Assembly: GCA_035390885.1 (NCBI GenBank)
Contig: DAOOUW010000003.1
Location: 1,432-65,431 of the forward strand
DNA: 64,000 bases
Source of the DNA: Bacteroidota bacterium
Lineage (GTDB): Bacteria > Bacteroidota > Ignavibacteria > UBA10030
Reading direction: 5' to 3'
Part shown: one piece after another, positions 1 through 64,000 of the stretch
How the letters are laid out: each line of letters begins with the position of its first letter
Position numbering within the stretch: position 1 is the first letter of the stretch
Made by a program: the position numbers and the translations under genes
The notes under the pieces: model-generated
Databases searched by the model: none
What the model saw: only the letters and a program-made list of their open reading frames with translations
Told to the model about the DNA's origin: nothing

Positions 1-1086
1 ATCGTCGAGCGGTATCAATATCCAATTCTTACCGCTGCCCACACTCCGCCATTCTGGCGCTACGATTTCGACTACAATACAAATCCGCATCTCTTAGAAC
101 GACTGGGAATTAACTCCACGTTCAATGCTGGAGCAGCAGAATTCAACGGAAAGATTCTTCTCATAGTTCGTGTTGAAGGCGCCGATCGAAAATCGTTTTT
201 TGCCATCGCTGAATCCGAAAACGGCATTGATAATTTTAGATTCTGGGATTATCCAATTCAGTTATCCGAAACCTCAGAGCCAGACGTTAATGTATATGAT
301 ATGCGAATAACTCATCACGAAGATGGTTGGTATTACGGATTATTTTGTACGGAACGGAAAGACCCTAATGTTCCTCGAACCGACACATCATCTGCAATTG
401 CGCAGTGCGGAATTGTTCGCACAAAAGATTTTCAACAATGGGATCGCCTACCGGATTTAATAACTCGTTCTCCACAACAACGGAATGTAGTTCTCCATCC
501 TGAATTCATCCGAGGGAAATACGCTTTTTACACTCGTCCGCAAGACGGATTTATTGAAACTGGCTCAGGCGGTGGTATCGGCTGGGGACTCTCCGACAGC
601 ATGAATCCAGCAAAAATCGATAGTGAAATTATTATTGACGATCGCCAATACCACACAATCAAAGAAGTAAAAAACGGATTAGGTCCCACTCCAATTAAAA
701 CTGAAAAAGGGTGGCTCCAACTTGCTCACGGCGTGCGGAACACCGCAGCTGGATTGCGGTATGTTCTTTATATGTTTCTCACCGATTTAAAAGATCCATC
801 GAAGGTTATTGCACAACCCGGTGGTTATTTTCTTGCGCCAGATGGCGAAGAGCGCATTGGCGATGTATCGAATGTTCTCTTTAGCAACGGATGGGTAGCG
901 AAAAGTAATGGCGAAGTACTTATTTATTATGCTTCCTCTGACACACGGTTGCACGTTGCTACTTCAACGATCGAGAAACTTCTCGATTATGTACTGCATA
1001 CGCCTGAAGATGGATTGAGAAGCGGTGTCTGTGTGCAGCAACGAGTTCAGCTAATCTCAAAAAATTTAAAAATCCTGAAAAAATAA
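1..1086 (+). CDS. GH130-family beta-mannoside phosphorylase-like glycosidase, 5' end cut by window edge
   Basis: Frame 1 is open from nt 1 to the ATG at 301, so the gene begins upstream of the window. The translation ([54 protein letters not shown]) fits my recollection of GH130 mannosylglucose/mannooligosaccharide phosphorylases. Confidence 0.75.
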
Positions 1087-1108
1087 TTTTCACCTTGTAG
1101 GAAGATTG

Positions 1109-1155
1109 AATCTGATCTGTGTTTTGTTAATGTAGACACAGGCAGATTTTTTATT
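1109..1155 (+). terminator. Rho-independent terminator candidate after the GH130 gene
   Basis: AATCTGATCTGTGT (1109-1122) pairs with ACACAGGCAGATT (1136-1148). This gives 6 bp, a small internal loop and 6 bp, followed by a TTTTTATTT run. Confidence 0.6.
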
Positions 1156-1209
1156 TCGTACACGTAATTTGCATAAAATTATCTCACGCAGATAGCTCAG
1201 ATAGTCATA

Positions 1210-1250
1210 ACGGTGGCTTTGATACGGCGATTCACCAATCCGAGCTGTCG
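1210..1250 (-). repeat. Degenerate fragment of the intergenic palindromic repeat family (core half only)
   Basis: CGGTGGCTTTGATACGGCGATTCACC resembles the GGTGGCTTCGATACGAGCTATCGCTCACC end of the full copies at 15861, 56433 and 62742. It lies between convergent gene ends and is followed by a T8 run. Confidence 0.45.
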
Positions 1251-1294
1251 TTTTTTTTATTCAGTTTCCAAGGCACCGGATACATTTGATAAGC

Positions 1295-2425
1295 TCATTC
1301 GGCGTTTGTTTGTTCAAGCAGGCGAATAAATTCCTCAAAAAGGTAATCACTATCGTGTGGACCCGGCGATGCTTCTGGGTGGTACTGCACTGAAAATGCA
1401 GGATACAATCTATGACGGAGTCCCTCGTTCGTGTGGTCATTTAAATTGAGATGCGTTATCTCGACAGAGGAAGGATCGAGCGAATCCGGATCAACAGCAA
1501 ATCCATGGTTTTGAGATGTAATTTCAATAGTATTTGTTACAAGATTTTTTACGGGATGATTCGCACCACGATGTCCAAACTTTAATTTGTAGGTTCTTCC
1601 ACCAAGCGCTAATGCAAGAAGTTGATGTCCTAAACAAATTCCAAAGATTGGTTTCTTGCCAAGGAGCACACGAATATTTTTTATTCCGTAGCGTACTGCT
1701 GAAGGGTCCCCGGGACCATTTGAAAGAAAGATTCCATCAAAATTCATCTCCAGAATTTTTTCCGCGGGAAAACTTGCGGGAAATACCGTAAGATCGCACC
1801 CATACGATGTGAGACGACGAAGTATATTAAACTTAACGCCGTAATCATATACAGCAATTTTCCATTTTCGTTCGGCGGACGAGCGAAGTGGGGCAAGTGC
1901 ATAGGGAGTTGTATCAACTTTATTCCACTCATAAGGTTCTCTGGTCGTCACGACTTTGGCTAAATCCCATCCTACCATTTGCTGCGATCGTTTTACTTTT
2001 TCTAACAAAACATCGTCGCTTTCACCAAGGGTGGAAATAATTCCTCGCATTGCTCCAACGGATCGAATCATTTTTGTGAGCATCCTGGTATCGATTCCTT
2101 CAATACCAATGATGCTGTGTTCTGTGAGCCAATCCTCTAACGATTGCGTCGCACGAAAATTGCTGGGATGATTGCTAAGCTCTTTCACTATAAATCCAGC
2201 CACTTGAGGTTTTGCAGACTCAAAATCCTCTGGATTTACGCCATAATTTCCAATCAGTGGATAGGTCATTGTAACAATTTGACCTGCGTACGACGGATCG
2301 GTAATAATCTCTTGATATCCCGTCATACTGGTGTTAAAGACTACTTCGCCTGTCGTTTCACCTGTTGCTCCAAAAGATTCGCCGATGAATACAGCACCGT
2401 TTTCGAGTACTAATTTTGCTTCCAT
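1295..2425 (-). CDS. carA: Carbamoyl-phosphate synthase small (glutamine amidotransferase) subunit
   Basis: The N-terminus MEAKLVLENGAVFIGESFGA..GEVVFNTSMTGYQEIITDPSYAGQIV is typical of CarA. The GATase triad context is GICLGHQLL and HPE. Start placed at the internal ATG (2425) that begins the conserved CarA N-terminus. Confidence 0.93.
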   Translation of the reverse strand: MEAKLVLENGAVFIGESFGATGETTGEVVFNTSMTGYQEIITDPSYAGQIVTMTYPLIGNYGVNPEDFESAKPQVAGFIVKELSNHPSNFRATQSLEDWLTEHSIIGIEGIDTRMLTKMIRSVGAMRGIISTLGESDDVLLEKVKRSQQMVGWDLAKVVTTREPYEWNKVDTTPYALAPLRSSAERKWKIAVYDYGVKFNILRRLTSYGCDLTVFPASFPAEKILEMNFDGIFLSNGPGDPSAVRYGIKNIRVLLGKKPIFGICLGHQLLALALGGRTYKLKFGHRGANHPVKNLVTNTIEITSQNHGFAVDPDSLDPSSVEITHLNLNDHTNEGLRHRLYPAFSVQYHPEASPGPHDSDYLFEEFIRLLEQTNAE

Positions 2426-2743
2426 ATATTTAAAGATATGAAGAAATGGGTGTGGTTGCAAAACAATTTTATCTTTTTATGGAACACTTTCACCGATGTA
2501 AATGTTATTACGTTAGGTCAAGAGAACTTGATTAAAAGTAGGAGGACATCTATATTGTATCATTATGAAGGCGCAGGAATATCGTTCAAAATTTCTTTTA
2601 AGCGAGCAATCAACAACGACATGTTGTTGTACCACAAGTTTGTGTTGAGGAACTCAACATCCTTTCTGTCTACAATTTACTTTTGTGCAAAAATTTAGTT
2701 TATCGGAAAGTATCTTTAACAAATAATTATTGCAGGATCAACT

Positions 2744-3601
2744 ATGGAAACAAATCTTCCTTATGATGATATTCGTGATGAATTTATTTCTGCGCTGAAG
2801 CGACAGCGAGAGAACCACAATCTCGGCATCGAGTTAAAGAAAGAAGCACAGAATTTTATTGATACACTCCTGAGTATTCTCTTTCCGCACTTTTGTAAAG
2901 AAAATTGTCTAACAGAGAATGAGCTAAAAGCAAATCTGACACTTCTTGAGCGCGACCTCAAGCAAATTCTCCTTCCCATTCTTCAGAATACAACAATGAA
3001 GGAAAGTGAAATTGCGCGTCAGTTTATGGCATCGCTTCCACAAATCAATGAGATGCTCTGGAAAGATGCCGAAGCAATCTATGCCGGCGATCCTGCTGCG
3101 GAAAGCGTCGACGAAGTCATTCTTGCATATCCAGGATTCATTGCAATTGCAATGTATCGCGTTGCTCACGAATTCTATAAAATGCGCATTCCCATTTTCC
3201 CTCGACTTATCACTGAATATGCTCACGAAAAAACCGGCATCGATATTCATCCGGGAGCGCAAATTGGTTGGTCGTTTGCAATCGATCACGGAACTGGCAT
3301 TGTCATTGGCGAATCAACAATCATTGGAAACAACGTAAAAATTTATCAGGGTGTAACGCTTGGGGCGCTAAGCGTTGATAAAAAGCTTGCAAAATCGAAA
3401 CGTCATCCAACAATTGAAGACAATGTTGTCATTTACGCACAGGCAGTCATCCTTGGCGGCGAGACCGTCGTCGGGCACCACAGCGTCATCGGTGGCAATG
3501 TGTGGCTGACGCATAGCGTGCCTCCGAACTCAGTGGTTTATCAGGAACAAGAAGCATCCGTCCACAGCAAAGAAGACCATAATGATTCGATGATATATTA
3601 G
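2744..3601 (+). CDS. cysE: Serine O-acetyltransferase
   Basis: AGDPAAESVDEVILAYPGFIAIAMYRVAHEFY and hexapeptide repeats (GIDIHPGAQIG..AIDHGTGIVIGESTIIGNNVKIYQGVTLG). It sits directly upstream of cysK. Confidence 0.9.
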   Translation: METNLPYDDIRDEFISALKRQRENHNLGIELKKEAQNFIDTLLSILFPHFCKENCLTENELKANLTLLERDLKQILLPILQNTTMKESEIARQFMASLPQINEMLWKDAEAIYAGDPAAESVDEVILAYPGFIAIAMYRVAHEFYKMRIPIFPRLITEYAHEKTGIDIHPGAQIGWSFAIDHGTGIVIGESTIIGNNVKIYQGVTLGALSVDKKLAKSKRHPTIEDNVVIYAQAVILGGETVVGHHSVIGGNVWLTHSVPPNSVVYQEQEASVHSKEDHNDSMIY

Positions 3602-3634
3602 CATTTAATAATCACGATAGAAAGAAAATTGACA

Positions 3635-4549
3635 ATGAGAGCAAACTCAGTTTTAGAAACAATTGGTCATACACCGCACATTCGACTTCAGCGCCTCTTT
3701 CCAAATACAGAAGTATGGGTAAAAGTAGAACGAACGAATCCCGGTGGAAGTTTGAAAGATCGAATTGCCCTTGCAATGATCGAAGAGGCTGAAAAACAAG
3801 GAATACTTAAGCCCGGCGGTATAATTATCGAACCAACATCTGGCAATACCGGAATCGGACTCGCAATGGTAGCGGCAGTAAAACGATATAAGATTATTCT
3901 TGTTATGCCCGATTCAATGTCCATCGAACGACGAAAGCTTTTAAAGGCATATGGCGCGCAACTTGAATTAACGCCAAGAGAGAAAGGAATGGCAGGCGCC
4001 ATTCAACGCGCAGTGGAATTAGCCAAACAGACTCCAAACTCATGGATTCCGCAACAATTTGAAAATGAAACCAATACTGCCATTCATCGCGCCACAACAG
4101 CACAAGAAATTCTTCAAGATTTTCCAGATGGAATTGATATATTCATTTCTGGAGTCGGTACAGGCGGACACATTACTGGATGCGCAGAGATACTAAAAAA
4201 ACATTTTCCAAAACTCAAAGTATTCGCCGTTGAGCCATCGCTTTCTCCAGTACTCAGCGGTGGAAAACCAGCGCCTCATCCGATTCAAGGAATCGGAGCT
4301 GGATTTATTCCTAAAATTCTCAACGTATCCTTATTAGATGGCATTATTCAAATTGAAAAAGAAGAAGCTTACAAATACACTCGACGAGCGGCACAGGAAG
4401 AAGGACTGTTAATCGGAATTTCCAGCGGTGCTTCCCTTGCAGCAGTAGCAAAAAAGCTCCAAGAATTTCCACTTCAAGCTCGAATTCTTACGTTTGTTTA
4501 TGATACTGGAGAACGATATCTATCAGTTGAATCCCTTTTCCCTTTTTAA
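3635..4549 (+). CDS. cysK: Cysteine synthase A (O-acetylserine sulfhydrylase)
   Basis: PLP lysine context [11 protein letters not shown], plus [10 protein letters not shown] and GISSGA motifs. ATG at 3635 preferred over the TTG at 3629 used in the ORF track. Confidence 0.93.
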
Positions 4550-4748
4550 GAAGGGATAAATTTCCGGTACTATCGATTACCTACAGGTTGTCTATCCCTA
4601 CTGATGACAATGGTCAACTATATTTTGCATTAACAATTTGTCTAGGATTTTTTTTAATTTTTTTATTACAACTTTTTAATGATGTTGCATATTCTAACAA
4701 AATAAGTCATTTTATAAGAAAATAAATGAATCAGCTGTAGCTTACATA

Positions 4749-5465
4749 ATGGCTAAATCAAATTCTCAAGACGACACAAAAATAATTCATTTCCTCTTTA
4801 AGGACCGGGATCGAAGCGATATTTTAAAAAATCCTGAACGAAAAGCAGTTGCTTTCTTAGTGCAACGTATCCCAGGTTATATCAGTCCTAATATGCTCAC
4901 TTTCATTGGATTTCTTGGGAGCATCGTAGTTACTGTAAGTTTTGCATTAGCAACATTCGTCCATCAATCATATTTACTCATCGGGATACTTGGTTTTGCT
5001 CTTAATTGGTTTGGCGACTCGTTGGACGGAAGACTTGCATACTTTCGGAACAAACCTCGAAAGTGGTATGGCTTTGTTTTGGATATTACGATTGATTGGT
5101 TAACCTCGATTCTTATTGGAATTGGTTACATCATTTACGTCGATGGATTCGGAGAATGGTTTGGATTTGCATTTGTGGTGCTTTACGGTTGGGCAATGAT
5201 TACGACTTTATTGCGTTACAAAGTTACCAATCAATATTCAATTGACTCCGGGATTCTTGGACCAACAGAAGTGAGACTAATTATTTGTCTTCTTCTCTTA
5301 AGCGAGGTACTGTTTAAAAATTCGATTGTGTATTTAACTTGCATAGCCTGTTGTATCTTATTCACGGTAAATATTATTAACACATTCAAATTGCTTCGAG
5401 ATGCCGATGCTGTTGACAAAGAGAACAATCGCCTTTCGAAAGAACCTCCCACAAATCTTAACTAA
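4749..5465 (+). CDS. CDP-alcohol phosphatidyltransferase family membrane protein
   Basis: The motif DG(x2)A(x..)G(x3)D(x3)D is present as GDSLDGRLAYFRNKPRKWYGFVLDITID. Several hydrophobic segments. Confidence 0.8.
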   Translation: MAKSNSQDDTKIIHFLFKDRDRSDILKNPERKAVAFLVQRIPGYISPNMLTFIGFLGSIVVTVSFALATFVHQSYLLIGILGFALNWFGDSLDGRLAYFRNKPRKWYGFVLDITIDWLTSILIGIGYIIYVDGFGEWFGFAFVVLYGWAMITTLLRYKVTNQYSIDSGILGPTEVRLIICLLLLSEVLFKNSIVYLTCIACCILFTVNIINTFKLLRDADAVDKENNRLSKEPPTNLN

Positions 5466-5663
5466 AAATTTGTGACTCTGTCGTAAGTGCAAAGTTATAG
5501 ATTGCTTCCTACCAAAAATAATTTTTAACCGACTGAAATTAAACTTCCATCCGCCACATTTTTAATTCACAAAACACAACGGAATTAGCTGTATTTCTTT
5601 TTCTCCAAAATAACTGACCCCCAGAATGTCCTTAAGCAATAGAGAAATATTCTTCGTTCACAT

Positions 5664-6509
5664 TCACTTCTTCGCTAAATTGTTCTGAATTTGCGACATA
5701 AGCATCTTAGCTTTTTGCATATCGCGAATATCGATTGCACCAACGAGTATGCTGCCGCATCGTTGGAGAAGCATTACGCCGATAACTGGATCTTTTACTT
5801 TTGTTGGTTTATCGAATGTAAGTAAGCTATCCTTCAAAAGCTTCGCATACTTTTTGACAGCCTCTTGCGCTTCGGCTTCCGATGAAAAATACACTGTAAA
5901 CATTGTGCATTGCTGGTATGGCACAACAAAAGCAATATCGAAAAATTTGTAACCTAAAAAATCTCTATTTACATAGTACTCGCTGTGTGGTAATCGTTCT
6001 GCCTGAGGAAAGGCATCGAACTGCGCTGGCATTCTGGAATCTTGATGGAGAGCGGCAGCCACAGCATTCGCTATGGTCAGTAGAGCTTGTTGAACGTGCT
6101 GCCCTTTATCATTTGTTACAAGTTTAATATAAAATGGTCCTGACCAGAAATTCAACGCTCCTTCTTCAATGTAACCCTCTCCGCCAATTGAGAGGAACTG
6201 CGCTTCCGGCGAACGTTCCTGTGTATACACGCCAAAAGCATTTTCAGCATTTCGGTGTCGGTAGAGTTCAACTCTAATGTATTGAATCAAAGAGTCGCTA
6301 TACTCTGCTATCGCAAGCTCTTCGAAGTCATAGCTCAAGAACATTTCGGCAGCGCCATCGATGATATCAAAAAGATTGTTGGGAGTATAGACTTCCTCAA
6401 GAATTGTACGTTGAAAGCCAGGGATTTCTGGAAAGTAAGCCTCTTTATCCTGAGCTTGTGCTGGAGTTAGGGGAATAGAAAGCAACAATAACGCAAAAAA
6501 TTTCTTCAT
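5664..6509 (-). CDS. Secreted hypothetical protein
   Basis: Signal peptide MKKFFALLLLSIPLTPAQAQ. No catalytic motif recognised. Last gene of the minus-strand murA run, 7 nt after the reductase. Confidence 0.6.
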   Translation of the reverse strand: MKKFFALLLLSIPLTPAQAQDKEAYFPEIPGFQRTILEEVYTPNNLFDIIDGAAEMFLSYDFEELAIAEYSDSLIQYIRVELYRHRNAENAFGVYTQERSPEAQFLSIGGEGYIEEGALNFWSGPFYIKLVTNDKGQHVQQALLTIANAVAAALHQDSRMPAQFDAFPQAERLPHSEYYVNRDFLGYKFFDIAFVVPYQQCTMFTVYFSSEAEAQEAVKKYAKLLKDSLLTFDKPTKVKDPVIGVMLLQRCGSILVGAIDIRDMQKAKMLMSQIQNNLAKK

Positions 6510-6516
6510 ACTTCAC

Positions 6517-7704
6517 CTATGCTAAAAATTCAATTGGTACATTTTCTAATCGAGCGACATCTTTTACTCTTTCACTAATTGGTAAATTCTTTACACAATG
6601 AGCGCTACAGATATCGCACGATTTACAAACTTGAAATTCTTCTTTTCCCTCATCAACGATTTCTCGCGCCTTCAGCGTGGCTCCATATCCATACGTGTAC
6701 ATATAGGCGCGCATCGCATCCGGTAGAATCGAGAGATGGTAACGGCACGATTGAATACATTGCTCGCATCCGTCGCACGCCATTCCTTTGCTTTGTGTGT
6801 CAGGAATCAGTGAAGCTCGTTCCTCATCTGTCAATGTAATATCATAGTTCACACTTATATTCTCTTGAAGATGTTCGAACGCCGTTAGCCCAGCGATGCA
6901 TGTTGTAACAGCTGGATCTTCTAAAACCCATTTTAGGGCAGCTTTATAATTAACCGGTTTCGTCCTTTCCTTATCATAGTACCCGCCAGCCATCGTCTTC
7001 ATCGCAATAATCCCGATTCCAGCTTTCGACGCCGCAGCAGTTACCTCTCTTAACCTTTTCGGATTTTGATTTTGAAAATTTATAGATGCTAAGACAACAT
7101 CGTGAATACCTTCTTCCGTGACAGCTTCTAGAACTCCTTCGACATTCCTGTGCGTCGAGACTCCGATGAAGTGTGTTTTACCAGACTTCTTCGCTTCTTC
7201 GAGTGCAGCAAGCATCTCAGGATGATATGCTTCTTCTTGTGTAGAAATTCCATGCAAATAGAGAATATCGACGTAATCGGTTTTTAGTCGCTTGAGACTG
7301 ATATCGAGTCGATTCAAGAATGCTTCTTTTGTTGAGGCTGGTCCAATGGTACCTTTCGTTCGGTCATGTTCCGCTGGTTTAATTTTTGTGGCAAGAATAT
7401 AGGATTTGCGCGGTACCTTCGATAGCACTTCACCGATCATTTCTTCGTTTCGTCCATTTTGATATGAATGCGCTGTGTCGAAATGTGTAATGCCGGCGTC
7501 ATACGCCGCGCGGAGTAGCGCCGGATTATTTGCAAGCATCACTCCGTAACTAATGACGGGAATTCTTAAACCTGTTTTTCCTAAAACTCGAGTAATCGGT
7601 TTCTTCTTTTTATCCTTTGATTGTGCAAACGATATCGGCACGCTCAATGCCGCCGCTGTGCTGAGTGTTGCTTTCAAAAATTTTCTTCTGTCAAATTCTT
7701 CCAT
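6517..7704 (-). CDS. Aldo/keto reductase with twin-arginine signal and C-terminal Cys-rich (Fe-S type) motifs
   Basis: DRRKFLKATLSTAAALSV is a Tat-like signal. AKR core motifs GITHFDTAHSYQNGRNEE and DILYLHG. C-terminal CDGCEQCIQSC and CKSCDICSAHC. Start placed at ATG 7704, preceded by AAGGA and 10 nt after the upstream stop. Confidence 0.8.
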   Translation of the reverse strand: MEEFDRRKFLKATLSTAAALSVPISFAQSKDKKKKPITRVLGKTGLRIPVISYGVMLANNPALLRAAYDAGITHFDTAHSYQNGRNEEMIGEVLSKVPRKSYILATKIKPAEHDRTKGTIGPASTKEAFLNRLDISLKRLKTDYVDILYLHGISTQEEAYHPEMLAALEEAKKSGKTHFIGVSTHRNVEGVLEAVTEEGIHDVVLASINFQNQNPKRLREVTAAASKAGIGIIAMKTMAGGYYDKERTKPVNYKAALKWVLEDPAVTTCIAGLTAFEHLQENISVNYDITLTDEERASLIPDTQSKGMACDGCEQCIQSCRYHLSILPDAMRAYMYTYGYGATLKAREIVDEGKEEFQVCKSCDICSAHCVKNLPISERVKDVARLENVPIEFLA

Positions 7705-7714
7705 AATTTTTCCT

Positions 7715-9973
7715 TTACTCATTTGTGATGTTACCATTTTGTGCGCTCCATACAATACAACGTTTCAAATGGTTGTTGGTTTCTGTTTTTATTCCTTCGG
7801 TTGGCGCAAGGAGCAACGCTTGTGAAAAATACTCCGCCGCTTCTTCGTATCGCAAATCAGTTTCTAACGTCCTGCCAAGATAATACAGGCGAAAGAATTG
7901 CAACACAGGCGATTGAAGATCGCTCGCTTTTTTGAATTCCTCTGATGCGTTGCGAAGCTCGCTATTCGCAAAATATAATTTCCCTCGTTCATAACGAGCC
8001 AATGCGCTGGGGAAGTACGTCAACCGCTGAAGTTTTTCTGAAATATCCAGATTGTATGTTAAAAGCTTGATCCATTCACTCCGCTCGTATCGAAGAGAAA
8101 GCGCTTCCAATCGGAACGCACATGCTTCATCGTATGATTTCGAGAGATGGATTGATGCAAGAAATGCGTATTCACGACGCGCTGCATCGAGCGAATCGAG
8201 TGCAAAGTACGCATCTCCTAACCAGAGCCGAATTGTAAGAAGCGCAATCGCCCATTTTGGATCATCAAGCATCGAAGAGCCGAACTTTACCGCTTCATCG
8301 AACTTGCGCAATGCACAGAGCGAACGTACTTTTAGAAGTACCGATTCTGCTGTTGGGTAATACCCCATTGATTTATCAGCCGTTGCAAGAGCACGTTCGT
8401 AATCCTGTTGTTCAAAGTATATCTGACCTTTTCTGTTTAAAGATGCAATAAATCGTACACACTCTTTCGTATAAGGCGATTGTCGTCGACTAAAGTATAG
8501 CGCTTTAAGAGAATCACCTCGAGAAATTTTCAACTGCGGAAGTTGCTTTCGCCATTGCTTTGTTAATTCGGTTAATGACAGATGATAGCTTCGTTCAAAA
8601 TCGTTCGTACGAAATACAGATTTCATCTTATCAATACCAAACGTATCGACAAGGTATTTACAGAATGAACCCGAAAGCAAATATCCTGTGGATGGCGCCT
8701 GACTTAAAAATCCAGTAGTCGAAAAAAGTTTCGCGATATCAATATCCTGCACAGCAAGGAGCAATGCAGCTGCTCTATCGGTTGGCTCATCGAACCACTC
8801 ATCATCTCCGAGTGCAACCGCAAGCCCTTCCGAGAGACCAAAACTTCTTCCAAGGCGAATTGGCGACCATCCAAATTCACCAGCAAACACATGAACCATT
8901 TCGTGCTTCAAGGCGTCTTCTATAACTCCGGCGTTTATGTGTATTTGATAGAGCCACGGTTTTGTAAAATTTGTTGAGCCTGCGCCAACCAAATGCGCCT
9001 TTTGATCTGAGTTTGCATAGAGAAATAACGTTATTCTTTTTTGCGGAATAACTTTAAGTTTATCCGCCAATTCGTTATAGTAAAATTCCTGAAGCTTTCC
9101 AATCTGTTCGACAGTAGGTCGGCGAATTTTGCCTAACGGATAAACAATATCACAATGCTCTGTAGAATAGAATCCTCCAAGTTTTGTTCGAAGATATTTT
9201 TCCGATGTAAAAAATCCAATTCGATTCCCAGACACGATCATCATAAGCACGAATGGACCGAGCAGAGACATTGCAATAATTTCTGGAAGAGTTCGTCGTT
9301 GGTGAGCCTGTGAATTATCACGATTCTTCAAAAGGGTTTTTGTATTCCAGAGCCACAACGAAAATGCGAAAAGAAAAATTCCAGCTCCAAACGTAACGAG
9401 CCGATACGGAAGTAAACGTGAAACAACCGGAAGGGATTCGTCGTACGTGAATCCCGGGAAAAATCCAATAATTGGAGAAAATAAATATAACTGGGGCGAT
9501 AGAAGAAGTCTCAAGAATGGGAGCAACAATATAAGGAGATAGAAAACAATGTAAAGAGTCTTCTGAAACTTCGGAACAAGCGCCCAAATAAAAAAGGAGA
9601 GCGCACTGCAAAGTACAATGGTTGGAATAAGAATAATGAGATAGAAATAGATGCCACTAAGTATGGAACAATTCCTTACAATGAATGTATTGCCAAGTCC
9701 GAGAAGTAATGGAACAAACGCAAGGAGAAGTGAACCGCCGAAATTTTTTAAATACACCACCCGTAATTGAGAAGGCGTTTGAAAATTTCCGCCAAGAGAG
9801 TGAATATAAAGAAGAAGGAGAAATCCGCTGATGAATCCAACAAGCGGTGCAATTGCAGCGGAGAACTCAAGTCCAACAACATTGAACAATGGAAATTGCA
9901 GAACAGCGACAGAAAAAATAACCAGCACAATTAAGGCAATGTAGTATGATTTGAGTACGCGAGGAGAAGCCAT
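7715..9973 (-). CDS. Polytopic membrane protein with HExxH metallopeptidase-like motif and C-terminal TPR-like repeats
   Basis: The N-terminal ~230 aa are strongly hydrophobic with multiple TM segments. ALKHEMVHVFAGEFG contains HEMVH. The C-terminal third has TPR-like A/Y/L periodicity. Confidence 0.65.
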   Translation of the reverse strand: MASPRVLKSYYIALIVLVIFSVAVLQFPLFNVVGLEFSAAIAPLVGFISGFLLLLYIHSLGGNFQTPSQLRVVYLKNFGGSLLLAFVPLLLGLGNTFIVRNCSILSGIYFYLIILIPTIVLCSALSFFIWALVPKFQKTLYIVFYLLILLLPFLRLLLSPQLYLFSPIIGFFPGFTYDESLPVVSRLLPYRLVTFGAGIFLFAFSLWLWNTKTLLKNRDNSQAHQRRTLPEIIAMSLLGPFVLMMIVSGNRIGFFTSEKYLRTKLGGFYSTEHCDIVYPLGKIRRPTVEQIGKLQEFYYNELADKLKVIPQKRITLFLYANSDQKAHLVGAGSTNFTKPWLYQIHINAGVIEDALKHEMVHVFAGEFGWSPIRLGRSFGLSEGLAVALGDDEWFDEPTDRAAALLLAVQDIDIAKLFSTTGFLSQAPSTGYLLSGSFCKYLVDTFGIDKMKSVFRTNDFERSYHLSLTELTKQWRKQLPQLKISRGDSLKALYFSRRQSPYTKECVRFIASLNRKGQIYFEQQDYERALATADKSMGYYPTAESVLLKVRSLCALRKFDEAVKFGSSMLDDPKWAIALLTIRLWLGDAYFALDSLDAARREYAFLASIHLSKSYDEACAFRLEALSLRYERSEWIKLLTYNLDISEKLQRLTYFPSALARYERGKLYFANSELRNASEEFKKASDLQSPVLQFFRLYYLGRTLETDLRYEEAAEYFSQALLLAPTEGIKTETNNHLKRCIVWSAQNGNITNE

Positions 9974-9987
9974 AGAATTGCGCTTTC

Positions 9988-11259
9988 TTAAAATTCTTCA
10001 CCAGCTTCTCGACGAATATCTGCGCCTAATTGTTGAAGTTTCATTTCTACAGCTTCATAGCCGCGATCGATATGGTAGACGCGAAGCACTTCCGTCGTTC
10101 CTTCGGCAACAAAACCTGCAAGAATTAGCGATGCGCTTGCGCGGAGATCGGTGGACATAACTTTTGCGCCGGTAAGTTTTGGAACGCCGACAACCGTGGC
10201 GACGTTTTCTTTCATAGTAATGTCTGCGCCGAGTCGTATGAGTTCTGGCACGTGCATAAATCGGTCAAAGTAAATTGTATCTGTTACAACGCTTGTGCCG
10301 GTGGAAAGAGCCATTAGAGCAATCCACTGCGCTTGCATGTCTGTCGGAAATCCCGGATAGATTGCAGTCGTAACATTGACAGGACGAATTTCTTCCGGAG
10401 GAACAATTTCAACCCAATCATTTCCAACAGTAATCCCTGCGCCGACATCTTCGAGCTTTACCAGCAATGCGCCAATGTGTTTAGGATTGCAGCGCTCGAT
10501 TCGAACTTTTCCTCCTTTTTTTCCAGCTAAAGCTCCAGCAATCAAAAAAGTGCCGGCTTCAATGCGATCCGGAATTGTAGTAATATCGGCAGGATGAAGT
10601 TCATCAACGCCTTCGATTTCTAAACGACCGGTGCCAATTCCATTGATTTTCGCGCCCATTGAGTTAAGAAACTCCGCTAGCTGTACAATCTCTGGCTCTT
10701 GGGCGGCATTCTCAATCAATGTTGTGCCTTTTGCAAGCGCTGCTGCCATAAGTACATTTCCCGTTGCCCCAACGCTTGAAATATCAAAGAGAATACGCGC
10801 ACCGTGAAGCCGTTGCGCTGATGCAAAAATGTATCCTGATTCGAGTTCAACAGTTGCGCCTAATTTTCGTATCCCTTCGATATGAAGATTGACTGGACGA
10901 GGTCCCCACGCACATCCGCCGGGTAACGAAACTTTTGCTTTGCCAAATCTCCCAACTAATGGACCAAGCACATAGATGGAGGCGCGCATTTTTTTAACGA
11001 GCTCATAAGGCGCTTCGAAATTATCGATGTGTTTTGTATCGATTGTCAGCGTATGGTCAACGAACGAAACATTCACGCCCATACTTTCCAGCAATTGACC
11101 CATCGTTGTAATATCACGGAGATGAGGCGTGTTGTGGAGATTGAATTGTCCAGAAGCAAGAAGCGTAGCTGGCATCAAAGCAAGAGAAGCATTTTTTGCG
11201 CCGCTAATTTCTACTTTCCCTTCCAGCGGCTTACAGCCTTGAATTACAAACTTATCCAC
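9988..11259 (-). CDS. murA: UDP-N-acetylglucosamine 1-carboxyvinyltransferase
   Basis: MDKFVIQG..LEGKVEISGAKNASLALMPATLLA, the active-site loop LPGGCAWGPRPVNLH, and YPGFPTDMQAQ. Confidence 0.95.
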   Translation of the reverse strand: MDKFVIQGCKPLEGKVEISGAKNASLALMPATLLASGQFNLHNTPHLRDITTMGQLLESMGVNVSFVDHTLTIDTKHIDNFEAPYELVKKMRASIYVLGPLVGRFGKAKVSLPGGCAWGPRPVNLHIEGIRKLGATVELESGYIFASAQRLHGARILFDISSVGATGNVLMAAALAKGTTLIENAAQEPEIVQLAEFLNSMGAKINGIGTGRLEIEGVDELHPADITTIPDRIEAGTFLIAGALAGKKGGKVRIERCNPKHIGALLVKLEDVGAGITVGNDWVEIVPPEEIRPVNVTTAIYPGFPTDMQAQWIALMALSTGTSVVTDTIYFDRFMHVPELIRLGADITMKENVATVVGVPKLTGAKVMSTDLRASASLILAGFVAEGTTEVLRVYHIDRGYEAVEMKLQQLGADIRREAGEEF

Positions 11260-11334
11260 GGAATATTCCTTTCAACTTGTGTTTGCCAAAAATATAGCTG
11301 AAGAATGAATGAAAAACAAAGATGTGTAATATTC

Positions 11335-11442
11335 TACTCACGGGTAAACCCGTGGGTTGCAAGCTGGTTGTAATCGGCGGCTTCGATACGTGCTATCGCT
11401 CACCTCGCCTCAGTTGATGAGTACCAAAGAGTGTATCGAACT
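11335..11442 (-). repeat. Intergenic repeat family copy (truncated core plus CACGGGTAAACCCGTG module)
   Basis: CGGCGGCTTCGATACGTGCTATCGCTCACCTC...GTGTATCGAAC aligns with the copies at 15861 and 56433. It is preceded by ATGAAAAACAAAG and ACTCACGGGTAAACCCGTGGGTTGCAAG, which recur at 43245-43282. Confidence 0.7.
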
Positions 11443-11469
11443 TACTACATTTAAGGATATATCTTCCTT

Positions 11470-14400
11470 TTACTTCCACTCACACAATGAATCTACATAC
11501 TCCGCTGAACCATCTCTCAACCAACCATCAAGTTGAGCTGGCTCTTTCAGTTGTTGCCCACGGAAGCGAGGCACAACAACATACGAGCATTTCAATTCCG
11601 GCAATGCTGTCATATCGCCCCAGAGTTTTTCATACTGAAGCGTTGGATACACATCTTCCTGACCTTTTCCCCAACGCTTCTTCACATTTTTCAAAGTGAT
11701 GTACGTTGGCATCCTCGACGCAATTGTACGAACTGCCTCGGTTACTTTTTGCTCATCCTTCAATGAATCTCTGGTAAGTCCAAAGACACTGAATATTTGA
11801 TCAATATCAATCCAGTATGTCGCTGAATTGTAGTATGACAAATTAAATTCATCTTCTTCATGCGGCAATGCAATGCCTTCAACCAAACGAATTCTGCCGT
11901 CAATTTTTGCTAATCCACCGCCGCGATCGTCTATTCTCCGTTGAATGACTTCTGCAGTCATTGCGGCTTTTGATTCAATCTGCCATCCAAGGAGAGCAGG
12001 ATCAAGGTTTGCTCCCAATGTATCAATGTTGTGAATAAGAAGATATCGTACTGATGGATAATCCGACAACAACTTTGCCAGAACGCCATTACGGAAAAGA
12101 TTTGGTATTTCATACCAATGTCCAACAGGATGCAGACATTGGAATGGTAGATTATCTGTATAATCACTCGCCTCACCGGTTTTCTGAGCCCACTCCATCA
12201 GTGAAGCATGGAGACTCTCTAAAACTTTTTGAGCTTGTTCATCCAACAATTGCTGTGGCATTTCCTGCCATGCAAATGTGAGGTCTCGAATTGTCGGCAC
12301 CAGACGCAAACCAACATTTCTTCCGGGTGAAAGAAATACCTCGCCTTCGTACCTATAATTTCCCTCTGCTTGTAAAACATCTTGAATTGCTGTATGAGTT
12401 AGGTAACTTGTAGAAATGATATGCGGTATTTTGACTCCGAATGTTCTGTTCGTTCTTCGACTTTTTGCTAAGTGAGTCTCGAGGAATGTTCTATAAACTC
12501 CGCTAAACTTTGCAAAAGGATTCAAAGCCTTCACCGTTCCCGCGCCTTTTGTCCATCTGGTTCCTGCTCCTGCTGCAAGCGTAAGCGCCGCAACAGCTCC
12601 AGAGGCAATTGCATCAGAGCCAATCGATTCATACTGTGGGAACGACTTCTCTGTAAAATCAAAAACCTCATCTTTCTTTACATCCGTAATGAACGTATTG
12701 ACTGGAAGGCGATTTTGCGAAAGCCCAATTCTGCCATTTCTTAAATCAGTCTTAATTTGTTCATGTTGAATTCGGTCGAATCCTAATTGCTGTAACAATT
12801 CATCCAAACTACGATCTTGAGCGCTCTGCACACTACTTACAGGAAGAATGCGATCGATAATTTGTTGAAACATTCCTTCGTAGGATGGATTTGTTTTGCA
12901 AATGAATGTAAAATGCTCAAGCTCGTTTCGTTGTTCCTGCGTAATCGTATGTGGATCCTGGCGAATGATCGAGGGAATCATAAGCGCATAGTACTGCTTC
13001 GGCATCAGCGCATCTGCATTTGTTAGAATTTCACTCCATGTTCCTTTTTCATTAATCGAAAAATCGTAAACGACTGGTTCTATGGCAAATGGAATTCCTT
13101 TTTCGAATCGCTTCTTCTGTTCCTTCATAATTTCTTCGAGCCGAATTTGAGCCTCAGATTTTTGTGAAGGATCGAAAAGGAATCCCATTCCACCGCCCGA
13201 CATTCCACCCAACATCCAGAATCCCCAGAACTTATTTCCAAACTCTGCTTTCACTCTTTCAATAATCGCTTCGGTATATATGTTCGATGCCCATGGAATA
13301 ATCGTTTGGATTGGACCAAAAAAGTTTTCATGCGTCAGTTTTCCAAGCTGAGAGATATTTCCTTTCTTCAATTCCCCAAGGATTTCATCGAAGAGCTCGA
13401 GCGCTTTCAACCGTCCTTTCCATTCCCGCTCAAGTCGAAGCAAATATCGTTCAGTTACCATTTCGAGAATTGGACCGACATCCTGTGCCATTCCTCCATG
13501 GACGAGGATTAAACTGTTCTGAAGTTTCATCCGCGTTTTTTCGGAAACCTCATTGTAATCTAAAATGGTATGACGTGGAAGTAAACAGCCCCGACTTACT
13601 CCAAATTCAATATCGCCTTCCTGACTTTTTACTCCTTCGATGAGTTTAATTCCAGGCCAGACACCACCCGAATCCTGCCATCCACCGCCAGAGCCGCCGA
13701 GCCATTCGCCAAGAATTGCTCTTGCTGCAACGGTACGCCGTTCGATTTCCGATAACGAGCCTGTCAGCGAGCCAATTTGTCCTGTTGCACGCATACAAAC
13801 TGTAATAATAGAAGCAAGTAATGTTGTTGACACAGCTAACCGAGAACCTTTTGGGATTCCATTGACCTGACTTACTATTTCAATTCCGAGTCCTGGTCCG
13901 ACTAATTGCTCCAACAAATCGGCAATTGGCTGATTCGTGCCTTCCATACTGGATGGAACAATTCCGGAAGCAATGACAGCAGCTTTTAATAAACCAAGAT
14001 AATCCGCAGCAAAATCGAACAATTGACGGAACGTCGTTATTTCCGAAACTGCGCCAAGATCAGTACTCACTAAACGGATTATCGGTTCTTCAATTACCCG
14101 AAAGAATACTTCTACGGGAGGTTGAGGAGTATGAGTGCGCTCTCCTCCTCGTACAGAAAGATCAATTGAAATGTTGAGGACGCGGGCTCCTTCGGGAAAA
14201 TCCATTCCAAGGAAGAAAATATCGCTCCATCCGCTATGGGATAAATCCATCCGCACAGGAGTTTGTTCGTGAAGAATTGGATACAGTTTATTCTTCTTCT
14301 GCGTCAAGACTTGCTTTATTCGTAAGGGATGATCGGATGGATGTCCGATACGAAACATCCACTGATTTCCTCGAACTGAACGCACACTTACCTTTACCTG

Positions 14401-14790
14401 ATTTGCAAGAGTTTGAAACCCTAGATTCCTATATGCTTCTGCGAGTGCGCTCGAGAGTCCATCGCTTGGTCCATTTCTCTTTTGTGCAGAAAGAAATTTT
14501 TGAATTGCTTCTTCAAATCGACGATAGAGAATATCCTCATACGCATCGAACGGAATTGTACCACCTTTTGGAAATCCTTTCTTCATCGGCAAATAAAATC
14601 GATGAATCGCATAGAGAAAGAAAAGCGCTCGAACTTGTTCGTAGAGATTATTACTCGTCATCCGAAACTCTTCGAGACTTTTACATTCGTTTAATAATTC
14701 ATCAATTGTTGCAGAGCTACAAAAAGTTTCTAAGGATTGATTCCGAATTTCAGGATTATCTGATACAATATACTCAATCAATTTGCTCAT
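11470..14790 (-). CDS. Fusion protein: unknown N-domain + fucokinase-like GHMP sugar kinase + UDPGP-type nucleotide-sugar pyrophosphorylase
   Basis: GHMP motifs IPKGSRLAVSTTLLAS, GGSGGGWQDSGGVWPGIK (fucokinase-like GGGWQD) and GGMSGGGMGFLFDP. The C-terminal half has LAAGAGTRWTKGAGTVKALNPF and LLIHNIDTLGANLDP, typical of the UDPGP family. Confidence 0.75.
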   Translation of the reverse strand: MSKLIEYIVSDNPEIRNQSLETFCSSATIDELLNECKSLEEFRMTSNNLYEQVRALFFLYAIHRFYLPMKKGFPKGGTIPFDAYEDILYRRFEEAIQKFLSAQKRNGPSDGLSSALAEAYRNLGFQTLANQVKVSVRSVRGNQWMFRIGHPSDHPLRIKQVLTQKKNKLYPILHEQTPVRMDLSHSGWSDIFFLGMDFPEGARVLNISIDLSVRGGERTHTPQPPVEVFFRVIEEPIIRLVSTDLGAVSEITTFRQLFDFAADYLGLLKAAVIASGIVPSSMEGTNQPIADLLEQLVGPGLGIEIVSQVNGIPKGSRLAVSTTLLASIITVCMRATGQIGSLTGSLSEIERRTVAARAILGEWLGGSGGGWQDSGGVWPGIKLIEGVKSQEGDIEFGVSRGCLLPRHTILDYNEVSEKTRMKLQNSLILVHGGMAQDVGPILEMVTERYLLRLEREWKGRLKALELFDEILGELKKGNISQLGKLTHENFFGPIQTIIPWASNIYTEAIIERVKAEFGNKFWGFWMLGGMSGGGMGFLFDPSQKSEAQIRLEEIMKEQKKRFEKGIPFAIEPVVYDFSINEKGTWSEILTNADALMPKQYYALMIPSIIRQDPHTITQEQRNELEHFTFICKTNPSYEGMFQQIIDRILPVSSVQSAQDRSLDELLQQLGFDRIQHEQIKTDLRNGRIGLSQNRLPVNTFITDVKKDEVFDFTEKSFPQYESIGSDAIASGAVAALTLAAGAGTRWTKGAGTVKALNPFAKFSGVYRTFLETHLAKSRRTNRTFGVKIPHIISTSYLTHTAIQDVLQAEGNYRYEGEVFLSPGRNVGLRLVPTIRDLTFAWQEMPQQLLDEQAQKVLESLHASLMEWAQKTGEASDYTDNLPFQCLHPVGHWYEIPNLFRNGVLAKLLSDYPSVRYLLIHNIDTLGANLDPALLGWQIESKAAMTAEVIQRRIDDRGGGLAKIDGRIRLVEGIALPHEEDEFNLSYYNSATYWIDIDQIFSVFGLTRDSLKDEQKVTEAVRTIASRMPTYITLKNVKKRWGKGQEDVYPTLQYEKLWGDMTALPELKCSYVVVPRFRGQQLKEPAQLDGWLRDGSAEYVDSLCEWK

Positions 14791-15662
14791 TGAGTATTCC
14801 TTTCACCCGAGCGTTGATCTCGAAGAAGGAGTATTTCCATAATCATCGAAATAACCTGATCCCGTTCTTTGCCACTAAGGGAAAACGCAAGTTGTGCATT
14901 GAGAAGTCCATATTTAACGCCAATATTGTAGCGATGATCGTTCATTTCGAGAGCAAGGTACTTTTCTCTCTTCGTTAATTCCTGAAGCGCTGTTGATAAA
15001 GTACCCTGTTCTTTATTCTTATCATCATTGTTGTTCATTTCGTCTTCGAGAATTTCCATCACCATTGGCGTCAGGACATGGATACCAAAGAAACATAAGT
15101 AAAAACCTGCTCGTAACCCTGGTACAATCAAAGATTGCTCGGCTTCAGTTGGCGTTGGTTTTTCAATCACTCGATCCACAATGTAAAGATCATTCTTTCC
15201 TTGAACTCGTTTTCCACTGACAGCTCCATAGTTTGAGAGAAACACTTCGCGCGTAGCCTGAACTGCCGATACGGTGCAAGATTCAGCTTCAGCCATTTCA
15301 ACTACTCTCTGCGCGCATCCTTTTTGAGCGGAGCTTAAAAACAAATGATCGCCAATTAAATGAAGAAATGGTTCTCCTCGTACAAAATCTTTTGCACACA
15401 AAATTGCATGTCCATATCCTTTCGGTTCTTCCTGCTCAACAAATGTCAGATATCGGGCATGTTCTCCGGCAACAGAATAGAACGCACTTTTATCATCCGG
15501 ATGAACAACAATGCAAATATCTTTTACACCAGCTCGAACAACTTCATCGAGAATAATTGTGAGCACCGATTTCTGTTGTCCATCTCTGTCAATGAGCGTT
15601 TGAAGCGGCAGGTTCCTCTGTCCCTTCCCTGCAGCTGTTATTACAGCTTTTGTAATTTTCAT
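14787..15662 (-). CDS. Sugar-1-phosphate nucleotidyltransferase, divergent GalU/RmlA-like
   Basis: MKITKAVITAAGKGQRNLPLQTL resembles the GxGTRxLPxTK NTP-transferase loop, with GKGQR in place of GxGTR. Its stop overlaps the downstream start as ATGA (14787-14790). Start at ATG 15662, which begins the conserved N-terminus. Confidence 0.7.
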   Translation of the reverse strand: MKITKAVITAAGKGQRNLPLQTLIDRDGQQKSVLTIILDEVVRAGVKDICIVVHPDDKSAFYSVAGEHARYLTFVEQEEPKGYGHAILCAKDFVRGEPFLHLIGDHLFLSSAQKGCAQRVVEMAEAESCTVSAVQATREVFLSNYGAVSGKRVQGKNDLYIVDRVIEKPTPTEAEQSLIVPGLRAGFYLCFFGIHVLTPMVMEILEDEMNNNDDKNKEQGTLSTALQELTKREKYLALEMNDHRYNIGVKYGLLNAQLAFSLSGKERDQVISMIMEILLLRDQRSGERNTQ

Positions 15663-15804
15663 ACTGAACCCTTTGTGATATTGTAAATTCAAAAGAGAAA
15701 AATCAATTCCAAGCCCAAAACAAATGACTTCTACTTTTATAATTTGTAAAAGATTATCCTCTTGTGCAAAGATTATTCTTCTTCAATATATACAATAATG
15801 ATAG

Positions 15805-15947
15805 CAGTAATGAAGATGAAGAGAAATAATAAAGTAGGAGAAAGGAAGTGTGATCAAAATGGTTGCTTCAATACAAGCTATCGCTCACCTCAGCCACCGT
15901 CAGAAATTGGTCGCTGAGGTGTTGTAAGGCATATCGAAGCAACCATC
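15805..15947 (-). repeat. Full copy of the intergenic palindromic repeat (core 15861-15943 plus AT-rich flank module)
   Basis: GGTTGCTTCAATACAAGCTATCGCTCACCTCAGCCACCGTCAGAAATTGGTCGCTGAGGTGTTGTAAGGCATATCGAAGCAACC folds as a long hairpin. The reverse complement of 15805-15860 aligns with the ATTTTGGTT..TTCTTTCGCCT..ATTATTT.ACTTCATCTTA flank of the copies at 44592 and 62827. Confidence 0.85.
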
Positions 15948-15972
15948 TATGTCTTTAATTCATAATTCGAGT

Positions 15973-18375
15973 TTATTTAAGAAGAAGCAATTTCTTCACC
16001 TGAAGCTGCGAACCAGCTTGCAAATACGCAAAATAGATGCCACTCGGTAGAGATGAGCCATCGAAAACTACTCGATGTTCACCTGGCTCTTCCTCTCTAT
16101 TTACCAGCGCCGATAATTCCTCCCCAAGAATATTATAAATCTTTAATGATACATGAAGGCGGGAACGTACCGAATAAACAATCGTTGTCGTTGGATTGAA
16201 TGGGTTTGGAAAATTTTGTTCCAGGTACACAGAACCAGGAGTAGAAACGCTTGCATTTTCAACCTTATCAATGAGTCCATATTCAAAACATCCAAGATCA
16301 GGCGCACTGCCAGCATACGGTATTCCAACATCTACCCCAGCATCTATGAATTGACTTGTTGACGCAAGATGCATAAAAGGAACGTCGGGTAAACTTCCAT
16401 CCGGATTACGCGGTCCTCGCACGCCAGCAGTATCAACAGAAACAAAATCATTTGCAGTTGCTCCGGTAAACGGCGATAGCCAGCTATTCTTCTCCTGAAT
16501 TGTAGAACTCCAGATTTTACCATAGCTACCAAGCACAATACAATTTTTGATTGTTAATGTTTGGTCAGTCGTTAAAGGACCAGGAACCCCAAAGTTATAA
16601 CCACCATTACGATACGCAGTACAATTAAAGAGCGTCATCGAACCACGGTTGTTATTCTCATCAAATCCTTTTGCAAGATTATCAAATGCAAGACATTTCC
16701 GAAGAGTCATGATATGCCGTAAATTATCTGCATTTGAGTTATCGCCTCCTCCCATTTTAAATCCGTTGCCATTCCCTTTACCTGCAGAACCATCTTTCAA
16801 ATATCCATTCCGAAAGCTCCAGCAATTTTCAATCGTTGTTACCACACTGTCTGCGGGACGAAGATATCCATCCCATCCATCATCAGAGTTCTGCCATGCG
16901 CGACATCCATAGAAATAATTTCCCGTCCCGACATCTAACTTTGGCGCAAATCCGTCAGCATCTCCATCGGTCGCATCTCGATTATAATATGAATCACAAT
17001 TGATGATTCTATTGTAAGCTCCACCGCTTGCAATCTGAAGACCCGTATTTCGATTTTCATAGAACGAACAAAATTCTACAATGTTATAATTCCCGGTAAT
17101 GCGCATACCATTACCTGAAGAACCATAAATATCTATCCCTTTGATATACCAATAAGAACCTGAGAGCTGAATACCATAGCCAGATATTTGAGATGAAAAA
17201 TTCAATAGGGGCCGTTCCGTGTCTTTTGGATAGCCCACAATAATCATTCGAGAATCGGCTGTACCGCTCTTCGATAATGATACAGTCGAAGTTAGAGCAT
17301 AATTACCTCCTCGAACGAAAATTGTATCGCCAGGTATTGCAACGCTCACAGCTTTTGAAATTGTAGAAAATGGCGAATCGAATGTGCCGGCGTTGGCATC
17401 ATTTCCATTCGTTGCCACAAAAATACCAAGGATATAATCCGCTGAGACTGCTGTACCAGAAACATTCAGAGTAAGAGAAGCAGCGCCTCCACCTGAAATC
17501 GAAATCGTGCCACTGTAATCTCCTTCTGATGCTGGTGAAAATCGTGCATAGATAGTTGTTGCCGATAGAACTCCTCCTGTGTACGGTACATTGATTGAAG
17601 AACTAAAGTCATTATTTGAATTTGATGAGACTAAAAATCCTTCAGGTGCAGAGATTGTAATCGTTCCATCTTGAGGATGAAGATCTGTTCCGCTTACAGT
17701 AAAGTTCTTCTGGCGAAATGCGTTGACGTTGATAGTACCAAAAGATAATGAATTTGGTGAAACGACAAGAGAACCTGTACCAACCGCGGCAACCGATCCT
17801 GCAATTGTAACATTCTGCAATCCAACCGATTTTGTCGAACACACAGCCGTTGCCCATGGATAAATTAGCAAATAAAATGAATTACCATTTGGAATTAGAA
17901 CGTTAGGAGAATACGAATACAAAGTACCATCGGTATTCGCTAATGTTATTGCCGATTGCAATAGTGTTCGAGATGAAAAATTGTTACTTGAATCTGTTGC
18001 ATAATATATGCTTGCCTTAATATAACTTGATGATCCCGACCAGCCTATTCTGAACGAGACTGTAGAAATAGTAAGCGAGTATCCTTCGTTGGGCGCAACT
18101 CGAAATGCAAGATATCGAGTTAGATTTTCACCAGTTTCGGCAACCCAATTACCGCCAGCATCTGGCCCATTTTTTTGGTAGGCGCCGTACGTTGATGAAG
18201 TAGAATAACTCCGGACAACCATATTACTCCTAAAAACTGAATCAGCAACAATAGGACCATCGACGGTTGGATTATTACTCGATGAAAGCGGCCATGTAGC
18301 TGTTACACTTTGCGCCGCTGAATGCGTTGTAAATATGCCACTAAGAAATGCCAATGTAAATATAAATCGTTTCAT
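15973..18375 (-). CDS. Secreted right-handed beta-helix pectate lyase (PL9-like) with T9SS C-terminal sorting domain
   Basis: Signal peptide. DATDGDADGFAPK, NSDDGWDGY and GNGNGFKMGGG resemble PL9 lyases. The C-terminus LEQNFPNPFNPTTTIVYSV...GIYFAYLQAG..VKKLLLLK is a T9SS CTD. Confidence 0.75.
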   Translation of the reverse strand: MKRFIFTLAFLSGIFTTHSAAQSVTATWPLSSSNNPTVDGPIVADSVFRSNMVVRSYSTSSTYGAYQKNGPDAGGNWVAETGENLTRYLAFRVAPNEGYSLTISTVSFRIGWSGSSSYIKASIYYATDSSNNFSSRTLLQSAITLANTDGTLYSYSPNVLIPNGNSFYLLIYPWATAVCSTKSVGLQNVTIAGSVAAVGTGSLVVSPNSLSFGTINVNAFRQKNFTVSGTDLHPQDGTITISAPEGFLVSSNSNNDFSSSINVPYTGGVLSATTIYARFSPASEGDYSGTISISGGGAASLTLNVSGTAVSADYILGIFVATNGNDANAGTFDSPFSTISKAVSVAIPGDTIFVRGGNYALTSTVSLSKSGTADSRMIIVGYPKDTERPLLNFSSQISGYGIQLSGSYWYIKGIDIYGSSGNGMRITGNYNIVEFCSFYENRNTGLQIASGGAYNRIINCDSYYNRDATDGDADGFAPKLDVGTGNYFYGCRAWQNSDDGWDGYLRPADSVVTTIENCWSFRNGYLKDGSAGKGNGNGFKMGGGDNSNADNLRHIMTLRKCLAFDNLAKGFDENNNRGSMTLFNCTAYRNGGYNFGVPGPLTTDQTLTIKNCIVLGSYGKIWSSTIQEKNSWLSPFTGATANDFVSVDTAGVRGPRNPDGSLPDVPFMHLASTSQFIDAGVDVGIPYAGSAPDLGCFEYGLIDKVENASVSTPGSVYLEQNFPNPFNPTTTIVYSVRSRLHVSLKIYNILGEELSALVNREEEPGEHRVVFDGSSLPSGIYFAYLQAGSQLQVKKLLLLK

Positions 18376-18387
18376 GATTGTCTTTCT

Positions 18388-20016
18388 TTATTTTAATAAG
18401 ATCATCGTTTTGGAAATTTTTCTTTCTTCTATTTGTAGCTCATATACATAGAATCCAGACGGCAAGGTTTTACCATCAAAAGTAGCTGTATTCTTGCCAG
18501 CTGGACGCATTCCTTCTACCAATGTTCTCACCTGCTGTCCAAGAACGTTGTAGACTTTAAGTGCAACAAATGCCGAATGCGGTAACTCAAATTCAATTGT
18601 TGTTGTAGGATTGAATGGGTTTGGAAAATTTTGTGCAAGATTAACTTTTTCCGGATATCCGCTCTGAGTTAAATTCCCAACGCTCGTTAATGTGCTTTCT
18701 CCAACAAGACCATTGAGATATTCTTCCAGCATGGTATATCCTGCAGAAGAAATTGTATTGCGATCTGTTGAATCATTTGGATTGAGTCCATGAGCTCGTT
18801 CCCATTCATCTGGCATTCCGTCTTTGTCGCTATCTGTTGGCGCAGGGGCGCTTGCCAGTAAAGGCCAGCCGCCTTCAGGTTGGCTATCCAGTGAATCAAT
18901 AGAATGTCCCGTTCGATTGAGTACATCGCTGATAATTCTTCGATCTATTGTATCTCGTTTTGGAAAACTTGCTCCAGCGCTTGCAAGCACATCATCGAAC
19001 GCTTGTTGCGGTGAGGTAGTAGTGACGGGTTCCATCGGAATAAGCGCTGAACGAGCTTTATAGGCGTTCTTTCGTTCTGTTGTAAATTTACTCCCCCATT
19101 GTACTAAACTCCATTGATCAGCAGGAATATTCCCGTTGTACATATTGTCTGCAAAATAGGCATAGGCTCTGTAAGCATCCTCTTTGAATGCTATTCCTGA
19201 AACGCTCGATTCGGTACCGGGTATATAAACATTACCGATAAAATTATAATGGCTTATCGAAGCTGTGTCGGCATTGTATCCCGGGGAAGTACCTTTCCAA
19301 TTATAAACAACATTATTTCTGAAATCGAAATACAATCCTATCGTATCCGTTGGATAATTGGTGTAATTCCCGGGACGTGGAAGACGATTATTGTTATGTG
19401 CATAGAGATTATGATGATAAGTTTTCTGATCGCCATAATCGCCTCTTACCAGCGAACCATAACTATGACTCTCAAAAGTCAAGGCTTCACTAATCAGACA
19501 CCATTGCACTGTAACTTTATCAGATTTTTCCTGGCAAGAAATTCCTTCATCACGCGCATAGGATGCTGTTACATGATCAACAATGATGTTAGAGCCACTT
19601 TCTATATCAACGGCATCACCTGAAGAATTGGCAGCGCCAGCGTCAACTCGAACACGAATGTACCGAATTACCACGTTCGAGGCGCTAATTTGGATCCGAC
19701 CTTTAAGACAAATACCATCGCCGGGTGCTGTTTGACCCGCAATGGTTGTATTCGATTTTGGTTTTAAGATAACGCTACCGAGTGAAATTGTACCGGATAC
19801 TTGAAATACAATTGTACGATTTCCTTGACTCACGGCATCGACGATCGAACCAGCCCCACTGTTATTCAAATTGGTTACGATATACACGTTCCCACCGCGT
19901 CCGCCCGTTGCAAACCTTCCGCTTCCCTCCGCAGAAGGAAATGCGACTTGTTGAGAGTAAAGATGTACAAAAAGGAACATTATAAGACAGCTTATCTTAA
20001 GGAATAATTTCTCCAT
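18388..20016 (-). CDS. Pectate lyase (PL1-like) with Ca-binding TSP3-like linker and T9SS C-terminal domain
   Basis: FPSAEGSGRFATGGRGGNVYIVTNLNNSGAGS, DAVDIESGSNIIVDHVTASYARDEG and NNRLPRPG. The linker is DSDKDGMPDEWE. The CTD is LAQNFPNPFNPTTTIEFEL...GFYVYELQ. Confidence 0.85.
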   Translation of the reverse strand: MEKLFLKISCLIMFLFVHLYSQQVAFPSAEGSGRFATGGRGGNVYIVTNLNNSGAGSIVDAVSQGNRTIVFQVSGTISLGSVILKPKSNTTIAGQTAPGDGICLKGRIQISASNVVIRYIRVRVDAGAANSSGDAVDIESGSNIIVDHVTASYARDEGISCQEKSDKVTVQWCLISEALTFESHSYGSLVRGDYGDQKTYHHNLYAHNNNRLPRPGNYTNYPTDTIGLYFDFRNNVVYNWKGTSPGYNADTASISHYNFIGNVYIPGTESSVSGIAFKEDAYRAYAYFADNMYNGNIPADQWSLVQWGSKFTTERKNAYKARSALIPMEPVTTTSPQQAFDDVLASAGASFPKRDTIDRRIISDVLNRTGHSIDSLDSQPEGGWPLLASAPAPTDSDKDGMPDEWERAHGLNPNDSTDRNTISSAGYTMLEEYLNGLVGESTLTSVGNLTQSGYPEKVNLAQNFPNPFNPTTTIEFELPHSAFVALKVYNVLGQQVRTLVEGMRPAGKNTATFDGKTLPSGFYVYELQIEERKISKTMILLK

Positions 20017-20081
20017 CGCTTGCTCGCTTTCCTGACTGAACTTAAAATATACAATGAGTTACTATGAAGCTATTGGCTACA

Positions 20082-21356
20082 TCACCGAATGGTAAAATGC
20101 CACAGCGTTCCCGGAATTGTATCGGTTGGCGTAATTTCATCAACTCGCCAATAGTACGTTGTATGAGGCTCGAGTTTCTCAGTATTAAAAACTGGAACAT
20201 CTTGCTCGTCAATAAAATTAAGCGCCGGTGGTTTGATGGAATATTTGGGAGCTTTACCTAAATATATCCGAAACGATTTTGCATTCCTCGATGGAAGCCA
20301 GCGAAGTTGTACCTGAGATTGCGAAAGATATACTCCATTACGAGGCGAGGGCATAGAAACAAAGGGAAGCGCCCGAGGCAATGAATTTTCTGGATCCCAT
20401 TGACCATCGAAAGTCCATTTTGCTGTTACGTCTTCTGGTTTTGGTGAACCTTCGGCAGCGCTAAGATTATCAGCAAACCAATCAAAATCTCCGCCAATTC
20501 TATGGCAATTGTAATAATAATGACGTGCGCCCCATTTCCATGGTCCGCTGGTCGTTGTCGGTGGATAGTAAATTGGAATGTCTGCCATTGTATTTGAAAA
20601 AATACAATCGAGCAAATAAATTTGCCCATCACGATGATTTCTGCCGAGAGGAAAGTTTGGCACTCCATCAAAGTATGAGTACCGTATCACAAACTTCTGC
20701 TTCTTGTTCGCACTTCCATCGTGCCAAATTGATGCGCTCAAGTTATGACCGTAAAACCGAGAATCGGTTATGTAGCACCATCCGCGTGGACAGACATAAT
20801 CGACCCATCCTTCAAAATAACAATTCGCATGATAATACATTCCATCTTTTCTATTCCAGAGGCTCACTGTATCTGCTCCATCCGCAATGACGTTACAATT
20901 GAGAAGAATGATTCGTGTACCATTTCCGTAAATTGCAAACTGATGATCGTGGATGCCGTGCAGCGCGCCATAATTATTGTAGATGGTTAAATTTGCAAAT
21001 GTAAGATCGTGGACAGAAGAATCAATATTCACTACAGCGCAGCCAAAATCATCATTTCCATGTTCTTTGCTCCATTCGCTTCGAAGCTGAGCAAATACTA
21101 TCCGGGTACTATCTCTATCTTCTCCAACAATGGCAATATTGCTCTTCTTTATCAGAAGCTTTTCGTTATATGTACCATTCTTTACAAGAATAACAATTAG
21201 ATTCTCATGCTGTTGAGGCGCTGCATCTAACGCTTGTTGAATCGAAGTATACTGACCGCTTCCATCTTTTGCTACAATGATATCCGCACGTTCATAGCCC
21301 ATTGCACAATTCATTAGCAATAAGCACATGAAAACCAACTTCCATAATGGTTTCAT
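20082..21356 (-). CDS. Pectin methylesterase (CE8-like, divergent) with C-terminal Ig/Fn3-like domain
   Basis: IIVAKDGSGQYTSIQQALDAAP is the classic CE8 N-terminal motif. QFAIYGNG, ADGADTVSLW and VDYVCPRGW sit where QAVAL, QDTL and DFIFG are expected. Signal peptide present. Confidence 0.7.
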   Translation of the reverse strand: MKPLWKLVFMCLLLMNCAMGYERADIIVAKDGSGQYTSIQQALDAAPQQHENLIVILVKNGTYNEKLLIKKSNIAIVGEDRDSTRIVFAQLRSEWSKEHGNDDFGCAVVNIDSSVHDLTFANLTIYNNYGALHGIHDHQFAIYGNGTRIILLNCNVIADGADTVSLWNRKDGMYYHANCYFEGWVDYVCPRGWCYITDSRFYGHNLSASIWHDGSANKKQKFVIRYSYFDGVPNFPLGRNHRDGQIYLLDCIFSNTMADIPIYYPPTTTSGPWKWGARHYYYNCHRIGGDFDWFADNLSAAEGSPKPEDVTAKWTFDGQWDPENSLPRALPFVSMPSPRNGVYLSQSQVQLRWLPSRNAKSFRIYLGKAPKYSIKPPALNFIDEQDVPVFNTEKLEPHTTYYWRVDEITPTDTIPGTLWHFTIR

Positions 21357-21428
21357 AACATTCTATAACCTTTCTCCACCCTAAACTTTAATACTATCGC
21401 ACTAAACCATGGCGCTTCATAAATTTTA

Positions 21429-23078
21429 TTATTTGATAATGATCGCTTCGTTCGTTGCTCCATTTGTAACTTCGAAAGCCTTCTTTGCGTTTTTTGCATC
21501 TTGTTGTGAAATACGAATATCTCTGGTTCCGGTTCCCTCTGCTCGGACATAAAGACTCGTTCCTTCCGGGAATGAAATCTTTTGAGCGTCAACTCCTTGT
21601 ACATTTCGCACCGTCAGAACAGGAGATTGTTTAAATCGAAGATCAATATTCGTGAATTGAATATTCTGTGCATCTTGCAAAATAATTGCACGATCGGCTA
21701 TGAGTGTAGCATTCGTTAGAGCGATGTGGTTCACTGGACGATCGACAAGTCCCTCCATTCGTACTCCGATTGATGCTCCATCGCAACGAATATTATTCAT
21801 CGTAATGTTACGGAACTCTGGCACTCTGGACTTATCGCTAACATCCACCGTAGTATCGCCGCCGTACGACATATCAAACAGTATTGCTTCTTTCGAAATA
21901 TCTTTCATCCATACTCCATCAATGACAATGTTTTCAACAAGTCCGCCTCGACCTCGCGCCGACTTGAAGCGTAATCCAACATCAGTCCAGATGCACGTAA
22001 GATTTCGAACATTGATGTTCCTTGCATTTCCATACGACTCGCTCCCTATGACAAATCCTCCGTGAGCATGGTACACGATGCAGTCTGCGATAATAATATT
22101 TTCACAGGCAGGTAAGTCTTTTGTTTTACGATTTGGCACACCAGGCTTTACACAAATTCCATCATCTCCTGCGTTTACTACGTTATTGTACACAAGTACA
22201 TTTCTGCACGATGATAAATCGATTCCATCGCCATTCTGCGCCCACCATTCATTATTGAGCGACATATTCCGAATAATAACATCCGAACATTGTGTAGGGT
22301 GGACTGTAAACTTTGGTGAATTAACAAACACCGGTCCATCGATAAGAATTGTTGAACAGTCATAGAACACAAGCAAGTCTGGTCTTACGTATTCTTTCGT
22401 AGCAACATAATCAGCTGAATCTAATTTTTTCTTTTGAGCTCGAAGATTCTCAAGATACTTAGGAGCATCGAGTGCAGCTTGCGATGGCATCCATAATGTT
22501 CCATCTTTACTTACTGCTCCTCCTGACTCCACAAGTTTTTTCCACTGATTGGGTGGCAGTTTCTCTTTTTTCACAGGATGCCAGTATTGTCCATTTCCAT
22601 TGAACACGCCTTTTCCTGTAATTGCAATATTATTCAATTGTTCACCGTAGATTAAGGACATTCGAGAGTACGATGAGCTTCCTGCTCTTCGAATAAAAGG
22701 CGTATCATCGATGTTCGGTGAGAATACCACAACAGCGCCTTGTTCCAGATGCAGATCGACATTGCTCTTCATCAATATTGGACCTGTCAGCCACAATCCC
22801 GGAGGAATGATGACTCTTCCACCGCCTTTTTTGGCAATGGCTTCGATAGCATTATTGATAGCCGCAGTGTTCATCGCAATTCCATCGCCGACTGCGCCAT
22901 AATCTGTAATTGACACTGTTACATTTGGAATTTGTGGTAACGGCGCTTTTGGCATATCAAAATTTAATTTTTCATAATAACGATCAGGAACTTGCTCATA
23001 CGGAATAAATCCCTGAGCATTGCAAAATAAAAATGGCGCTACTATTGCAATAAGTAGAGCTTTATTGAGTCTCTTCAT
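21429..23078 (-). CDS. GH28 polygalacturonase, secreted
   Basis: NGDGIDLSSC, AGDDGICVK, HGGFVIGSE and RFKSARGRGG are GH28 signature blocks. Signal peptide MKRLNKALLIAIVAPFLFCNAQG. Start placed at ATG 23078. Confidence 0.9.
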   Translation of the reverse strand: MKRLNKALLIAIVAPFLFCNAQGFIPYEQVPDRYYEKLNFDMPKAPLPQIPNVTVSITDYGAVGDGIAMNTAAINNAIEAIAKKGGGRVIIPPGLWLTGPILMKSNVDLHLEQGAVVVFSPNIDDTPFIRRAGSSSYSRMSLIYGEQLNNIAITGKGVFNGNGQYWHPVKKEKLPPNQWKKLVESGGAVSKDGTLWMPSQAALDAPKYLENLRAQKKKLDSADYVATKEYVRPDLLVFYDCSTILIDGPVFVNSPKFTVHPTQCSDVIIRNMSLNNEWWAQNGDGIDLSSCRNVLVYNNVVNAGDDGICVKPGVPNRKTKDLPACENIIIADCIVYHAHGGFVIGSESYGNARNINVRNLTCIWTDVGLRFKSARGRGGLVENIVIDGVWMKDISKEAILFDMSYGGDTTVDVSDKSRVPEFRNITMNNIRCDGASIGVRMEGLVDRPVNHIALTNATLIADRAIILQDAQNIQFTNIDLRFKQSPVLTVRNVQGVDAQKISFPEGTSLYVRAEGTGTRDIRISQQDAKNAKKAFEVTNGATNEAIIIK

Positions 23079-23170
23079 TTTATTTCCTTTCACCAATAAT
23101 GACAGATTACACACGCACTAACAAATCAAAATCGATAATATGCTCAATGCTTAAAAATGCAATTCGCCGC

Positions 23171-24697
23171 TTAATATATTTTTGGCGCTTCGCTTAACAA
23201 CCATCGAAACATGGCAACCCCAGCATCCCAGTTTTCATATCCCTCCGGCAATCGCCGATTGTCGAAATATTCATTATAGAGCCATGGATCGCCAACGGCA
23301 ACAACACATCCTTTTCCATATCGAGCGGTTGCCATCACTATAATACCATTTGCGGTCAATAATGGTTTTGCCGGCGGTTGTGTTTTCAACGATGAAACTT
23401 CTTTGATAAAAATATGATCGACACCCTTGAACGCAGGATGTTTCGGAAATTTTGTTATCCTTCCCATATCATAATTATCGTTCTTCACCATAAAGTTATT
23501 ATCTTCGTTGAAATGAATTCCGAACTCAGTTGCAAGTTTATTAAGATGCTCGAATTCACAATTCCCATTATCATTCGCTAACAAAACAAGCCTACCGCCT
23601 TGTTCCACCCATCGTTTAATAACTGCAATATCAGCGTCAGAAATTATATGTGGTTCTTTCGTCTCCTTCGGCGTATCTGGATCAACAATGATGTAAACAC
23701 TAAAATGCCTTAGCACAGAATCAGTTGGAGGAGATTGTAGCGTGTCGAGATCTGCGCCCAGCCAATCGATAACACGACCCAACTGGGAGAATCCACTATT
23801 CGTGGTGTCTTCCCAGATATAGTGATATCGCTCAAGTGAATCTTTTCCTTTTACTGGTCTCCATTCATTATTGAAGTAATAGTCTAAGCCAACTACTTTT
23901 CCAGCGCCAACAAACGGTGAAGCTGGAAGCTCGACGAGCTCCTTTGCTAATGGCAATTTAAGTTCTTTGATCCCATCTACTACAATTTGCGCCATTTGGA
24001 AAGCGCCAGTTCTTGTAAAATGCGTATGATCTTTCTTTTTATTCCAATTCCTGAATTGACCATCCTGAACGCCTGCAAGATATAACGGCCGAGATTTTAC
24101 TTCGCCTAATCCTCCAACGAGTTCCTTTGATTTTTCAAATACATCGATCAGAGGCGCGTTTTCTTCAGTGGCAACTTCTTTCATTGCAGCAGGATAATCA
24201 TAATGCGTTGCTATAAATTCTCCTTTTTCATTAAAATCATGTCGTATAACCGGCGTCAGCAAAATAGGAATGGCTTGTTTTTCACGAGACTCTCGAATAA
24301 ACTTTCTCAGGTTTTCTTTGTAATCTGGTCTCGCTGGCGCATACCGATTTGGGTCTTCCTTCTTTGCATCGTTATGCCCAAATTGAATAAAGACATAATC
24401 GCCAGGCTGCAACTGGTCGTAGATTACCTGCCATCTGCCTTCATCAATAAAACTTTTTGTACTCCTGCCATTGCGTGCATGGTTGTACACGGTAACGTTC
24501 TTAGAAAAAAACATCGGGAATATCTGTCCCCATCCATGCTCTGGATTATCAACTAATGGTTTGTCAGCCATCGTTGAATCGCCGATAAGGAATATACGGA
24601 TATGATTTTTTTGTGGAGCTTGAGCGACAAACGCACAAAGGAGTGAAATAAGCAGCACGCTGAGGATAATTGATTTTATATTCGGTATTCTATTCAT
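23171..24697 (-). CDS. SGNH/GDSL esterase (CE12 rhamnogalacturonan acetylesterase-like) fused to a ~250-aa C-terminal domain of unknown function
   Basis: IFLIGDSTMADK is the SGNH block I. Also GWGQ, QFGHND and DHTHFT. Start at ATG 24697, preceded by GGAGGAAATT. The C-terminal half (YYFNNEWRP... to the end) is a separate domain. Confidence 0.75.
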   Translation of the reverse strand: MNRIPNIKSIILSVLLISLLCAFVAQAPQKNHIRIFLIGDSTMADKPLVDNPEHGWGQIFPMFFSKNVTVYNHARNGRSTKSFIDEGRWQVIYDQLQPGDYVFIQFGHNDAKKEDPNRYAPARPDYKENLRKFIRESREKQAIPILLTPVIRHDFNEKGEFIATHYDYPAAMKEVATEENAPLIDVFEKSKELVGGLGEVKSRPLYLAGVQDGQFRNWNKKKDHTHFTRTGAFQMAQIVVDGIKELKLPLAKELVELPASPFVGAGKVVGLDYYFNNEWRPVKGKDSLERYHYIWEDTTNSGFSQLGRVIDWLGADLDTLQSPPTDSVLRHFSVYIIVDPDTPKETKEPHIISDADIAVIKRWVEQGGRLVLLANDNGNCEFEHLNKLATEFGIHFNEDNNFMVKNDNYDMGRITKFPKHPAFKGVDHIFIKEVSSLKTQPPAKPLLTANGIIVMATARYGKGCVVAVGDPWLYNEYFDNRRLPEGYENWDAGVAMFRWLLSEAPKIY

Positions 24698-24731
24698 AAT
24701 TTCCTCCAATCTACATTAGTTCTAATTACAC

Positions 24732-24757
24732 AAAACGCACCTCAAAGGGTGCGTTTT
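24732..24757 (-). terminator. Perfect 10-bp hairpin, bidirectional terminator candidate separating the transport genes from the CAZyme genes
   Basis: AAAACGCACC (24732-24741), loop TCAAAG, GGTGCGTTTT (24748-24757). The A and T runs are on either side, and it lies between the stop at 24785 and the start at 24697. Confidence 0.7.
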
Positions 24758-24784
24758 GAATGGAAATATAAATTGAATTTGAGG

Positions 24785-25441
24785 TTAGAAGGTTCCACGG
24801 AAACCTACTGTCAATGGAATATAGTAAAGCGTTCCGCCATCTGTGTTGGCGACATCAACGCCAACCTGAATAAACATTGCAGAGTTTTCACCGCCAATAA
24901 TATCAACGCCAACCGCTGCCGTTCCGCAGGCCACATTGCTATTTTTAAATGATGCAACATAGTTTGAGTTGGCATCTATAAGCACATAAATTTTATCGCT
25001 TGCGAGATTCATAATACCAGCGCTGGCGGTAACATAAGGATATACTTTTTCGATTGGTTCATACGGGAAACGATACCGAGCGCCAACATATGCAGCTACA
25101 GTGTTAAATTCAGCATCCTGAACATACGTGCCTGAAGGTAAATGCAATTGCTTTAATACCATACTTTTATTGATAGAAAATGAGCTATAGCTGACCTTCA
25201 AATGTCCTGTCAATTCAGGAAGAAATGCATACTCGAATCCTGCTGTAAGATTGAATCCATTGTTCCAACAATCATTGAATTTATAAAGCGTTGTCGTGTT
25301 AAAATATTTCGACATTGCATTATCGCTGAATGGTACCGATAACCCGCCTCCAAGCGTCAACGATACATTTTTAAACGTTGACTGAGAAAACGCGAAGGCA
25401 GGAAGAATTATTAACGATAGAAGAATAACTAATTTTCTCAT
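24785..25441 (-). CDS. Small outer-membrane beta-barrel protein (OmpW/porin-family-like)
   Basis: Signal peptide MRKLVILLSLIILPAFAFSQ, alternating hydrophobic beta-strand pattern, C-terminal ...VGFRGTF. Confidence 0.65.
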   Translation of the reverse strand: MRKLVILLSLIILPAFAFSQSTFKNVSLTLGGGLSVPFSDNAMSKYFNTTTLYKFNDCWNNGFNLTAGFEYAFLPELTGHLKVSYSSFSINKSMVLKQLHLPSGTYVQDAEFNTVAAYVGARYRFPYEPIEKVYPYVTASAGIMNLASDKIYVLIDANSNYVASFKNSNVACGTAAVGVDIIGGENSAMFIQVGVDVANTDGGTLYYIPLTVGFRGTF

Positions 25442-25501
25442 AGAATAACTTCCTTCTTAATTAATGAAGATCATTTCCCAAACAATTGATATTTATTGTA
25501 A

Positions 25502-27088
25502 TCATTCCCAAAAAGTTGGTATTATATACGATACACTTACTATCAAATTCTGAACAATTTTCTTATTGACGCTTGCTGAGTTAGACCATGTATCTGTATA
25601 TCGTCTATCAGAATATTCATACGCAACATTGAGTGTTGCACCAAAACCTGAAACACCTAAACCAATGGAGTAAACAGGGTATCGAACACTTTTTCCTCGC
25701 AAAGGATTAGTCGCCGGTTGAAATACATCCCCAATCTCACTAACGCCTGCGCGCAGAGACATCCATTTTACAGGTGCATACTCTGCACCAATCTTTATTA
25801 CCGAGTAAGAAAGCCATGGATTGGTATCGGAAACATCGTTATTATAGGTTGCCGACTCATAAGGAAGTATTTCGTATTCAAATCCAAGGACAATGTTTTT
25901 TCTTAAAGCAGCGGAAATACCAATGGAGCCACTAAATGGCAATTTCATCTTATCTTTCCCATGAATAGAGGTATTAGTTACCGCATGGGCTGAATCAATC
26001 TTGCCATTGTTATATGATGTAATTGTAGAATCTTTCCATAATGTATAAGAATAATCACGTGTAATTGTGGTAGGAGGTTTTAAGGTAAATCCAACAGTGA
26101 GAAATGGAGATTTATATGTGCTGCTAATGGTAAAATCGTACCCCGAATAGGTTGATTTTCCGACCTTTCTCCAACTTGTCATTCCGACCTTATCTAATCG
26201 AATAGAGCTGTAATAAAATAACGCTCTACCTCTACCCACACACACTTCCTCGTCATCTGTTTCTCCATCTAGATACATTCCACTTATTCCCACTGAAAAT
26301 TTTGGCGAAATCTCTATTGAAATTGCGCCGCCATATCCATAGATAGAGCCATTTCTATATTGAGAATATTGATACCATTGAACCGGCAATGGTCGTTTTG
26401 TTGGTGTTGCAGTAGAATCGGCTGTTGGCAATAAGCTCATTTGCCATTGGCTTATCCCATGCGCAACATCAAGAACGTTTGGAGAAAGCGTGTTATTATT
26501 TTGGTAAAACCAATTCAAGTTTGCATATTCGACAGCCCCAATTCCAACAACAATGTGATAATTGGCAAGTTTGAACGGCGCAGTAATAAATGCTTGCAAA
26601 GGAAGTGAAACATTCTTCGACCTATCCCAATTTGGCATTATAGTATCAAAAGGCCTTTGAATTGAATCTGCTTGAGTCGGTGTTTTCCCTTTTTGGATGA
26701 GAGAATCATAATAAGCGCTTGGTCGATCAGGAATTTTTGTCCGATCCAATAACGTTCCATCCAAAAGCAACATAAATTGTTCATGAGATTGCAATGTACC
26801 ATAATGCTTTTCTTGCTTTTGATCAATGTACTGTTGATAACCGCCCAGTGAAATTTGCAAACCCTTGACCGTAGTTAATAATGCCGGGCTTTGAAACATA
26901 ATCGATGGATCGTTTTGAATTCCAAACAAGATTCCACCAGCTCCACGTGACACTACTGACTGATTTGTCCTGTAATTCAAACCCTGCATTTGAAGAGCTG
27001 TTCCTTCTTGAGCCATTATATCTTCATTGCTTATAAGTATATTGGCCACAATAATTATCAGCGTAAAAATATAATTATTCCGTTTCAT
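25502..27088 (-). CDS. Outer-membrane beta-barrel protein, FadL/PorV-superfamily-like
   Basis: Signal peptide ending in ...IMAQEG and amphipathic beta pattern throughout. Its start overlaps the upstream stop (TAATG at 27086-27090). Confidence 0.55.
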   Translation of the reverse strand: MKRNNYIFTLIIIVANILISNEDIMAQEGTALQMQGLNYRTNQSVVSRGAGGILFGIQNDPSIMFQSPALLTTVKGLQISLGGYQQYIDQKQEKHYGTLQSHEQFMLLLDGTLLDRTKIPDRPSAYYDSLIQKGKTPTQADSIQRPFDTIMPNWDRSKNVSLPLQAFITAPFKLANYHIVVGIGAVEYANLNWFYQNNNTLSPNVLDVAHGISQWQMSLLPTADSTATPTKRPLPVQWYQYSQYRNGSIYGYGGAISIEISPKFSVGISGMYLDGETDDEEVCVGRGRALFYYSSIRLDKVGMTSWRKVGKSTYSGYDFTISSTYKSPFLTVGFTLKPPTTITRDYSYTLWKDSTITSYNNGKIDSAHAVTNTSIHGKDKMKLPFSGSIGISAALRKNIVLGFEYEILPYESATYNNDVSDTNPWLSYSVIKIGAEYAPVKWMSLRAGVSEIGDVFQPATNPLRGKSVRYPVYSIGLGVSGFGATLNVAYEYSDRRYTDTWSNSASVNKKIVQNLIVSVSYIIPTFWE

Positions 27089-28116
27089 TAGAATCCCACT
27101 CCTAAGCTAATTCGTTGGACATTCCCAAGGTGATACTTTAGACTTGCAAAGCTATAGTCAAACGCTAAGCGCATACCTCCAATATCTTGCTTCAAACCCA
27201 ATCCTGCAGTTAATCCTTCTGCATCATAATTGAATTTATACCCGCATCGTAACGCAACAAGCTTTGAAAATTCATATTCCAAACCTACATGTATTTGTTG
27301 ATCATAATCATTTGGATGTATGAGGTCGAATTCAACCCCCATTCTATTCTTCTCATTTTTTAACAACAACGCATCGGGTCCTATGAAGTTTGCGGCAATT
27401 CCTATACGGAAAATCATTGGCGTTGGGTGATTTTCTTTTGCATATTTAATATTTGGACCAAAATTCTGCACTGATGCTGCAAGTTCTATAGATCGAAACC
27501 CAGTTAAATAATGAATACCGTAATCAAATAACACATCTTCACCCCATGTTTTTACCTTAGCAGTATCAGAAGCATCACTTACAACTACAATTTCATCCTT
27601 ATCATAAAGCGATTCTCTTGCATACTTAACGCCAAGGCCAGTTGAAAACTTATCGGTAATCTTGGTAGCGTAACTGATGCCAACGACGTAACTATAGGGG
27701 CGGAACGTCCTCCCGGTTAATCCCGGTGTATTTAAGTCGTTTTTATATGGATCCCCCCATACTGCTTCCTCAATCTCACCATAATCAATATACTGCAACT
27801 GAATACCAAGTGAACCGAAACCTCGGAAGGAGCGTGATATCGACATCGCCCCTTGTTGGGTATCGAAAATCCATTGGAGATAGGTCATGGACAACTCTGT
27901 CCCTTGAGTATAAGCCACGCCAGCGGGGTTCCAAAAGATTGCTTCTGCACCTCTTCCCAAGACAGTATATGCATCACCCATTGCATTTGCTCTAGCGACA
28001 GGCATAACTTTAAAAAACTGCATTGATGTACTGCCAACCTTCTGTGCCATCATACAAGTAGAGGTAATAATGGTGAGGGCAATAAGTGCGATAAATAATT
28101 GTGATCTCTTCTTCAT
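27088..28116 (-). CDS. PorV/PorQ-family-like outer-membrane protein
   Basis: The mature N-terminus GSTSMQFFKVMPVARANAMGDAYTV..GAEAIFWNPAG resembles PorV/PorQ (T9SS shuttle) family openings. The C-terminus ...ISLGVGF is typical of OM barrels. Confidence 0.6.
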   Translation of the reverse strand: MKKRSQLFIALIALTIITSTCMMAQKVGSTSMQFFKVMPVARANAMGDAYTVLGRGAEAIFWNPAGVAYTQGTELSMTYLQWIFDTQQGAMSISRSFRGFGSLGIQLQYIDYGEIEEAVWGDPYKNDLNTPGLTGRTFRPYSYVVGISYATKITDKFSTGLGVKYARESLYDKDEIVVVSDASDTAKVKTWGEDVLFDYGIHYLTGFRSIELAASVQNFGPNIKYAKENHPTPMIFRIGIAANFIGPDALLLKNEKNRMGVEFDLIHPNDYDQQIHVGLEYEFSKLVALRCGYKFNYDAEGLTAGLGLKQDIGGMRLAFDYSFASLKYHLGNVQRISLGVGF

Positions 28117-28134
28117 TGCTTTTTCATCCTTCCA

Positions 28135-30468
28135 TCAATGAATAATGACAAACTTACCATGTGCACGATCGCCTGTGTCTAGATCTTCAACAACAAAGAA
28201 ATAGACGCCAGATGCTATACGCTGGTTGTTGCGGGAAATCTGGAACCACTCCGTTGAATAAGTATCCGATCGATGCTCTATCGTTCCAACTAATTGTCCA
28301 CTGTATGAAAATATTCGAATGTTACTTCTCGAAGGCAGTCCATAAAAACATATCTTGTCGTGAATATCTCCCATCTTTGTTGAGCCGCCAAAATTCGATG
28401 CAACAATCAAGGGGTTGGGGGCAACATATACTTTACCCAATTTTGAGACCGCGCCTTTTTGTGTTTCATGATATGTAATATTTGTCCACCCGCTTTTTGT
28501 ACCTAATGAGTCGACTGTAAGTACTGCATAGTAATAATTTTCACTTATCAGGCTTGAGGTATCTCGTACTACATAACATCCCGGATAATTAACGTCAATA
28601 TTATAATATTGTGGAGCACGACGTGTGATACTATCAATAACTTTCCATGGACCGAGTGCATCAGGAGACTTAAGAACTAAGTAATGACTAAACCCTGAAC
28701 GTATTCTCCCTTGTACCGCTGTAGAGCTTTCAAAGTCCTCTACTGCTGTTGACCACACAATAATATTTTTAAAATCTGCCTGATTATGAACTTCAATTAT
28801 AGGACTCGGAAGTGGAATATAAGGAATTTGGTATACACCTTTTGCCGGTGATATTTCTGCTTTGTATTGTTCTGTATCATATTTTTTATATGGCTGACCA
28901 GTATAAATCTGAATAGCACGATCAGCAACCTGACGTAACGAAATTACAGGTTCTGGATCATCTGTTGAAATCTGTCCTGCCACATACCAGGGTAGTGGAT
29001 ATTTTTTTAAATAAGCGCTTCCCATATAGGGATAGTTTGCATGAATGCCGGGGTAAGTTATTGAATCGTACCAACTCACAACTGGCTTGTACCAACCTGT
29101 TGACTGCCCGCTTGGCTCTGTAGAAGCTCCACCTGCATCACGGAGCACAGTATCTGCAGCTGTTCCAGGTCCATAGCCAACCAATTGAGCAATAGCAAAC
29201 CGTACTGGTACTCCTGGCTTAAATACGTATGGGCCAAATGATGTATAATGGAGAGTAGTTTGTGAATAATTACCATTACTCAACGCACGAGGTTTTGCTC
29301 GCCCATGCCAATACTTCATAAGTTCTAGATTTTTTGCGGCATCGATTGATGCATAAGGATAATTAAAATTTGCCCAACTAGTAGAATCAGCTGAACCAGC
29401 CTTCATATCGAAGGCTGAGTATGGACGACTCAACGACAAATCTAACATAGCTCCAATTTGAGTGTCGTAAAGCGCCCGGTTTCTATTTGGAATTTGTTGC
29501 GTAACATAAGGCTGACGGAATTTACCAAGTTCGTCCCAAACTCGAGTACTATCGGTTCCGCTATATAACGTTCTCCATTGTGGTTGAAGTTGCGTCGTAT
29601 CATAATGCAAAACCATATATCCAACAGCTTGAGGCGCGTTTAATCCTCCACGATTTCCTTCTGTAGACCACACATTAAAATACTTTTCTTCCGGGAAACC
29701 ATTTCTTGTATGGACATAAGATAAATACCGTGTAAAATTATAGCGTGCATAAATTTCTTTTGAACGAGTGGTATTTGAACCCTCTTGCCATAATCCACCG
29801 TATTTTCTTTCCATCCCAAACGCTGAAGGTGCAATTGCTGCCCCAAAGACAACAAAACCATCAGGATATTCAATAGTATCTATATTCACAATTTCATATT
29901 CAATAATGACAAACGCATCATAACCACGATACCCCCATGCACGACTTGTCTGTTTTACTTCTAGCTTCATTGGTTCAATTGTTTGGTATTTTGCAATAAT
30001 AATCTCTTCAGCTTCATTTGGGTCATAGTTAGGATTTAATGTCCCATCTTCAAGAATTGGATAATTCTCTTTACGTGAAATTCCAATGGCTTTAACATAT
30101 ACATCTTCAATCTGGATAGTTCCACCACTTCCATCTCCCATAATACCACATGCTCGGCGCACTTTTTGTCCATCAATTGTTGCACTTAAAAGAACACCAG
30201 CGCCAAACGAATTATGATGTCCCAGATATTCAAAGTTATCCAAAAAGATATTGCCTTCTGAAGGGGGCCATTCCCACGAAGATGTCTTCTTCGTAATACC
30301 TACCTCTTGTGCATTGCTCGCATTGAATGGCCTGCCTATTTCACCGGTATAATACATAGTTTGGCGTAGTAGGCTTCTTACGTGAGTTTTATATCGTAAG
30401 CTCTGTTGTGCAAAAGCTGACATCGCACAAATACTCAATAAAATCATTACTATGTTAATTCTTTTCAT
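28135..30468 (-). CDS. 777-aa secreted protein of unknown function with T9SS-type C-terminal domain
   Basis: Signal peptide MKRINIVMILLSICAMSAFAQQ with no lipobox Cys. No catalytic motif recognised. The C-terminal ~90 aa (KVYVAPNPL...IRIFSYSGQLV...ASGVYFFVVEDLDTGDRAHGKFVIIH) look like a Por_Secre_tail/FlgD-Ig CTD. Confidence 0.6.
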   Translation of the reverse strand: MKRINIVMILLSICAMSAFAQQSLRYKTHVRSLLRQTMYYTGEIGRPFNASNAQEVGITKKTSSWEWPPSEGNIFLDNFEYLGHHNSFGAGVLLSATIDGQKVRRACGIMGDGSGGTIQIEDVYVKAIGISRKENYPILEDGTLNPNYDPNEAEEIIIAKYQTIEPMKLEVKQTSRAWGYRGYDAFVIIEYEIVNIDTIEYPDGFVVFGAAIAPSAFGMERKYGGLWQEGSNTTRSKEIYARYNFTRYLSYVHTRNGFPEEKYFNVWSTEGNRGGLNAPQAVGYMVLHYDTTQLQPQWRTLYSGTDSTRVWDELGKFRQPYVTQQIPNRNRALYDTQIGAMLDLSLSRPYSAFDMKAGSADSTSWANFNYPYASIDAAKNLELMKYWHGRAKPRALSNGNYSQTTLHYTSFGPYVFKPGVPVRFAIAQLVGYGPGTAADTVLRDAGGASTEPSGQSTGWYKPVVSWYDSITYPGIHANYPYMGSAYLKKYPLPWYVAGQISTDDPEPVISLRQVADRAIQIYTGQPYKKYDTEQYKAEISPAKGVYQIPYIPLPSPIIEVHNQADFKNIIVWSTAVEDFESSTAVQGRIRSGFSHYLVLKSPDALGPWKVIDSITRRAPQYYNIDVNYPGCYVVRDTSSLISENYYYAVLTVDSLGTKSGWTNITYHETQKGAVSKLGKVYVAPNPLIVASNFGGSTKMGDIHDKICFYGLPSRSNIRIFSYSGQLVGTIEHRSDTYSTEWFQISRNNQRIASGVYFFVVEDLDTGDRAHGKFVIIH

Positions 30469-30502
30469 ATCCTTATCCTACATAAATTATTTTATAGAAC
30501 TG

Positions 30503-33409
30503 TTAAAAATCTATTGCTATACCCAGATTGTATGAGCGTGGTGAATTACTATATAATAGAAATGAATGATCGACCGGATATGTTACATCCGACTCACCTG
30601 GATAATTATCCCAATAGAGTGCACCACGAGTTATGTTCTCAAGCGGATACGATTCAAAGTTGGGCAATATTTGATTACCATCAACCTTGTTTTCACTATA
30701 GAAAATATAATTATAGTTATAAATCTTATTATCAAACAAATTAAACACTTCAAAGTAAAGAGTAGCTTTTGTTCCAAAGAATTTTGTAATTGTTTTTGAA
30801 ATGCGCATATCGGTATTGTATTCAGCAGGACTTCTATACTCATTAACAGCACCAAGATCTTTGGAAGAGGTGTAGGGACGACCGCTGCGTGCAAAACTCC
30901 TTACTGAAAATGCTGTCGATCCAAATGGATAAATACTCCCAAACTTCGGTCCCCAATTATCATCCGTCGCATACGTGAGTGTAGCAATTAAATTGTGTGT
31001 TCGATCGAAGTTTAACAATACGTCACGAACAGGAACCTTTTGTAAATCTGTGGAACTTGTACCATCGTCATACCGAGTAACCACCCAAGGCGCATTTGTT
31101 GGTGATGCACTTTTTCCCGTAGCAACGCTATATTGATAATTTAACGATCCCGTTAAAGCTCCGCGCTTTTTACTTAGCACAACCCTGAAACCGCGAATAT
31201 CTGCATAGGCGCGATTAAAATAAGATTGAAATGAGACATTTGATTGCATCTGATCAACGATAGTGGCAACTTCAATTAAGTTCTTTACGTCTTTGTACCA
31301 GCCACTAACATCCACTGTAAATCCTTCACCCAGTCCCTGTATAATGCCGACGTCGTAACTATTGGTTGACTGCGGTTTCAGTGTTGAATTACCGATCATA
31401 TAAGGAAATTCTCCTTCTCTCGTTACCTGCACCCTGTTGCCAATCATATACTGAAACGGAGGTCTCTGAAGAAATACACCATAGTTCAAATGGAATACTG
31501 TTGAAACTGAAACAGGGAAGGATATACCAATACGTGGTTGTAATCTTCCAATAGGATTAGCTTTCGTTTTCGGCGCATTGTCAGGATCTTGTATTCCTCT
31601 CCCTGTCTCTTCATCAATTACCACAAAGTATGGATTGAAGAAGTTTTCGTAGTAATAGTTATTAGAATTCCATACATCCCAACGCAACCCAACTTTTGCA
31701 ATCATACCTTCAAATTCCATCTTATCTTGTAAATAAATTCCGGCTTCCCAAGGTTCGCCAGTATATTTTGTTTTTGATATACCGCCCATGGACTGAATGT
31801 TATAGACATTATCAACGCGCAAAAAATAGTAATTTGCTTGTATACCGCCATTAAGCATGTGTGAATTTGTGACCTGGCTAGTAAATGAAGCATCAAGCGA
31901 TATGGTTGCAGTTCTTTCATTAGAGAAGTTGCCCTGTGTATTTCCCAAGTAGGAAAACGTCTTATTTGTAAAACCATCAAAAGAGAATAATGAACCCGTA
32001 CGGAAAATTACACCGCTTCCAGTTTGAACATTTATTGCGTCGGGAATAATTGTATCATACCATGGAGTTGTACCAAGACGGTACTCTGTACGAAGTCCAT
32101 TAAGTTTAATATCATAAAATGTTTTAGCGCTAAGCGCTTTCGTATAGCGTAAACCAAACTGGTGGTTCATACGTTGACGGTATTGAATGCCAAGAATCCG
32201 ATCCCACATCCAGCCATAGAAACCTGTACCTCCAGAGAAATAATTCTCAAATTCATACTGATAGCCGCCGCTGACTTTGAACGCCGCACCTTGACCTAAA
32301 TCGAATGCAACATTTCCCATGACTTGCCTTTGCTCGTCAGGTTGTTGAGTTGGAAGTATAGGATTTTCTATATTCGACCTGAAAGCCATAAACATTGTAA
32401 CTCCCTCGTCAATCGGTCCTCCTGTAGCGCCTTCAACTGCATAATCAATCCGTTTTGTATAATCAGCATCTCCTTCACGAGCTACAATCTGATCCCAAAC
32501 GGCTTTACCTACCCTAGCTGTAAGCATAGTATCATTTGCGAAAAGCGAATTCACCCATTTAAAAAGTGCTTTCCCATCGTTCTTTTTCCCAAGCCAAAAT
32601 TCTTCATCTGCAAGGAGCATCATATATGGTTGCGCTTTAACATCAAAAATATTTGCTCCCCAATGTTTTTTACCCGGCAACCGCATTCGCGATTCAAAGT
32701 GTGAACGCCATTTATCTGACTTACCTTCTTTCATTGTAATGTTTACCACGCCCGATTGAGCATTCCCATATTGTGCGTCGAAGCCGCTTGTGATAACTTC
32801 AATTTCTTCAACCGCGCTAACAATTGGCAAAAATGCACTAGAGTTATCTAGAGGGTTATTAATGCCCATTCCTTGCAAAGTGTATAACTCTTCGTTTGTA
32901 CGCCCACCTCGAAAGTGCCCGTCTGTAACATCGGCGGCAAGTCCAATAACATCACCAACATCTCGTACACCTGCAAGAGATTGTACATCCTCCGGTCGTA
33001 CGATTGCACTCGTCGATGTTTTTTCTGGCTCGACGTCAGGACGCGTCGCTTCTACAACGATTGCTTCTTGCTCGATTGCTGTCTGTTTAAGATCAAAATT
33101 CAGCGTCGTCGTACGTCCTGAATTTACAATAACATCCTGCACAATGACTCGCTCGTATCCAATCATCGAAGCTTGTACTTCATATTTTCCAGCAGGAATA
33201 TTCAAGATAAAATAATTTCCATCAAGGTCAGAAGCTGCGCCAAGGCTCGTTCCACGAATTACAACATTCGCTCCAATGAGCGGCTCGCCAGTTTGAGCAT
33301 CCTTCACAACACCTGATATTTTCCCTCCGGTTTGTGCAGAGAGAATACTCAGCGTGCAACACAGAGCCACGCTAAGTATGAGCATTCTGTATATTACTCG
33401 TTTTGCCAT
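30503..33409 (-). CDS. TonB-dependent outer-membrane receptor with CarboxypepD_reg N-terminal domain
   Basis: GKISGVVKDAQTGEPLIGANVVIRGTSLGAASDLDGNYFILNIPAGKYEV is the carboxypeptidase-regulatory-like domain. A plug region follows (IVRPEDVQSLAG...RGGRTNEELYTLQGMGINNP). The barrel ends ...LGIAIDF. Confidence 0.88.
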   Translation of the reverse strand: MAKRVIYRMLILSVALCCTLSILSAQTGGKISGVVKDAQTGEPLIGANVVIRGTSLGAASDLDGNYFILNIPAGKYEVQASMIGYERVIVQDVIVNSGRTTTLNFDLKQTAIEQEAIVVEATRPDVEPEKTSTSAIVRPEDVQSLAGVRDVGDVIGLAADVTDGHFRGGRTNEELYTLQGMGINNPLDNSSAFLPIVSAVEEIEVITSGFDAQYGNAQSGVVNITMKEGKSDKWRSHFESRMRLPGKKHWGANIFDVKAQPYMMLLADEEFWLGKKNDGKALFKWVNSLFANDTMLTARVGKAVWDQIVAREGDADYTKRIDYAVEGATGGPIDEGVTMFMAFRSNIENPILPTQQPDEQRQVMGNVAFDLGQGAAFKVSGGYQYEFENYFSGGTGFYGWMWDRILGIQYRQRMNHQFGLRYTKALSAKTFYDIKLNGLRTEYRLGTTPWYDTIIPDAINVQTGSGVIFRTGSLFSFDGFTNKTFSYLGNTQGNFSNERTATISLDASFTSQVTNSHMLNGGIQANYYFLRVDNVYNIQSMGGISKTKYTGEPWEAGIYLQDKMEFEGMIAKVGLRWDVWNSNNYYYENFFNPYFVVIDEETGRGIQDPDNAPKTKANPIGRLQPRIGISFPVSVSTVFHLNYGVFLQRPPFQYMIGNRVQVTREGEFPYMIGNSTLKPQSTNSYDVGIIQGLGEGFTVDVSGWYKDVKNLIEVATIVDQMQSNVSFQSYFNRAYADIRGFRVVLSKKRGALTGSLNYQYSVATGKSASPTNAPWVVTRYDDGTSSTDLQKVPVRDVLLNFDRTHNLIATLTYATDDNWGPKFGSIYPFGSTAFSVRSFARSGRPYTSSKDLGAVNEYRSPAEYNTDMRISKTITKFFGTKATLYFEVFNLFDNKIYNYNYIFYSENKVDGNQILPNFESYPLENITRGALYWDNYPGESDVTYPVDHSFLLYSNSPRSYNLGIAIDF

Positions 33410-33459
33410 TTGTACTCCTTAGTTCCTTAATGACAAGTTAATAATGACTTACACCACAG

Positions 33460-34815
33460 TTATTTTTTTGTATTCACAACAACGTTGATCAAATCAAAAT
33501 TTTTGACATTCTCAATGACATTTGGCTCGGCAACATTATCGAATTTACAATTCTCGATGTGAACATTCGTCGCAGGGGAATACCCAAACGCCCGTATCCA
33601 AATTCCATAATGGCTTTTCTCACAAACTACATCTCGAACATCAACATTCCTGACAATCGGCGTAAAAGAACCTTTATCAGCCTCTTCATAGTAAAAATCA
33701 ATTTTAATAACAGCTTCAGCAACTTGACCAACTTTGATATTTCTCATAAACACATTTTCAACAACGCCGCCGCGCATCGCATTCGTCTTAATTCTTAACG
33801 CACGATCGAGACTTGGACTGTCCATCACATTGTTTTCAATGAAGACGTTTCTCACACCGCCAGATATTTCACTTCCGATGGAAACACCTCCATGCCCATC
33901 GTTCATCGTACTATTCTCAACAATTATATTTTCGCAAGGGACATTGATTCTGCGCCCGTCGGCATTTCTGCCAGATTTGATCGCAATGCAATCATCGCCA
34001 TTCTTAAAGTAACAACCTCTGATAAGAACATCTTTACATGATTCGGGATCGATTCCATCATTGTTTGGACCCAAGCCAACCGTTTTTACATCAATAAAAG
34101 AGACATTAGTGCATAGCACCGGATTCAGAAACCACATTGGGGAATCCTTAAAAGTAACTCCTTCAACCAGAATATTCTTACATCGATATGGCTCAAAGAA
34201 ATTTGGTCGTAAATATGAGCCTTCGCCGCACACTCTTTTTTCTACTGGAACTCCTTGCTCAGCCATTTCAAAAAGTTTTTTCCGAGCATCTCGCTGACTT
34301 TGCAAATTTTTCCACTGCCACCAATTTGCATCGGAGGCTTGTCCATTCAAAACACCTTCGCCAGTAATTGCAATATTTTCCTGCTCCATTGCATAGATCA
34401 AGGGGGAATAATTCATACATTCCACACCTTCCCAGCGGCAAAATACTATAGGTAAATATTTCTTCGGATCTGTAAAAAACAGAATCTCCGCATCTTTCAT
34501 AATATGGAGATTGACATTGCTCTTGAGTACAATCGGACCTGTAAGATACTTGCCTGCAGGAACAATTACTCTACCACCGCCAGCTTTCGAACATGCTTCG
34601 ATCGCTTTTGCAAATGCTTTTGAGCAATCCTTTTTGCCATTGCCAACGGCGCCGTATTTCGTTACATCAAAATCTTTTGATGGAAAAGTTGGAGGAATGA
34701 TTTGTTTGAGGATAGTTTCTTTTGTTGACCAGTTAATATCTTGAGCTACAACAATACTACCAATAGTAACCACAGCAAAAATCATAATGGTTACTCTATT
34801 TATTTTTTTTATCAT
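33460..34815 (-). CDS. GH28 (exo-)polygalacturonase, secreted
   Basis: NNDGIDPESC, NGDDCIAIKSG, HGGVSIGSE and RIKTNAMRGG. N-terminal signal/anchor. Confidence 0.9.
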   Translation of the reverse strand: MIKKINRVTIMIFAVVTIGSIVVAQDINWSTKETILKQIIPPTFPSKDFDVTKYGAVGNGKKDCSKAFAKAIEACSKAGGGRVIVPAGKYLTGPIVLKSNVNLHIMKDAEILFFTDPKKYLPIVFCRWEGVECMNYSPLIYAMEQENIAITGEGVLNGQASDANWWQWKNLQSQRDARKKLFEMAEQGVPVEKRVCGEGSYLRPNFFEPYRCKNILVEGVTFKDSPMWFLNPVLCTNVSFIDVKTVGLGPNNDGIDPESCKDVLIRGCYFKNGDDCIAIKSGRNADGRRINVPCENIIVENSTMNDGHGGVSIGSEISGGVRNVFIENNVMDSPSLDRALRIKTNAMRGGVVENVFMRNIKVGQVAEAVIKIDFYYEEADKGSFTPIVRNVDVRDVVCEKSHYGIWIRAFGYSPATNVHIENCKFDNVAEPNVIENVKNFDLINVVVNTKK

Positions 34816-35075
34816 GAAGTCCTCACTCTACTTTTGATTTTACAAATATTGTGAGAGAATAATGGCGCTAACTTTTTTGAATTTTTATCTACACGCTAAT
34901 CGGCTAAAATATAAACTTCATTTAACTTCTTGTCAAGTTGTTTTAAGAACTTTTTATTTTTTCAAATTGAAGTTAGCAAGTATAACAATAAAACGGAAGC
35001 TAAATGAGACGAGATGCAGGAATACACTATTAAACGCATTGTCATTACGCTCAGTGGCAAAAAATTAAAGGTCCA

Positions 35076-35333
35076 TTATTTTTTCATACCCTGAATACAC
35101 TCCAACACTTTTTGAATACGCTTATCTTGCTCTGAACTGGAAAGCTCTGGATACGGTTCTTGTTGATAGAGAGTAATTATAATTTTTAAACTCCGTAACA
35201 GTGAAGCGCAATTTGAACACGTTTCTATGTGTTCACGAACTTTTTTGCAGTTGCGTGAACTTAGTTTTTCATCTAAATGCGTGCAAAGATAATCTGCAAC
35301 TTGTTTACAGCAGGGAGTTTGTTCCTTCTTCAT
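35076..35333 (-). CDS. Small soluble zinc-binding anti-sigma factor (ZAS, zf-HC2-like)
   Basis: 85 aa with no hydrophobic segment. HIETCSNC is the HxxxCxxC motif, and a CC pair is at residues 8-9. Its start overlaps the sigma-factor stop as ATGA (35330-35333). Confidence 0.75.
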   Translation of the reverse strand: MKKEQTPCCKQVADYLCTHLDEKLSSRNCKKVREHIETCSNCASLLRSLKIIITLYQQEPYPELSSSEQDKRIQKVLECIQGMKK

Positions 35334-35947
35334 ACTTCAATGTAGTCCTTCAATTGTTCCCGAAGAAAAAGACGAGCTCGACGCAATCTGGATTTTACCG
35401 CAGGAACAGAGAGCTTCAGTATCTTCGCAGTCTCTTCAGAAGATTTCCCTTCGATATCGCGCAATACAAATACAACTCGATATTCGAGCGGTAATTTTCG
35501 AATAGCCTCATCAAGGCGTCGTTGAAGTTCGTCATCCATTACTAATTCCAAAGGCGAAGCACGATGTGATTGCAATTCTAGCGTCCGAATCTCACCGGTG
35601 TGATGATCAAGAGAGATCTCGCTACCATCGAGAGAATGGGATGCCTGTGCTAATTTTGTCTTTCGATGTTTCATTTTACAGTTATTGACAACGATACTGT
35701 AGAGCCACGTCGAAAACTTTGCCTTTCCATCGAACTGATGAAGCTTCCGATAAACATTCACAAAGGTATCCTGCAAAGTTTCTTCAGCTTTCTCTCTATC
35801 GCGACACACTTTGTATGCAAAGCTGAAGACTAACGGCTCATACTTCTTGACGATTTTGGTAAATGATTGCTCGTCCCCTTGTTTTGCGGTACGAATAAGT
35901 TCCAGATCTTCTTGCGCATTTCTTATTTGTCGAACTTTAGCAGCCAT
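35330..35947 (-). CDS. ECF-type RNA polymerase sigma-70 factor
   Basis: Region 2 is FSTWLYSIVVNNCKMKHRK. Region 4 is SSEETAKILKLSVPAVKSRLRRAR. Confidence 0.9.
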   Translation of the reverse strand: MAAKVRQIRNAQEDLELIRTAKQGDEQSFTKIVKKYEPLVFSFAYKVCRDREKAEETLQDTFVNVYRKLHQFDGKAKFSTWLYSIVVNNCKMKHRKTKLAQASHSLDGSEISLDHHTGEIRTLELQSHRASPLELVMDDELQRRLDEAIRKLPLEYRVVFVLRDIEGKSSEETAKILKLSVPAVKSRLRRARLFLREQLKDYIEV

Positions 35948-35949
35948 CT

Positions 35950-38900
35950 CTACTCACAAAGAATTACAACATTTGTCTCACACGGGAGAGAGTTCTTCAC
36001 ATTTTGGTCATTTGCTCGAACACGAAAAACATTATTTCCTCTACGGAGAGGAACTTCCAGAAAATTTCCATACCCTATAATCATCTGCCCAGAAAACCAT
36101 TCAATTTTTATCGGTTGGTCTGCCGGTCGATTTAATTTGGGCGCTGTAAGCACAATTGCAGGATTCGACGGATTCCATTGGCGCTTCATTACTTGAGGCT
36201 CTTCAATAAATGCTAACGGTTCCCATCCGACAACTTCGATATTTCGTTCTTTGAGAATTTTTCCTTTCGGAGACCAGCCAAGCGTAAAAGTTTGACTTCC
36301 TTTTTCCACAATAATTTCTGAAACAAGCACAGCATCTTTAATAAAACCAACGTTCGGTATTGCAGTAACTTCCTGTATTTTTATCTCACTTCCAACAATC
36401 CAATTGACTGGAACATCAATTTCTTCGAGTCTTTGTACGGGTAGAATTTGCACAATGCGGGAAACGGAATCAATGGAATTCCGCAAACCTCTTTTGTCAT
36501 CGGCAACCAATGTTACTCGAACCGTTCCCTGTTTATTCCAAACGCCACGAGTCGAAGAAAGCGCCTCGTCGTTCATTTTCCAGATAAAGGAAAGCGTATC
36601 GCCATCGCTATCCACAAATGACGCAGGTTGTAATTCATACTCTTCACCTTCATAGAAAGAATTTGAAATATCAAACGTTACATCTGGCTTTGCATTTACG
36701 TATAAGGATTTTGTCTCTTCCACAATTCCTGAACTTGTTCCAGAATTATCTTGAATCGTCAAGGAGATTGTATGTGTACCAGCCGTTGGTAGTACGCATG
36801 CCGCAACCGAATTCGATGAATAATAAATCCCATCGAGCTGCCATTCATACTTCACAATGCTCCCATCAGAATCAGAGCACCTTGATGCATCCAGCACGAG
36901 CGCATCTCCGAGCGCTATATCAGAAGGAATACTCCATTCACAACGAGGCGGAATATTGACCTGCAGTTGTTGCTGAGCAGTGGCAGCGCTGCAAGGGGAA
37001 CTGGATTCTATTTCGAGTTCTAATTGAATTGAATAAACACCCGGCCTCGAAAATTGGATTTGAGTTTCCATTCCTTCTCGCATAAACACTGTATCCTGTC
37101 CATCAATGAGCCATCGTACGGAACGAATTGCCCCTTGATATGTCGACGGCGTTCCATCGAGTTCCACGATCTCATTGATATTGACATTCGATGGAATTGA
37201 AAATGCAGCAATTGGTCCTTCCACAACATGCACTACCGAAGTTGCTTGATGAACACGTGTACAATTTCCGCTTCCATTTGCAAGTACAGTCAACGTTGCT
37301 GTGTAAGCACCTCCTTTTGTATAAACATGCGAAACTGTCTTACCGAAAGCGCTCGTTCCATCTCCAAAATCCCATGTAAATAAACCAATGGAACTCTTCG
37401 GAGCAACACTTTGACTGCCATCGAAGGTAAGAGGAACATTAGCGCAGACCGTTGTATCTGAAAAACTCTGAATCGCATGGGGAGAAGTTTCCACAAACAC
37501 AGGAATTGTAACAACAGGAGGATGTTCTACAATCCCATCGCTTAACATTAGCTTGACCAGATATATTCCGGGTTCCGTGTAAGTATGCGCAGGATTTGTT
37601 TCGTCGGAAAAAGCGTTATCGCCAAAATCCCAATGTGTTGTAATAGCGTCATTATCCGGATCATAACATTTTGAACTGTTGAAGAGCGCCACCTGTCCAA
37701 CACAGGTAGAAATACTTGAATCAACAATTGCTACAGGCGGCCTATTAATATTTACACGAATTGTTTGGCGTACAATCGAGTTCGTTTTGTTCTGACCATC
37801 GTTCACTCCTACTGTAAGAACATGAGTGCCAGCCGATGGAGCTTGCCACCAAAATGAAGCTTCGTTTCGATGCGTCCCATCAGGAAGAACCCAGTCGAAC
37901 GTTAGCGGCTGACCATCAATATCGTAGCTTTGAGACGCATCAAGAAAAATACGCCGCTCGTTCGAACGAATCGTTTGCTTCGTAACAAGCATTGGTGGAT
38001 TATTAACAAGCACAGGAATTTCTTCTACGACAACCCCATTCTTCAGTTTTGTTCCATCATCAACGATGATTTGTACATACTTTGTTCCAGATGTCGAAAA
38101 TCTTTTCCTTACAAAACTTCCATGGAATGTTGAGTCATCAGGGAATTTCCATGTAACCATCACTGGCTTGCCTTCAGGATCGTTGCTTCCTCGAGCGTCA
38201 AATGTTACAATCTCATTCGGTTCAGGAACGGATGGGGAAAAGGTATAGCGCACGTTCGGCGGAAAATTAACATGCACCATCGCTGTTTTAACCCCTATTG
38301 CATCATCGAATTGAGAGTTATCTTTTACTTGAAGCGTTACAGTATAGTCCCCTGGCTCTGGAAATTCCAATGATGTTTTTGATTCATTCGAAATTTCTTT
38401 GCCGTTGATAAACCATTGGTAAAGAACAATCGAACCATCGGAATCAACGCTTTGTGAACCATCAACGAACAATGGAACTTGTGGTTCCCAGAGCGGAGGT
38501 ACATCAAAATTTGCTTTCGGATTTTTATTGATTGTAATTGTATGACGTACAAACTGACTACTATTCGAAAGATTGTTTCCATCGTTGACAGTAAGAGTTA
38601 CTGTGTAAGTTCCACTGCGCTGATAGAGATGAGAAACCGTTTTTCCAACTGCTGTACTGTCATCGCCAAAATTCCATCTGTACGTAAGTTGATCTTGATC
38701 TGCATCCCACGATTTTTCTGCAGAGAAATGAATGAGTGATGAATTCGATTTCTCTGGAGCAATGATAACCGGAACCGGAGGCGCATTGACTTTAATGGTT
38801 TTTGTAAGAGTTTGAACAGAATTTTCTACACCCTCGCCATCATCAACAATTAAAGATACCGAGTATGTACCCGGTTCTTCGAAGGAAAGACTTGCAACAG

Positions 38901-40653
38901 GACTTGAAAGTTCAGAGCCATCGCTTACTTTCCAAAAATATTTCAGTACTGGATTATCGGGGTCGAATGATGTCTTTGCAGAAAGGATAATTTCATCGCC
39001 AGGCGCAACCTTCGATGGCAATGTGAATGCCGGATGAGGTTCTGCATTTACCCTGTACCGAAATGAAGTAGCGTACGATCCGTTTGTAGCGCCTGTGCCA
39101 TCTGAAAGTGTTGCTGTGAGGATGTACACACCGGGCTCTTCCTGTAACACCTGCACTGCTTCTTCCGTATGCGAGCCAATAATACCAATTCCATCCCAAC
39201 GAATCGTTAGAGAATCACCATCTGGATCATAAGCGCCATGGAGCGAGAAGAAAGCTGAAGTAGCGCGAGCAATAACGGAACTACCCTGTATCTCTCCATA
39301 CGGTTGACTATTAACACGAATCATCTTCAACGCAGTTCCACTATTGCAGAGTGAATTCGTTGAACCATCGTAGACAACGAGCTTTACTTCATACTTTCCT
39401 GGTGAACCACTGAAGAAGCGAAGAAATGGCTGATTCCCTCTGTACTCGCCATTGACAAACCATTCATATTTCAGCGGCTGCTGTTCTGGATCGAATGATT
39501 GAGTTGCAGAAAAAGTTACAACTTCATTCGGCGAAACAATTTCTTTCGCAACAGAAATTTTAGCGACAGGAGGCTCATTGAGGTGAATAGAAAAATCGTG
39601 CACCCAATATTTTGGAAAATATAATCCTCGCGTTGGAAGGATAACCGTAGCAGCGTAAGTTCCCGCCTTCGGAAATTCAACGACGATAGAATCCCCTTCA
39701 TAACGTTCGACTCCGACAGTCCATTTGGGATTGCCTTCTCCCAGCAGCTTTCGCGTCTGTTCATTGAGTCGAATTTTCATTCGAAGACAACTTGTATCGG
39801 GAACTTGCTCTATTGTAATTTTAGGTTTGGTCGGAATATGGACAACAATTGGATTGATGTTCCAGAGAATCGGATCGCTGCTTTGCGTTGTTATGACAAG
39901 ATTATTAACTCTGATTGCAGAACCTGCAATTCCTATTCCCCATTCGTTCTCTTCTCTCTGGTCAAACTGAAAATTTTTATCAACAGGAAGATGTGAAAAT
40001 TTGCCATAGCTATCTCTTACTACCACTTGAGAACCTTCTGCGCCTTTTACAACCAACTGTAAAGGCGCCGTCATATCTCTGGTTGCAGGACAAAATTGAG
40101 CTTCCTCATACGCGGAAAGACCATTGATACACACGGGAAGATTTTTTGCATAGAGCTTCCACGATTCGTTTCCACTGAGAGACTCAACGCGAATTTTAAA
40201 TGCGTTGACGCCATCTCCATCGCCGCCGATTGTTCGAAGAAGCCATGCTTTACATTTATTGTTGACTGTCAGCGTATCGAGCGGAATCCAGCGTTGAAGA
40301 TATTTGCTTTCGCTTTCCGTCGTCACGCTCTTCCGAAGTTCCAGAGAACCGTCGGAAGTTTGTGCAAAAAGTTGAAATGTTGTCGAAGTGTTGATGTATC
40401 CTCTGACATCGGCATTTCCACCAATAGCGGCGTCAAATATTTCCAGAATTCCTTCTCCTCCATTGTCAGGCGCTTCGATAAGAAAATCGTATTGATGAAT
40501 TTCATCGCCAGTCTGTTGTACAACTGCCTTCTTCCCGGCAACAAACAGGTAAACATCCTGTCCAAAGAGCAGCATTGGAAATAGCGACAGGATCAAAAGT
40601 ATAACTGAACGAACCACAAAATTTGAAATCTTGATTTTATGCATTTTCATCAT
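35950..40653 (-). CDS. 1567-aa exported protein with about 12 PKD-like repeats and a unique N-terminal domain
   Basis: Start at ATG 40653, preceded by GGGAGGTAAA. Signal/anchor ISNFVVRSVILLILSLFPMLLFGQ. Twelve recurring PKD signatures include YRWNFGDDS..GTYTVTLTVNDG, THWDFGDNA and FTWDFGDGT. The TAG stop lies 2 nt before the ECF sigma ATG. Confidence 0.8.
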   Translation of the reverse strand: MMKMHKIKISNFVVRSVILLILSLFPMLLFGQDVYLFVAGKKAVVQQTGDEIHQYDFLIEAPDNGGEGILEIFDAAIGGNADVRGYINTSTTFQLFAQTSDGSLELRKSVTTESESKYLQRWIPLDTLTVNNKCKAWLLRTIGGDGDGVNAFKIRVESLSGNESWKLYAKNLPVCINGLSAYEEAQFCPATRDMTAPLQLVVKGAEGSQVVVRDSYGKFSHLPVDKNFQFDQREENEWGIGIAGSAIRVNNLVITTQSSDPILWNINPIVVHIPTKPKITIEQVPDTSCLRMKIRLNEQTRKLLGEGNPKWTVGVERYEGDSIVVEFPKAGTYAATVILPTRGLYFPKYWVHDFSIHLNEPPVAKISVAKEIVSPNEVVTFSATQSFDPEQQPLKYEWFVNGEYRGNQPFLRFFSGSPGKYEVKLVVYDGSTNSLCNSGTALKMIRVNSQPYGEIQGSSVIARATSAFFSLHGAYDPDGDSLTIRWDGIGIIGSHTEEAVQVLQEEPGVYILTATLSDGTGATNGSYATSFRYRVNAEPHPAFTLPSKVAPGDEIILSAKTSFDPDNPVLKYFWKVSDGSELSSPVASLSFEEPGTYSVSLIVDDGEGVENSVQTLTKTIKVNAPPVPVIIAPEKSNSSLIHFSAEKSWDADQDQLTYRWNFGDDSTAVGKTVSHLYQRSGTYTVTLTVNDGNNLSNSSQFVRHTITINKNPKANFDVPPLWEPQVPLFVDGSQSVDSDGSIVLYQWFINGKEISNESKTSLEFPEPGDYTVTLQVKDNSQFDDAIGVKTAMVHVNFPPNVRYTFSPSVPEPNEIVTFDARGSNDPEGKPVMVTWKFPDDSTFHGSFVRKRFSTSGTKYVQIIVDDGTKLKNGVVVEEIPVLVNNPPMLVTKQTIRSNERRIFLDASQSYDIDGQPLTFDWVLPDGTHRNEASFWWQAPSAGTHVLTVGVNDGQNKTNSIVRQTIRVNINRPPVAIVDSSISTCVGQVALFNSSKCYDPDNDAITTHWDFGDNAFSDETNPAHTYTEPGIYLVKLMLSDGIVEHPPVVTIPVFVETSPHAIQSFSDTTVCANVPLTFDGSQSVAPKSSIGLFTWDFGDGTSAFGKTVSHVYTKGGAYTATLTVLANGSGNCTRVHQATSVVHVVEGPIAAFSIPSNVNINEIVELDGTPSTYQGAIRSVRWLIDGQDTVFMREGMETQIQFSRPGVYSIQLELEIESSSPCSAATAQQQLQVNIPPRCEWSIPSDIALGDALVLDASRCSDSDGSIVKYEWQLDGIYYSSNSVAACVLPTAGTHTISLTIQDNSGTSSGIVEETKSLYVNAKPDVTFDISNSFYEGEEYELQPASFVDSDGDTLSFIWKMNDEALSSTRGVWNKQGTVRVTLVADDKRGLRNSIDSVSRIVQILPVQRLEEIDVPVNWIVGSEIKIQEVTAIPNVGFIKDAVLVSEIIVEKGSQTFTLGWSPKGKILKERNIEVVGWEPLAFIEEPQVMKRQWNPSNPAIVLTAPKLNRPADQPIKIEWFSGQMIIGYGNFLEVPLRRGNNVFRVRANDQNVKNSLPCETNVVILCE

Positions 40654-40865
40654 TTTACCTCCCACGAATGTGAACCAAAGTTCATCCGATCTTTGATTGA
40701 TTCGAATTTTATAGTAACCGTGTCTCCAAATATCAGAATAAACGAATGCCCGGTGAAATCGCTCATTTCTGCGCTTTCTTCTCGACATCGAGTGCGCGGA
40801 AAACTTGCTCCGATACCTGAGCATTCACTCTGAGCGCTACACAGCACAACATTGCAAAAAGAATC

Positions 40866-42968
40866 TTACTCATTTTTCGCATTATCGTGATCGCTTTCCA
40901 CTGGAAGTGAAATAGTAAATTTACATCCTATCTCTGAATTCGATTCGAGAGAAATTGTACCGCCGTGGTAAGTAACAATTTCTTTGACATAGGCGAGTCC
41001 CAATCCTGTTCCAACTTCTTCCGTTCCTTTTTTGTTCGATCGTACACGATAGAATTTTGTAAATAATTTTTCTTGAGCTTCCAGAGGAATGCCGTATCCA
41101 TGATCTGTAATAGAAAAAATAATCGCTCCATTCTCAAAGGAAAGCTGAACTAGGATTGAACGATTTTGATCGCCGTACTTAATTGCATTCGTAACCAAAT
41201 TCATCACCGCCTCACGAATAAGATCAGGGACAACTGTAGCATACGGAATCGCACCGCGAATTTCAACTTCCACCGTAAGATTTTTCCCCCGTAACTGCGG
41301 CTCCAGCATTTCAATGACACTCTGCACCAATGCAACAATATCTGTTGGCGCTTTAGGATATTCAACGCTTCTCGATTCCAATCGCGAAATATCCAGAAAC
41401 CGATTGATAAGCGCAAGGAGATGATTTCCGCCTTGAAGAATATATTGCAGAAATTCTCTTCGTTCTTCAGGCGTAACATCTTCATCGTGGGAAAGTAGTT
41501 CGGCAAATCCCACAATGCTCCCCACTGGACTTCTCATCTCGTGCACAATGACATTCATCATTTCAGACTTCATCTTATCGATAATTCGATCGTTTGTCAG
41601 GTCGTGGAGAATAAGCAACGAACCAAGCGGGTGAGCGTCTCTCGATATTATGCTATCGTTGAGACGATAGTAGTGCACTTCATCATTTGGGAGATGTATT
41701 TTCAACTCTACCTGCCTGCTCTCAATAACATTCCTATCTTGAATATCTTCTTCTACAGATTCCTTTGACTTTGAAATTTCGGGTCGCGAGAGAAATTCCT
41801 CTTTGGATACTATTTCTCCTTCTGGCATCAGCGTCGTACATAATTCATCAAAACGAGCATTACGGAAAACAAATTTCCCTTCCGCATCGGTCAATCCAAT
41901 CAGATCATCGCTGTGCATCATAAAAAGTTTGTTCTTCCACTCTTCAACAATGATCCGCTCGACATTGAGTTGTTGATACCGTTGTAAGGACTGGCGCATG
42001 AGTTCTATTGTTTCTGCCATTCGCTGTAAATTCTTCATCCCAACTTCACGTATTGGCTGAGAGAAATCCAATGAACCAAGCTTCTCAACATCTTCTGCAA
42101 GGCGTATAATTGGCTTACTAATTTGATAGGAGAGAATCCAACCAGCAATAAGGAGAATAACAAAGAGAGAGAGAACGAATACTGATGAGTGCAGGAGTAG
42201 TTCTCGCACAGGCGCACGCACTTCGGATTCTGGCACTACAACTATAAATTTCAACGGAACGGTTCGGAACATCGATGCCATTCCATACCATTTCTGCTTC
42301 CCGATCTTGACTTTCTGTAACGAATTGACATGGGTTTCACCTGAACAAAAATATTTCATCATTGCCGTATCGCACGATGCGTAGAGAAGACAAGAATCGG
42401 ATGCAAGCATAACTCTGTACTCTTCCCCTAAAGGAAGACGCTGGAGAACAGAATGAAAATCTGGCGCATGCCACCATATCGCAGTATAGAAAGTTGTGCC
42501 CGCAAGATAACTCTTCGAGCGCGTAACAACAACCGAACTCTGGGGAATCCATCCAACGCTCACTAAAGAATCCGACGACGGCAGTAAGAAGTTGTCGACA
42601 GAATCAGGAATCGTTAAAGAGTACTGAGTATTTTGACTTTCGAGTTTGTCCGGCAAATCTTGAGAGTAGATACGAATGCGAATTATTTCCGGATGCAAAA
42701 GCATTGTATGGTAAATAAATTGCTCGCCATCTTTTGGTTGTTCTTGAAGATGGAGAGAAATACCGCGTGTCGCTTGAATCCACATCGCTATTTGTTTCTC
42801 GAGCGTTTCAACTGTATAGGCTTCGACCTGCTGGATAATTGTGATGCGCTCGGAAAGAACACGGCGTTCATAAATAGGACGCACAACAAACCATAGAACC
42901 AGGAGACTTAATACCGCAATAGCGACGCTTCCAATAAATATTCTGTTCTGTAATGATAATTTTTTCAT
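40866..42968 (-). CDS. Sensor histidine kinase (TM, extracytoplasmic domain, TM, HAMP, PAS-like, HisKA/HATPase)
   Basis: H-box VHEMRSPVGSIVGFAELL, N-box NLVTNAIKYG, G1 DHGYGIP, G2 GTGLGLA. Two hydrophobic segments bracket a ~240-aa region. Confidence 0.9.
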   Translation of the reverse strand: MKKLSLQNRIFIGSVAIAVLSLLVLWFVVRPIYERRVLSERITIIQQVEAYTVETLEKQIAMWIQATRGISLHLQEQPKDGEQFIYHTMLLHPEIIRIRIYSQDLPDKLESQNTQYSLTIPDSVDNFLLPSSDSLVSVGWIPQSSVVVTRSKSYLAGTTFYTAIWWHAPDFHSVLQRLPLGEEYRVMLASDSCLLYASCDTAMMKYFCSGETHVNSLQKVKIGKQKWYGMASMFRTVPLKFIVVVPESEVRAPVRELLLHSSVFVLSLFVILLIAGWILSYQISKPIIRLAEDVEKLGSLDFSQPIREVGMKNLQRMAETIELMRQSLQRYQQLNVERIIVEEWKNKLFMMHSDDLIGLTDAEGKFVFRNARFDELCTTLMPEGEIVSKEEFLSRPEISKSKESVEEDIQDRNVIESRQVELKIHLPNDEVHYYRLNDSIISRDAHPLGSLLILHDLTNDRIIDKMKSEMMNVIVHEMRSPVGSIVGFAELLSHDEDVTPEERREFLQYILQGGNHLLALINRFLDISRLESRSVEYPKAPTDIVALVQSVIEMLEPQLRGKNLTVEVEIRGAIPYATVVPDLIREAVMNLVTNAIKYGDQNRSILVQLSFENGAIIFSITDHGYGIPLEAQEKLFTKFYRVRSNKKGTEEVGTGLGLAYVKEIVTYHGGTISLESNSEIGCKFTISLPVESDHDNAKNE

Positions 42969-43116
42969 TTCATCTTTTCCAAGAATCGAATAACTTCAGT
43001 GGAATATGGAGATAAAATTTGAAAAGATAAACTCACCTTTCTGAAATTTTAATCTTTCCCAAACTTGTAATAGGCGCTTGAATGAGATTTTGAGATAAGT
43101 TTTGGTAGCTCTGAAT

Positions 43117-43364
43117 CCAAAAATTACGCATTAGAAATTTGCAAAGATGGTTGCTTCAATTATGCTTTACGGCACATCAGCAACCAATTTCTGGACGGTG
43201 GCTGAGTAGAACAGCAGTCCGTATCGAAGCCACCGCGAAACATTCTGCAACTCACAGGTTCACCCGTGGATGAAAAACAAAGTTGCCTGTTGCCTCGATA
43301 CGCTCTTCGAGCTACTCGGCGACCAAATTCTCGACGGTGGGTAACAGTACTTATCGAAGGCAGC
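43117..43364 (+). repeat. Tandem double copy of the intergenic repeat (left-flank module, core 1 at 43149-43234, linker module, core 2 at 43282-43364)
   Basis: CCAAAAATTACGCATTAGAAATTTGCAAAGA is followed by GGTTGCTTCAAT...GACGGTGGCTGAGTAGA...CGTATCGAAGCCACC. Then comes CTGCAACTCACAGGTTCACCCGTGGATGAAAAACAAAG, then GTTGCCTCGATACGCTCTTCGAGCTACTCGGCGACC...CTTATCGAAGGCAGC. Confidence 0.85.
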
Positions 43365-43427
43365 GTGCTCTATTTAATAGAAGGAAGCAGAAAAAGCAAG
43401 AATAGAATCCCTTCGCTGAAAATTGGC

Positions 43428-44393
43428 TTAACGCTTCATTTGTATTTCATTCCAGATTAGTGCGGCTGAGCCAAGGATTGCGGCAGAGCCACGAGGCAAT
43501 CCTGAATGAAGCAACTTAACTTTATTCCTAAAAATTGGAAACAGGAAATGTTCGAGCCACCGTCGCGTTGGGGCAAAAATCCATTCACCTGCTTCCGCAA
43601 CTCCGCCAAAGAGAATAATCGCTTCCGGACTTGTATGAGCAACACTATCCGCAAGTTTCATCCCAAGAATTTTTCCAGTAAACTCAAATGCTTCTCTTGC
43701 CAACTCATCGCCGGCTTCTGCCGCCTCGAACACTTTTTTTGACGTAAGTTCTTCAATTGGAATAGAACGTATCACACTCGGTGTTGAACGAAGCTGTTTC
43801 AACTCCTCCACAGTGCGACAAATGCCGCCTGCAGAAGCGTATGTTTCAAGACATCCTTGCCTGCCGCAACCGCAGAGACGCCCATTTGGATCAACGATGG
43901 TATGACCGATTTCTCCTGCAAATCCGTCGTGACCATAGACCAAAGTGCCATCAACGACGATTCCACTTCCAAGTCCTGTGCCCAGAGTTATTTCGATAAA
44001 ATGCTTCATTCCTTTTGCAGCGCCAAATTGCATTTCGCCTAACGCTGCTGCATTGGCGTCGTTTGTGATTGCAATTGGAATGTCGTACCACTGTCGTAAC
44101 AATTGAACTACATTGACATATCCCCAGCTTAAGTTTGGCGGATGCTCGATAGTACCCTTGAAGTAATTTCCATTTGGAGATCCAATTCCAATACCAACTA
44201 ATTCCAAATCTTTTGGCAATTCATGGTGGAGTTTCTCTGCTTCCGAATTAAGCCTATTGAAGAATTCATCCGCAGGATTGTGAGCATTTGTTGCAATTGA
44301 GGTATGAGCCAGAATGTTTCCCTCATTGTCCACAAAACCAAGTTTTGTATTGGTTCCGCCAATATCAACTCCAAGTACGATTCTTTTTCCCAT
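43428..44393 (-). CDS. ROK-family glucokinase
   Basis: LGVDIGGTNTKLGFV is the ATP-binding motif. CGCGRQGCLETYAS is the ROK zinc motif. Confidence 0.88.
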   Translation of the reverse strand: MGKRIVLGVDIGGTNTKLGFVDNEGNILAHTSIATNAHNPADEFFNRLNSEAEKLHHELPKDLELVGIGIGSPNGNYFKGTIEHPPNLSWGYVNVVQLLRQWYDIPIAITNDANAAALGEMQFGAAKGMKHFIEITLGTGLGSGIVVDGTLVYGHDGFAGEIGHTIVDPNGRLCGCGRQGCLETYASAGGICRTVEELKQLRSTPSVIRSIPIEELTSKKVFEAAEAGDELAREAFEFTGKILGMKLADSVAHTSPEAIILFGGVAEAGEWIFAPTRRWLEHFLFPIFRNKVKLLHSGLPRGSAAILGSAALIWNEIQMKR

Positions 44394-44480
44394 ATTCCAC
44401 TTTTATAAAAATAAGCTTCAACACGTAAATTATTTATGAATGTAATAAATAGGTACAGAGAATACAACTACATTTGTTCA

Positions 44481-44640
44481 AACCAGATTATGCATTAGAA
44501 ACTTGCAAAGATTATTGCCTCGATAAACCATAAACCTTACAGTATCTCAGCAACCGATTCCCTGACGGTGGCTGAGGTTCTCGGAGCCACCATTTTGGTT
44601 CTCCCTTCTTTCGCCTGTTTTATTATTTTACTTCACCTTA
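44481..44640 (+). repeat. Intergenic repeat copy (left flank, core with internal deletion, right AT-rich flank)
   Basis: AACCAGATTATGCATTAGAAACTTGCAAAGA, then TTGCCTCGATAA...CTCAGCAACCGATTCCCTGACGGTGGCTGAGGTTCTCGGAGCCACC, then ATTTTGGTTCTCCCTTCTTTCGCCTGTTTTATTATTTTACTTCACCTTA. Confidence 0.85.
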
Positions 44641-44801
44641 AACTTTACCGCTACCTTTATTGCATAAGCTGCGTTCAACAGGTTCTTGCCATTGCAGATG
44701 TTCAGATGAGAAAATATTGCAGCAGAATATCCAAGAAAGCCTATTGTTATTTATCAAACGAGCATCCGATAGATACGATTTCAATGCCGAGTTTTCTATT
44801 G

Positions 44802-45680
44802 CTACAAACCATTCCAACCCGCTAAGCGCGCCCACAGCCACCATGCAGCGTAAGCTTTCTGATTTGCATTGAGTGATTGACTATGAGCCGCAGAACATTC
44901 GTACCATTCCACGTTTTTTGTATGAGAGTTTTGCCAGTCAATAGCCCAATTTTTATCCAGCGTGCCGTTTCCGTCGCTATCATAATCGCAATTATCATTT
45001 GCATCTAATTTCATATAGTTTACTTTCGCATCTGGATCGTAACTTTCAATGTCGGCAAAATCGTACAATATTTTATTATTCGTTTTACAGTATAAACGAA
45101 TTTGCTCATTCCGTTGATTGACATTCCCTTGTTCGCCAGTGCCATTCAAGTGCCCAGTCATATAAACAAATTTGACTTGTGGGTAATCGCGTTCCAGTTG
45201 AGACATTAGAGTAAGATATGCCTGAATTTCTTCTTCAGTACCATCAACTTGTCCACACCAGGACCAAATGATAACATTGATTTCAGAATGTTTATTGAGA
45301 TAGGTCCGAGTAGCAGTCGCCCATGCACTGCGATCGGGATTCCCTAAATCGGATGCTCCTGAAAATGGTTGATCCTTCAAATAGAGCGCTCCATTTGCAC
45401 CCGTTGAGTTGAAAGCATACTTATCGCCTTTGAACGATACTAATCCTTCCATCCCGGTAATGAGCTGACTTCCATGGGATGTGTGTCCATAAGCAATTTT
45501 GAGTTGTGAACGTGCGCTGTCGATCCACTTTGAAGGAATGTTCGATAATTTTGTACAGGAGTGATCGATCGTCATAGGAATAGCAACTTGAGAATTTGGC
45601 TCCACTGATGAATCGCAATTCCACAACAAACAGGCAAGAAGCAAAAAAGCAATCGCGTTGTAACATGCACCTTTGTTCAT
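44802..45680 (-). CDS. Hypothetical lipoprotein
   Basis: Start at ATG 45680, preceded by AGGAGG. Lipobox-like LLACLLWNC. No confident family assignment. Confidence 0.6.
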   Translation of the reverse strand: MNKGACYNAIAFLLLACLLWNCDSSVEPNSQVAIPMTIDHSCTKLSNIPSKWIDSARSQLKIAYGHTSHGSQLITGMEGLVSFKGDKYAFNSTGANGALYLKDQPFSGASDLGNPDRSAWATATRTYLNKHSEINVIIWSWCGQVDGTEEEIQAYLTLMSQLERDYPQVKFVYMTGHLNGTGEQGNVNQRNEQIRLYCKTNNKILYDFADIESYDPDAKVNYMKLDANDNCDYDSDGNGTLDKNWAIDWQNSHTKNVEWYECSAAHSQSLNANQKAYAAWWLWARLAGWNGL

Positions 45681-45849
45681 TTTTCTTTCCTCCTTTGAAT
45701 CCATTATCTACAAAGATAAGCACATAAATTGTACGCTGGCTCACAATTGGGAAATTCTTCTTCCTGAAGTCAAAAATATTATAGGTGATTCAATCGTCAG
45801 AATCGTTGTATAGTATAAATGATGACGACATAAAATAAGGAGGGTAGCA

Positions 45850-47241
45850 ATGAAGAAGATTATCATTTTATTGACAATTGGATCCCTTTTCTGGGGTTGT
45901 GAAGACACAATCGTCGAGTACAAATATGATGGCGAACAAATTTTTCATAATGATTTGCTCCATGGTGATCTCATTGGAAGGGTGTTACAGAAAGAAAGTG
46001 GAGCAATTGTCATTGTATCTCAAGTTACGCCGGTGGACTCTGTTTTGATTAATCCAGTTGATGGTTCTTTTGCTTTTCGGGATTTACGGGCTGGAAATTA
46101 TAATCTTACAATTAAATCGGATAACTTCCGTTACTATGTCAAAGAAAATATTGTCGTTGCAGGCGGCTCAATCCAGTATATTGGCGAAATCGATCTTTCT
46201 AAAATTCCAGATCTTATTTCGAGTTACTATCCCGAAGATAAAGCGGAGATCGTATACGATTGGCGTTATGGCCGTATTACTGTTTCGATGTCATTTACTC
46301 AACCAATGGATCGTGAGAGTGTTGAGAAAGCATTTTCGATTGAGCCGTCAGCCGAGGGATTATTCGTTTGGGGGCAATATACATGGCAACCGTATACAGG
46401 GCTCTATACTAGAGGAATTGCCGAGCAAGCTTATCGTCCAGAAACAGGTGCAACAATAACGACCTATAGTAAAGTAACATCATTTACGTATGTGCTGGCG
46501 AAAAAAGACTGCTATCCTGACACCACTTATACAGTAACACTTACAACAGAGGCAAAAGATACGGCAGGAAACCATCTGAGATTTCCTTTAGTATTTCGAT
46601 TTAAGACAGTACAATCCTATACAACGATCTATGGAATTCAATCAGAGCCAATGCTTGGCGATGCTGATGTTTCTCCAATTTCGTACTCTGGAATTCGAAT
46701 AACATTTCCACGTCGTATGGAGCCGATTTCCACGGAAGCGGCGACTCGTATAATACCTTCGATGAATACAATGTTCTTGTGGCCAGAGGAAAATGTTATG
46801 GTGATTTATCCAGGAGGTCCATTCTTAAGTGATACAACAATTACAGTCAGTATCGGAGGAGAAGCGCTCGATAAAGACGGTATACCATTAGGAAAAGATT
46901 ACACAACGTGGTTCCGGACTGCGCCCTTTTCACTTCAATCCGTCAGTCCAGGCAATGGTCAATTGTTTGTGTCGCCAACTACTAACATCTATCTTACATT
47001 TAACAGCTTTGTGAAGATTGGTAATGCACAAAATGCAATTCAAATTATGCCTCCAGTCCAGGGATCGTTCTCGTATAGAGGAGATTCATACTATGAAAAT
47101 CCACAGACAATCATTTTTACACCATCTTCGAGCTTTGCTCCGAATACAAAATATACTATCACTGTTACTACTGCACTACGAGATTTATATGATTCGCCTT
47201 TGAAGCAATCGTATACTTTTTCGTTTGTAACTCGACCTTAA
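45850..47241 (+). CDS. Lipoprotein with carboxypeptidase-regulatory-like and Ig-like (SbsA/Big_5-like) domains
   Basis: AAGGAGG Shine-Dalgarno. Lipobox LFWGCED. VDGSFAFRDLRAGNYNLTI resembles a CarboxypepD_reg fold. Repeated blocks of the type SPxDGxxxVSPxxxIxLTFN. Confidence 0.6.
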   Translation: MKKIIILLTIGSLFWGCEDTIVEYKYDGEQIFHNDLLHGDLIGRVLQKESGAIVIVSQVTPVDSVLINPVDGSFAFRDLRAGNYNLTIKSDNFRYYVKENIVVAGGSIQYIGEIDLSKIPDLISSYYPEDKAEIVYDWRYGRITVSMSFTQPMDRESVEKAFSIEPSAEGLFVWGQYTWQPYTGLYTRGIAEQAYRPETGATITTYSKVTSFTYVLAKKDCYPDTTYTVTLTTEAKDTAGNHLRFPLVFRFKTVQSYTTIYGIQSEPMLGDADVSPISYSGIRITFPRRMEPISTEAATRIIPSMNTMFLWPEENVMVIYPGGPFLSDTTITVSIGGEALDKDGIPLGKDYTTWFRTAPFSLQSVSPGNGQLFVSPTTNIYLTFNSFVKIGNAQNAIQIMPPVQGSFSYRGDSYYENPQTIIFTPSSSFAPNTKYTITVTTALRDLYDSPLKQSYTFSFVTRP

Positions 47242-47247
47242 GTTCTA

Positions 47248-47280
47248 AGCCGCGCCTGTCAATGATGCACAGGCGCGGCT
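47248..47280 (+). terminator. GC-rich perfect 12-bp hairpin (terminator or attenuator candidate)
   Basis: AGCCGCGCCTGT (47248-47259), loop CAATGATGC, ACAGGCGCGGCT (47269-47280). It lies 7 nt after the stop at 47241. There is no clean T-run downstream. Confidence 0.5.
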
Positions 47281-47335
47281 CTTAATGTAAGAATCTATGT
47301 TTAGAACAATCATCGGTAACAATTCTGGAGATGCA

Positions 47336-48718
47336 ATGAAAAAACGAATCTTTATTATTTTCCAATTTATTATTACAACAACAGCATTTGCACTTGATTC
47401 GACGATGGTTGTATCAGGAGGAATTGCTCGCACACTTGCGTTGGGTGGAAGTCCTACAAATCCATTTCTGCTGGATCAAACAGATGTTCTCATCAATCCC
47501 GCATTCTTAAAAGAATACAGTAATTCAATTTTTCTTGAACTCGGAAACGATTTCAATAACGGTTCGGCATACCGTGCAAACAATCAATCATTCGGAGCGA
47601 GTTTCAATATTGGCTCGCTCACGTTGGGATGTATCATTGGAATGCGTGAAGGACCGATGTTTGCAGAAAATTCCATTGGCTATCAGAGCGGTGGTTCATT
47701 CCTTGCCTGTGATTACATGAAGGCTGCTCTTGATTCATACCTGCAGGGTCTCTCAGTTTGGCAAACGACAGAACCAACAATGCCGTTTTAAATAATAGGC
47801 GCAATGAAATTCAGTAATGCTACCGCAGGCATTTCGCTCTACTTTTCTCACTGGGGAAGAAATGATCAAGGAGCTGGTAGTGTATCGGCAGAAAAAACTT
47901 GCTCAGTATCTCTTGAACAGTACGGGATCAAAGGCGGCGTTCTTTTACCTCTTTCTCATAAGATAACCGGTGACTTCTCAGGATGTTTACGATTGAACAG
48001 AGCGACTGCAGATTATCATAATACTATGCCTCAAGCTCCTCTTCTGTCGTCTTCCTTTTCAAGTAATGGGTATGAAATGGCGCTCTCGACTCGTTTCTTG
48101 TTCAACATATCTCCAACTTTGATAGTTATTCCCTATGTATGTGGGGAATATTTTAAGTACAATCCTGAGCTTTCTTACTCTCCAATAATCTATCTCAGTG
48201 TGCCTTACCCAAATGAATACTGGAAAAAGAAAGTTGAATTTGGGTGCGGGGCGCTCCATCATTTTTCAAAAGGATTAGTAAGCGGTGGAATTTCATTCCA
48301 GTACATTTCTCTTACAAATGATGCAACAACAAAAAATGGAAATCTTCCACAATTAACTCATTACTCACGATCATTTCTAAACTTTCCTACATTTCAGGCT
48401 GGGGTGGAATATGCTCTTACTCCTTGGCTAACAGGACGGACAGGATTTTTCAAACGACTTACATGTCAAACGACGCATACCGATCCGCCACCTCCTTTGA
48501 ATCCAACGGAAAGTTCGACCACGGTTGAACTTCCCTTTGTTCCTGCGTATGGACTTTCTGCTCAAGAACAAACATTGTCGCTTGGACTTGGAATTTCACT
48601 TGGGAATGTTTCTATCAATACATACGTCGCAGAACAGGTGATAGGGAGCGGAACCTATCTCTTAAGCGGAATCCAGCAAAGTATTTTTGGGATTGTGTCG
48701 TTAAGTTATAAACTATAG
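47336..48718 (+). pseudogene. Outer-membrane beta-barrel gene interrupted by a single in-frame TAA (47789-47791)
   Basis: ORFs 47297-47791 and 47804-48718 are in the same frame and are separated only by TAA ATA ATA GGC GCA. The first half carries the signal peptide (MKKRIFIIFQFIITTTAFA). The second half ends with the barrel-like ...IFGIVSLSYKL. Confidence 0.6.
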
Positions 48719-48745
48719 TAAAGGTACGATGATGGATCCTCTTTC

Positions 48746-48811
48746 AACCCAAATTATGCATTAGAAATTCACAAAGACTGTTGCCTCATCACGCCTTACA
48801 GCGCCTCAGCC
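48746..48811 (+). repeat. Truncated intergenic repeat copy (left flank plus first part of core)
   Basis: AACCCAAATTATGCATTAGAAATTCACAAAGA, then CTGTTGCCTCATCACGCCTTACAGCGCCTCAGCC. It lies between convergent gene ends. Confidence 0.7.
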
Positions 48812-48843
48812 TTTACTGTAATTTCTTATCATCAACTCACAAA

Positions 48844-49794
48844 CTATGGCAAGGAAGCGAACGTGCTTTTGAGCTTTTCAGCAGATTGGCAGAATCCTTC
48901 TTCCTCTTCTTTACTCATTGGCAATGTGAGGACTTCTTCGATACCGTTTGCGCCGACAACACAAGGAAGACTCAGACACATATCGGTTACGCCATATTGA
49001 CCCGTCATTAGCGTCGATACAGAAAGCACCGAGCGGTAATTTCCAAGTATTGCTTCGACAATCGAGAGCAATCCTAATCCAATAGCATAGTACGTTGCTC
49101 CTTTGCGTTTAATAATTTCATACGCTGCGTCTCTCACACTAACAAAGAGAGCATTCATATCTTCGTGATTATATTTTTTGTGTTTGAGAGGAGCAAATTC
49201 CTGTAACCGTACGCCGCCGATGTTTGCTAAGCTCCATAGGGGAATTTCACTATCGCCATGTTCGCCAACGATATATGCATGCACGCTTCGTGGATCGACG
49301 CCGTAGTACTGTCCTAGTAAAAATCGAAACCGAGAAGTGTCGAGAATCGTTCCAGAACCAATTACTTTTGCCGGCGGGAGCTTCGATTCTTTCAGAGAAA
49401 TGTAAGTCAATATATCAACGGGATTCGTTGCAATGAGAATGATTCCCTCAGGATTGTAACGTACAATTTTTGGTACAATCGAACGAAAAATTTCTGCGTT
49501 ACGAGTCAGAAGGTTAAGTCTTGATTCACCGGGCCGTTGCGCTGTACCAGCTGTTACCACCACCACATTTGCTCCTGCAAGGTCAGGGTAATCTCCCGCG
49601 ATGATTCTCATCGGTTTGGTAAAAGACAATCCATGATTGAGGTCCATCATTTCGCCGATAGCACGGTCGACAACATCGTTCACCAGTACTAATTCACCTG
49701 CAATTCCTCGCTGCATTAACGCATACGCAAAGGATGATCCAACCATACCAGTGCCAACGAGTCCAACTTTGCGCGAGCTTCTTTGTTCAAACAT
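48844..49794 (-). CDS. ldh: L-lactate dehydrogenase
   Basis: KVGLVGTGMVGSSFAYAL is the Rossmann motif. AGTAQRPGESRL has the Gln that discriminates LDH from MDH. GEHGDSEIPLWS. Start at ATG 49794, preceded by AAGGAG. Confidence 0.88.
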   Translation of the reverse strand: MFEQRSSRKVGLVGTGMVGSSFAYALMQRGIAGELVLVNDVVDRAIGEMMDLNHGLSFTKPMRIIAGDYPDLAGANVVVVTAGTAQRPGESRLNLLTRNAEIFRSIVPKIVRYNPEGIILIATNPVDILTYISLKESKLPPAKVIGSGTILDTSRFRFLLGQYYGVDPRSVHAYIVGEHGDSEIPLWSLANIGGVRLQEFAPLKHKKYNHEDMNALFVSVRDAAYEIIKRKGATYYAIGLGLLSIVEAILGNYRSVLSVSTLMTGQYGVTDMCLSLPCVVGANGIEEVLTLPMSKEEEEGFCQSAEKLKSTFASLP

Positions 49795-49859
49795 AATCTT
49801 CTCCTTTTCTATTCCTAACATTTGAACATTTTTAAAAGTTCCTGCATTGTTCAACAATA

Positions 49860-51050
49860 TTAGCTATTCGTTTTCTGTTTCTTGAGCAATAAGGGAACAT
49901 CCTCTGCTGGAAATGAAAAATCAGGATAAATGTAACGTTCATCGAGCATCGATGATGAACCGTCAATTTCTTCGAATGCAGTATAAGTAGAAAGATCGCC
50001 AACATCCATAATACGAGCAATCCTGCGATATGAATCTGAAACTCCCTGTTGCGCTATCTCGACATTTATGCCAACGTCGACTCGAACTGGAACGGTGATG
50101 CCCTTCGGCATAAAGAGAGCATTTCGGATAAGCACATCAAATCCATACTGGGTGTTGAATGGAATTTTTTCGTAAATCTCTAACGGCGCTTGTTGATATG
50201 CTCCAGTTGCAATAGCATAGAGACCGGTAAGAATACTTACCGCGTTAAGTTTCCTGATGGCGAATTTATCAGGATCGCCTTTCCATCCTCCTGATTCAAC
50301 AAGAACAGTACTCGTCCCCCAACGTTGAATACTATCTCCGAAGGCTCGCGGTTCGTAGGTGTCGTCCCATCGAGCAATGGAATGAGGAGCAAACGTACCA
50401 ACAATAGTTGCCAGCAATGAAGCAAGATGTTTTGCGCGAATCCTCACTTCGTTATCAGAACGCCGCTCATTGATGGCGGGTGCAAGAAAGGCGAAAGCTG
50501 CAATCTTTTTTGTATTGCCTACAGTTAGGCGCGGATCCTGATCGTGTAGATTGAAGCCAAACATCGGTTCGATTTCATCTCTGACTCGTTTGAGAATCCG
50601 AGCTTCCGGTGTTTGCAATGCAAGCGCATCGCGATTCATATCAATGTGATACGCTGTCCTTCGTGTAAATCGTTCTGCGCCATCGGGATTGAGCATCGGA
50701 ATCATAGAGAGCGATAGCTTTTCCAAAATCAACTTTGCAACAGGATGTTCAGCGTGTTGATGAAACCAACCCAAAATATCTACCAAAGCCATTGTTGCTG
50801 TTGGTTCATCTCCATGCATCTGAGACCACAGCAGTACTTTGGTTGCTCCATTACCAAGCGAGTAACAATGGATTGTACGACCTTCTGCAGATGCGCCAAC
50901 AATTTTTTTAGATAAAAAATTAGAACCATCATACTGTTGAAGCCAGCCGAGCATATCGCTTTGAGTAAAGCGAGATGTTGTAATCGAATGGTTCGAATAG
51001 GATTCGTATGTATCAAAAAGTTCGTGAGCAAATTTGAGCAATTCTTCCAT
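49860..51050 (-). CDS. M14-family zinc carboxypeptidase-like protein
   Basis: SQMHGDEPTAT contains HxxE, and NPDGAE is present. No signal peptide seen. Confidence 0.6.
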   Translation of the reverse strand: MEELLKFAHELFDTYESYSNHSITTSRFTQSDMLGWLQQYDGSNFLSKKIVGASAEGRTIHCYSLGNGATKVLLWSQMHGDEPTATMALVDILGWFHQHAEHPVAKLILEKLSLSMIPMLNPDGAERFTRRTAYHIDMNRDALALQTPEARILKRVRDEIEPMFGFNLHDQDPRLTVGNTKKIAAFAFLAPAINERRSDNEVRIRAKHLASLLATIVGTFAPHSIARWDDTYEPRAFGDSIQRWGTSTVLVESGGWKGDPDKFAIRKLNAVSILTGLYAIATGAYQQAPLEIYEKIPFNTQYGFDVLIRNALFMPKGITVPVRVDVGINVEIAQQGVSDSYRRIARIMDVGDLSTYTAFEEIDGSSSMLDERYIYPDFSFPAEDVPLLLKKQKTNS

Positions 51051-51202
51051 AAGCGTCTTTCATTGAATGTTTGAATTTCGATGATGTAAGATACAAGAAA
51101 CTTCTTTCTTAAACATCATTGGTAGGAATTTTTCGCCGCGCTGGTTTCTTGCTCCTATCAGTAAATTTCACTACCATTTCCAAAAGTATAAATCAAATTG
51201 TT

Positions 51203-51868
51203 ATGACAAAACAACAGAAATCACATCGTCAACAAACATCGAAGCCGCCAAACGTATCTCTATCGTTTGATGAAAGTCAGAAGTCAGAAAATCGGCGTGA
51301 GGAAATTCGGCTTGTAAGGCTTGCTAAGCAAGGGAATCAGAATGCATTCAAGGAACTGAGACTTAAGTATCACGGAGCGCTCACGCATTTTGTCGCACGG
51401 CTTGTGAACAGAAGGGAAGAAGTTGACGATTTAGTACAGGAGGCTTTCATTAAAGCGTTCACATCCATTCAGAATTACAACGAGGAATTCGCATTCTCGA
51501 CTTGGCTTTTTAAGATTGCTGCAAACAATTCCATCGACTACTTGCGAAAGAAGAAACTCCACACATTTTCCATCAATACGCCATTTGAAACAGAAGATGA
51601 AGAATATACATTCGAGCTTCCCGATACCGACTTAAGGCCGGACCAACTTCTCATTTCGAATCAACGTTCGAAAATGCTCGAAGAAGCAATGGAATCTCTC
51701 CCGCCGAAGTATCGGCAGGTTATTTACATGCGTCATGTGGAGGAAATGGAATATTCAGAAATTGCAAAGGCTCTCGATGAACCACTGGGAACGGTAAAAG
51801 CCCACATCTTTCGTGCGCGTGAAATGCTCTACAAACAACTCAAGCATAAAATACGTCATTATGAATGA
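51203..51868 (+). CDS. ECF-type RNA polymerase sigma-70 factor
   Basis: Region 2 is FSTWLFKIAANNSIDYLRKKK. Region 4 is YSEIAKALDEPLGTVKAHIFRAREML. ATG at 51203 chosen, since the upstream extension in the ORF track is hydrophobic and has no homology. Confidence 0.88.
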   Translation: MTKQQKSHRQQTSKPPNVSLSFDESQKSENRREEIRLVRLAKQGNQNAFKELRLKYHGALTHFVARLVNRREEVDDLVQEAFIKAFTSIQNYNEEFAFSTWLFKIAANNSIDYLRKKKLHTFSINTPFETEDEEYTFELPDTDLRPDQLLISNQRSKMLEEAMESLPPKYRQVIYMRHVEEMEYSEIAKALDEPLGTVKAHIFRAREMLYKQLKHKIRHYE

Positions 51869-51924
51869 AACTTTTCACTTCCTCAATCGTAAGCAAAAAG
51901 TAAGCAAAGAATCCTCGACACAAT

Positions 51925-52782
51925 ATGAAACAGATATTTACTATACTTATACTCATCATTCTTAACGGCGCAAATGTTTTTGCACTTGTAGAAACACGGC
52001 ATAGAGAGTACCCTTTTTCGAAAGAGAAACGTCTTCGCATCGAGCTCGAAGTCGCGGTTGGCGAGTTGTACATCAAATCTGGTCCCAGCGAAAAGATCGC
52101 TGTCATTGATTATGAAGAATCCGCCGAACTCTCTCAGAAATTGAGCATGACGTATTCGTTAGATGGCACAACAGGAGTTTTAAGAATCAAATTGAAGGAT
52201 GAAATGAAACTCTTTAAGAATGACTCGAAAAAGAAGAAGGACTATCGGCGGCTAACCCTCAACATTGCTGAATCGATTCCAGTAGAAATGAAAATTGAGA
52301 TAGGCGCTGGAGAGTGCAATATCGATCTTTCAAAACTATATATTAAATCTCTGGAGCTTTCCGTTGGTGCAAGTAATGTTGAGCTGTATACCTCGACGCC
52401 GAACAAAATTTTCGCAGAGAACATTACTATTGAATGCGGCGTTGGAAAATTTGTTGGGAAACATCTTGCAAATCTTAATTTTAGAACGCTCGATTTTCAG
52501 GGCGGCGTCGGTTCATATTCTTTGGAGTTTGACGGTACGCTCCGTCAATCCGGCGATGTTTCTGTTGAAGTCGGCGTTGGTTCAGTATCACTGCTATTTC
52601 CACCCTCCATTCCTGTAAAAATATATTGCGAAGACCATTGGCTTTCCAGCGCTCACGTTGATGGAAACTTTGACAAACCCTCCTCAGGCATTTTTTTGAC
52701 GCGAAACTTAAATTATTCCGAGCCCTTTATTACTGTACGAGTGCAATCTGGCATTGGCAGTGTGCAGATCCGGCAAAAGTAG
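51925..52782 (+). CDS. Exported repetitive beta-rich protein (toast-rack/DUF4097-like, tentative)
   Basis: Signal/anchor MKQIFTILILIILNGANVFA. Repeated xVGxGxxxL strands (IEIGAGECNIDL, LSVGASNVELY, IECGVGKFVG, VEVGVGSVSLLF). It follows the ECF sigma gene. Confidence 0.5.
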   Translation: MKQIFTILILIILNGANVFALVETRHREYPFSKEKRLRIELEVAVGELYIKSGPSEKIAVIDYEESAELSQKLSMTYSLDGTTGVLRIKLKDEMKLFKNDSKKKKDYRRLTLNIAESIPVEMKIEIGAGECNIDLSKLYIKSLELSVGASNVELYTSTPNKIFAENITIECGVGKFVGKHLANLNFRTLDFQGGVGSYSLEFDGTLRQSGDVSVEVGVGSVSLLFPPSIPVKIYCEDHWLSSAHVDGNFDKPSSGIFLTRNLNYSEPFITVRVQSGIGSVQIRQK

Positions 52783-53043
52783 CAGGCTTGGTTTTTAGCG
52801 CTTTCCACCCCTTTCTTTCAGAAATGACTTTGCTTTCACACATTCCATGACGTAATGAACAGCGCTTAAGTTAATCTATTCCATCTAAGGATATTCAAGC
52901 GGTTTCCGAACACTTGAGTATTCATCTCCGTATGTAGAAAAAATTTAATTTATCTAAGTAAATTTTCCTCCTTGATATTATTGCTTCTACAGCAGTGTTT
53001 TTCTAAATTCCAAACAACGTGGATCAGTTATATTAAGTAAATT

Positions 53044-54975
53044 ATGTTGAGGCGAAGTATGAAATTCAAATGTGTATGCGTGGGGTTGCTCGCCCTTTGT
53101 TTTTCAAATGCTATTTCACAAGTTCCATCGGCGCAATTAACGATAAAAGAAAAATCAGGATTTTTAGGAATGGGAGGACCTCGCGTTGTTCACATACAAC
53201 TTTCCTCTCAAGAACCACAAGCTCCAATTACTTCTGACAATGTCAATAGCGGCGCATATTACTATTTCTTTGTAACTCCTTTTGGCGATTGGAAGTTAGA
53301 TGAAGCATTCCTTACAGAAGAGCTCTCGAAAGTTTCAATATATCAGGATGGAAAAGTATTTCCAATCGAGTGGAAAAGTTCACTCCTTACAATCGGAAAC
53401 GGCGCTGCGTTGCTTGGATTTTCTAAATCGCTAAAAATCCATCAAGTATTCCTTTTTCAATGCACACTTATCGAAAAAGTAAATCAAGTTGAATTTACCG
53501 TGCCGCAGGAATATTGGCCCGGATACTCGATCCTTATATCTAATCTGGACAGAGCTCGGAACGAGGAACAAGCATCGAGGTATCGGGAAGCAATTTGGTA
53601 CTACGATCAAATTGTCTCCAACCAATCATTTAATATTTTCCCGCAGTATGATAGTATCAAAACGCTGCGAGTTTCGGCTTTTGAAAAAATCCACGATGGA
53701 GTATGGAGTTCTTTTCAATCTCTCATGCAATCCGAAAATATTACGGGAAACTATAAGAACGTCATCAGTCAACTTGATAATTACAAACCATCATTGCAGT
53801 ATATTCTTGACTCTCTCCCGAGGCCGCAATGGAATATCAGCTCATTAGATCCACCTGTTGTTCCTGTTCTCTCGAAAGCTCGAGAATCGTTAATACAAAT
53901 TTCAACGGTGCGAGATTCACTTCAACATGTTTGGGATGAAGAGACAATACGTTGGATTCTCAATAGCTCATCTTTAGGAAAAAATGGGTATCTCTATCAG
54001 TATATCATTGAAACGTTGGCGTATGCGTTCTCTTCTCTTCCTTTTGAGGATACAACTATTACTTCGCTTCAGGTCAATATTCCGGATGAGCTTCGGCAGC
54101 GATTAGTCAAGAACAATTTGACCGAATCCTATGAGACTTTCATCAGAGTTTGCAACGAACGATTCCAGATGCACTTGCCAATCTTTCCTGTTGAGTTCCT
54201 TCCGAACCTGAGAAATGATACAGCTTCCTTCCCTCTTCCATACTATTCGATGCTAAAAGCAGTCAATGATTACTATAGTGGAAATTGGGTGGATGCGCAA
54301 AATGAAGTTTTCACGATTTTCCGAACGTGTTACGAACAAGAACTCACAACTCGATTCGATGCATTACGAGTTGCAATTCGAAACAGACAAACATCTCTTT
54401 CATCGGATATTCTGTCGCTCCTCAAGGAAGCTCAGCAAGCCGAGGCAAAGCGAGATGTCAACGGCGCAACAGAACGCTATCGGCAGGTTACGTTAGTTGC
54501 CCCGGACTTTGCGTATGGTTTTTTCCTCTTTGGAAAATTTTATGCACGCACCGGCGATATCAATAGAGCGATCTTTTACTTCCAGCGCGCATACGAACTC
54601 GATACGATGTACCTTTCCGCATATCGTGAGTGCTATAATAGTTATTTAAAACTTGGAAACTACAAACCGATGATTGATGTAATGAACACCGCTCTTGCAA
54701 AAGGAAACAATTTCTGGGAAATCCATTTCAACCTTGGCATGGCATATATGGGAGATGGCGATCTGGCTAAAGCGATTCAGCACTATGAGCAAGCTTTGAT
54801 GCTAAACCCCAAAAGCTACAAAGCAAATCTACAGCTTGGACTCGCCTATCAGAACGCGAAGAACTATCAAAAAGCTCGTGAGTACTTCAACAATGCAATT
54901 GGCATCGATCCTGCTCGTCAGGAAGCGGTTGATTATTTGACAAAGCTTAACGAGCTGCAACGGATGGGGAAATAG
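53044..54975 (+). CDS. Secreted TPR-repeat protein
   Basis: Signal peptide KFKCVCVGLLALCFSNAISQ. The C-terminal 150 aa contain clear TPR units (GDLAKAIQHYEQALMLNPKSYKANLQLGLAYQNAKNYQKAREYFNNAIGIDP). The alternative start at 53059 is equally possible. Confidence 0.75.
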   Translation: MLRRSMKFKCVCVGLLALCFSNAISQVPSAQLTIKEKSGFLGMGGPRVVHIQLSSQEPQAPITSDNVNSGAYYYFFVTPFGDWKLDEAFLTEELSKVSIYQDGKVFPIEWKSSLLTIGNGAALLGFSKSLKIHQVFLFQCTLIEKVNQVEFTVPQEYWPGYSILISNLDRARNEEQASRYREAIWYYDQIVSNQSFNIFPQYDSIKTLRVSAFEKIHDGVWSSFQSLMQSENITGNYKNVISQLDNYKPSLQYILDSLPRPQWNISSLDPPVVPVLSKARESLIQISTVRDSLQHVWDEETIRWILNSSSLGKNGYLYQYIIETLAYAFSSLPFEDTTITSLQVNIPDELRQRLVKNNLTESYETFIRVCNERFQMHLPIFPVEFLPNLRNDTASFPLPYYSMLKAVNDYYSGNWVDAQNEVFTIFRTCYEQELTTRFDALRVAIRNRQTSLSSDILSLLKEAQQAEAKRDVNGATERYRQVTLVAPDFAYGFFLFGKFYARTGDINRAIFYFQRAYELDTMYLSAYRECYNSYLKLGNYKPMIDVMNTALAKGNNFWEIHFNLGMAYMGDGDLAKAIQHYEQALMLNPKSYKANLQLGLAYQNAKNYQKAREYFNNAIGIDPARQEAVDYLTKLNELQRMGK

Positions 54976-54999
54976 ATACAATTTATGTAAAGGAATTTT

Positions 55000-56400
55000 A
55001 TGGCTGTACAGGACCTTAGTCAGGAAGAAAAATTAAGACGTATTTCTGCTTTATTGCATCAAGTCGATGAAGATGTGAAAGCAAAGAATCTCGAGGGCGC
55101 GCTTGAAAAAATTCGCCAGGTATATGAGTTCGACATCAAAAACATCTATGCGCGAGCGTACGAAGAGCGTATTCTCGTAATGATGATGGAACGCGACCGT
55201 GAACGGGTGATGAAAGAAGCGGAACAAAAAGCGGCGGAAAAAATTGATGCGGAAGTGAAACGCCGCTTGAAAGATTTCTATCGTCAGCAGGAAGTTGACG
55301 CCGAGAAGCGACGCACTGCAGCCAGAAAAGAAGAAGTACTCGAAGAACGCGCCCGGCAAGCGTCGGTAAGCGAAGTAAAACAAGAGACAAGTAAAGATCT
55401 CTCCGCTATCGAAAAAGAAACCCTCCAGCGCATCGAGGATTTAGAGAAAAGACTTCTTGCGACAATGGCGGCGCCAGCGCAATCCGCCTCGGTTGAGCTG
55501 TCTACAAAGAAGCTTAAAGAGGAGTATGAAGCGAAGCTCCTGGCATACAAAAAGCAGTATGAAGAAGCTGAGGCGGAACGAAAGAAAATTCAGGAAGAAG
55601 CATTTGCTCGTATGAAGGAAGAGCAACAACGCACACAGGAACAGCTCATTCAGAAATTCGAAGAAGAACGAAGACTCATCATCGAACGCGAGCGTGAAAA
55701 AGAGAAACAACACTCACTCGATGTATACAAATCGATTATGACTCTTTTGATGGAAATGCACGTTTCAGGAGATATACAATCTTCGATCCTCCAATCGCTT
55801 AAAATTTCCCTTGGCATTAGCGATACTGAACATATGACAATAGAACGAGAAGTTCAGGTTCGAGCATACATCGAAGCGGTGCGCTTGCTCTATCAAGCTC
55901 CACAACAAACCGAGGAAGATCAACTCCATTTGAAGAATCTACGAGAACTCTTCCACATCAATGAAGATGAACATTTATCAATTGTAAAACGAATTACGAA
56001 AGAGCTTGGACTTCCAGACGAAACAGCGGTTATTATTGCCATTGATGATGATCCCGCGATTCGAATGTACATCGATCATATTCTCAAACGCACGTACAAA
56101 ACGGTTATTACAAGCGTCAATGCGGAAAGCGCTATTGTCGAAATTCAAAAAACCCCGCCATCGCTTATTATTAGCGACGTAAATCTCGGTACTGGCGTGA
56201 TGAGCGGTTTTACATTTTTTGAAAAAGTTCGAAATGGAGAATATGGAGAATCTCTCAAAAATCTTCCGCTCATTCTCATTAGTTCTATGGAAGATGAATT
56301 TTTCCTCCGAAGCGCTCGTCAGTTAAAAGTCAAAACATACATTACAAAACCATTTACAAAGGAACAGCTGGAGACGGCAGTAAAAGAAGCGCTCGCCTAA
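55000..56400 (+). CDS. Response regulator with C-terminal receiver domain and ~330-aa E/K/R-rich coiled-coil N-terminal region
   Basis: REC motifs IAIDDDP, LIISDVNL (phospho-Asp), LISS and TKPF. The N-terminal region is charged heptad-like (EAEQKAAEKIDAEVKRRLK...). No DNA-binding domain. Confidence 0.8.
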   Translation: MAVQDLSQEEKLRRISALLHQVDEDVKAKNLEGALEKIRQVYEFDIKNIYARAYEERILVMMMERDRERVMKEAEQKAAEKIDAEVKRRLKDFYRQQEVDAEKRRTAARKEEVLEERARQASVSEVKQETSKDLSAIEKETLQRIEDLEKRLLATMAAPAQSASVELSTKKLKEEYEAKLLAYKKQYEEAEAERKKIQEEAFARMKEEQQRTQEQLIQKFEEERRLIIEREREKEKQHSLDVYKSIMTLLMEMHVSGDIQSSILQSLKISLGISDTEHMTIEREVQVRAYIEAVRLLYQAPQQTEEDQLHLKNLRELFHINEDEHLSIVKRITKELGLPDETAVIIAIDDDPAIRMYIDHILKRTYKTVITSVNAESAIVEIQKTPPSLIISDVNLGTGVMSGFTFFEKVRNGEYGESLKNLPLILISSMEDEFFLRSARQLKVKTYITKPFTKEQLETAVKEALA

Positions 56401-56430
56401 TTCTTATTTTGTTGAATAATGCCAATAGAA

Positions 56431-56547
56431 TAGTGGCTTCGATATGAGCTATCGCTCACCTCAGCCGTCGTCGGGATTTCGGTTGCCGAGTAGCCGTAAG
56501 GCGTATCGAGGCAACACTCTGCAAGTTTCAAAAACTTAATTTTGGGT
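56431..56547 (-). repeat. Intergenic repeat copy (core 56433-56515 plus reverse-complement left-flank module)
   Basis: GTGGCTTCGATATGAGCTATCGCTCACCTCAGCCGTCGTCGGGATTTCGGTTGCCGAGTAGCCGTAAGGCGTATCGAGGCAAC, then ACTCTGCAAGTTTCAAAAACTTAATTTTGGGT. It lies between convergent gene ends. Confidence 0.85.
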
Positions 56548-56621
56548 AGAAGCTTTCGCTTCCCCTATTTCTTCTCTTCTACTTGTCAAAGATACCCGGA
56601 AAATTTGTTGGATTGTACGCT

Positions 56622-57170
56622 CTACCGCAATGGAATACGGTAGCGAAGCGTAACGCCCCCATTCAGTTGAGTAGAAACATCGAAGTCGTACAGCGTTGCG
56701 CCGACGTAAGCATCGACAATATTAAGGATATAGGTAAGAGCAAGGTAGAGTGTAAACTCATCTCGTTTGTCGTGGTAGTAATCGCGTGTACTCTTGTAAA
56801 AAGTATTCCCGATGTGTGAAATCGTATCCTGTTCTACGGAAAGTCGGTATTGCTCTCTGAAATCTTTATAATATGAATCTGCTTTGTGATACTGCGAGTA
56901 AAAGAAAGCGCCGCATCCCCAGATAATTGGAATCGTATAATATCGCTTTGCATATACCTGACCGGCTCCCGGAAGAGCGGCGGAAAGCGCAATTGCAAGC
57001 TTACCGGATTTCGGTTGACGAAGAACAGGCGAAACTTGTTGCGGCTGTGTTGCTTTGATTGAGTCCGAAACGATTTCTAAATGATAAATTGCATCCTGAC
57101 TCAAGAGAGAGGATGAAAATTCAAAGCACAAAATGGCAAAAAGAATTGTGTATCGTAGTAAGCGCTTCAC
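56622..57170 (-). CDS. DUF5683-like membrane protein
   Basis: Signal/anchor, then LSAALPGAGQVYAKRYYTIPIIWG, which resembles the DUF5683 signature common in Bacteroidota-like genomes. Confidence 0.6.
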   Translation of the reverse strand: MKRLLRYTILFAILCFEFSSSLLSQDAIYHLEIVSDSIKATQPQQVSPVLRQPKSGKLAIALSAALPGAGQVYAKRYYTIPIIWGCGAFFYSQYHKADSYYKDFREQYRLSVEQDTISHIGNTFYKSTRDYYHDKRDEFTLYLALTYILNIVDAYVGATLYDFDVSTQLNGGVTLRYRIPLR

Positions 57171-57172
57171 GA

Positions 57173-57559
57173 TTATTCAACAATTGCTACAACTTCTATT
57201 TCAACGAGCGCATCTTTTGGAAGACGAGAGACCTCAACCGTCGAGCGAGCTGGCGCTAACGTATCGAAGTATTTTGCATACACTTCGTTCATCGCTGCAA
57301 AATCATTCATATCTTGTAAGAAAACAGTTGTTTTGATAACATTTTTGAACGACGATCCTCCAGCCGCTAGAATTTCTCCAAGATTGTGGAGCGCCTGTTC
57401 TGTTTGTTCTTTAATTGTAGAGCCAACGATCGTGTTTGTTTGCGGATGAAGCGGAATTTGACCTGCAGTGTACAGAAACTTATTATCAACAAGAATAGCC
57501 TGTGAATATGGACCTACCGCGGGCGGTGCATTCGGTGTAAAGATAACTCTAAGCGACAT
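57173..57559 (-). CDS. ridA: RidA/YjgF-family reactive-intermediate deaminase
   Basis: [27 protein letters not shown] and [23 protein letters not shown]. Start trimmed to ATG 57559, because the longer ORF overlaps parB. Confidence 0.88.
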
Positions 57560-57599
57560 TCTGTTTTTTATCCTCTTAAGGTTGAGATCATTATCTTTT

Positions 57600-58520
57600 T
57601 TATTGGCGTTTGTTCCCTGCAGAAAATAATTCAAAGAGTCGTTCAAAATCATCGAGCGAATAGAATTCGATAATGATCTCGCCTTTTCCATCGCCTTTGT
57701 TTTGAACGCGAACTTTTGTTCCTAGAAGCTCTCGAAGTTGTCCTTCAAGGTGCTCTAACTCTCCGCCATTTTCTGTTCGATGAGCCTGCGAACCACTCTT
57801 TGCGTTATGCTTTCCAATATTTCGTACAAGATCTTCAACTTTACGGACCGAGAGCCCTTCCGCTACAATTTTTTCATAAAGACGAAGTTGAGTCCGTTCG
57901 TTTGGAAGATTGATAAGAGCGCGAGCATGTCCAGTTGTAATTTTATTTTTACGAAGCCCTTCCTGAATTTTCTGCGGAAGCTTCAATAAGCGAAGAAAAT
58001 TCGTTACTGTTGTCCGATCTTTCCCAACGCGTTTCGCAATTTCATCCTGCGATAAGTGGCACTCATCAATGAGACGTTGGTATGCAACGGCGATTTCCAT
58101 CGGATTGAGTAACTCTCGCTGAATATTTTCCACGAGAGCAAGTTCCAGCATTTCCTCGTCTGTTGCTATGTTGATGATATATGCCGGAATAGCTTTTAGA
58201 CGAGCCATCTGTGCAGCGCGAAGTCGTCGTTCGCCCGATATCAACTGATAGCCGCTGCTTATTCGGCGCACGGTTACAGGTTGAATAATTCCTTTCTCTC
58301 GTATTGAATTTGCTAATTCTTCCAGCGATGACTGGTCAAAATCTGTTCGGGGTTGAAATGGATTCGGCTGAATTCTCTCGAGTTCGATTGTTGCGATAAT
58401 ACCATTCTCACCCGTATCTCGCTTCAGAGTGGAATCATGGATATTGATTTCTGGAAGCTGTGATTTGGGAATGAGAGCATCGAGCCCGCGACCTAAAACT
58501 GATTTCTTTGGCACATTCAT
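57600..58520 (-). CDS. parB: Chromosome partitioning protein ParB
   Basis: [34 protein letters not shown] and the HTH segment [25 protein letters not shown]. Confidence 0.93.
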
Positions 58521-58525
58521 AGCTG

Positions 58526-59344
58526 TTATTGAACCCTCTCATGAATTACTGAATCGAGGGCAAAGAATTTATTATTCGCTAAAACTTCTTTTGCCAGCTC
58601 CATATAGTGGCGTGTTCCAGTGCAAATTGCATCGTAGAGAATAATCGGCTTCCCAAAACTTGGCGCTTCGCTCAGTCTAATGTTGCGCGAAATAATCGTA
58701 TTGAAAACTTTTTTCCCAAAGTACCGCTTCACTTCATCAACAATTTGATTGGAGAGCCGCAGCCGTGAGTCGTACATTGTCAAAAGAACGCCTTCGATAT
58801 CAAGATTCGGATTTAATTCTCGCTTCACCATATTGATTGTATTGAATAATTGTCCCAGCCCTTCCAGTGCAAAGTATTCGCACTGGACAGGAATTAAAAC
58901 AGAATCTGCCGCGGTGAGCGCATTGAGCGTAAGCAATCCAAGCGATGGTGGACAATCAATAATAATAAAGTCGAAACGATCGCGAATCTCGCGTAGCGCC
59001 GTTGAAAGAAGTTGTTCGCGTGAATCTTTCTCAACTAATTCAACTTCCGCTCCAACTAGATTGATGTTTGCAGGAATAAGAGAAAGGAACGGCATTTGTG
59101 TTGGCTGAATTGCCTCCGATGCCGTGATGTCGCCAATGAGTACCTCGTACATTGTTTTACCTTTTGGTCCCACCGAACCAACTCCACTTGTCGTATTTGC
59201 CTGCGGATCATTATCAACAAGCAGAACTTGCTTTTCCGCAGCAGCAAGCGATGCGGCTAAATTAATTGCGGTTGTTGTTTTTCCAACTCCGCCTTTCTGG
59301 TTTGCAATGACGATTGTCTTTCCCACGTTTTTTATAGTATCCAT
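58526..59344 (-). CDS. parA: Chromosome partitioning ATPase ParA/Soj
   Basis: The deviant Walker A IANQKGGVGKTTTAINLA, plus VLLVDNDPQANTT and IIIDCPPSLG. Confidence 0.93.
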   Translation of the reverse strand: MDTIKNVGKTIVIANQKGGVGKTTTAINLAASLAAAEKQVLLVDNDPQANTTSGVGSVGPKGKTMYEVLIGDITASEAIQPTQMPFLSLIPANINLVGAEVELVEKDSREQLLSTALREIRDRFDFIIIDCPPSLGLLTLNALTAADSVLIPVQCEYFALEGLGQLFNTINMVKRELNPNLDIEGVLLTMYDSRLRLSNQIVDEVKRYFGKKVFNTIISRNIRLSEAPSFGKPIILYDAICTGTRHYMELAKEVLANNKFFALDSVIHERVQ

Positions 59345-59398
59345 TTTTGAAAAATATACCGCTTTTTCTATAGCTGTGCAATTCTATTTTTTATTCGC

Positions 59399-59998
59399 TT
59401 GAATGTTGCGGCGACTTTTGTTAATTACTATTCGATGACGCCAACAATTTCAGGACATAGTGAGTTCAACGTCCTTACGCCTCTTGAGGGTTATGCTCTG
59501 TGGGCAATTTCAGCCGAACCTCTTGCAGGCCGGCTGAAATCCATTCTTCATACATTGAGCCACCGATATAACACGACATTGTTTCCTCCACACATTACGA
59601 TATTAAGCGTCAAAGTTGGAGATAAAGAACAATTGAAAGCACATTGTAAGGCACTGGCAAATTCGTTTTCTTCTTTTGATATTTGCTTCGATAAAATTGG
59701 TGAATCCGATTCTGTGTACCGCTGTCTTTATCTTCTTCCAAACCAGAGCGATGATTTATACAATCTTCACAACTGCGCAAAAAGAATTTTGTCTTTAAAT
59801 GAACCTGACAATTATTTTCCACACCTTAGTCTCATCTATGGCGCTATACCGCAGCAGGAAAAAGAAAATGTAAAGAAAGTACTTCAACAAATATTGCCAT
59901 TGGAAGGAACAATAAATTCTCTTGCGCTCTGGTCGATCAATGAAACTCCTGAACAATGGAGAGAACTTGCGATTTTTCCATTGCGTGCCGTCCATTAA
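59399..59998 (+). CDS. 2H-phosphoesterase (LigT/cyclic phosphodiesterase-like) family protein
   Basis: Two HxT/S motifs, PPHITIL and FPHLSLIY. The ORF-track start is TTG. ATG at 59435 is an alternative. Confidence 0.6.
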   Translation: MNVAATFVNYYSMTPTISGHSEFNVLTPLEGYALWAISAEPLAGRLKSILHTLSHRYNTTLFPPHITILSVKVGDKEQLKAHCKALANSFSSFDICFDKIGESDSVYRCLYLLPNQSDDLYNLHNCAKRILSLNEPDNYFPHLSLIYGAIPQQEKENVKKVLQQILPLEGTINSLALWSINETPEQWRELAIFPLRAVH

Positions 59999-60094
59999 GA
60001 TTACCATACAGAGTTTGCGCTGGCGCTTGTGATTTTTTTACTTGCAAACTATTGTTCGACTTGTTACTTTACCTGCAAAAGATTATGGGGTACT

Positions 60095-61213
60095 ATGAAA
60101 AAAGTTCTTTTCTTCTTCATCCTCGTATTTTTTGCCTGCAATCCTCTCTTTGCAAGGCAACTACCACAAGAACACACGGGGGATATCTCTGTAAGCGAAT
60201 TCCGTACGCTTCCACATTTTCCTCCAATGAATCAAGACTCGACGCTTGTTTGCTGGAGCTTTGCGACAACATCGTTCCTTGAATCGGAAATGATGCGACT
60301 TGGCAAACCTCCTGTTCAATTATCGGTAATGTACTTCGTGTATTATCGGCTGCTCGAAAAATGTCGCTCGATTCTTACAAATCATTCTCCAGAGCATTTT
60401 TCATCGGGAGATTTATTTACTGGCGTTATGGATATAGTATCCACGCACGGAATTGTACCTGCAAGCGCATACGAAGGCAAGAAATCGTCAACAACATGCT
60501 ATGTTCATACGCATCTTTACGAACAGATTGATTCCTTACTGACCGATGCAATAAAAAACAATGAGCAAGATACGGCAAAGGTACTAACTCAGGTTGAAAA
60601 TATTCTAAAAAGATATCTAGGCGCGCCGCCATCTCATTTTAACTATGAAGGGAACATATACACGCCAATTTTATTTCGTGATTCTGTTGTAGGATTGCCG
60701 TGGAATGCGTACGTTGCAGTAACGTCGTTTGGATATGCTCCTTATTTTCAATTTATTGAATTAAAGGTACCAGATAATTGGAAGCACAGCGCTCGTTACT
60801 TCAATGCGCCGATAGAATTTTTCTTGGGAGCAATTCGTGAAGCGGTTGTAAATGGATTCACTGTTGTTATCGACGCCGACATCACTGAACCATCGTATAT
60901 CGAAACGAAACAATGGTGCGTTGTACCGAATGCAACCAGAATAGATTGGAAACAAAAAGCAAGCGAACGCGACCGAATGTTTGCCAATGGAGAAACTACC
61001 GATGACCATTTGATGCATATTGTTGGCTACACACAGAAAAACGGAAACGACTGGTACCTTGCAAAAGATTCCTGGCACACAGCTTGGGAAGGACCAGGAA
61101 AAGGATATATGATGATTCACTCGTCGTACATAGAGTACAAATCGCTTGCATTCTACACCCATAAGAATGCTCTTCCATCGCTTTGGGAATTTATGGAAAG
61201 TAAAAAATATTAA
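60095..61213 (+). CDS. Secreted papain-like cysteine peptidase (C1 family, aminopeptidase C-like)
   Basis: Signal peptide MKKVLFFFILVFFACNPLFA. Catalytic Cys context TLVCWSFATTSFLE. His context DDHLMHIVGY. KDSWHTAWEG. Confidence 0.65.
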   Translation: MKKVLFFFILVFFACNPLFARQLPQEHTGDISVSEFRTLPHFPPMNQDSTLVCWSFATTSFLESEMMRLGKPPVQLSVMYFVYYRLLEKCRSILTNHSPEHFSSGDLFTGVMDIVSTHGIVPASAYEGKKSSTTCYVHTHLYEQIDSLLTDAIKNNEQDTAKVLTQVENILKRYLGAPPSHFNYEGNIYTPILFRDSVVGLPWNAYVAVTSFGYAPYFQFIELKVPDNWKHSARYFNAPIEFFLGAIREAVVNGFTVVIDADITEPSYIETKQWCVVPNATRIDWKQKASERDRMFANGETTDDHLMHIVGYTQKNGNDWYLAKDSWHTAWEGPGKGYMMIHSSYIEYKSLAFYTHKNALPSLWEFMESKKY

Positions 61214-61245
61214 GGTAGAAGAAATTTTCATTTTAGATTATTGAT

Positions 61246-62388
61246 ATGAATAGACAGATTTTAATTATTGACGATGACGAAAATGTACGGCTAGGCCTTC
61301 GCATGCTCCTGATCAGTGAGGGTTACAATGTTCTCGAAGCGAAAAATGGGAACGAAGCTCTTGCTCTAATGGAATCAAAAAAACCGGATGTAATTCTTTG
61401 TGATGTTGAAATGCCAATTATGGATGGTTTCGAGTTCCGAAGAATTCTCCTTCAGAACCCTGAGTTTGCACTCATACCATTTTTTTTCCTCACTGGACAC
61501 ACATCAATTTCAGAAACAATATATGGGTTGGATTTAGATGCCGACGATTACATTCAGAAAAATGTCAATGCAGCGGTACTTCGCAAGAAGATCGAACTCG
61601 CCATAAAAAAACGCCAGCTTGAGCAGCAAGCAGCAATTGACGCATTGGCTGAAGCGTCGCTCTCGACGAATTTGCAATTACTTCCTAAAACACCGCCGAA
61701 CGTCCCCGGCTACTCGATTTTGCAAGCATACCATGCTTACCGTGATACCCCTGGCGGCGACTTCTTTGATTATATCACCATCTCCAATGATACGACATTT
61801 GTTGTTATTGGCGATGTGATGGGAAAGCAGTGGAAAGCATGGATGTTTGCTCAAGCTTACATTGCCTACGTGCGCTCTACTATTCGTACGCTTGCGAATA
61901 TTGATTCTCAGAAAGTTACTCCAGCTTTTATCCTCACTCAGCTCAATTCTATACTTTGCAATGATGAGAAAACAGTCGACGTACTTTGTACTCTCGCAAT
62001 TGCTCAACTCCATCATCGCTCCAAAGATGTTGTGTATGGAAGCGCCGCACACGTACCGGCTTTACTTCTCTCCGCGTCAAAAGATGTTCCGCAAGAAATT
62101 GATCATGGCGCGGCTCCTATTGGTCATAATCCAACGACACAGTATACAGATTATTCTTTCTCGATGGAAAAAGGAGATACTCTTCTTTTGCTTACCGATG
62201 GAATTACAGAAGCTTCCGCTAGTAATGGTACTGATTACAGCGAAGAGCAATTACCAAAAAAATTCGTCGAGAATAGAAATGACGAACAACTTGCCGAACA
62301 TCTCTATCAAAGCGCTCTCGTCTTTACAGGAAAAAATGAATCGGATGACGATGCAACCATTATTGTCATCCGTAGAAATATGATATAA
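61246..62388 (+). CDS. Response regulator fused to a PP2C/SpoIIE-type phosphatase (RsbU-like)
   Basis: REC motifs ILIIDDDE, VILCDVEMPIMDG and FLTGH. PP2C motifs GGDFFDY, VIGDVMGKQ, LLLTDGITEA and DDATIIVI. Confidence 0.85.
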   Translation: MNRQILIIDDDENVRLGLRMLLISEGYNVLEAKNGNEALALMESKKPDVILCDVEMPIMDGFEFRRILLQNPEFALIPFFFLTGHTSISETIYGLDLDADDYIQKNVNAAVLRKKIELAIKKRQLEQQAAIDALAEASLSTNLQLLPKTPPNVPGYSILQAYHAYRDTPGGDFFDYITISNDTTFVVIGDVMGKQWKAWMFAQAYIAYVRSTIRTLANIDSQKVTPAFILTQLNSILCNDEKTVDVLCTLAIAQLHHRSKDVVYGSAAHVPALLLSASKDVPQEIDHGAAPIGHNPTTQYTDYSFSMEKGDTLLLLTDGITEASASNGTDYSEEQLPKKFVENRNDEQLAEHLYQSALVFTGKNESDDDATIIVIRRNMI

Positions 62389-62724
62389 ATTCAAATTTCG
62401 TTTCCTTTAGCTCTAATTATGCAGTTAGAAACAAGAAAAAATATTTCTAACAAGAGATGCAATTTATCAAGGTGTTTGTTCTTTTCTCTTGAAAGAAAAC
62501 GAACAAAAGGTTACCCAAAATGTGCACAGGAAAAATTTACATCAATTGAATTATCATTAGTTCATAGTTTGAGTTTAAGATTCAAAAAAATATGGATAAA
62601 ACATTGGCTCACTTCGTTGCACAAAATTAACTTGTCTCGCTGAAAGCGCGAGCCTCAAACAGAATTTTGTGCGGATGCTTCGTTCGCCTTGTTTTACATA
62701 CCATATTTTTCTTAGGTCGGTTTT

Positions 62725-62876
62725 CCCAAAAATGGAGAGCCGTTGCCTCGATACGCTCTCCGAGCTACTCGGCAACCGATTCTCTGACGGTGGCTGAGTA
62801 GAGCGATAGCTCGTATCGAAGCCACCATTTTGGTTATTTTTTCTTTCGCCTATTTCATTATTTTACTTCATCTTAT
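62725..62876 (+). repeat. Best-preserved full copy of the intergenic repeat (core 62742-62826 plus right AT-rich flank)
   Basis: GTTGCCTCGATACGCTCTCCGAGCTACTCGGCAACCGATTCTCTGACGGTGGCTGAGTAGAGCGATAGCTCGTATCGAAGCCACC, then ATTTTGGTTATTTTTTCTTTCGCCTATTTCATTATTTTACTTCATCTTA. Confidence 0.88.
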
Positions 62877-63118
62877 ACCTCTACTGTTAACGTTATAGCA
62901 TAATCCGGGTACAAGACTTCTGCATATTCCAACATTTTTATCCCTCTTGTAGAAGTTACAAAGAACTTCGCCATGGAGACGGAAATCCCTGTTGTATCAA
63001 ATTCCATAATTCATTGAAATTACAAGAGTTAGCGCTTTTACTATTATCGCTTAGACTATGATTTTTTTGGCACGTTGAATGAATCAATCTCTTATAGAAA
63101 GAGTGAAAGGGAACGACA

Positions 63119-63862
63119 ATGAAACGGATATTAACAATAGCAATAGCAATCATCGTTGGAACAGCAATTACTTTTGCTGGCGATAATACTCTAACCATTA
63201 CCAAAACATCCTCGACAAAAGCTGCCGTCATCCTTAAGAACGTTGAACCAGTCGCTGGATTACAATTTACCATTCAAGCTTCATCTAATCTCGTCCTTCA
63301 GAAACCAGAACGCTCCGAGCGTACTGTTTCTTCCGATTGGACCGTTGCGTCCTACATTGTCAATGATACGGTTGTCAACGTTGTGATTGTCAGCCTTAGT
63401 CAGACGCTCTTTGAAGCAGGCGCTGGCATGCTTCTCGAACTCGCCTTCGCCGAAACAGACTACAGTGATGAAAGCGCTATTGCGCTTGTCAATGTTAAAG
63501 TAGCAAATCCAAAAGCAGAGAAAGTATCCGTTGATGTCGAAAATATTCGCTGGAATAATGCAAAACCAATAGCGCAGGAAGAAGAAGATTTCTTCGAATT
63601 GGTTCCAAACTATCCCAATCCCTTTAACCCAGAAACACGGATTAGCTACGTCTTAAAGAAACCTGCACACGTGAAATTAACGGTCTATGATATTCAAGGA
63701 CGGGAAATCGAGTGTTTAGTTGATAAAGATCATAACGCTGGCGAGTACACTGAACGATGGAATGCTTTAGAAAGCAGGCGAAATCTTGCATCGGGTATTT
63801 ACTTCGCTCAGCTTCTTGTCGATGGGCACAGTGTAACGCAGAAGATGATGTTAGCAAAATAA
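63119..63862 (+). CDS. Secreted protein with T9SS C-terminal sorting domain (N-terminal cohesin/Ig-like domain, function unknown)
   Basis: Signal peptide MKRILTIAIAIIVGTAITFA. The C-terminus LVPNYPNPFNPETRISYVL...VKLTVYDIQGREI...SGIYFAQLLVDG...KMMLAK. Confidence 0.75.
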   Translation: MKRILTIAIAIIVGTAITFAGDNTLTITKTSSTKAAVILKNVEPVAGLQFTIQASSNLVLQKPERSERTVSSDWTVASYIVNDTVVNVVIVSLSQTLFEAGAGMLLELAFAETDYSDESAIALVNVKVANPKAEKVSVDVENIRWNNAKPIAQEEEDFFELVPNYPNPFNPETRISYVLKKPAHVKLTVYDIQGREIECLVDKDHNAGEYTERWNALESRRNLASGIYFAQLLVDGHSVTQKMMLAK

Positions 63863-63916
63863 TTCTCCCCGCAGTTCCCCCCAAAACATCTGTGGGTCAG
63901 CCTCCCCCACAGATAG

Positions 63917-63945
63917 AAAGAGCCCAGTTGGTGGCTGGGCTCTTT
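63917..63945 (+). terminator. Rho-independent terminator candidate
   Basis: AAAGAGCCCAG (63917-63927), loop TTGGTGG, CTGGGCTCTTT (63935-63945), then GCCTTTT. A second 9-bp inverted repeat, ATCTGTGGG...CCCACAGAT, lies just upstream. Confidence 0.7.
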
Positions 63946-64000
63946 GCCTTTTAAATGTTTCTGAATTAACTATGGAATAAATAAAAAAGTCGCTGGGCGA

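Follow-up and report, generated by a model that had tools for sequence, protein, structure and literature searches.

A conserved bacterial gene pair, a GHMP kinase–UDPGP fusion with its GalU-like partner, as a candidate nucleotide-sugar module

Immediately downstream of a group of pectin-degrading genes, the window studied here (the whole stretch of 64,000 nucleotides of Bacteroidota DNA that was analysed) carries a long ORF joining a sugar kinase to a pyrophosphorylase, and overlapping it a gene for a second nucleotidyltransferase. The original prediction took the fusion for a salvage enzyme, plausibly of a uronic acid or another pectin-derived sugar. The locus thus raises the question of what such a pair makes, and whether it has anything to do with pectin.

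Layout of the pair and parts of the fusion

The fusion ORF of 1106 aa is present as predicted at 11470..14790 on the minus strand, and the partner gene, which ends at 14787, overlaps it by 4 nt (Table 1). As the partner start we take the ATG at 15662 and not the TTG at 15692, because the homologs begin with MKI(T/A)KA. Read from the pectate-lyase-like gene towards the pair, the intergenic region 5' of the pair has a 9-bp GC-rich hairpin (~15886-15921), followed by AT-rich sequence and, as ribosome-binding site, AAAGGG; a promoter and terminator scan gave weak consensus matches only, and no Rfam family was found in it. This region is probably a promoter region belonging to the pair itself.

The fusion consists of four parts, namely a helical N-domain, a GHMP kinase of the fucokinase/HddA type, a linker and a UGPase-type UDPGP module. 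Both catalytic modules were recovered far beyond chance (NCBIfam FKP model, PDB, Pfam UDPGP and profiles) and each carries a full set of catalytic residues, which bears out the predicted order of a GHMP kinase and then a UDPGP-type pyrophosphorylase on one polypeptide; the motifs quoted for them are all in the translation (PKGSRLAVSTT at residues 313-323, GGGWQDSGG at 368-376, GGMSGGGMGF at 528-537, LAAGAGTRW at 738-746 and NIDTLGANLDP at 921-931). The domain mapping also agrees that domain order and pyrophosphorylase fold differ from those of FKP. As for the N-terminal part, said to be some 300 aa without a recognised motif, no relative was indeed found, but its length is ~170 aa, because the kinase homology begins at residue 172. 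The AF2 model of residues 1-171 has a mean pLDDT of 84 (>90 over residues 1-130), and neither structural relatives by Foldseek against the PDB (best E 0.94, TM <=0.36) nor sequence matches in Pfam, NCBIfam and PDB were found for this domain. The linker is the least conserved region (9% of columns invariant) and probably represents the helical section with which the UDPGP module begins, as positions ~650-800 match the N-terminal regions of UAP/UGP in a profile search.

Table 1. Coordinates of the gene pair, its domains and its 5' region in the window
Feature	Position	Strand	Basis
GalU-like NTP_transferase partner gene, 291 aa	14787..15662	-	Pfam, GalU model, YngB match
ATGA stop/start overlap of partner and fusion (translational coupling)	14787..14790	-	ORF coordinates
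All-helical N-terminal domain, residues 1 to ~135-150	14341..14790	-	AF2 model; Foldseek without relative
GHMP kinase domain, fucokinase/HddA branch, residues ~172-560	13111..14277	-	FKP profile, PDB, Foldseek, residue mapping
Inter-domain region/linker, residues ~561-720	12631..13110	-	Profile matches, conservation
UGPase-like UDPGP catalytic module, residues ~720-1106 and stop codon	11470..12630	-	PF01704, UGPase profile
Intergenic region 5' of the pair	15663..15972	-	Sequence reading

Catalytic residues of the fused modules and the partner

The kinase belongs in the fucokinase/HddA branch of the GHMP superfamily. It matches the kinase part of the NCBIfam FKP model over residues 171-561 (E 3.5e-25) and FKP in the PDB over residues 172-558 (E 1.7e-15, or 6.5e-20 with a profile), and by Foldseek, with a full-length AF2 model of modest quality (pLDDT 63), it has a two-domain GHMP fold with TM 0.71 to the FKP kinase domain (9iip) and 0.70 to WcbL (4usk). 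On the whole-protein FKP equivalog (PRK13412) the fusion reaches 87.9 bits (cut-off 721), where only profile positions 608-954 match. Galactokinase-type kinases (GalK, GalAK, GlcAK, AraK) gave no match in a profile search at E <=1, and neither did Pfam GHMP_kinases_N/C at E <=0.1.

With the catalytic and sugar-contact residues of FKP (PMC11982464) used for mapping, the alignment places R592, E751, D762 and S719 at R180, E362, D373 and S321 of the fusion, all conserved in 75/75 homologs. The sugar contacts W599, D601 and Q761 become W188, D190 and Q372, invariant in the 75 homologs, and the adenine-pocket residues D644 and I669 become D244 and L267, both invariant; at the fucose contact T602 stands I191 (74/75). 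The P-loop PKGSRLAVST departs from motif II, PxGSGLGSSA, by Gly to Arg (FKP G715) and Gly to Ala (G717) in 75/75 main-clade sequences, and by these substitutions the use of ATP could be altered or abolished. The kinase domain is the most constrained part of the fusion, with 30% of columns invariant.

The UDPGP module scores 54.8 bits with Pfam UDPGP (PF01704; gathering cut-off 22) and is nearest to UGPases (profile E 1.9e-26; Foldseek TM ~0.47), while USP/Sloppy (E ~0.009) is its weakest UDPGP match; with a kinase of the fucokinase/HddA branch in front of it, the suggested likeness to a uronate-type kinase plus USP was not borne out. UGPase K135, H228, N256, D258, E307 and N329 (A. nidulans numbering; no counterpart of Q198 emerged from the mapping) correspond to K754, H891, N921, D923, E971 and N988, and K403, assigned by the motif VPRxRxxxxK only, to K1082, all conserved in 73-75 of 75 homologs. 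The C-terminal left-handed beta-helix domain is absent, the protein ending 24 residues past K1082. Since the position of the sugar-binding N331 is Ala, Ser or Asn in the homologs and FKP T602 is replaced by Ile, plain glucose and fucose are both improbable as the sugar.

The partner was predicted to be a GalU-like nucleotidyltransferase with a GKGQR loop and an ATGA overlap, and its domain matches (NTP_transferase 1.9e-11, GalU 1.1e-29, YngB 3.5e-21) and coordinates agree with this, at a score of 103.8 bits on the curated GalU model (TIGR01099; cut-off 326.8). The triphosphate loop has been reshaped and reads AAG-x-x-Q-R...PLQT instead of GxGTR...PATK: 60/60 sequences have Gln in place of the Thr and keep Q15 and Q21, R16 is found in 55/60 and thus not universally, and Thr takes the place of the PATK Lys in 52/60. 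The sugar-phosphate motifs VEKP (E167/K168/P169) and GD (D105) are kept in 60/60, and the uracil Gln, Q77, is invariant in a four-sequence alignment. Because the pyrophosphate loop is altered, the likeliest role of the partner would be that of a subunit for regulation or scaffolding in the manner of GalF, or else of a second transferase whose chemistry has changed.

Conservation of the pair and its possible chemistry

The linkage of the GalU-like gene to the fusion is real and obligatory: the gene lies directly upstream of the fusion in 75/75 informative loci (75/80 in all, as five loci lack upstream sequence and are hence uninformative for the linkage). The two genes overlap by 4 nt in 16/57 loci and are spaced by -10..+30 nt in 41/57; the partner is also present at 45% identity, and also on a Hymenobacter plasmid. 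With at least about 590 matching stretches in a one-genome-per-species collection, the pair is a very strongly conserved two-gene module across hundreds of bacterial species. In the conservation alignment (75 homologs, ~12 phyla) the fusion keeps ~0.65-0.69 identity between phyla and 225/1106 columns are invariant, that is, it is under very strong purifying selection. The survey of distribution called for in the original prediction gives a family in many phyla of very different lifestyles, with the partner kept in the informative loci. No defence-system signal was found for the pair, no paper describing it was found in the literature, and databases name both genes "UGPase". Why a second, GalU-like protein should be needed does not follow from a simple two-step pathway.

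We infer from the sequences an activity, an order of steps, a kind of sugar and a role of the partner as follows, and consider it somewhat better than even (about 0.55) that the pair is a self-contained nucleotide-sugar module, in which a kinase/uridylyltransferase, together with a GalU-like protein as its obligate partner, produces a UDP-hexose-like sugar. With ATP as donor, the GHMP domain would phosphorylate a hexose-like sugar or a sugar phosphate at its anomeric hydroxyl by an FKP-type mechanism, in which D373 would serve as general base while R180, E362 and S321 would belong to the site of phosphoryl transfer. The UGPase-like module would then move UMP from UTP to the sugar-1-phosphate, giving the UDP-sugar, where K754 and K1082 may act on the phosphates and H891 on the sugar phosphate, and D923 may bind Mg2+. 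The co-translated partner would bind a UDP-glucose-like or glucose-1-phosphate-like ligand. In a permuted relative (P0243) the kinase, with the N-domain still joined to it, and the UDPGP module are fused in reverse order, and fusion in both orders in nature argues for functional coupling.

A bolder and tentative proposal is that kinase, UGPase-type and GalU-type sites form one complex with three active sites, which makes a UDP-sugar by an undescribed route, and that the P-loop Arg and the remodelled GalU loop mean new chemistry or allosteric control. If true, the route might for example start with phosphorylation of a hexose or hexose phosphate at the anomeric position and need no phosphoglucomutase, or lead to an unrecognised UDP-sugar, and its product would matter enough for ~65% identity across 1100 residues to be maintained in >10 phyla, together with a transfer to an oxymonad eukaryote.

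A doubtful alternative, a little less probable than this proposal, is drawn from more divergent relatives in an Omnitrophota-type clade. One of these (P0141) is fused to ROK and IMPase/FBPase-like domains, others have a ROK and a PPDK-like gene downstream, some have a beta-PGM-family HAD hydrolase and a GmhA-like SIS protein encoded upstream of them, and some adjoin FBPase_2 and NUDIX. Such kinases, phosphatases and isomerases point to de novo sugar-phosphate (NDP-heptose-like) chemistry at least in that clade, and suggest a sugar-phosphate logic rather than salvage. For the pair, the kinase would, like HddA, phosphorylate a sugar 6- or 7-phosphate at C1, the distal phosphate would be taken off by a phosphatase whose gene lies elsewhere, and the UDPGP module would activate the sugar-1-phosphate for biosynthesis; the fold match to WcbL/HddA equals that to FKP (TM 0.70 vs 0.71). 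However, these relatives lack the partner and keep the canonical Gly in their P-loop, P(K/R)(G/N)SGLAVST; a sugar-phosphate isomerase or phosphatase linked to the pair is absent in the window and in 80 main-clade loci, and none recurs near them; and in sequence comparison the free-sugar kinase FKP (6.5e-20) matches the kinase far better than heptose kinases do (~0.03-0.1).

Salvage of a pectin-derived sugar (galacturonate or glucuronate) to a UDP-sugar, tied to the neighbouring locus, is in our view unlikely. In its favour, genuine pectin-degrading genes (Pel9A-like, pectate lyase, pectinesterase and GH28) do lie immediately upstream of the pair and on its strand, UxaE and GH88 occur close by in an Anaerolineales locus, one close relative has GH28 at 2 kb, and the invariant extra P-loop Arg could in principle bind an anionic substituent. 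However, the pair is self-contained among unrelated neighbours in 92 loci: a pectin gene (GH28) occurs in 1/92, no carbohydrate-degradation gene recurs, and no third gene recurs beside the pair among the loci examined. A 310-bp gap with the hairpin parts the pair from the pectin genes, and the kinase branch, the USP match and the spread over lifestyles speak against the link as well. MurA, which adjoins the pair in the window, and the pectin genes are non-conserved neighbours, so the pectin adjacency looks like chance.

Equally improbable is a catabolic shunt of the Isselbacher type, in which the kinase and the UDPGP module turn a sugar X into UDP-X, this is epimerised elsewhere, and the partner runs in reverse (UDP-Glc + PPi to Glc-1-P + UTP), UTP and PPi being recycled and two pyrophosphorylases replacing a GalT-type uridylyltransferase. 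It would account for the constant pairing of one kinase with two pyrophosphorylases that differ in fold, and the motifs on the glucose-1-phosphate side (VEKP and GD) are preserved in the partner, as is its uracil Gln; yet the altered part is precisely the PPi/triphosphate loop, which is unfavourable for pyrophosphorolysis, and no epimerase is linked to the pair in main-clade loci. Least likely of all, the kinase-like domain could be a non-catalytic sensor or regulatory domain of a regulated UDP-glucose pyrophosphorylase, as the annotated name, the off-consensus P-loop and the missing Pfam GHMP matches might suggest, but the general base, Arg, Glu, metal-ligand Ser, adenine-pocket and sugar-contact residues are invariant in 75 sequences of this most constrained domain, and the divergent relatives retain the canonical Gly loop.

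Comparison with known systems

FKP of Bacteroides fragilis (PDB 5YYS, 9IIP, 9IIT) is the nearest relative of the kinase domain by sequence and structure (E 1.7e-15 to 6.5e-20, TM 0.71); it shares the catalytic residues, three of four fucose contacts and the union of kinase and pyrophosphorylase on one polypeptide, and its domain order is mirrored by the gene order here, an NTP_transferase gene and then the kinase. In contrast, FKP has an N-terminal NTP_transferase and beta-helix where the fusion has a C-terminal UDPGP fold, and the fusion differs also by its P-loop Arg, the Ile for T602, the extra 150-aa helical N-domain, a nucleotide that is likely UTP and not GTP, and its score far below the family cut-off.

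For the C-terminal module the best match is the eukaryote-type UGP (A. nidulans 8C0B, human 4R7P, Arabidopsis 2ICY), with the motifs GH, NIDxLGA, D-x-(K/R)-GG, VE and YxN...W in common and both catalytic lysines conserved, whereas the fusion module is without the C-terminal beta-helix oligomerisation domain, has one sugar-binding Asn replaced and a large insertion between nucleotide loop and GH motif, and sits behind a kinase. The partner shares the fold of GalU, YngB and GalF, its C-terminal two thirds aligning with YngB (E 1e-16 there), as well as the VEKP and GD motifs and the uracil-binding Gln, but differs by the G-x-x-Q-R loop with its invariant Gln, the absent PATK lysine and the low GalU score; its loop changes are reminiscent of the weakly active regulator GalF, though the substitutions are different.

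The GDP-D-glycero-alpha-D-manno-heptose pathway (GmhA, HddA, GmhB, HddC) likewise combines an anomeric GHMP kinase of the same branch with a nucleotidyltransferase, and the divergent relatives adjoin a GmhA-like isomerase and a HAD phosphatase; the main clade, including the window, has neither linked to it, and its fused nucleotidyltransferase has the UDPGP fold. Finally, in GlcAK/GalAK with USP 'Sloppy' and in zebrafish DrGKUP, a GHMP sugar-1-kinase is followed by a UDP-sugar pyrophosphorylase as proposed here, though the kinase here is of another branch, USP matches only weakly and the fusion loci hold no conserved uronate link. DrGKUP is, like the protein described here, a fusion, but with an N-terminal domain of the NTP_transferase type (PMC3938481).

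Domain architecture of the fusion protein and its gene pair

The fusion gene and its GalU-like partner form a tight pair, in which the partner's stop and the fusion's start overlap in ATGA. As homologs of the partner begin with MKI(T/A)KA, its start is placed at the ATG listed in the table below, in agreement with the original prediction, whose quoted motifs were all located in the window translation. The prediction was also right in its domain reading, with kinase and UDPGP modules being recovered between Pfam, NCBIfam, PDB, profile and Foldseek searches. In Pfam, UDPGP (PF01704) in the C-terminal part is the sole detection (54.8 bits, cut-off 22) and the GHMP models have no match. In NCBIfam, residues 171-561 match the kinase part of the model for FKP, the bifunctional L-fucokinase/GDP-L-fucose pyrophosphorylase (E 3.5e-25, model positions 608-954 of 974), with a score far under the equivalog cut-off. 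A search of PDB sequences aligned the kinase domain of FKP with residues 172-558 (E 1.7e-15) and eukaryote-type UGPases with residues 880-1000. A sharper comparison, using a profile built from diverse family members, gave UGPases (1.9e-26), UDP-GlcNAc pyrophosphorylases (about 5e-10) and USP (about 0.009) on the pyrophosphorylase side, and the FKP kinase (6.5e-20) and heptose kinases (0.03-0.1) on the kinase side, with no galactokinase-type match in this search. With the full-length AF2 model (pLDDT 63, too poor for judging relative domain orientation), Foldseek gave TM scores of 0.71 to the kinase part of FKP, 0.70 to the heptokinase WcbL and about 0.47 to UGPases and UAPs.

As the FKP kinase match begins at residues 171-172, the unrecognised N-terminal stretch, formerly put at about 300 aa, is really about 170 aa long. 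Residues 1-170 have no match when the family profile is compared with PDB; modelled alone, residues 1-171 form a confident helical bundle (AF2, pLDDT >90 for 1-130), for which the helical-repeat matches of Foldseek are all non-significant (best E 0.94).

Features of the window, and residues of the A. nidulans UDP-glucose pyrophosphorylase (AnUGP) with their counterparts in the fusion protein
Feature	Window position	Strand	Detail
GH130-like ORF	301-1086	+	261 aa
Predicted membrane protein	7715-9973	-	752 aa
Fusion ORF	11470-14790	-	1106 aa
Partner ORF	start ATG 15662	-	291 aa
Pectin-degradation cluster	15973-24709, 27088-28116, 33460-34815		
Long ORF	35950-40824	-	1624 aa
ORF further upstream	40866-42968		700 aa
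AnUGP L121			L738
AnUGP G124			G741
AnUGP K135			K754
AnUGP G227			G890
AnUGP H228			H891
AnUGP N256			N921
AnUGP D258			D923
AnUGP K292			R956 (conservative)
AnUGP E307			E971
AnUGP N329			N988
AnUGP N331			A990 (differs; varies within family)

Active sites of the two modules and of the partner

In the GalU-type enzymes such as RmlA and GalU, the triphosphate loop handles the pyrophosphate leaving group. The partner, which resembles YngB (E 3.5e-21) and scores 103.8 bits against the GalU model (cut-off 326.8), retains the VEKP and GD motifs and the Gln for uracil; its triphosphate loop has an invariant Gln for the Thr of GxGTR and lacks the Lys of PATK, with Arg in 55 of 60. With the loop so altered, it is doubtful that the partner works as an ordinary pyrophosphorylase, and it could plausibly have a regulatory (GalF-like) or altered role.

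The kinase residues were mapped via the structure paper of FKP (PMC11982464) and the PDB-search alignment. The catalytic residues R592, E751, D762 (the general base) and S719 of FKP (PMC11982464) correspond to R180, E362, D373 and S321 of the fusion protein, and the sugar contacts W599, D601 and Q761 to W188, D190 and Q372; these catalytic and sugar-contact residues are kept in all 75 full-length homologs, while the further contact T602 is replaced by I191 (74/75). In the P-loop, G715 of FKP becomes R317, invariant in the fusion family within the motif PKGSRLAVST, and divergent relatives retain the Gly at this position. A PPi-dependent kinase, considered to account for this Arg, was dropped because the adenine pocket (D644 and I669 in FKP) is conserved as D244 and L267.

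The functional residues of AnUGP (PMC10470519) were likewise mapped through alignment to the fusion protein and, apart from the variable A990, are conserved in 73-75 of the 75 homologs; K403 is probably K1082, judging from the motif VPRxRxxxxK. UGP has a C-terminal beta-helix domain, which the fusion protein lacks. Since the residue sets of kinase and UDPGP are both conserved, both modules look catalytically complete, and the predicted sugar pockets look similar but not equal to those for fucose and glucose.

Gene context and proposed function

Of 80 loci, 75 have the partner immediately before the fusion gene and in the same orientation, and the remaining five are contigs that reach less than 1 kb upstream; the 4-nt overlap occurs in 16 of 57 loci, and a spacing of -10 to +30 nt in 41 of 57. 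When every ORF within 8 kb was clustered for the 80 loci, no third recurrent gene was found, the runner-up being generic response regulators (9/80), and no partner fused onto the main protein was seen among the relatives of unusual length searched. Our preferred reading, with a probability of roughly 0.55, is a bifunctional anomeric kinase/uridylyltransferase that would make a UDP-hexose-like sugar, together with an obligate GalU-like partner.

A sugar-bisphosphate de novo route is unlikely by comparison, and is favoured by the neighbours and fusions of divergent relatives (ROK, IMPase/FBPase-like, HAD, GmhA-like SIS). These relatives, with 29-36% identity, are mostly from Omnitrophota and lack the partner. 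For example, the Omnitrophota-type giants P0141 (2318 aa) and P0151 (2939 aa) are fused to ROK sugar-kinase and IMPase/FBPase-like domains, and ROK and a PPDK-like gene lie downstream of P0146. In P0164 (29% identity; L090:148-5432, contig NODE_3542, ENA ERZ27393189), the P-loop Gly is canonical and no GalU-like partner is present; upstream are a HAD hydrolase of the beta-phosphoglucomutase family and a protein of 399 aa whose SIS domain is GmhA-like, a predicted NDP-heptose-like gene set around a UDPGP-type transferase. Such company suggests sugar-phosphate substrates in the divergent clade, by analogy with GDP-heptose synthesis. In P0243, near NUDIX and FBPase_2 genes, the domain order is reversed (UDPGP first), and fusion in either order supports a functional coupling of the two modules. 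The gene next to P0151 (L006:10001-18820) encodes 7976 aa and carries HAD and Glycoamylase domains.

The pectin or uronate salvage of the original prediction is improbable. The neighbours in the window (MurA, aldo/keto reductase, TPR protein, pectinesterase and others) do not recur in 92 loci, barring one GH28 in the closest relative, so that a conserved pectin or MurA adjacency is rejected; together with the 310 bp, containing a hairpin and an AT-rich stretch, between the pair and the pectate-lyase-like gene, this makes the pectin association most likely incidental. An Isselbacher-type UMP-recycling shunt is equally improbable, and a non-catalytic role of the kinase-like domain the least probable of all.

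A defence-system origin found no match in PADLOC, nor a riboswitch or leader RNA upstream of the pair in Rfam across the whole window, and both were rejected; the promoter/terminator scan upstream of the pair gave no signal above shuffled background. Elsewhere in the window, the pectin-degradation cluster comprises a Pel9A-like gene, a pectate lyase, a pectinesterase, two GH28 and a GDSL esterase, with type IX secretion sorting tails on at least both lyases, and among them are a PorV-like gene and a 968-aa outer-membrane-type protein with a CarboxypepD_reg domain. The 752-aa protein, predicted as multi-pass with C-terminal TPR repeats, may be a membrane metalloprotease in view of its HExxH-like motif KHEMVH; its gene runs into the start of the aldo/keto-reductase-ferredoxin gene downstream of it. 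The GH130-like ORF matches the mannoside phosphorylase model in its C-terminal part only (positions 122-318 of 320), and may be truncated or have a mis-called start.

Distribution and comparison with known systems

Full-length homologs with 65-77% identity occur in Ignavibacteriales, Anaerolineae, Pirellulaceae, KSB1, Acidoferrales and Bacteroidota, and a scan with one genome per species confirmed at least 593 stretches, the matches listed covering about 12 phyla. The mean identity between phyla (0.64-0.69) nearly equals that within phyla (0.63-0.80), and invariant columns number 225 of 1106, with the strongest constraint in the kinase domain. The family is as conserved as core housekeeping proteins, although its two genes are annotated just as UGPase: the pair proteins (P0001-P0120, P0273-P0392) are publicly named 'UTP--glucose-1-phosphate uridylyltransferase' or 'hypothetical', the kinase domain going unrecognised because Pfam GHMP models do not detect it. 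A 1292-aa homolog is found in the oxymonad eukaryote Blattamonas (KAK2962578.1, B. nauphoetae), with a degenerate nucleotide-binding loop (LASRVCSGW), and is a candidate for lateral transfer from bacteria. The pair is also seen on a 243-kb plasmid of the cultured Hymenobacter volaticus (NZ_CP095065.1, 51136-55422), where the partner is annotated 'sugar phosphate nucleotidyltransferase' and the fusion gene, with no listed CDS and its match split in four pieces, may be a decayed pseudogene.

FKP and other bifunctional sugar kinase/pyrophosphorylases are key tools, both in nucleotide-sugar synthesis and for understanding sugar salvage. The present family occurs widely in phyla that are dominant in the environment (Chloroflexota, Acidobacteriota, Verrucomicrobiota, Planctomycetota, Bacteroidota/Ignavibacteria), and knowing the sugar on which it acts would close a gap in their nucleotide-sugar metabolism and correct a systematic annotation error; it might also yield a one-pot biocatalyst. 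To sum up, the family is real, uncharacterised and mis-annotated, and follows a known enzyme logic in a new architectural form. No description of a kinase-first UDPGP fusion turned up in the literature searched. Known fusions of kinase and pyrophosphorylase, FKP and the zebrafish DrGKUP (PMC3938481), have the reverse domain order and another pyrophosphorylase fold; compared with FKP, the new family places the kinase first, uses the eukaryote-type UDPGP fold, and has a GalU-like partner as an obligatory, putative second subunit.

Follow-up and report, generated by a model that had tools for sequence, protein, structure and literature searches.

The locus lies in a stretch of 64,000 nucleotides that was analysed as a whole (hereafter, the window). 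The minus strand carries five open reading frames inside a pectinase gene cluster, at the coordinates given in an initial annotation of this DNA. From upstream to downstream, the genes and features are as follows.

33460–34815, minus strand: GH28 (alpha-galacturonidase-like); opens the likely transcription unit, 50 nt before the receptor gene
30503–33409, minus strand: TonB-dependent transporter (TBDT), 968 aa; signal peptide, CarboxypepD_reg domain, TonB-box-like motif, plug, and barrel ending in F
28135–30468, minus strand: protein X, 777 aa; signal peptide, N-domain, FN3-like domain and PorZ-like CTD
28819–30399, minus strand: N-domain of X, residues 24–550; beta-rich in the AF2 model
28444–28818, minus strand: FN3-like spacer of X, residues ~551–675, from the model and Foldseek matches
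28138–28443, minus strand: CTD of X, residues 676–777; predicted PorZ-like subclass of T9SS CTD
27088–28116, minus strand: PorV/PorQ-family outer-membrane barrel, 342 aa; NF033709 match
25502–27088, minus strand: FadL-superfamily-like barrel, 528 aa; weak match to the BamG model
24785–25441, minus strand: small beta-barrel, 218 aa; marginal OMP_b-brl match
24732–24759, minus strand: hairpin with a perfect 11-bp stem and a 6-nt loop; terminator-like, closing the block
15973–24709, minus strand: five downstream pectinolytic genes with Pfam/NCBIfam matches, namely
23171–24709, minus strand: GDSL/pectin-acetylesterase-like
21429–23114, minus strand: GH28 (second copy)
20082–21356, minus strand: CE8
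18388–20016, minus strand: PL1 with a generic T9SS CTD
15973–18375, minus strand: Pel9-like with a generic CTD

Counted from the lowest coordinate up, the intergenic gaps across the five-gene block are 60, −1, 18 and 34 nt, and the genes for the PorV-like and FadL-like barrels are joined by a TAATG stop/start overlap in which one base is shared. The initial annotation had described five packed minus-strand genes with such an overlap, and its coordinates, strand and overlap were all found. A perfect hairpin was also described there, but it ends at 24759 rather than at 24757, two bases further on. As RNA it folds with −17 kcal/mol (z = −4.83), a value that none of 200 shuffled sequences reached; a canonical U-tract was absent after the stem, and a terminator scan left the hairpin unlisted. 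The best sigma-70-like match (34936–34908; 11 of 12 positions, a match to the consensus only) lies just upstream of the first GH28 gene, and the receptor gene is preceded by an AAGGAG Shine-Dalgarno sequence.

The product of this GH28 gene matched Pfam Glyco_hydro_28 with 117.7 bits and the BT4155-like model of NCBIfam with 369 bits, the latter under the model's cutoff. Both its position upstream of the receptor and the downstream pectinolytic set are kept in a syntenic locus, L014. Wherever Pfam or BLAST annotation covered the flanks of a pectin-type orthologue, pectinases stood beside the cassette, as they do at the present locus. Core genes of the T9SS were not found within the window; from the three proteins with generic CTDs encoded in it, we infer that the host has this system. 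SusCD pairs are scarce in the CAZyme clusters of Ignavibacteriales (PMC10576277).

The gene-neighbourhood search that the initial annotation had suggested showed that the core of the cassette recurs beside different CAZymes. In 80 metagenome loci retrieved via the PorV/PorQ-family barrel, a protein X of 600–800 aa adjoined the barrel in all 62 testable loci, and a TBDT gene lay directly upstream of X in all 43 testable loci; these adjacencies speak against the cassette not being conserved as a unit, an outcome that the annotation had allowed for. The order TBDT, X, PorV-like and FadL-like was kept, where the contig was long enough, at fifteen pectin-type places (L001–L011, L014–L016), which were reached via X or the barrel and some of which are copies of one locus. 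Divergent triads, with ~25–40% identity in all three proteins, stand beside other enzyme sets: GH5 and CBM96 (L012), GH39 and CBM96 (L013), GH38 and an ABC sugar transporter (L018), GH106 and GH39 (L100) and, at further loci, PL6 chondroitinase-B-like genes, sulfatases, heparinase II/III, GH88 and KDG-pathway genes. The cassette recurs in Ignavibacteria-like, KSB1 and Calditrichota bacteria, its three components co-diverge, and at L099 the triad is intact in a permuted gene order. The conserved core is the triad of TBDT, X and PorV/PorQ-family barrel, extended to four genes in some subfamilies by the FadL-like barrel, which follows the triad in the pectin-type and one related subfamily. Of the 4–5 gene unit proposed initially, this core was conserved, whereas the fifth gene proved variable.

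We consider it somewhat better than an even chance (a probability of roughly 0.55) that the triad is a SusD-less polysaccharide-utilisation module, in which the TBDT would work with X, a surface protein tethered by a retained tail to a PorV/PorQ-family barrel of its own. A published description of such a module was not found.

Protein X belongs to a large family, with at least 319 close homologues and 1032 clusters at 50% identity (E ≤ 1e-10). It matched no Pfam family, SusD included, in a profile search, and searches of Pfam, NCBIfam and PDB sequences detected no relationship to SusD or any CAZyme family. The signal peptide is predicted to be cleavable and of the non-lipoprotein type, no signal-peptide Cys being conserved in the family. 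The AF2 model of the N-domain (pLDDT 93.7, pTM 0.94) is beta-rich with few helices. In a Foldseek search against the PDB its best matches (TMq 0.24–0.32) were multidomain glycoside phosphorylases and hydrolases, with one polysaccharide lyase also among the weak matches; SusD, SusE/F and SGBP were absent among the 50 listed. Thus, the N-domain has a confident model, yet one without a close PDB neighbour. The C-terminal part of the full-length model, which includes the FN3-like region, is confident as well, with tandem FN3 domains as Foldseek matches, and the X paralogue of L012 matches Pfam fn3. The early statement that the 777-aa protein is not SusD-like therefore held by sequence, fold and lack of a conserved lipobox Cys, and neither sequence nor Foldseek made X a homologue of SusD or a known CAZyme.

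The weak fold matches would also fit another reading, in which X is a surface-displayed enzyme from a CAZyme family not yet described; it might, for example, act on oligosaccharides where they enter the transporter, with the barrel as its dedicated secretion or anchoring partner. In line with this reading, X has several nearly invariant Asp, Glu, Arg and His residues and many conserved acidic, basic and aromatic ones, and its N-domain diverges with substrate class, down to 19–21% identity. We nevertheless regard it as unlikely. TM-scores this low mean that the domain was matched in part only, and a beta-rich model with few helices cannot hold the (alpha/alpha)6 catalytic barrel of GH94-type enzymes. 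Moreover, with the tails removed, the N-domain of X is homologous to those of its counterparts across substrate classes (hhalign 99.9%, E 2e-31), at pectin, PL6/sulfatase-type, mannoside, rhamnoside and GH5/GH39 loci; it is improbable that one catalytic fold suits so many substrates, and the homology fits a shared structural or binding role better than it fits catalysis. The invariable place of X beside the transporter also mirrors that of SusD. As part of the proposed module, the N-domain is a candidate glycan-binding or transporter-facing part.

The T9SS-type CTD that had been noted at the end of X was borne out as a predicted, atypical member of a PorZ-like subclass: with TIGR04183 the tail reached 19.9 bits, short of the cutoff of 23, the part of the PorZ model that covers the CTD gave it 43 bits, and its PDB matches include PorZ (5m11). 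The CTD portion of the PorZ model matched 56 of 59 X tails and, at the same loci, 2 of 59 tails of ordinary cargo, a control set biased by having been picked by similarity to two generic CTDs. The type-B model TIGR04131 gave no match in seven X tails scanned at E ≤ 1. The CTD is the best-conserved region of X (59–77% identity, versus 41–66% for the N-domain), while the tails of neighbouring enzymes were less conserved than their catalytic domains in six of seven comparisons. PorZ retains its CTD and is bound to PorQ through it, and cognate PorV-like barrels have been proposed in a review to shield such CTDs from cleavage (PMC10202324). We propose that the CTD of X is likewise a retained anchor.

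The candidate docking partner for this tail is the 342-aa barrel, the PorV/PorQ-like nature of which, suggested at the outset, was confirmed by NF033709 (207 bits, cutoff 90). It fell under both equivalog cutoffs (PorQ, 88 bits, cutoff 220; PorV, 83.6 bits, cutoff 250), and a PDB sequence search found F. johnsoniae PorV (6h3i_F, E 2e-9). Every cassette carries its own copy, and paralogous cassettes occur together (L082 and L084 on one contig, L009 and L012 in one MAG). Since two of them can share a contig, the cassette barrel is not the housekeeping porV, in line with its sub-cutoff equivalog scores; the initial annotation had named a single housekeeping porV as an outcome that would undo its interpretation. 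A little less likely still than the enzyme is a barrel that acts as a shuttle only and takes X from the T9SS translocon as far as the attachment complex; there, the tail would be cleaved and X lipid-anchored through A-LPS, as other cargo is, with no stable complex between X and the barrel. Shuttling is the role of PorV itself (PMC10202324), the PorV and PorQ models give the barrel similar scores, and the generic cargo (type-A CTD) model still matches 40 of 59 X tails at E ≤ 1e-3, so that X could be processed like ordinary cargo. One would not, however, expect a discarded signal to be conserved better than the rest of X or to be so specifically like the retained PorZ tail, and ordinary cargo of the same loci has no private barrel.

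The receptor has the N-terminal CarboxypepD_reg extension noted initially (residues 31–119; 71 and 67 bits in Pfam), followed by a TonB-box-like EAIVVEATRP (residues 115–124; 33038–33067) and plug-region matches; its orthologues, at 49–69% identity, match Pfam Plug, TonB_dep_Rec_b-barrel or OMP_b-brl_3. The receptor fails the SusC/RagA model TIGR04056 (50.5 bits, cutoff 368), and the domain, called typical of the SusC/RagA lineage in the initial annotation, is not diagnostic of SusC: it marks the broad 'Oar architecture' of 28% of TBDTs, which is dominant in Bacteroidetes and includes SusC-type importers (PMC6434023). This architecture and the failed SusC/RagA model, together with the requirement of Oar for PopC secretion in Myxococcus (PMC6434023), could point to an Oar-like TBDT for export or surface assembly of X rather than glycan import. 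We find this very improbable, because the architecture is shared by importers, the T9SS-type tail already explains the export of X, and the gene content of the loci (CAZymes, sugar kinases, the KDG pathway, inner-membrane sugar transporters) is catabolic. Equally improbable is operonic hitch-hiking of independently acting genes, a generic porin/anchor set unrelated to the receptor: the fifth gene does differ between lineages, but the adjacency of the core genes holds in every testable locus, across ~25–70% sequence divergence and phylum-level groups, all three components co-diverge, and L099 keeps the triad despite its permuted order.

For the SusD-less module, sequence and gene context lead us to infer an X–barrel complex, glycan binding and CTD retention. 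X would be exported by Sec, given its cleavable, non-lipoprotein signal peptide. Ordinary cargo loses its tail, whereas X would keep its PorZ-like tail docked in the cognate barrel, as the PorZ tail is in PorQ; the CTD subclass, the conservation of the CTD and the strict adjacency argue for this retention, which would tether X at the cell surface beside the transporter. There, the N-domain on its FN3-like spacer would bind pectic oligosaccharides that the locus's secreted enzymes (PL1, PL9 and GH28) set free and would hand them to the transporter for TonB-powered import. X would be a functional analogue of SusD or surface glycan-binding proteins, probably doing the job of the SusD lipoproteins of Bacteroides, with glycan capture suggested by the gene context. 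Elsewhere, triads with co-diverged components would serve other glycans.

Like SusC/SusD PULs ('utilisomes'), these loci place a CarboxypepD_reg TBDT gene directly upstream of the gene for a substrate-class-specific surface protein, among secreted and periplasmic CAZymes for one glycan, in many paralogous sets for different glycans. Unlike them, the triad has a receptor outside the SusC/RagA model and no SusD/RagB-type TPR lipoprotein; the partner X is all-beta, non-lipoprotein and bears a T9SS-type tail, and the unit includes a dedicated PorV/PorQ-family barrel and often a FadL-like one. The pairing of a CTD protein with a 14-stranded PorV/PorQ-family barrel recalls PorZ–PorQ, in which PorQ holds PorZ on the surface, and PorU–PorV. 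X, however, shares only the tail with PorZ (39–43 bits, equivalog cutoff 260), leaving the beta-propeller region unmatched, and the X–barrel pair stands beside a TBDT in catabolic loci, in several paralogous copies per genome rather than as a single housekeeping component. In Flavobacterium SprB/SprF, too, a T9SS cargo gene adjoins its own barrel gene (PMC10202324), but there the CTD is type B, the barrel is PorP/SprF-like and the cargo is a gliding adhesin, whereas X has a type-A/PorZ-like tail and a PorV/PorQ-family barrel and is tied to a TBDT and CAZymes.

The 528-aa barrel, called FadL-like in the initial annotation, gave 51 bits (E 9e-14) on the BamG model, and its orthologues gave faint Toluene_X matches; the name is backed by these weak matches, and BamG orthology was rejected at a cutoff of 250. 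In 51 of 58 loci its gene directly follows that of the PorV-like barrel, and L012-type triads lack it. BamG is a FadL-family pillar that anchors the extracellular BamH, a structural precedent for such barrels as anchors of surface proteins (PMC12611786, PMC12578637), although BamH is a lipoprotein and the cassette context is catabolic rather than one of outer-membrane biogenesis. By this weak analogy, the pectin-type FadL-like barrel may be a second anchor or scaffold. The 218-aa barrel scored 28.5 bits on OMP_b-brl (cutoff 28.7); it has an orthologue only in L014 (63% identity), CTD proteins occupying its position in other genomes, and is a lineage-specific addition outside the conserved unit.

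The five ORFs that the initial annotation had read as a pectin cassette without SusD are all present on the minus strand of the window:

24785–25441, minus strand: small barrel, 218 aa
25502–27088, minus strand: FadL-like protein, 528 aa
27088–28116, minus strand: PorV-like protein, 342 aa
28135–30468, minus strand: protein X, 777 aa
30503–33409, minus strand: receptor, 968 aa

The intergenic gaps in this order are 60, −1, 18 and 34 nt. The TAATG stop/start overlap was found in the sequence, and a Shine-Dalgarno sequence, AAGGAG, lies upstream of the receptor ATG. The hairpin said to close the block likewise exists, with a perfect 11-bp stem (24732–24759) and an RNA folding energy of −17 kcal/mol (z = −4.8; 0/200 shuffles folded equally well); it has no canonical U-tract and was absent from the terminator-scan output. 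The promoter/terminator scan of the window was uninformative (66 promoter-like sites found, 53 expected). The proposed pectin setting was borne out by the neighbouring genes. A GH28 gene is located directly upstream of the receptor gene, and genes for a GDSL-type pectin acetylesterase-like protein, a second GH28, CE8, PL1 and a Pel9-like lyase are located downstream of the block; the PL1 and Pel9-like lyases both carry generic T9SS sorting tails. Thus, the locus has co-localised CAZymes for one glycan, as a canonical SusC/SusD PUL does. The remainder of the window consists of housekeeping genes.

Protein X had been described as unlike SusD, and our analyses agree with this description. No SusD model of Pfam or NCBIfam matched X or any other window ORF of at least 180 aa. 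X had no Pfam match, and its sole NCBIfam and PDB-sequence match was that of its last ~100 residues to the C-terminal domain (CTD) of PorZ. A-x-A ends its signal peptide, ahead of Q-(R)-D, and no Cys is conserved in the signal peptides of the X family, so that X is not a lipoprotein. An AF2 run on full-length X (30 sequences) was mediocre overall (pLDDT 65), but in it an FN3-like domain, modelled with confidence, precedes a CTD β-sandwich. A second run on the N-domain (residues 24–550, 76 diverse sequences) gave a confident model with a pLDDT of 93.7 and a pTM of 0.94, which is mostly β with few helices. A role for the conserved N-terminal 70 residues as a disordered segment that folds on a partner was discarded, because the 76-sequence model folds them confidently. 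Foldseek matches of the full-length model were dominated by FN3 domains, with the C-terminal region matching PorZ (5m11). The N-domain model showed only partial similarity to PDB structures (TMq 0.24–0.32), namely GH94, GH149 and GH116 enzymes, dextran dextrinase, copper amine oxidases and one polysaccharide lyase; no SusD, SusE/F or SGBP structure was among the 50 matches listed. The Foldseek check for a CBM, SusD, SusE or enzyme fold, which the initial annotation had proposed, ended with a best TMq of 0.32 and no SusD or CAZyme assignment. Neither Pfam/NCBIfam, outside the tail, nor a PDB profile search, in which the PorZ CTD was the only match, revealed a GH, PL or CE catalytic domain in X. 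As judged from its sequence and model, X is neither SusD-like nor a recognisable CAZyme, and its N-domain has no apparent close structural relative.

Close full-length homologues of X number at least 319, the named ones being from MAGs of Ignavibacteria/Ignavibacteriales, ‘Bacteroidota’ and KSB1. The contigs checked for homologues at 43–64% identity always encoded, in this order, a TonB-dependent transporter (TBDT), X, a PorV-like barrel and a ~500-aa FadL-like barrel, beside pectin genes (Pel9, CE8, GH28, UxaE, GH88, PL). When 1.84 billion representative proteins were searched with a profile, 3536 clusters matched at E ≤ 1e-3, and 1032 matched at E ≤ 1e-10; the majority are 600–840 aa long and have chiefly the FN3-plus-CTD module in common with X. 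A metagenome scan seeded by the PorV-like alignment gave at least 552 confirmed matches, the best 80 loci of which were examined. Among these, an X-like gene was adjacent to the barrel gene in 62/62 loci with enough upstream sequence, a TBDT gene was immediately upstream of X in 43/43 testable loci, and a FadL-like gene was immediately downstream in 51 of 58. The 62 loci include L099 (2732–9114), in which the order is permuted to TBDT, PorV-like, X with the triad still intact. A scan of genome contigs with a single PorV-like sequence gave 7 loci, among which L012 and L013 (below) were the first paralogous triads to emerge. Of the five-gene unit originally proposed, the triad of TBDT, X and PorV-like barrel, often with the FadL-like barrel, is what recurs. 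The small barrel is shared by L014, a locus syntenic with the whole window block, and CTD proteins fill the fifth position elsewhere; it is thus a lineage-specific addition. These results show that the triad, joined by the FadL-like barrel in two subfamilies, is strictly conserved and co-diverging inside catabolic glycan loci.

Divergent triads, whose three proteins are all only ~25–40% identical to those of the window, were found beside other enzyme sets:

L012: GH5 and CBM96/F5-8C proteins
L013: GH39 with CBM96
L018: GH38, an ABC sugar transporter, lyxose isomerase and PfkB
L100 (a Melioribacteraceae MAG): GH106, GH39 and RbsD/FucU

The 62 flanking ORFs of 15 further loci included PL6-type chondroitinase B (4), sulfatases (4), heparinase II/III (2), GH88, GH109, DUF5123/DUF4957, KDPG aldolase, and GntP and DctP transporters. 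The cassette, which had been expected to recur next to different CAZymes, thus adjoins GH5, GH38, GH39, GH106, PL6 and sulfatase sets. The named sources of the X counterparts in divergent triads (X′) include KSB1, Melioribacteraceae and Calditrichaeota. With the FN3 domain and tail removed, the X and X′ N-domains aligned over 362 columns with an hhalign probability of 99.9% (E 2e-31). That one homologous N-domain accompanies loci for chemically unrelated glycans counts against the alternative that X is itself an enzyme, to which the partial Foldseek matches with enzymes could be taken to point; the case against it is suggestive, not conclusive.

Paralogous cassettes coexist. Loci L082 and L084 are two complete four-gene cassettes on one contig, with components 41–54% identical to each other, and one MAG has both a pectin-type (L009) and a GH5-type (L012) triad. 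Every cassette has its own barrel, which co-diverges with its X and TBDT. The assignment of the 342-aa protein to the PorV/PorQ family was upheld by NF033709 (207.4 bits; cutoff 90) and Pfam PorV (40.7; cutoff 27), and its sole solved sequence relative is F. johnsoniae PorV. It scored below the cutoffs of both the PorV equivalog NF033710 (83.6 bits vs 250) and the PorQ equivalog NF033711 (88 bits vs 220), and its partner here is X, not PorZ. The possibility that it is the single housekeeping PorV of the genome, which the initial annotation had raised against its own proposal, is ruled out by the low equivalog score and by the paralogues in separate cassettes on one contig and in one MAG. The ‘FadL-like’ label of the 528-aa protein stood as a superfamily-level resemblance and went no further: the protein scored 51.4 bits on the model of BamG, a FadL-family barrel (PMC12611786, PMC12578637), against a cutoff of 250, Toluene_X matches were merely faint in its orthologues, and a PDB sequence search gave no match. 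The 218-aa protein is a borderline OMP_b-brl match. As a separate observation, pectin-type PorV-like barrels have a ~19-residue insertion (DEIVVVSDASDTAKVKTWGE in the window; alignment columns ~205–225), which is missing from the barrels of other triad subfamilies and may be a subfamily-specific loop.

The C-terminal tail of X had been taken for a T9SS-type CTD. It is indeed predicted to be a homologous T9SS CTD, of a divergent, PorZ-like subclass: the window tail scored 19.9 bits on TIGR04183 (cutoff 23) with no PF18962 match, and a few X homologues bear PF18962 or PF13585. The PorZ equivalog NF052228 aligned only with the last ~100 residues of X (38.8–43.4 bits; cutoff 260), and the matches to 5m11 in the PDB search and Foldseek were likewise confined to the C-terminal region. 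We scanned 59 non-redundant X/X′ tails against NCBIfam (E ≤ 1e-3), and matches were to the CTD portion of the PorZ model in 56/59, to TIGR04183 in 40/59 and to PorU in 13/59. The corresponding numbers for ordinary cargo tails of the same loci (n = 59) were 2/59, 59/59 and 38/59. Because similarity to generic tails was the basis for choosing these controls, it is the difference in PorZ matches that is informative. Likeness to the PorU tail was rejected as support for retention, since the cargo tails match PorU more often. The tail (last ~100 residues) is also the best-conserved part of X among orthologues (59–77% identity vs 41–66% for the N-domain), whereas the sorting tails of PL1 and Pel9 (34–52%) were less conserved than their catalytic domains (45–79%) in 6 of 7 comparisons. 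Between substrate classes, the X tail retains 34–41% identity and the N-domain 19–21%. Thus, the PorZ-like tail of X is under unusually strong constraint. P. gingivalis PorZ retains its CTD and is held at the surface by the PorQ barrel, and it has been suggested in a review that cognate PorV-like barrels may shield such CTDs from cleavage (PMC10202324). The PorZ-like subclass, the tail conservation and the strict adjacency of the two genes suggest that the tail of X may similarly be retained uncleaved, bound to its cognate barrel.

The receptor has a TonB-box-like motif, EAIVVEATRP (residues 115–124), a C-terminal F, and NCBIfam TBDT matches in the plug region (residues 186–252) and barrel (residues 674–722). 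Its orthologues at 49–50% identity carry Pfam TonB_dep_Rec_b-barrel or OMP_b-brl_3, and more distant triad receptors also Plug. A PDB sequence search with the receptor barrel gave nothing useful. By these sequence features it is a genuine TBDT. Its N-terminal CarboxypepD_reg extension had been regarded as a mark of the SusC/RagA lineage, a view that must be given up: the SusC/RagA model TIGR04056 scored 50.5 bits against a cutoff of 368.25, with the alignment limited to the N-terminal domain, which places the receptor outside the SusC/RagA family by the NCBIfam criterion, and the extension, the ‘Oar architecture’, is found in 28% of all TBDTs (PMC6434023) and is therefore not diagnostic of SusC. 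An Oar-type export transporter, which this architecture might bring to mind, is an unlikely reading of the receptor.

The finding is real and wider than the initial annotation could see. We propose that X would cross the outer membrane via the T9SS and that its tail would be kept, docked in the private PorV/PorQ-family barrel. Docking would tether X beside the transporter, where its N-domain would capture the oligosaccharides that the locus's secreted enzymes release and pass them on to the TBDT, like SusD or an SGBP. We assign this mechanism a probability of roughly 0.55, as the interaction, retention and binding of X are inferred rather than demonstrated. It is possible, at slightly less than even odds, that Ignavibacteria-like Bacteroidota, KSB1 and Calditrichota share a distinct, widespread form of TonB-dependent glycan import, in which a T9SS-exported β-rich binding protein, permanently docked by its PorZ-like tail in a private PorV/PorQ-family barrel, replaces the SusD lipoprotein, and that such ‘utilisomes’ have diversified over many polysaccharides. 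PorV/PorQ-type barrels would in that case serve not only in secretion but also, outside it, as modular surface anchors.

The module resembles a SusCD PUL in its glycan-specific CAZymes and presumably in the way it works, but it has neither a SusC-family score nor a SusD. X and its barrel together recall PorZ–PorQ, except that X has just the tail of PorZ and its barrel reaches equivalog level for neither PorQ nor PorV. Type-B CTD proteins with PorP/SprF represent the closest described principle, a cargo with a private barrel, although CTD class, barrel family and biological context are all unlike those of the X module. BamG–BamH offers a structural precedent for a FadL-family barrel as an anchor; the 528-aa barrel only weakly resembles BamG. 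Full-text literature searches yielded no account of a TBDT combined with a CTD protein and a PorV-like barrel; this TBDT-centred glycan utilisation with T9SS-type anchoring in place of a lipoprotein appears to be undescribed.

PUL prediction tools, PULDB among them, rely on susC/susD pairs and hence miss these loci. Ignavibacteriales have few such pairs in their CAZyme clusters, and Kapabacteria have none (PMC10576277); some susCD tandems are present in Ignavibacteriae (PMC5753385). The missed triads may explain the seeming absence of outer-membrane uptake systems from the CAZyme clusters of Ignavibacteriales and relatives (PMC10576277). With the triad as a signature (TBDT, X-family protein bearing a PorZ-like tail, PorV/PorQ-family barrel), glycan-uptake loci could be annotated in abundant, mostly uncultured lineages from sediment, soil and bioreactors. 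For T9SS biology, the cassettes provide many natural pairs of CTD and private barrel, usable to learn why some CTDs are retained and others cleaved; for transport biology, they would represent an independent answer to the problem solved by SusD. The X N-domain defines a large family, with at least 1000 clusters at 50% identity and no characterised member.

Several further features accompany the cassettes. Most four-gene cassettes continue, after the FadL-like barrel, with a gene for a ~470–570-aa protein, at the following positions:

L001: 14768–16363
L006: 14847–16442
L008: 8671–10263
L009: 12486–14129
L078: 8179–9591
L079: 9866–11584
L080: 5792–7507
L090: 12484–14169
L096: 11279–12937

Those of L001, L006, L008, L009 and L078 (scanned or BLAST-matched) have a generic T9SS tail, in L078 together with DUF5123. 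The window and L014 have the 218-aa barrel at this place, and in a second subfamily a ~1350–1500-aa protein is often next. This fifth protein might have the FadL-like barrel as its partner. In L004/L005, the KSB1 pectin triad has a second, different cassette immediately upstream (491–6635), with a TBDT (996 aa), a 552-aa generic-CTD protein and a PL1-like protein and no PorV-like barrel, which may be another SusD-less design.

Elsewhere in the window, we noted the following:

35330–35947, minus strand: ECF sigma factor, 2 nt downstream of the stop codon of the next entry
35950–40824, minus strand: 1624-aa secreted-looking protein with ~10 PKD repeats
40866–42968, minus strand: histidine kinase, upstream of the PKD-repeat protein

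These genes (35330–42968), located further upstream of the cassette than the GH28 gene, could constitute the regulatory unit of the pectin locus; as the receptor has no STN domain, such regulation would not be classic trans-envelope signalling. A 1106-aa ORF (11470–14790, minus strand), followed by a nucleotidyl transferase (14787–15692), has a partial UDPGP (UDP-glucose pyrophosphorylase) match near its C-terminus (residues 887–1003) and a large unannotated N-terminal part. At 5664–7755 (minus strand), a DUF6599 protein adjoins an aldo/keto reductase fused to a 4Fe-4S dicluster domain. The segments 57600–59344 and 63119–63862 hold ParB and ParA genes, by which the window may be near the chromosomal origin, and a 247-aa protein with a generic T9SS sorting tail, so that T9SS cargo exists outside the pectin locus too.

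Follow-up and report, generated by a model that had tools for sequence, protein, structure and literature searches.

Kinase, giant PKD-repeat protein, ECF sigma factor and soluble zinc-binding anti-sigma factor at one locus of an uncultured Ignavibacteria-type bacterium

Genes and junctions of the locus

A sensor histidine kinase gene, the scar of a FecR-like gene, the gene of a giant exported protein, an ECF sigma factor gene and the gene of a soluble zinc-binding anti-sigma factor (ZAS) form a single tight operon in an uncultured Ignavibacteria-type bacterium, with all genes of the locus on the minus strand of the window, that is, the whole 64,000-nucleotide stretch of DNA that was analyzed (Table 1). 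The TAG of the giant gene is followed by AG and then by the sigma ATG, and sigma stop and ZAS start share an overlapping ATGA; both junctions, like the 1,567-residue exported PKD-repeat protein and the small, membrane-free anti-sigma factor, had been described in a reading of the sequence alone (hereafter the original prediction), whose sequence facts were borne out, the one correction concerning the content of the 212-nt gap that follows the kinase gene. In related loci (given here by L numbers), a sigma-70-like TTGAAG-N17-TATTGT is kept 5' of the kinase gene in L082 and L001, and TTGACG-N17-TATTGT stands there in L081. The final 260 nt of the giant gene show no conserved promoter-like block, and in the clade that shares this arrangement (the PKD clade) the sigma/ZAS pair is without an intergenic promoter region of its own.

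Table 1. Coordinates in the window of the operon's features and of the promoter-like site at its downstream boundary
Feature	Coordinates	Strand	Details
Sensor histidine kinase	40866..42968	-	700 aa; HisKA 2e-15 and HATPase_c 2e-25 (Pfam); first gene of module
Scar of deleted FecR-domain gene	40650..40873	-	37-codon 5' remnant and ~60-codon 3' remnant in a different frame
Giant exported protein	35950..40653	-	1,567 aa; ATG 40653, stop 35950; 5' sequence GGGAGGTAAAATG
ECF sigma factor	35330..35947	-	205 aa, RpoE/SigW-like; ATG 2 nt past giant-gene TAG
Soluble zinc-binding anti-sigma (ZAS)	35076..35333	-	85 aa; C9, C17, C29, H35-x3-C39-x2-C42
Sigma-70-type promoter, GH28/TonB-like pectin cluster	34908..34936	-	TTGACA-17-TATATT; downstream boundary of unit

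The kinase combines HisKA with HATPase_c, as two-component kinases do, in the order TM segment, ~230-aa extracytoplasmic domain, TM segment, HAMP/PAS-like region, HisKA and HATPase_c; its NCBIfam matches are PnpS/WalK/PhoR-like and lie below cut-off. The sensor domain has no Pfam match in the window protein, and one of 13 homologues gives a weak dCache_1 match (5e-4). Orthologues are 53% identical in L001 and 25-30% identical in the distant L085-L091 and L096. As the original prediction held, the kinase is without a neighboring response regulator: the window has only two receiver domains (55000-56400 and 61246-62388), about 12 and 18 kb away from it and on the other strand.

The giant protein is a rod, ~1,570 residues long, with about 17 Ig-like/PKD domains. 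A signal peptide and a conserved ~320-aa N-terminal region (about three beta-sandwich domains) precede 11 PKD domains (PKD_4, 7e-142, 11 stretches), and the last ~270 aa are a tandem Ig-like region; neither a TM segment nor a T9SS C-terminal domain nor a catalytic domain was detected in it. AF2 models of its N-terminal (pLDDT 87) and C-terminal (pLDDT 92) parts are both all-beta, and Foldseek returned only multi-Ig, adhesin, S-layer and GhpA-stalk-like matches. The family is rare, with 30 representative clusters among 1.84 billion proteins and full-length members of 1,554-1,635 aa.

As the remnants at both of its ends show, the 212-nt stretch that separates the kinase gene from the giant gene is a scar, left by the deletion of ~1.5 kb with a FecR-domain gene that relatives carry intact at this position. 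The 5' remnant starts at an ATG (40873) that overlaps the kinase stop and begins MSKILFAMLCCVALRVNAQVSEQVFR, whereas the 3' remnant ends GDTVTIKFESIKDRMNFGSHSWEVK followed by a TGA that overlaps the giant-gene ATG. A tblastn search with the intact FecR-domain proteins (591-593 aa; from L081, L082 and L001) matched their C-terminal 60 residues to the scar at 33% identity (E 2e-6 in a small database) and their N-terminal 41 residues at 32%. The junction sequence recurs unchanged in L095, a strain with 98.8% identity that was assembled independently. The gap thus has the length originally given, but it is not a plain spacer; similarly, the strong Shine-Dalgarno sequence noted before the giant ATG is present, but its GGGAGG corresponds to the W-E-V codons of the FecR gene's conserved C-terminus. 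The relatives' FecR-domain protein (PF04773) is secreted and ~590 aa long; it carries a signal peptide and, in its C-terminal part, Ig-like domains, and it has no cytoplasmic anti-sigma domain.

The sigma factor contains only the sigma-2 and sigma-4 regions (Sigma70_r2, 2.8e-18; Sigma70_r4_2, 7.6e-17; TIGR02937, 108.6 bits against a cut-off of 42.9) and belongs to the ECF (group IV) sigma-70 family. Its closest solved relatives are SigW (1e-22), AlgU-type (2e-22) and RpoE (1e-18) proteins. No NCBIfam equivalog is reached at cut-off; SigW-, SigM- and RpoE-type models, all below their own cut-offs, score it above TIGR02947 SigH_actino (69 bits, cut-off 251), and it falls outside the SigR/SigH group. 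Attempts to define its promoter or regulon yielded neither. The 85-aa protein, with an H-x3-C-x2-C motif and a gene beside that of an ECF sigma factor, is a class I ZAS; it matches zf-HC2 (E 1.2e-7; 32.1 bits against a cut-off of 22.2) and, in NCBIfam, solely antisig_RsrA (1.5e-6, below cut-off), and its PDB matches are RsiW (0.015) and RsrA (1). It is without a transmembrane segment, as the highest 19-residue Kyte-Doolittle mean is only 0.97, and thus has neither the TM helix nor the extracytoplasmic domain of anti-sigma factors subject to regulated intramembrane proteolysis.

Beyond the operon, GH28, TonB-like, 777-aa and PorV-like genes follow the sigma/ZAS pair in the window, L081 and L083. 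The site before GH28 is the best promoter-like one in 34500-43600 (11/12 matches), and its hexamers and spacing are kept in L081 and L083, making three genomes with the window. The receptor-like protein (30503-33409; 968 aa) carries CarboxypepD_reg at residues 31-119, gives no STN match in Pfam, in agreement with the original description, and has only weak SusC/TonB plug-region matches in NCBIfam.

Distribution of the two modules

Of the 2,115 homologues of the sigma factor, the best (60-76% identity) are named as Ignavibacteria/Bacteroidota MAGs, and the sigma/ZAS pair is part of a large Ignavibacteria-wide family, sigma and a small ZAS occurring together in 77 of 84 loci. Because every one of the 77 anti-sigma factors recovered is small (60-113 aa) and free of membrane segments (maximum hydropathy below 1.0), solubility of ZAS is what is normal in this family; C17, C29, H35, C39 and C42 are kept across the 77-member alignment, and C9 in all but two. 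Thiol-redox genes (thioredoxin, OsmC, rhodanese, YgaP-TM, CoA-disulfide reductase and TlpA) lie within 5 kb of the pair in 58 of the 75 loci outside the PKD clade and a second clade, marked by a kinase-less sensor, and in none of the nine loci of those two clades, so the window's copy may be a paralogue put to a new use. Both types of context occur in a single MAG, SPRUCE 214, which has one copy in each (L003, L022).

The trio of kinase, FecR and giant genes, with overlapping junctions, recurs in L085, L086, L088-L091, L096 and L098, and in some other loci the giant protein occurs alone. Six of these loci (L086, L088-L091, L096) include sequence beyond the giant gene, and none of them has sigma/ZAS genes there; in L086, L088 and L091, the loci whose flanks were examined, the trio is flanked by Met-zincin before and TrkA/TrkH after. 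The module is uncharacterized, present in at least two distant lineages and usually without a linked regulator. No response regulator adjoins the kinase in L081, L082, L001 or L086-L091; a divergent one does so in L096, the sole such relative, and in L100 one adjoins a giant gene that is without a neighboring kinase or FecR gene. From the regulators in L096 and L100, the normal output of the kinase/FecR/giant module is probably a regulator.

Only L081, L082 and L001 have the full order kinase, FecR, giant, sigma and ZAS; the contig of L083 begins within the FecR gene and continues with giant, sigma and ZAS. The window has the order of L081, L082 and L001 minus FecR: its kinase and giant genes are present and orthologous, and, the FecR member being reduced to a scar, it carries a degenerate version of the module. 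This fusion, with conserved overlapping junctions, is confined to the window's species and four related genomes, which form a clade with 100% bootstrap support. The giant protein is only ~50% identical across these five genomes, yet the junctions are tight, and the kinase is without a regulator; the clade-specific coupling of the two modules is therefore real at the level of gene organization, its function being putative. A search for the PKD/ECF/ZAS triplet in relatives, as originally proposed, showed it to be tight in the five-genome clade, but 75 of 80 genome loci have no PKD-giant neighbor.

A homologue of the kinase sensor domain also lies directly 5' of sigma in a second, non-sister sigma clade, where it is kinase-less and stands 29-36 nt upstream of the sigma/ZAS pair; the two sensor-linked clades never group together in bootstraps. 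These 303-aa proteins (L002, L003, L005, L023) end exactly where HAMP would begin and are under purifying selection (dN/dS 0.27). The recurrence hints at a functional tie between the kinase sensor family and the sigma family.

Resemblance to known systems

The closest likeness of the anti-sigma factor is to SigR-RsrA and SigH-RshA (ECF12, Actinobacteria), in which a small soluble anti-sigma factor (~85-105 aa) likewise comes immediately after an ECF sigma factor, with a Cys-x25-His-x3-Cys-x2-Cys zinc site and a further Cys six residues before the His; thioredoxin-type genes adjoin most members of the present sigma/ZAS family as well, and RsrA is the only NCBIfam model that ZAS touches. In ZAS, C9 precedes H35 by 26 residues, which in a soluble protein agrees with the RsrA-type fourth ligand, and the spacings of C9 and C29 equal those of RsrA C11 and C31 (PMC3177212). 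Nevertheless, of the residues that set the redox sensitivity of RsrA, namely E39, E40, L45 and E46 (PMC3177212), ZAS keeps one in four (E37, followed by T38, A43 and S44). The present sigma factor is, moreover, nearer to SigW/RpoE (1e-22) than to SigH (5e-13), it belongs to another phylum, and in the PKD clade the pair has neither its own promoter region nor redox neighbors. SigW-RsiW of Bacillus subtilis is the best solved-structure match for both sigma and ZAS, and the ZAS motif flank EHIETC closely resembles EHLETC of the redox-insensitive RsiW; RsiW, however, has a TM helix and an extracytoplasmic domain (the targets of PrsW/RasP), and because the 85-aa ZAS has neither, RsiW-type regulated intramembrane proteolysis cannot apply.

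Three further systems resemble the locus in part. FecI-FecR-FecA and the Bacteroides PUL systems also place an ECF sigma factor near a TonB-dependent-type receptor, and a FecR domain is encoded in the relatives' operon; in contrast to them, the relatives' FecR protein is secreted and carries no anti-sigma domain, its gene is lost in the window, the receptor is without STN, the anti-sigma factor is an unrelated soluble ZAS, and the receptor cluster has its own sigma-70 promoter. In Burkholderia, 'BiofilmReg' is an operon of response regulator, LysM/FecR protein, CHASE2 kinase and DUF4136 protein, and some versions of such operons are without the regulator gene, P. aeruginosa having FecR and kinase only (PMC5192318). 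The kinase/FecR/giant module similarly sets a periplasmic FecR-domain accessory gene tightly beside a membrane sensor kinase, but its sensor is not CHASE2, its FecR protein is without LysM, a giant PKD-repeat protein is its constant third member, and sigma/ZAS are appended in one clade. In SigE-CseABC of Streptomyces, transcription of the ECF sigma factor is controlled by a two-component system whose regulator gene, cseB, is part of the cluster, and no anti-sigma factor is known for it; the present locus likewise clusters sensor kinase and ECF sigma genes, but it is without a regulator and has a ZAS anti-sigma factor.

Interpretation of the locus

The locus is best explained, with a probability of roughly 0.55, as a composite of two independently conserved signaling modules that share one operon in a small Ignavibacteria-type clade, with a sigma factor gated by ZAS. 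Because the modules are conserved separately and joined only in that clade, this is a local rearrangement of known parts rather than a demonstrated new route. Module A would be a surface or periplasmic sensing unit of Cache-like kinase, secreted FecR-domain protein and giant rod, with an unlinked response regulator presumably as output; module B consists of the RpoE/SigW-like ECF sigma factor and the small, soluble, Cys-rich zinc anti-sigma factor. By analogy with the RsrA paradigm, the sigma factor is most likely gated in the cytoplasm, where ZAS would set its activity and release it on oxidation, modification or zinc loss at the zinc-cysteine site, and no extracytoplasmic relay would be needed; the thiol-redox neighbors in 58 of 75 related loci lend such a redox release indirect support. 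Sigma and ZAS would be made by read-through and translational coupling from the kinase/giant transcript, so their abundance would follow module A expression. The original claim that the cue reaches this sigma factor by a non-standard route is supported only in part, as control by a soluble ZAS is an established route, with SigR-RsrA as the example and soluble anti-sigma factors reported in 10 ECF groups (PMC7826278), and the family's anti-sigma factors are small and soluble in 77 of 77 cases. The original prediction was to be abandoned if the sigma group proved to be one known for soluble ZAS control and the PKD neighbor proved not to be conserved, which is largely the outcome, the junctions of the five-genome clade being what survives; of its three candidate routes, redox or zinc control through ZAS is best supported, and the kinase or the giant protein as input less so.

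It is unlikely that in the PKD clade the kinase/FecR/giant module has become the input device of sigma/ZAS, with the giant protein and the kinase sensor domain sensing an envelope or surface cue that would then control the sigma factor. Sigma or ZAS might be phosphorylated, ZAS might be sequestered at the membrane, or the kinase might govern transcription of the operon; that no response regulator is present would be explained by the sigma factor itself being the output. In favor of such an input role are the absence of a regulator adjoining the kinase in every clade member, the tight or overlapping kinase-to-ZAS junctions in five genomes despite ~50% identity of the giant protein, the selected kinase-less sensor 5' of sigma/ZAS in the second clade and the lack of family-typical redox neighbors in both sensor-linked clades. 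Against it, at least six distant loci have the trio without sigma and others have the giant protein alone, regulators adjoin the kinase in L096 and the giant gene in L100, the FecR component is dispensable in the window species, and a histidine kinase acting on an ECF sigma factor or ZAS has no known precedent. Neither ZAS nor the DNA-recognition regions of sigma show clade-specific change; since the region 2.4 and 4.2 residues are invariant between the PKD clade and the others, promoter specificity is probably unchanged. Somewhat more doubtful still is an outright capture of sigma/ZAS as the output of module A, with the kinase or the kinase-less sensor controlling ZAS without a regulator, which, if true, would be a hybrid of two-component and ECF signaling.

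That module A is simply decaying in this lineage, its adjacency to sigma/ZAS being an accident without regulatory meaning, is improbable to a similar degree: the FecR-gene deletion is fixed in two strains, and in the sister-type loci only the N-terminal third of the kinase survives, the 303-aa proteins being what would remain after a deletion that began in mid-kinase and ran through the rest of the giant gene, but those proteins are under purifying selection, none of the five clade members nor the 98.8%-identical strain has a disrupted kinase gene or 4.7-kb giant ORF, and the overlapping stop/start junctions are kept in the intact members, the window having its 212-nt scar. Very unlikely is control of the adjoining GH28/TonB-like pectin cluster by an unconventional route. 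The pectin genes do come after sigma/ZAS in the window, L081 and L083, but the 75 other family members do not adjoin such clusters and the receptor is without an STN domain; because the cluster is preceded by a conserved promoter of its own, near the sigma-70 consensus and not of ECF type, and because in L082 the pair is followed not by this cluster but by unrelated opposite-strand genes, the sigma factor is not PUL-linked. The expectation that a PUL-associated ECF factor would use the FecR/STN route consequently finds no application here.

If the composite reading holds, an ECF sigma factor beside a polysaccharide-utilization cluster need not regulate that cluster, and a soluble ZAS in Ignavibacteria is the family norm, not an anomaly. 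Beyond routine annotation, a rare, strictly conserved three-gene module of kinase, FecR-domain protein and ~1,570-aa all-Ig protein has been delineated, and the presence of its sensor domain beside one ECF/ZAS family in two sigma clades offers a testable case of two-component/ECF cross-talk. The natural deletion of the FecR gene provides a ready comparison between species with and without that component.

Two autonomous modules and the scar of a FecR-domain gene

The locus is built from known kinds of parts, arranged as two modules that comparative sequence analysis shows to be autonomous: a trio of sensor kinase, FecR-domain protein and giant exported PKD-repeat protein, and a pair of ECF sigma factor (sigma) and zinc-binding anti-sigma factor (ZAS). 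Its interest lies mainly in the trio and in possible, testable cross-talk between two-component and ECF signaling. The five genes of the locus are all encoded on the minus strand, and all sequence features of the original prediction were found to be present (see table), namely a kinase without an adjacent response regulator (the only two receiver domains of the 64-kb window lie elsewhere, on the opposite strand and in unrelated contexts), the tight giant-sigma and sigma-ZAS junctions, a ZAS without a transmembrane segment (top 19-residue Kyte-Doolittle mean of 0.97, with no hydrophobic stretch), and a receptor-like protein in which no STN domain was found. A search of the whole window against Rfam returned no match.

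Features of the locus and of the loci compared with it (window coordinates unless a locus is named)
Feature	Position	Strand	Remarks
Sensor kinase	40866-42968	minus	700 aa; HisKA and HATPase_c
Giant ORF	ATG 40653, TAG 35950	minus	start preceded by GGGAGGTAAAATG
Sigma ATG	35947	minus	2 nt past giant TAG
ZAS		minus	85 aa; zf-HC2 match; start overlaps sigma stop (ATGA)
Receptor-like protein		minus	968 aa; pectin cluster; CarboxypepD_reg directly behind signal peptide
37-codon scar ORF, ATG	40873		overlaps kinase stop
Promoter-like site upstream of GH28	34936-34908		TTGACA-17-TATATT
Pectin-degradation locus	18388-34815	minus	two GH28 genes
Repeat-bearing interval	42969-43427		between ROK-family kinase gene and sensor kinase
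Repeat pair	43177-43201 / 43316-43340		84%
Repeat pair	43215-43235 / 43345-43365		81%
Second ECF sigma	51119-51868	plus	31% identical, unrelated
Group of second ECF sigma	51119-56400	plus	receiver domain within 55000-56400
Receiver-SpoIIE protein	61246-62388	plus	PP2C phosphatase; 18 kb from kinase
303-aa sensor protein, L003	9060-9971
Divergent regulator, L096	3167-3802	minus
Divergent regulator, L100	4424-5113	minus
Regulator homologue, L002	~6877-7461	minus	~5 kb downstream of sigma

The interval preceding the giant gene, originally described as a 212-nt gap, does exist, but it is not a plain spacer: it consists of the remnants of a deleted FecR gene. The FecR-domain proteins of three related loci (L081, L082, and L001) match it in two pieces, residues ~3-43 corresponding to the 37-codon ORF and the last ~60 residues to another frame that ends ...SHSWEVK-TGA (33% identity, E 2e-6 in a small database), the TGA of which overlaps the giant ATG; about 1.5 kb of the gene has been lost. 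Similarly, the "strong SD" of the giant is present as GGGAGG, but these nucleotides are the Trp-Glu-Val codons of the conserved FecR-protein C-terminus, (R/S)WEV; in relatives with an intact gene, these codons may double as a ribosome-binding site for translational coupling. That the deletion is real and fixed in the window species, and no assembly artefact, follows from a 98.8%-identical strain (L095), the independent assembly of which reproduces the junction exactly; a third contig (L094, 100% identical) ends within the scar.

The kinase, FecR-domain protein and giant trio

In four relatives (L081, L082, L083/L084, and L001), the order kinase, 591-593-aa protein, ~1,565-aa PKD giant, sigma, and ZAS is found with overlapping or near-overlapping junctions, the sigma factors being 68-76% and the giants ~50% identical to those of the window (the L083 contig begins within the FecR-domain gene, so that the kinase falls outside its sequence). 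A FecR domain (PF04773) scores above cut-off in the 591-593-aa protein, which also has a signal peptide and, at its C-terminus, Ig-like domains. The first ~320 residues of the giant define a rare family (1.84 billion proteins gave 30 representative clusters), the full-length members of which all span 1,554-1,635 aa. AF2 predicts all-beta structures both for this N-terminal region (pLDDT 87) and for the last 285 residues (pLDDT 92), with structural matches solely to generic tandem Ig, adhesin, S-layer, and GhpA-stalk folds; with the 11 PKD domains between these ends, the giant amounts to a rod of some 17 beta-sandwich domains. No enzyme domain, anchor, or T9SS signal was detected in it.

More distant relatives (27-38% identical), collected by scanning metagenomes with the alignment of the N-terminal region and by looking up representatives, revealed the tightly joined trio at eight further loci (L085, L086, L088-L091, L096, and L098), and none of the six that reach past the giant gene (L086, L088-L091, and L096) carries a sigma or a ZAS gene; the flanks in L086, L088, and L091 encode a Met-zincin and TrkA/TrkH. 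The giant stands alone in L099 and beside a divergent response regulator in L100, and a divergent regulator adjoins the kinase in L096. As these distant loci mostly have no adjoining regulator, the missing neighbor is the usual state for the trio, the natural output of which is therefore probably a regulator encoded elsewhere. The regulators of L096 and L100 have in common a ~90-aa C-terminal domain without a Pfam match, which is Cys-rich in L096 (IPICANCKNIRDD...W...HGICPDC) and lacks those cysteines in L100; a homologue is also encoded in L002.

No Pfam family was matched by the sensor domain of the window kinase. Among 13 homologues, one gave a weak dCache_1 match and none matched CHASE2, an assignment that was thus rejected; the adenylate-cyclase neighbor seen in L001 was likewise dismissed, since the other clade members do not conserve it. 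An analogue of the pairing of FecR-domain protein and kinase has been described in Burkholderia and Pseudomonas operons (PMC5192318), which differ from the window in their sensor domain and include no giant protein. Apparently, the kinase/FecR/giant trio is uncharacterised.

The sigma/ZAS pair and its family

The sigma factor has 2,115 homologues, the best of which (60-76% identical) occur in Ignavibacteria/Bacteroidota MAGs. Scanning one genome per species gave 209 relatives, of which 80 loci were kept; three extra contigs and the window brought the set to 84. A small ZAS ORF follows sigma in 77 of the 84, and most of the remainder are cut by contig ends. No membrane segment is found in any of the 77 anti-sigmas of the family (60-113 aa), that of the window included, and 10 ECF groups have been reported to include soluble anti-sigmas, an accepted class (PMC7826278). 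Locus comparison thus shows the pair as a conserved, autonomous unit with a universally soluble anti-sigma. About a dozen further Ignavibacteria loci (L004, L010, L012, L016, L025, L026, L031, L036, L050, L058, and L063) carry, 0.5-1.5 kb downstream of the first ZAS gene, another ZAS-like ORF, which places two tandem small ZAS paralogues behind one sigma.

All 77 anti-sigmas have, in window numbering, C17, C29, H35, C39, and C42, and all but two have C9; relative to the His, C9 and C29 are spaced as C11 and C31 are in RsrA. Thiol-redox-type genes (thioredoxin, OsmC, rhodanese, YgaP-type membrane protein, CoA-disulfide reductase, TlpA, or DUF6132) are found within 5 kb of sigma, one or more per locus, in 58 of the 75 loci outside the two clades discussed below, and in none of the nine loci within them. 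Sigma is RpoE/SigW-like by sequence in a classification based on NCBIfam and PDB comparisons (SigW 1e-22, RpoE 1e-18, SigH 5e-13), and no NCBIfam equivalog claims it. The sole NCBIfam model matched by ZAS is RsrA, below cut-off, and its best solved-structure match is the cytoplasmic domain of RsiW. The redox sensitivity of RsrA is set by four residues (PMC3177212), of which the window ZAS keeps one; the flank of its zinc motif resembles that of the redox-insensitive RsiW. The pair probably works like SigR-RsrA yet is not a member of that group, from which it departs in both sigma group and redox determinants; it resembles SigW-RsiW in sequence but has no counterpart of the membrane part essential to the RsiW mechanism.

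Transcription and control of sigma

The original prediction had tied sigma to the adjacent pectin cluster and proposed an ECF promoter in 34816-35075. Neither proposal was borne out: the site most like a promoter within 9 kb is of sigma-70 type, and its hexamers and spacing are kept upstream of GH28 in L081 and L083. Because of this conserved promoter, and because unrelated genes follow the sigma/ZAS pair in L082, the pectin cluster is shown, on comparative grounds, to be a separate sigma-70-type unit. Synteny with L081 and L083 extends over its first five genes (GH28 to BamG-like); the long same-strand locus also encodes pectate-lyase-like and pectinesterase-like proteins (recognized by eye in the translations rather than by Pfam), a TonB-like receptor with no recognizable Plug/STN Pfam match, a 777-aa protein with a PorZ-like C-terminus, and PorV-like and BamG-like outer-membrane proteins.

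Upstream of the kinase, the promoter region of L082 and L001 has TTGAAG-N17-TATTGT in common and that of L081 has TTGACG-N17-TATTGT; the 459-nt region of the window differs. This region contains two copies of a ~60-nt segment, for which Rfam gave no match. As conservation over the final 260 nt of the giant gene is at codon level alone, with no conserved promoter block, sigma and ZAS are probably made from a long upstream transcript. Bipartite k-mer counts and a Gibbs sampler applied to the upstream regions of 74 related sigma genes yielded, in one subclade only (L011, L015, L018, L022, L037, L042, L044, L047, L049, L054, L057, L061, L068, and L070), a clear, strongly conserved 35-nt block, TTTCTTT-N-ATCTCTT-(C/T)GTATCTT (TTTCTTT...ATCTCTT-CGTATCTT), ending ~8-12 nt before the sigma ATG; its CGTAT, an ECF-like -10 element, reappears in other subclades, and the block implies near-leaderless, autoregulated transcripts. 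A weight-matrix scan located one site per locus, solely ahead of sigma, with none ahead of redox or other neighboring genes or in the window; a relaxed regular expression matched once in the 64 kb (1.3 expected) and not at all in L081-L083 and L001. Within sigma, the residues of regions 2.4 and 4.2 do not vary between the fused clade and the other loci, which argues that promoter specificity is kept.

The most likely reading is that zinc-bound ZAS would hold sigma until a cytoplasmic thiol, redox or zinc-related change releases it, and that in the fused clade sigma synthesis would be slaved to expression of the kinase/giant operon. Redox sensing by ZAS would follow from its solubility, its extra conserved cysteines, and the family's gene neighbors rather than from a validated signature. 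The main rival, that the sensor module of the trio feeds the sigma/ZAS pair, draws on three observations: the junctions are conserved, a regulator is missing, and the sensor domain recurs beside this sigma family in two clades; the trio is nevertheless distributed elsewhere without sigma, and regulators adjoin the module in L096 and L100.

In the tree of sigma plus ZAS (100 bootstraps), the five fused loci (the window, L081, L082, L083, and L001) form one clade with 100% bootstrap support, roughly equidistant from all other loci. A second clade (L002, L003, L005, and L023; 100%) encodes, 29-36 nt upstream of sigma, a 303-aa protein homologous to the N-terminal TM-sensor-TM part of the kinase that stops where HAMP would start; its gene is under purifying selection (dN/dS 0.27, L003 vs. 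L005), and an MCP-like gene lies behind ZAS. Since the two clades were sisters in 0/100 bootstraps, a single ancestral fusion has no support from the tree, a result weakened by long branches. At least the sensor-linked type is a paralogue, because the SPRUCE 214 MAG holds both a sensor-linked (L003) and a redox-context copy (L022). On present locus comparisons, then, the modules are shown as fused in one clade only, with FecR lost in the window species.

Elsewhere in the window, the genes behind the second ECF sigma encode a protein of 285 aa weakly similar to LiaF/toast-rack, a TPR protein of 643 aa, and a protein of 466 aa in which a C-terminal receiver is the only recognized domain; the receiver-SpoIIE protein is of the kind used in partner-switching cascades.

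Follow-up and report, generated by a model that had tools for sequence, protein, structure and literature searches.

A probable lineage-specific, modular MITE family with a double-hairpin core in an uncultured bacterium of the Ignavibacteriales / FCB group

Introduction

The definition of a MITE and the criteria for recognizing one are used in this study as given in PMC3049150, and the family described here shows all of these features except a parent IS, none of which was found in approximately 250 kb, and overall AT-richness. Bacterial MITEs, such as Correia/NEMIS of Neisseria, RUP of S. pneumoniae and Nezha of cyanobacteria, are non-coding elements of less than 200-500 nt that carry TIRs, are bounded by a target-site duplication (TSD) and can fold. 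They occur as many dispersed intergenic copies that are present or absent between relatives, and they are presumed to be mobilized in trans by an IS with matching ends. Our repeats are alike in these respects; however, no sequence kinship was found to Rfam, viral contigs, or plasmid or phage records, the duplication is 5 bp long at TTNAA-like sites whereas that of the known MITEs is TA, the center is G+C-rich and modular, and the whole element is not AT-rich (41.7% GC vs. 41.4% for the surrounding DNA).

Among the BOX elements, those of S. suis include extra module types. In Streptococcus, BOX elements are organized as boxA-boxB(n)-boxC, in which the end modules carry TIRs, the number of central tandem modules varies among strains, and the central module folds largely alone (PMC3049150). 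Our family may be likened to BOX by analogy of architecture only, in that both appear to combine fixed TIR-bearing end modules with a variable tandem center. The phylum and the sequence are different, however, and the repeated unit is an 84-nt double hairpin plus a linker (54 nt or approximately 220-500 nt), not a 45-nt boxB.

RAYT-linked REPs, GTAG- and CGTC-tagged, are known from E. coli and Pseudomonas, and Y1 transposition neither needs TIRs nor produces a target duplication. REPs are arranged as inverted palindrome pairs and motif clusters with heterodimeric subtypes, and they lie between convergent or unidirectional genes (PMC3733652, PMC6006769). The likeness of our repeats to REP, REPIN and BIME sequences consists of short inverted imperfect palindromes, a conserved spacer, clustered extra motifs, heterodimeric variants and an extragenic location. 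However, our repeats differ in their TIRs and 5-bp duplication, in a RAYT-like gene that is unflanked by repeats, in a GT[AG]G foot that occurs in only approximately half of the units, and in structured "loops" of approximately 24 nt. Two defining features of REPs, a repeat-flanked RAYT gene and insertion without duplication, were tested for and are both missing.

The IS1380 family (ISEcp1, IS1247) resembles our repeat in its 5-bp direct repeats, which have been described for IS1247 (PMC3281130), and its ends, which read CCTA(A/G)ATT vs. CC(C/T)A(A/G)ATT here; however, the copies of our repeat neither contain nor adjoin a transposase gene.

Materials and Methods

The window is the whole stretch of DNA that was analyzed (64,000 nt). 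Labels L124-L151 denote the metagenome contigs that were compared with it. Nine claimed copies of the repeat were examined by repeat search and MAFFT alignment, a core profile for nhmmer was built from 29 copies, and profiles were made for five flank modules. Gene contexts were counted from a simple ORF map. Transposases were sought locally, with sequences of IS200, IS608 and E. coli RayT as queries.

Results

Copies in the window

The repeat family is real: direct and inverted copies were recovered where the original prediction had placed them, and the nine aligned copies have in common a core of approximately 85 nt and flanking modules. Two degenerate signatures gave five and four matches in the window, against 0.00 expected in shuffles. 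The nhmmer search with the 29-copy profile yielded a total of seven solid cores of approximately 84 nt and one truncated copy.

62742-62826, plus strand: core, the copy under study (E 4e-27)
56433-56515, minus strand: core (E 4e-25)
15861-15943, minus strand: core (E 1e-20)
43150-43234, plus strand: core (E 4e-20)
43289-43362, plus strand: core with a degenerate R unit (E 8e-15)
44515-44590, plus strand: core (E 2e-12; given below as 44514-44591 within the intact element)
11376-11441, minus strand: core, partly deleted (E 3e-11)
48743-48810, plus strand: truncated copy between convergent genes, consisting of the left module La (48743-48779, E 1e-5) and only the L hairpin unit (48780-48810)
1212-1280, minus strand: claimed degenerate copy, without statistical support (E 2.9)

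At least eight copies or fragments had been predicted, and this count stands for the seven solid cores and the truncated copy; the copy proposed at 1210-1250 has to be withdrawn as not significant. By itself, the segment 48780-48810 is marginal with the core profile (E 0.32). Because it directly adjoins a significant left module, it is a real truncated copy, as had been proposed for 48778-48811. Profile searches also confirmed left modules at 43118, 44477, 48743 and, reverse-complemented, 56517, and right modules at 44592, 62827 and, reverse-complemented, 15787-15860. As for the two isolated left-module look-alikes, the one at 4622-4647 was not detected by the profiles, and the one at 62414-62440 is, as judged by eye, a plausible degenerate end-repeat.

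Every copy in the window is intergenic, and none lies between divergent genes. The window ORFs include no transposase, in agreement with the original prediction, and no tRNA genes were found in the window. The layout of the individual copies and arrays, as obtained from nhmmer, alignment and folding, is as follows.

62742-62826, plus strand: core, with L unit 62742-62777, spacer GATTCTCTGAC and R unit 62789-62826
62827-62909, plus strand: right module Ra (Ra HMM E 2e-15), ending in the right TIR TAGCATAATCCGGG (62896-62909)
62455-62741, plus strand: long module of approximately 290 nt upstream of the core, a non-coding dispersed repeat
62398-62915, plus strand: whole composite, comprising a degenerate left end-repeat near 62417-62436, the long module, the core and Ra
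44482-44673, plus strand: intact single-core MITE of 192 nt, with La 44482-44513, core 44514-44591, Ra 44592-44673 and TIRs ACCAGATTATGCA / TGCATAAGCTGCG
43118-43362, plus strand: array of La 43118-43147, core 43150-43234, linker 43236-43288 and core 43289-43362
56433-56549, minus strand: core 56433-56515 and La 56517-56549, between convergent genes
15787-15943, minus strand: core 15861-15943 and Ra 15787-15860, with a degenerate left module
11329-11441, minus strand: partial core 11376-11441 and a linker fragment, 11329-11361, with hairpin CCCACGGGTTTACCCGTGAG

The linker of the array is 54 nt long and contains the hairpin CACAGGTTCACCCGTGG, and the two cores are spaced 139 nt apart. An Ra-like stretch at approximately 56540-56590, seen by eye, follows the copy at 56433-56549 on the plus strand.

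Module order and family size

The modules have a fixed order and orientation: La, a linker or the long module stands before the core, and Ra, a linker or Rb stands after it; Rb is then followed by the long module and another core. In 245 kb of non-redundant sequence from the same population we counted 44 cores, 15 La, 11 linkers, 10 Ra, 9 Rb and 8 long modules, and no module occurred without a core. The copy density in unselected sequence is eight in approximately 71 kb, which comprises the window and the 7.2 kb past its left end (L151); this extension harbors no copies and no transposases. For the protein at the right edge of the window, a look-up gave no record.

The short linker between tandem cores measures 54-58 nt and has a conserved hairpin, CCCACGGGTTCACCCGTGGG (window 43236-43288 and 11329-11361; L131, L134 and L143). 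Arrays often terminate in cores that are cut at model position 55-60 and followed by a conserved piece, GGGTGTTTTGCARRAG (L125 and L134). The long module, of approximately 300 nt, is 81-87% identical across the window and four contigs, and each of its loci is followed by a core.

Window 62455-62741: long module
L125 5565-5880: long module
L127 approximately 9630-9860: long module
L133 7434-7740: long module
L137 1660-1952: long module

It contains a long hairpin, GCACAAAAT...ATTTTGTGC, whose inner hairpin varies by indels, and a terminator-like hairpin with a T-run (GCGGAYGCTTCGTTCGC CTYGTTTTAC; 62671-62687 in the window copy). A small ORF (MGKTSAH...) in the long module was considered and rejected, as it has a stop at codon 13 in the window copy and a frameshift in L137. 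Possible identities of the long module are a small RNA gene and a further mobile module. Some cores are followed by Rb, in which short G+C hairpins (CCCCGTCAACCTTCGGTTGACACCCC, CCCCTTCTGAGAAGGGG and CCCCTCTTGTAGAGGGG) stand in a row; this module is apparently a repeat in its own right, rich in hairpins, through which cores are joined to the long module.

L124 53-130: Rb
L133 approximately 7840-7920: Rb
L137 1516-1590: Rb
L143 approximately 3610-3687: Rb
L142 approximately 11340-11413: Rb

The GC content is 30-37% in the end modules and 49-58% in the core. The mobile unit is non-coding and has no conserved ORF.

Termini, target-site duplication and empty sites

The mobile unit La-core-Ra measures approximately 192 nt (about 190-200 nt) and is bounded by TIRs of 13-17 nt, CCCARATTATGCA ... 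TGCATAATCTGGG. In the four intact copies the left end reads CCCARATTATGCA(WTA) and the right end is its complement, and the TIRs pair in a DNA fold. The inverted outer ends AACCCAAAT / ATTTTGGTT that had been proposed earlier are not the functional termini; the true TIRs lie approximately 190 nt apart, one where the left module begins and the other at the outer end of the right module. Identical 5-bp direct repeats lie just outside the TIRs in all four intact copies.

44477-44481 (window): left TSD copy, TTCAA, 5-bp direct repeat
44674-44678 (window): right TSD copy, TTCAA, 5-bp direct repeat
L128: TSD TTAAA
L136: TSD TTTAA
L140: TSD TTTAA

Because these 5-mers are direct and not inverted, they lie outside the TIR proper, and such TTNAA-like 5-mers are the signature of a target-site duplication. 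Both ends are intact in only these four copies; many of the others are arrays or truncated copies without a recognizable duplication.

A precise insertion is seen at 44482-44673. The ROK kinase gene beside it has a homologue with 95% amino acid identity in a related species, on contig L145, in which positions 403-473 and 474-560 are contiguous and match window positions 44742-44672 and 44474-44388, which are approximately 197 nt apart. The extra segment in the window is exactly La-core-Ra, 192 nt, with TTCAA on each side. When 44482-44673 and one TTCAA are removed, the window aligns without gaps to L145 (83/99 identical), in which TTCAA is present as a single copy. The unit inserts at intergenic TTNAA-like sites and duplicates 5 bp. 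The array 43118-43362 also differs between the two genomes, as the window has two cores and L145 has La and one core, and the difference is one 139-nt core+linker unit.

The composite 62398-62915 is absent from the orthologous site of a relative with 91% amino acid identity (L147/L148), in which approximately 190 nt of unrelated sequence without a core are found instead. No matching 5-mers occur at the ends of this composite, and the site in the relative consists of unrelated DNA and is not a clean empty site. The approximately 190 nt (L147 3240-3430 / L148 1242-1432) start with a left-module-like sequence, ATCCAAATTATCAAGTTAG, and this intergenic site may attract insertions repeatedly or contain a different, decayed element. 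These comparisons answer a question raised by the original prediction: the unit is present or absent at orthologous sites of close relatives, and arrays vary by whole core+linker units.

Structure of the core

The core consists of two inverted hairpin units of approximately 37 nt, L and R, with an 11-nt spacer between them. The L unit reads GTTGCC-TCGATACG-tip hairpin-CTACTC-GGCAACC and the R unit GGTGGCT-GAGTAG-tip hairpin-CGTATCGA-AGCCACC. Because R is approximately the reverse complement of L, single copies can adopt a two-hairpin fold or form a single long hairpin, and pair counts decide between these folds. The local hairpins show compensatory changes (covariation of 0.162 vs. 0.121±0.008 in shuffled alignments; 0/500 shuffles as high), for example CG 22 / TA 4 at pair 6-37 and AT/GC swapped to GC/AT in four copies at pairs 71-81 and 72-80, and these changes may represent few independent events. 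The long single hairpin or cloverleaf was rejected, as the long-range covariation was 0.106 vs. 0.104 and 200/500 shuffles were as high; the two variable central pairs assort randomly (TA 8, TT 6, AA 6, AT 5).

In approximately half of the copies the R unit carries GAGTAG at the foot of its tip hairpin, the others carrying GAGGTG, and the L unit has the complements (alignment columns 32-33 and 68-69). The unit variants TAC/ACC on the left and GTA/GGT on the right assort independently. G-U and A-C departures in the stems are equally common on both strands, and thus nothing indicates selection of one strand as RNA.

Host and distribution

The window DNA is present at 99.95-100% identity in several metagenome assemblies. 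The flanking proteins have T9SS sorting domains, and their closest named homologues come from Ignavibacteriales / Bacteroidota MAGs; the host is an uncultured Ignavibacteriales / FCB-group bacterium of digester and activated-sludge metagenomes. A strict 31-nt signature matched 22 metagenome contigs, all outside the window, and overlapping pairs of these were 98.7-100% identical. Cores thus also occur outside the window, and all are intergenic. One relative with 95% amino acid identity has a degenerate copy, and relatives with 72% and 54% identity have no copy in 10-11 kb. The predicted lineage specificity is supported by the restriction of the strict signature to 22 contigs and by these relatives.

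Several other sources were considered and discarded. A loose signature, CTCAGCCRYCGTCN{6,10}GGTYGC, gave at least 118 single chance matches in a genome collection, mostly in high-GC genomes, among which nhmmer found no real copy. A phage or plasmid origin found no support, with no matches in viral contigs and no blastn match of the composite in plasmid or phage records. Integron attC sites were rejected by inspection, because the ends are unlike RYYYAAC/GTTRRRY and both orientations occur beside housekeeping genes.

Discussion

A modular MITE family as the preferred explanation

As a whole, the data are best explained by a lineage-specific, non-coding, modular MITE family, to which we assign a probability of approximately 0.75. 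Among the possibilities named in the original prediction, that of a MITE is borne out by the TIRs, the 5-bp target-site duplications in all four intact copies and the empty site in a related genome. According to this explanation, the AT-rich end modules La and Ra carry the TIRs around a G+C-rich 84-nt double-hairpin core, and a DDE transposase encoded elsewhere in the genome would act on the unit in trans. After insertion, the core and linker modules may be tandemly amplified by slippage or unequal recombination, which would yield BOX-like A-Bn-C or BIME-like arrays. Copies would persist mainly at gene 3′ ends because insertion there is presumably least harmful, and a terminator or insulator effect of the hairpins, if any, would be a by-product and not the reason for the family.

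TIRs in combination with a target-site duplication point to a DDE-type transposase, since Y1 enzymes make no target duplication. The mobilizer may belong to the IS1380 family. An enzyme of this family would be the leading candidate because the family makes 5-bp duplications and its ends begin with CCTA(A/G)ATT. A plasmid record gives the ends of ISEcp1 as CCTAGATTCTACGT and CCTAAATTCCACGT, and those of the MITE are CCTAAATTATACAT and CCCAAATTATGCAT; the first eight bases are common to both, and the likeness is limited to 8-11 of the 14 terminal bases. On this sequence likeness, the assignment to the IS1380 family may serve as a lead only. Approximately 250 kb of the organism contained no IS1380-type transposase and no autonomous element with matching ends.

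A compact IS200 at L137 10700-11200 (TnpA 147 aa, Pfam Y1_Tnp E 6e-31, hairpins CCCTGAGGCTTGCCACAGGG and CCCTGCGGCTTGCCGCAGGG), which appears to be inserted within a larger ORF, was considered as a related element and rejected: it belongs to the ordinary IS200 type, has flanking hairpins of its own and shows no relationship to the core.

Mobilization by a RAYT

We consider it unlikely that the core is a REP doublet (REPIN- or BIME-like) that is spread by a RAYT (Y1 HUH) acting on single-stranded DNA hairpins, with La and Ra as adjacent mosaic motifs comparable to the A, B, L and S motifs of E. coli BIMEs. The form of the core agrees with such an origin, as it pairs two inverted imperfect palindromes of approximately 37 nt across a conserved spacer, its local stems covary, and its complementary unit variants assort independently, as members of a single pool would. 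The foot of the tip hairpin is ambiguous in this respect, since GAGTAG is found in approximately half of the units and the other half has GGTG instead of GT[AG]G. Conserved array linkers and the bias toward sites between convergent or unidirectional genes are likewise features of REPs (PMC3733652).

A RAYT gene elsewhere in the genome had been suggested as a test, and one RAYT-like gene was indeed found on a contig that carries cores (L132 131-706, plus strand, 191 aa; NCBIfam REP_Tyr_transpos E 1e-19). It has the RAYT-like motifs NHLH, WQ and YIKYNP; however, its score of 70.8 bits is below the curated cut-off of 80. It is a single-copy gene with nearest homologues that are at most 72% identical, and its neighbors belong to a type I restriction locus, with the 3′ end of an hsdS-like ORF on one side and a 1084-aa hsdR-like ORF on the other. 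No cores flank it, and the nearest core fragment on the same contig is 3.5 kb away. Moreover, the intact elements have TIRs and a target duplication, of which a Y1 enzyme needs the one as little as it makes the other, and the inserted unit at 44482-44673 is La-core-Ra and not the core alone. The REP/BIME option of the original prediction thus holds for the resemblance, which extends to inverted hairpin pairs, conserved linkers and the 3′-end bias, and does not hold for the mechanism, given the TIRs, the TSD and the unflanked RAYT-like gene.

We regard as quite unlikely a hybrid in which the lone RAYT-like Y1 enzyme recognizes a REPIN-like core inside a DDE-moved, TIR-bounded MITE, and also the alternative of a core domesticated to act at convergent gene ends as a terminator for both directions or as an insulator. 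Features that point toward the hybrid are tip hairpins with a GTAG foot, loops of the two units that are complementary to each other, and unit variants that reassort freely. If the hybrid were true, two unrelated mobilization systems would operate on one repeat family.

Host function and gene context

The predicted position of every copy after a stop codon is true, and it is likewise true of most intergenic regions; the real positional bias is enrichment at convergent gene ends. Copies were found in 10/22 convergent, 16/133 tandem and 1/21 divergent intergenic regions. This distribution would be expected if the repeats were host-selected signals, that is, bidirectional terminators, stabilizers of mRNA 3′ ends or a multi-copy small RNA, and if their spread reflected selection. 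The stable hairpins of some copies (z -4.5 to -7.9), the U-rich Ra after the R hairpin and the compensatory changes in the stems are in keeping with a host function as well. We nevertheless judge this explanation very unlikely. The orientation relative to genes is unbiased (in tandem contexts, 7 copies along the gene orientation and 12 opposite), and a consensus terminator scan was at background (19 vs. 17.0±4.5 expected) and did not pick out the cores; a sigma-70 promoter scan was also at background level. In Rfam, no curated family matched the 64 kb at the gathering score, and relaxation to E values of up to 10 produced only chance-level matches. Copies are absent or variable at orthologous loci of close relatives, and the TIRs and TSD account for the spread without a function. 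The suggestion that the repeats are structured RNAs of 3′-UTRs is not supported, given the lack of orientation bias, the absence at orthologous loci, the equal frequency of G-U and A-C departures and the lack of an Rfam match.

Arrays that grow and shrink by tandem duplication could also be explained without any mobility, by local duplication of segments or by gene conversion from an ancestral intergenic sequence. This explanation is extremely improbable, as the copies are scattered over many contigs, at 25 or more unrelated intergenic sites whose flanks are likewise unrelated, and it is largely refuted by the empty site and the exact insertion that duplicated 5 bp.

Significance of the family

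The repeat is a new lineage-specific family of a well-known type of selfish intergenic DNA, and the general understanding of such elements is unchanged. The modular MITE interpretation would give the Ignavibacteriota / FCB group, where small mobile repeats have barely been described, a family whose modules follow a grammar and for which TIRs, an empty site and duplications of 5 bp are well documented. The repeats explain contig breaks and variation at intergenic sites in the population, and they are usable as strain markers in digester metagenomes. Furthermore, the A-Bn-C design, with its double-hairpin center and interchangeable linkers, offers a useful comparison for the evolution of BOX and BIME elements.

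Neighboring features

The minus strand of the window at 18388-35000 encodes a pectin-degradation cluster with two GH28 proteins, a pectinesterase, a pectate lyase, Pel9A-like beta-helix proteins with T9SS sorting tails, and PorV-like and CarboxypepD_reg proteins. The direct repeats D2/D13/D15 (22.2-22.9 kb vs. 34.0-34.6 kb) are the two GH28 paralogues and not mobile repeats. On L124, at approximately 2900-3300, a candidate RNase P RNA signature (GGAGGAAAGTCCGAAC...) was seen by eye in the sequence.
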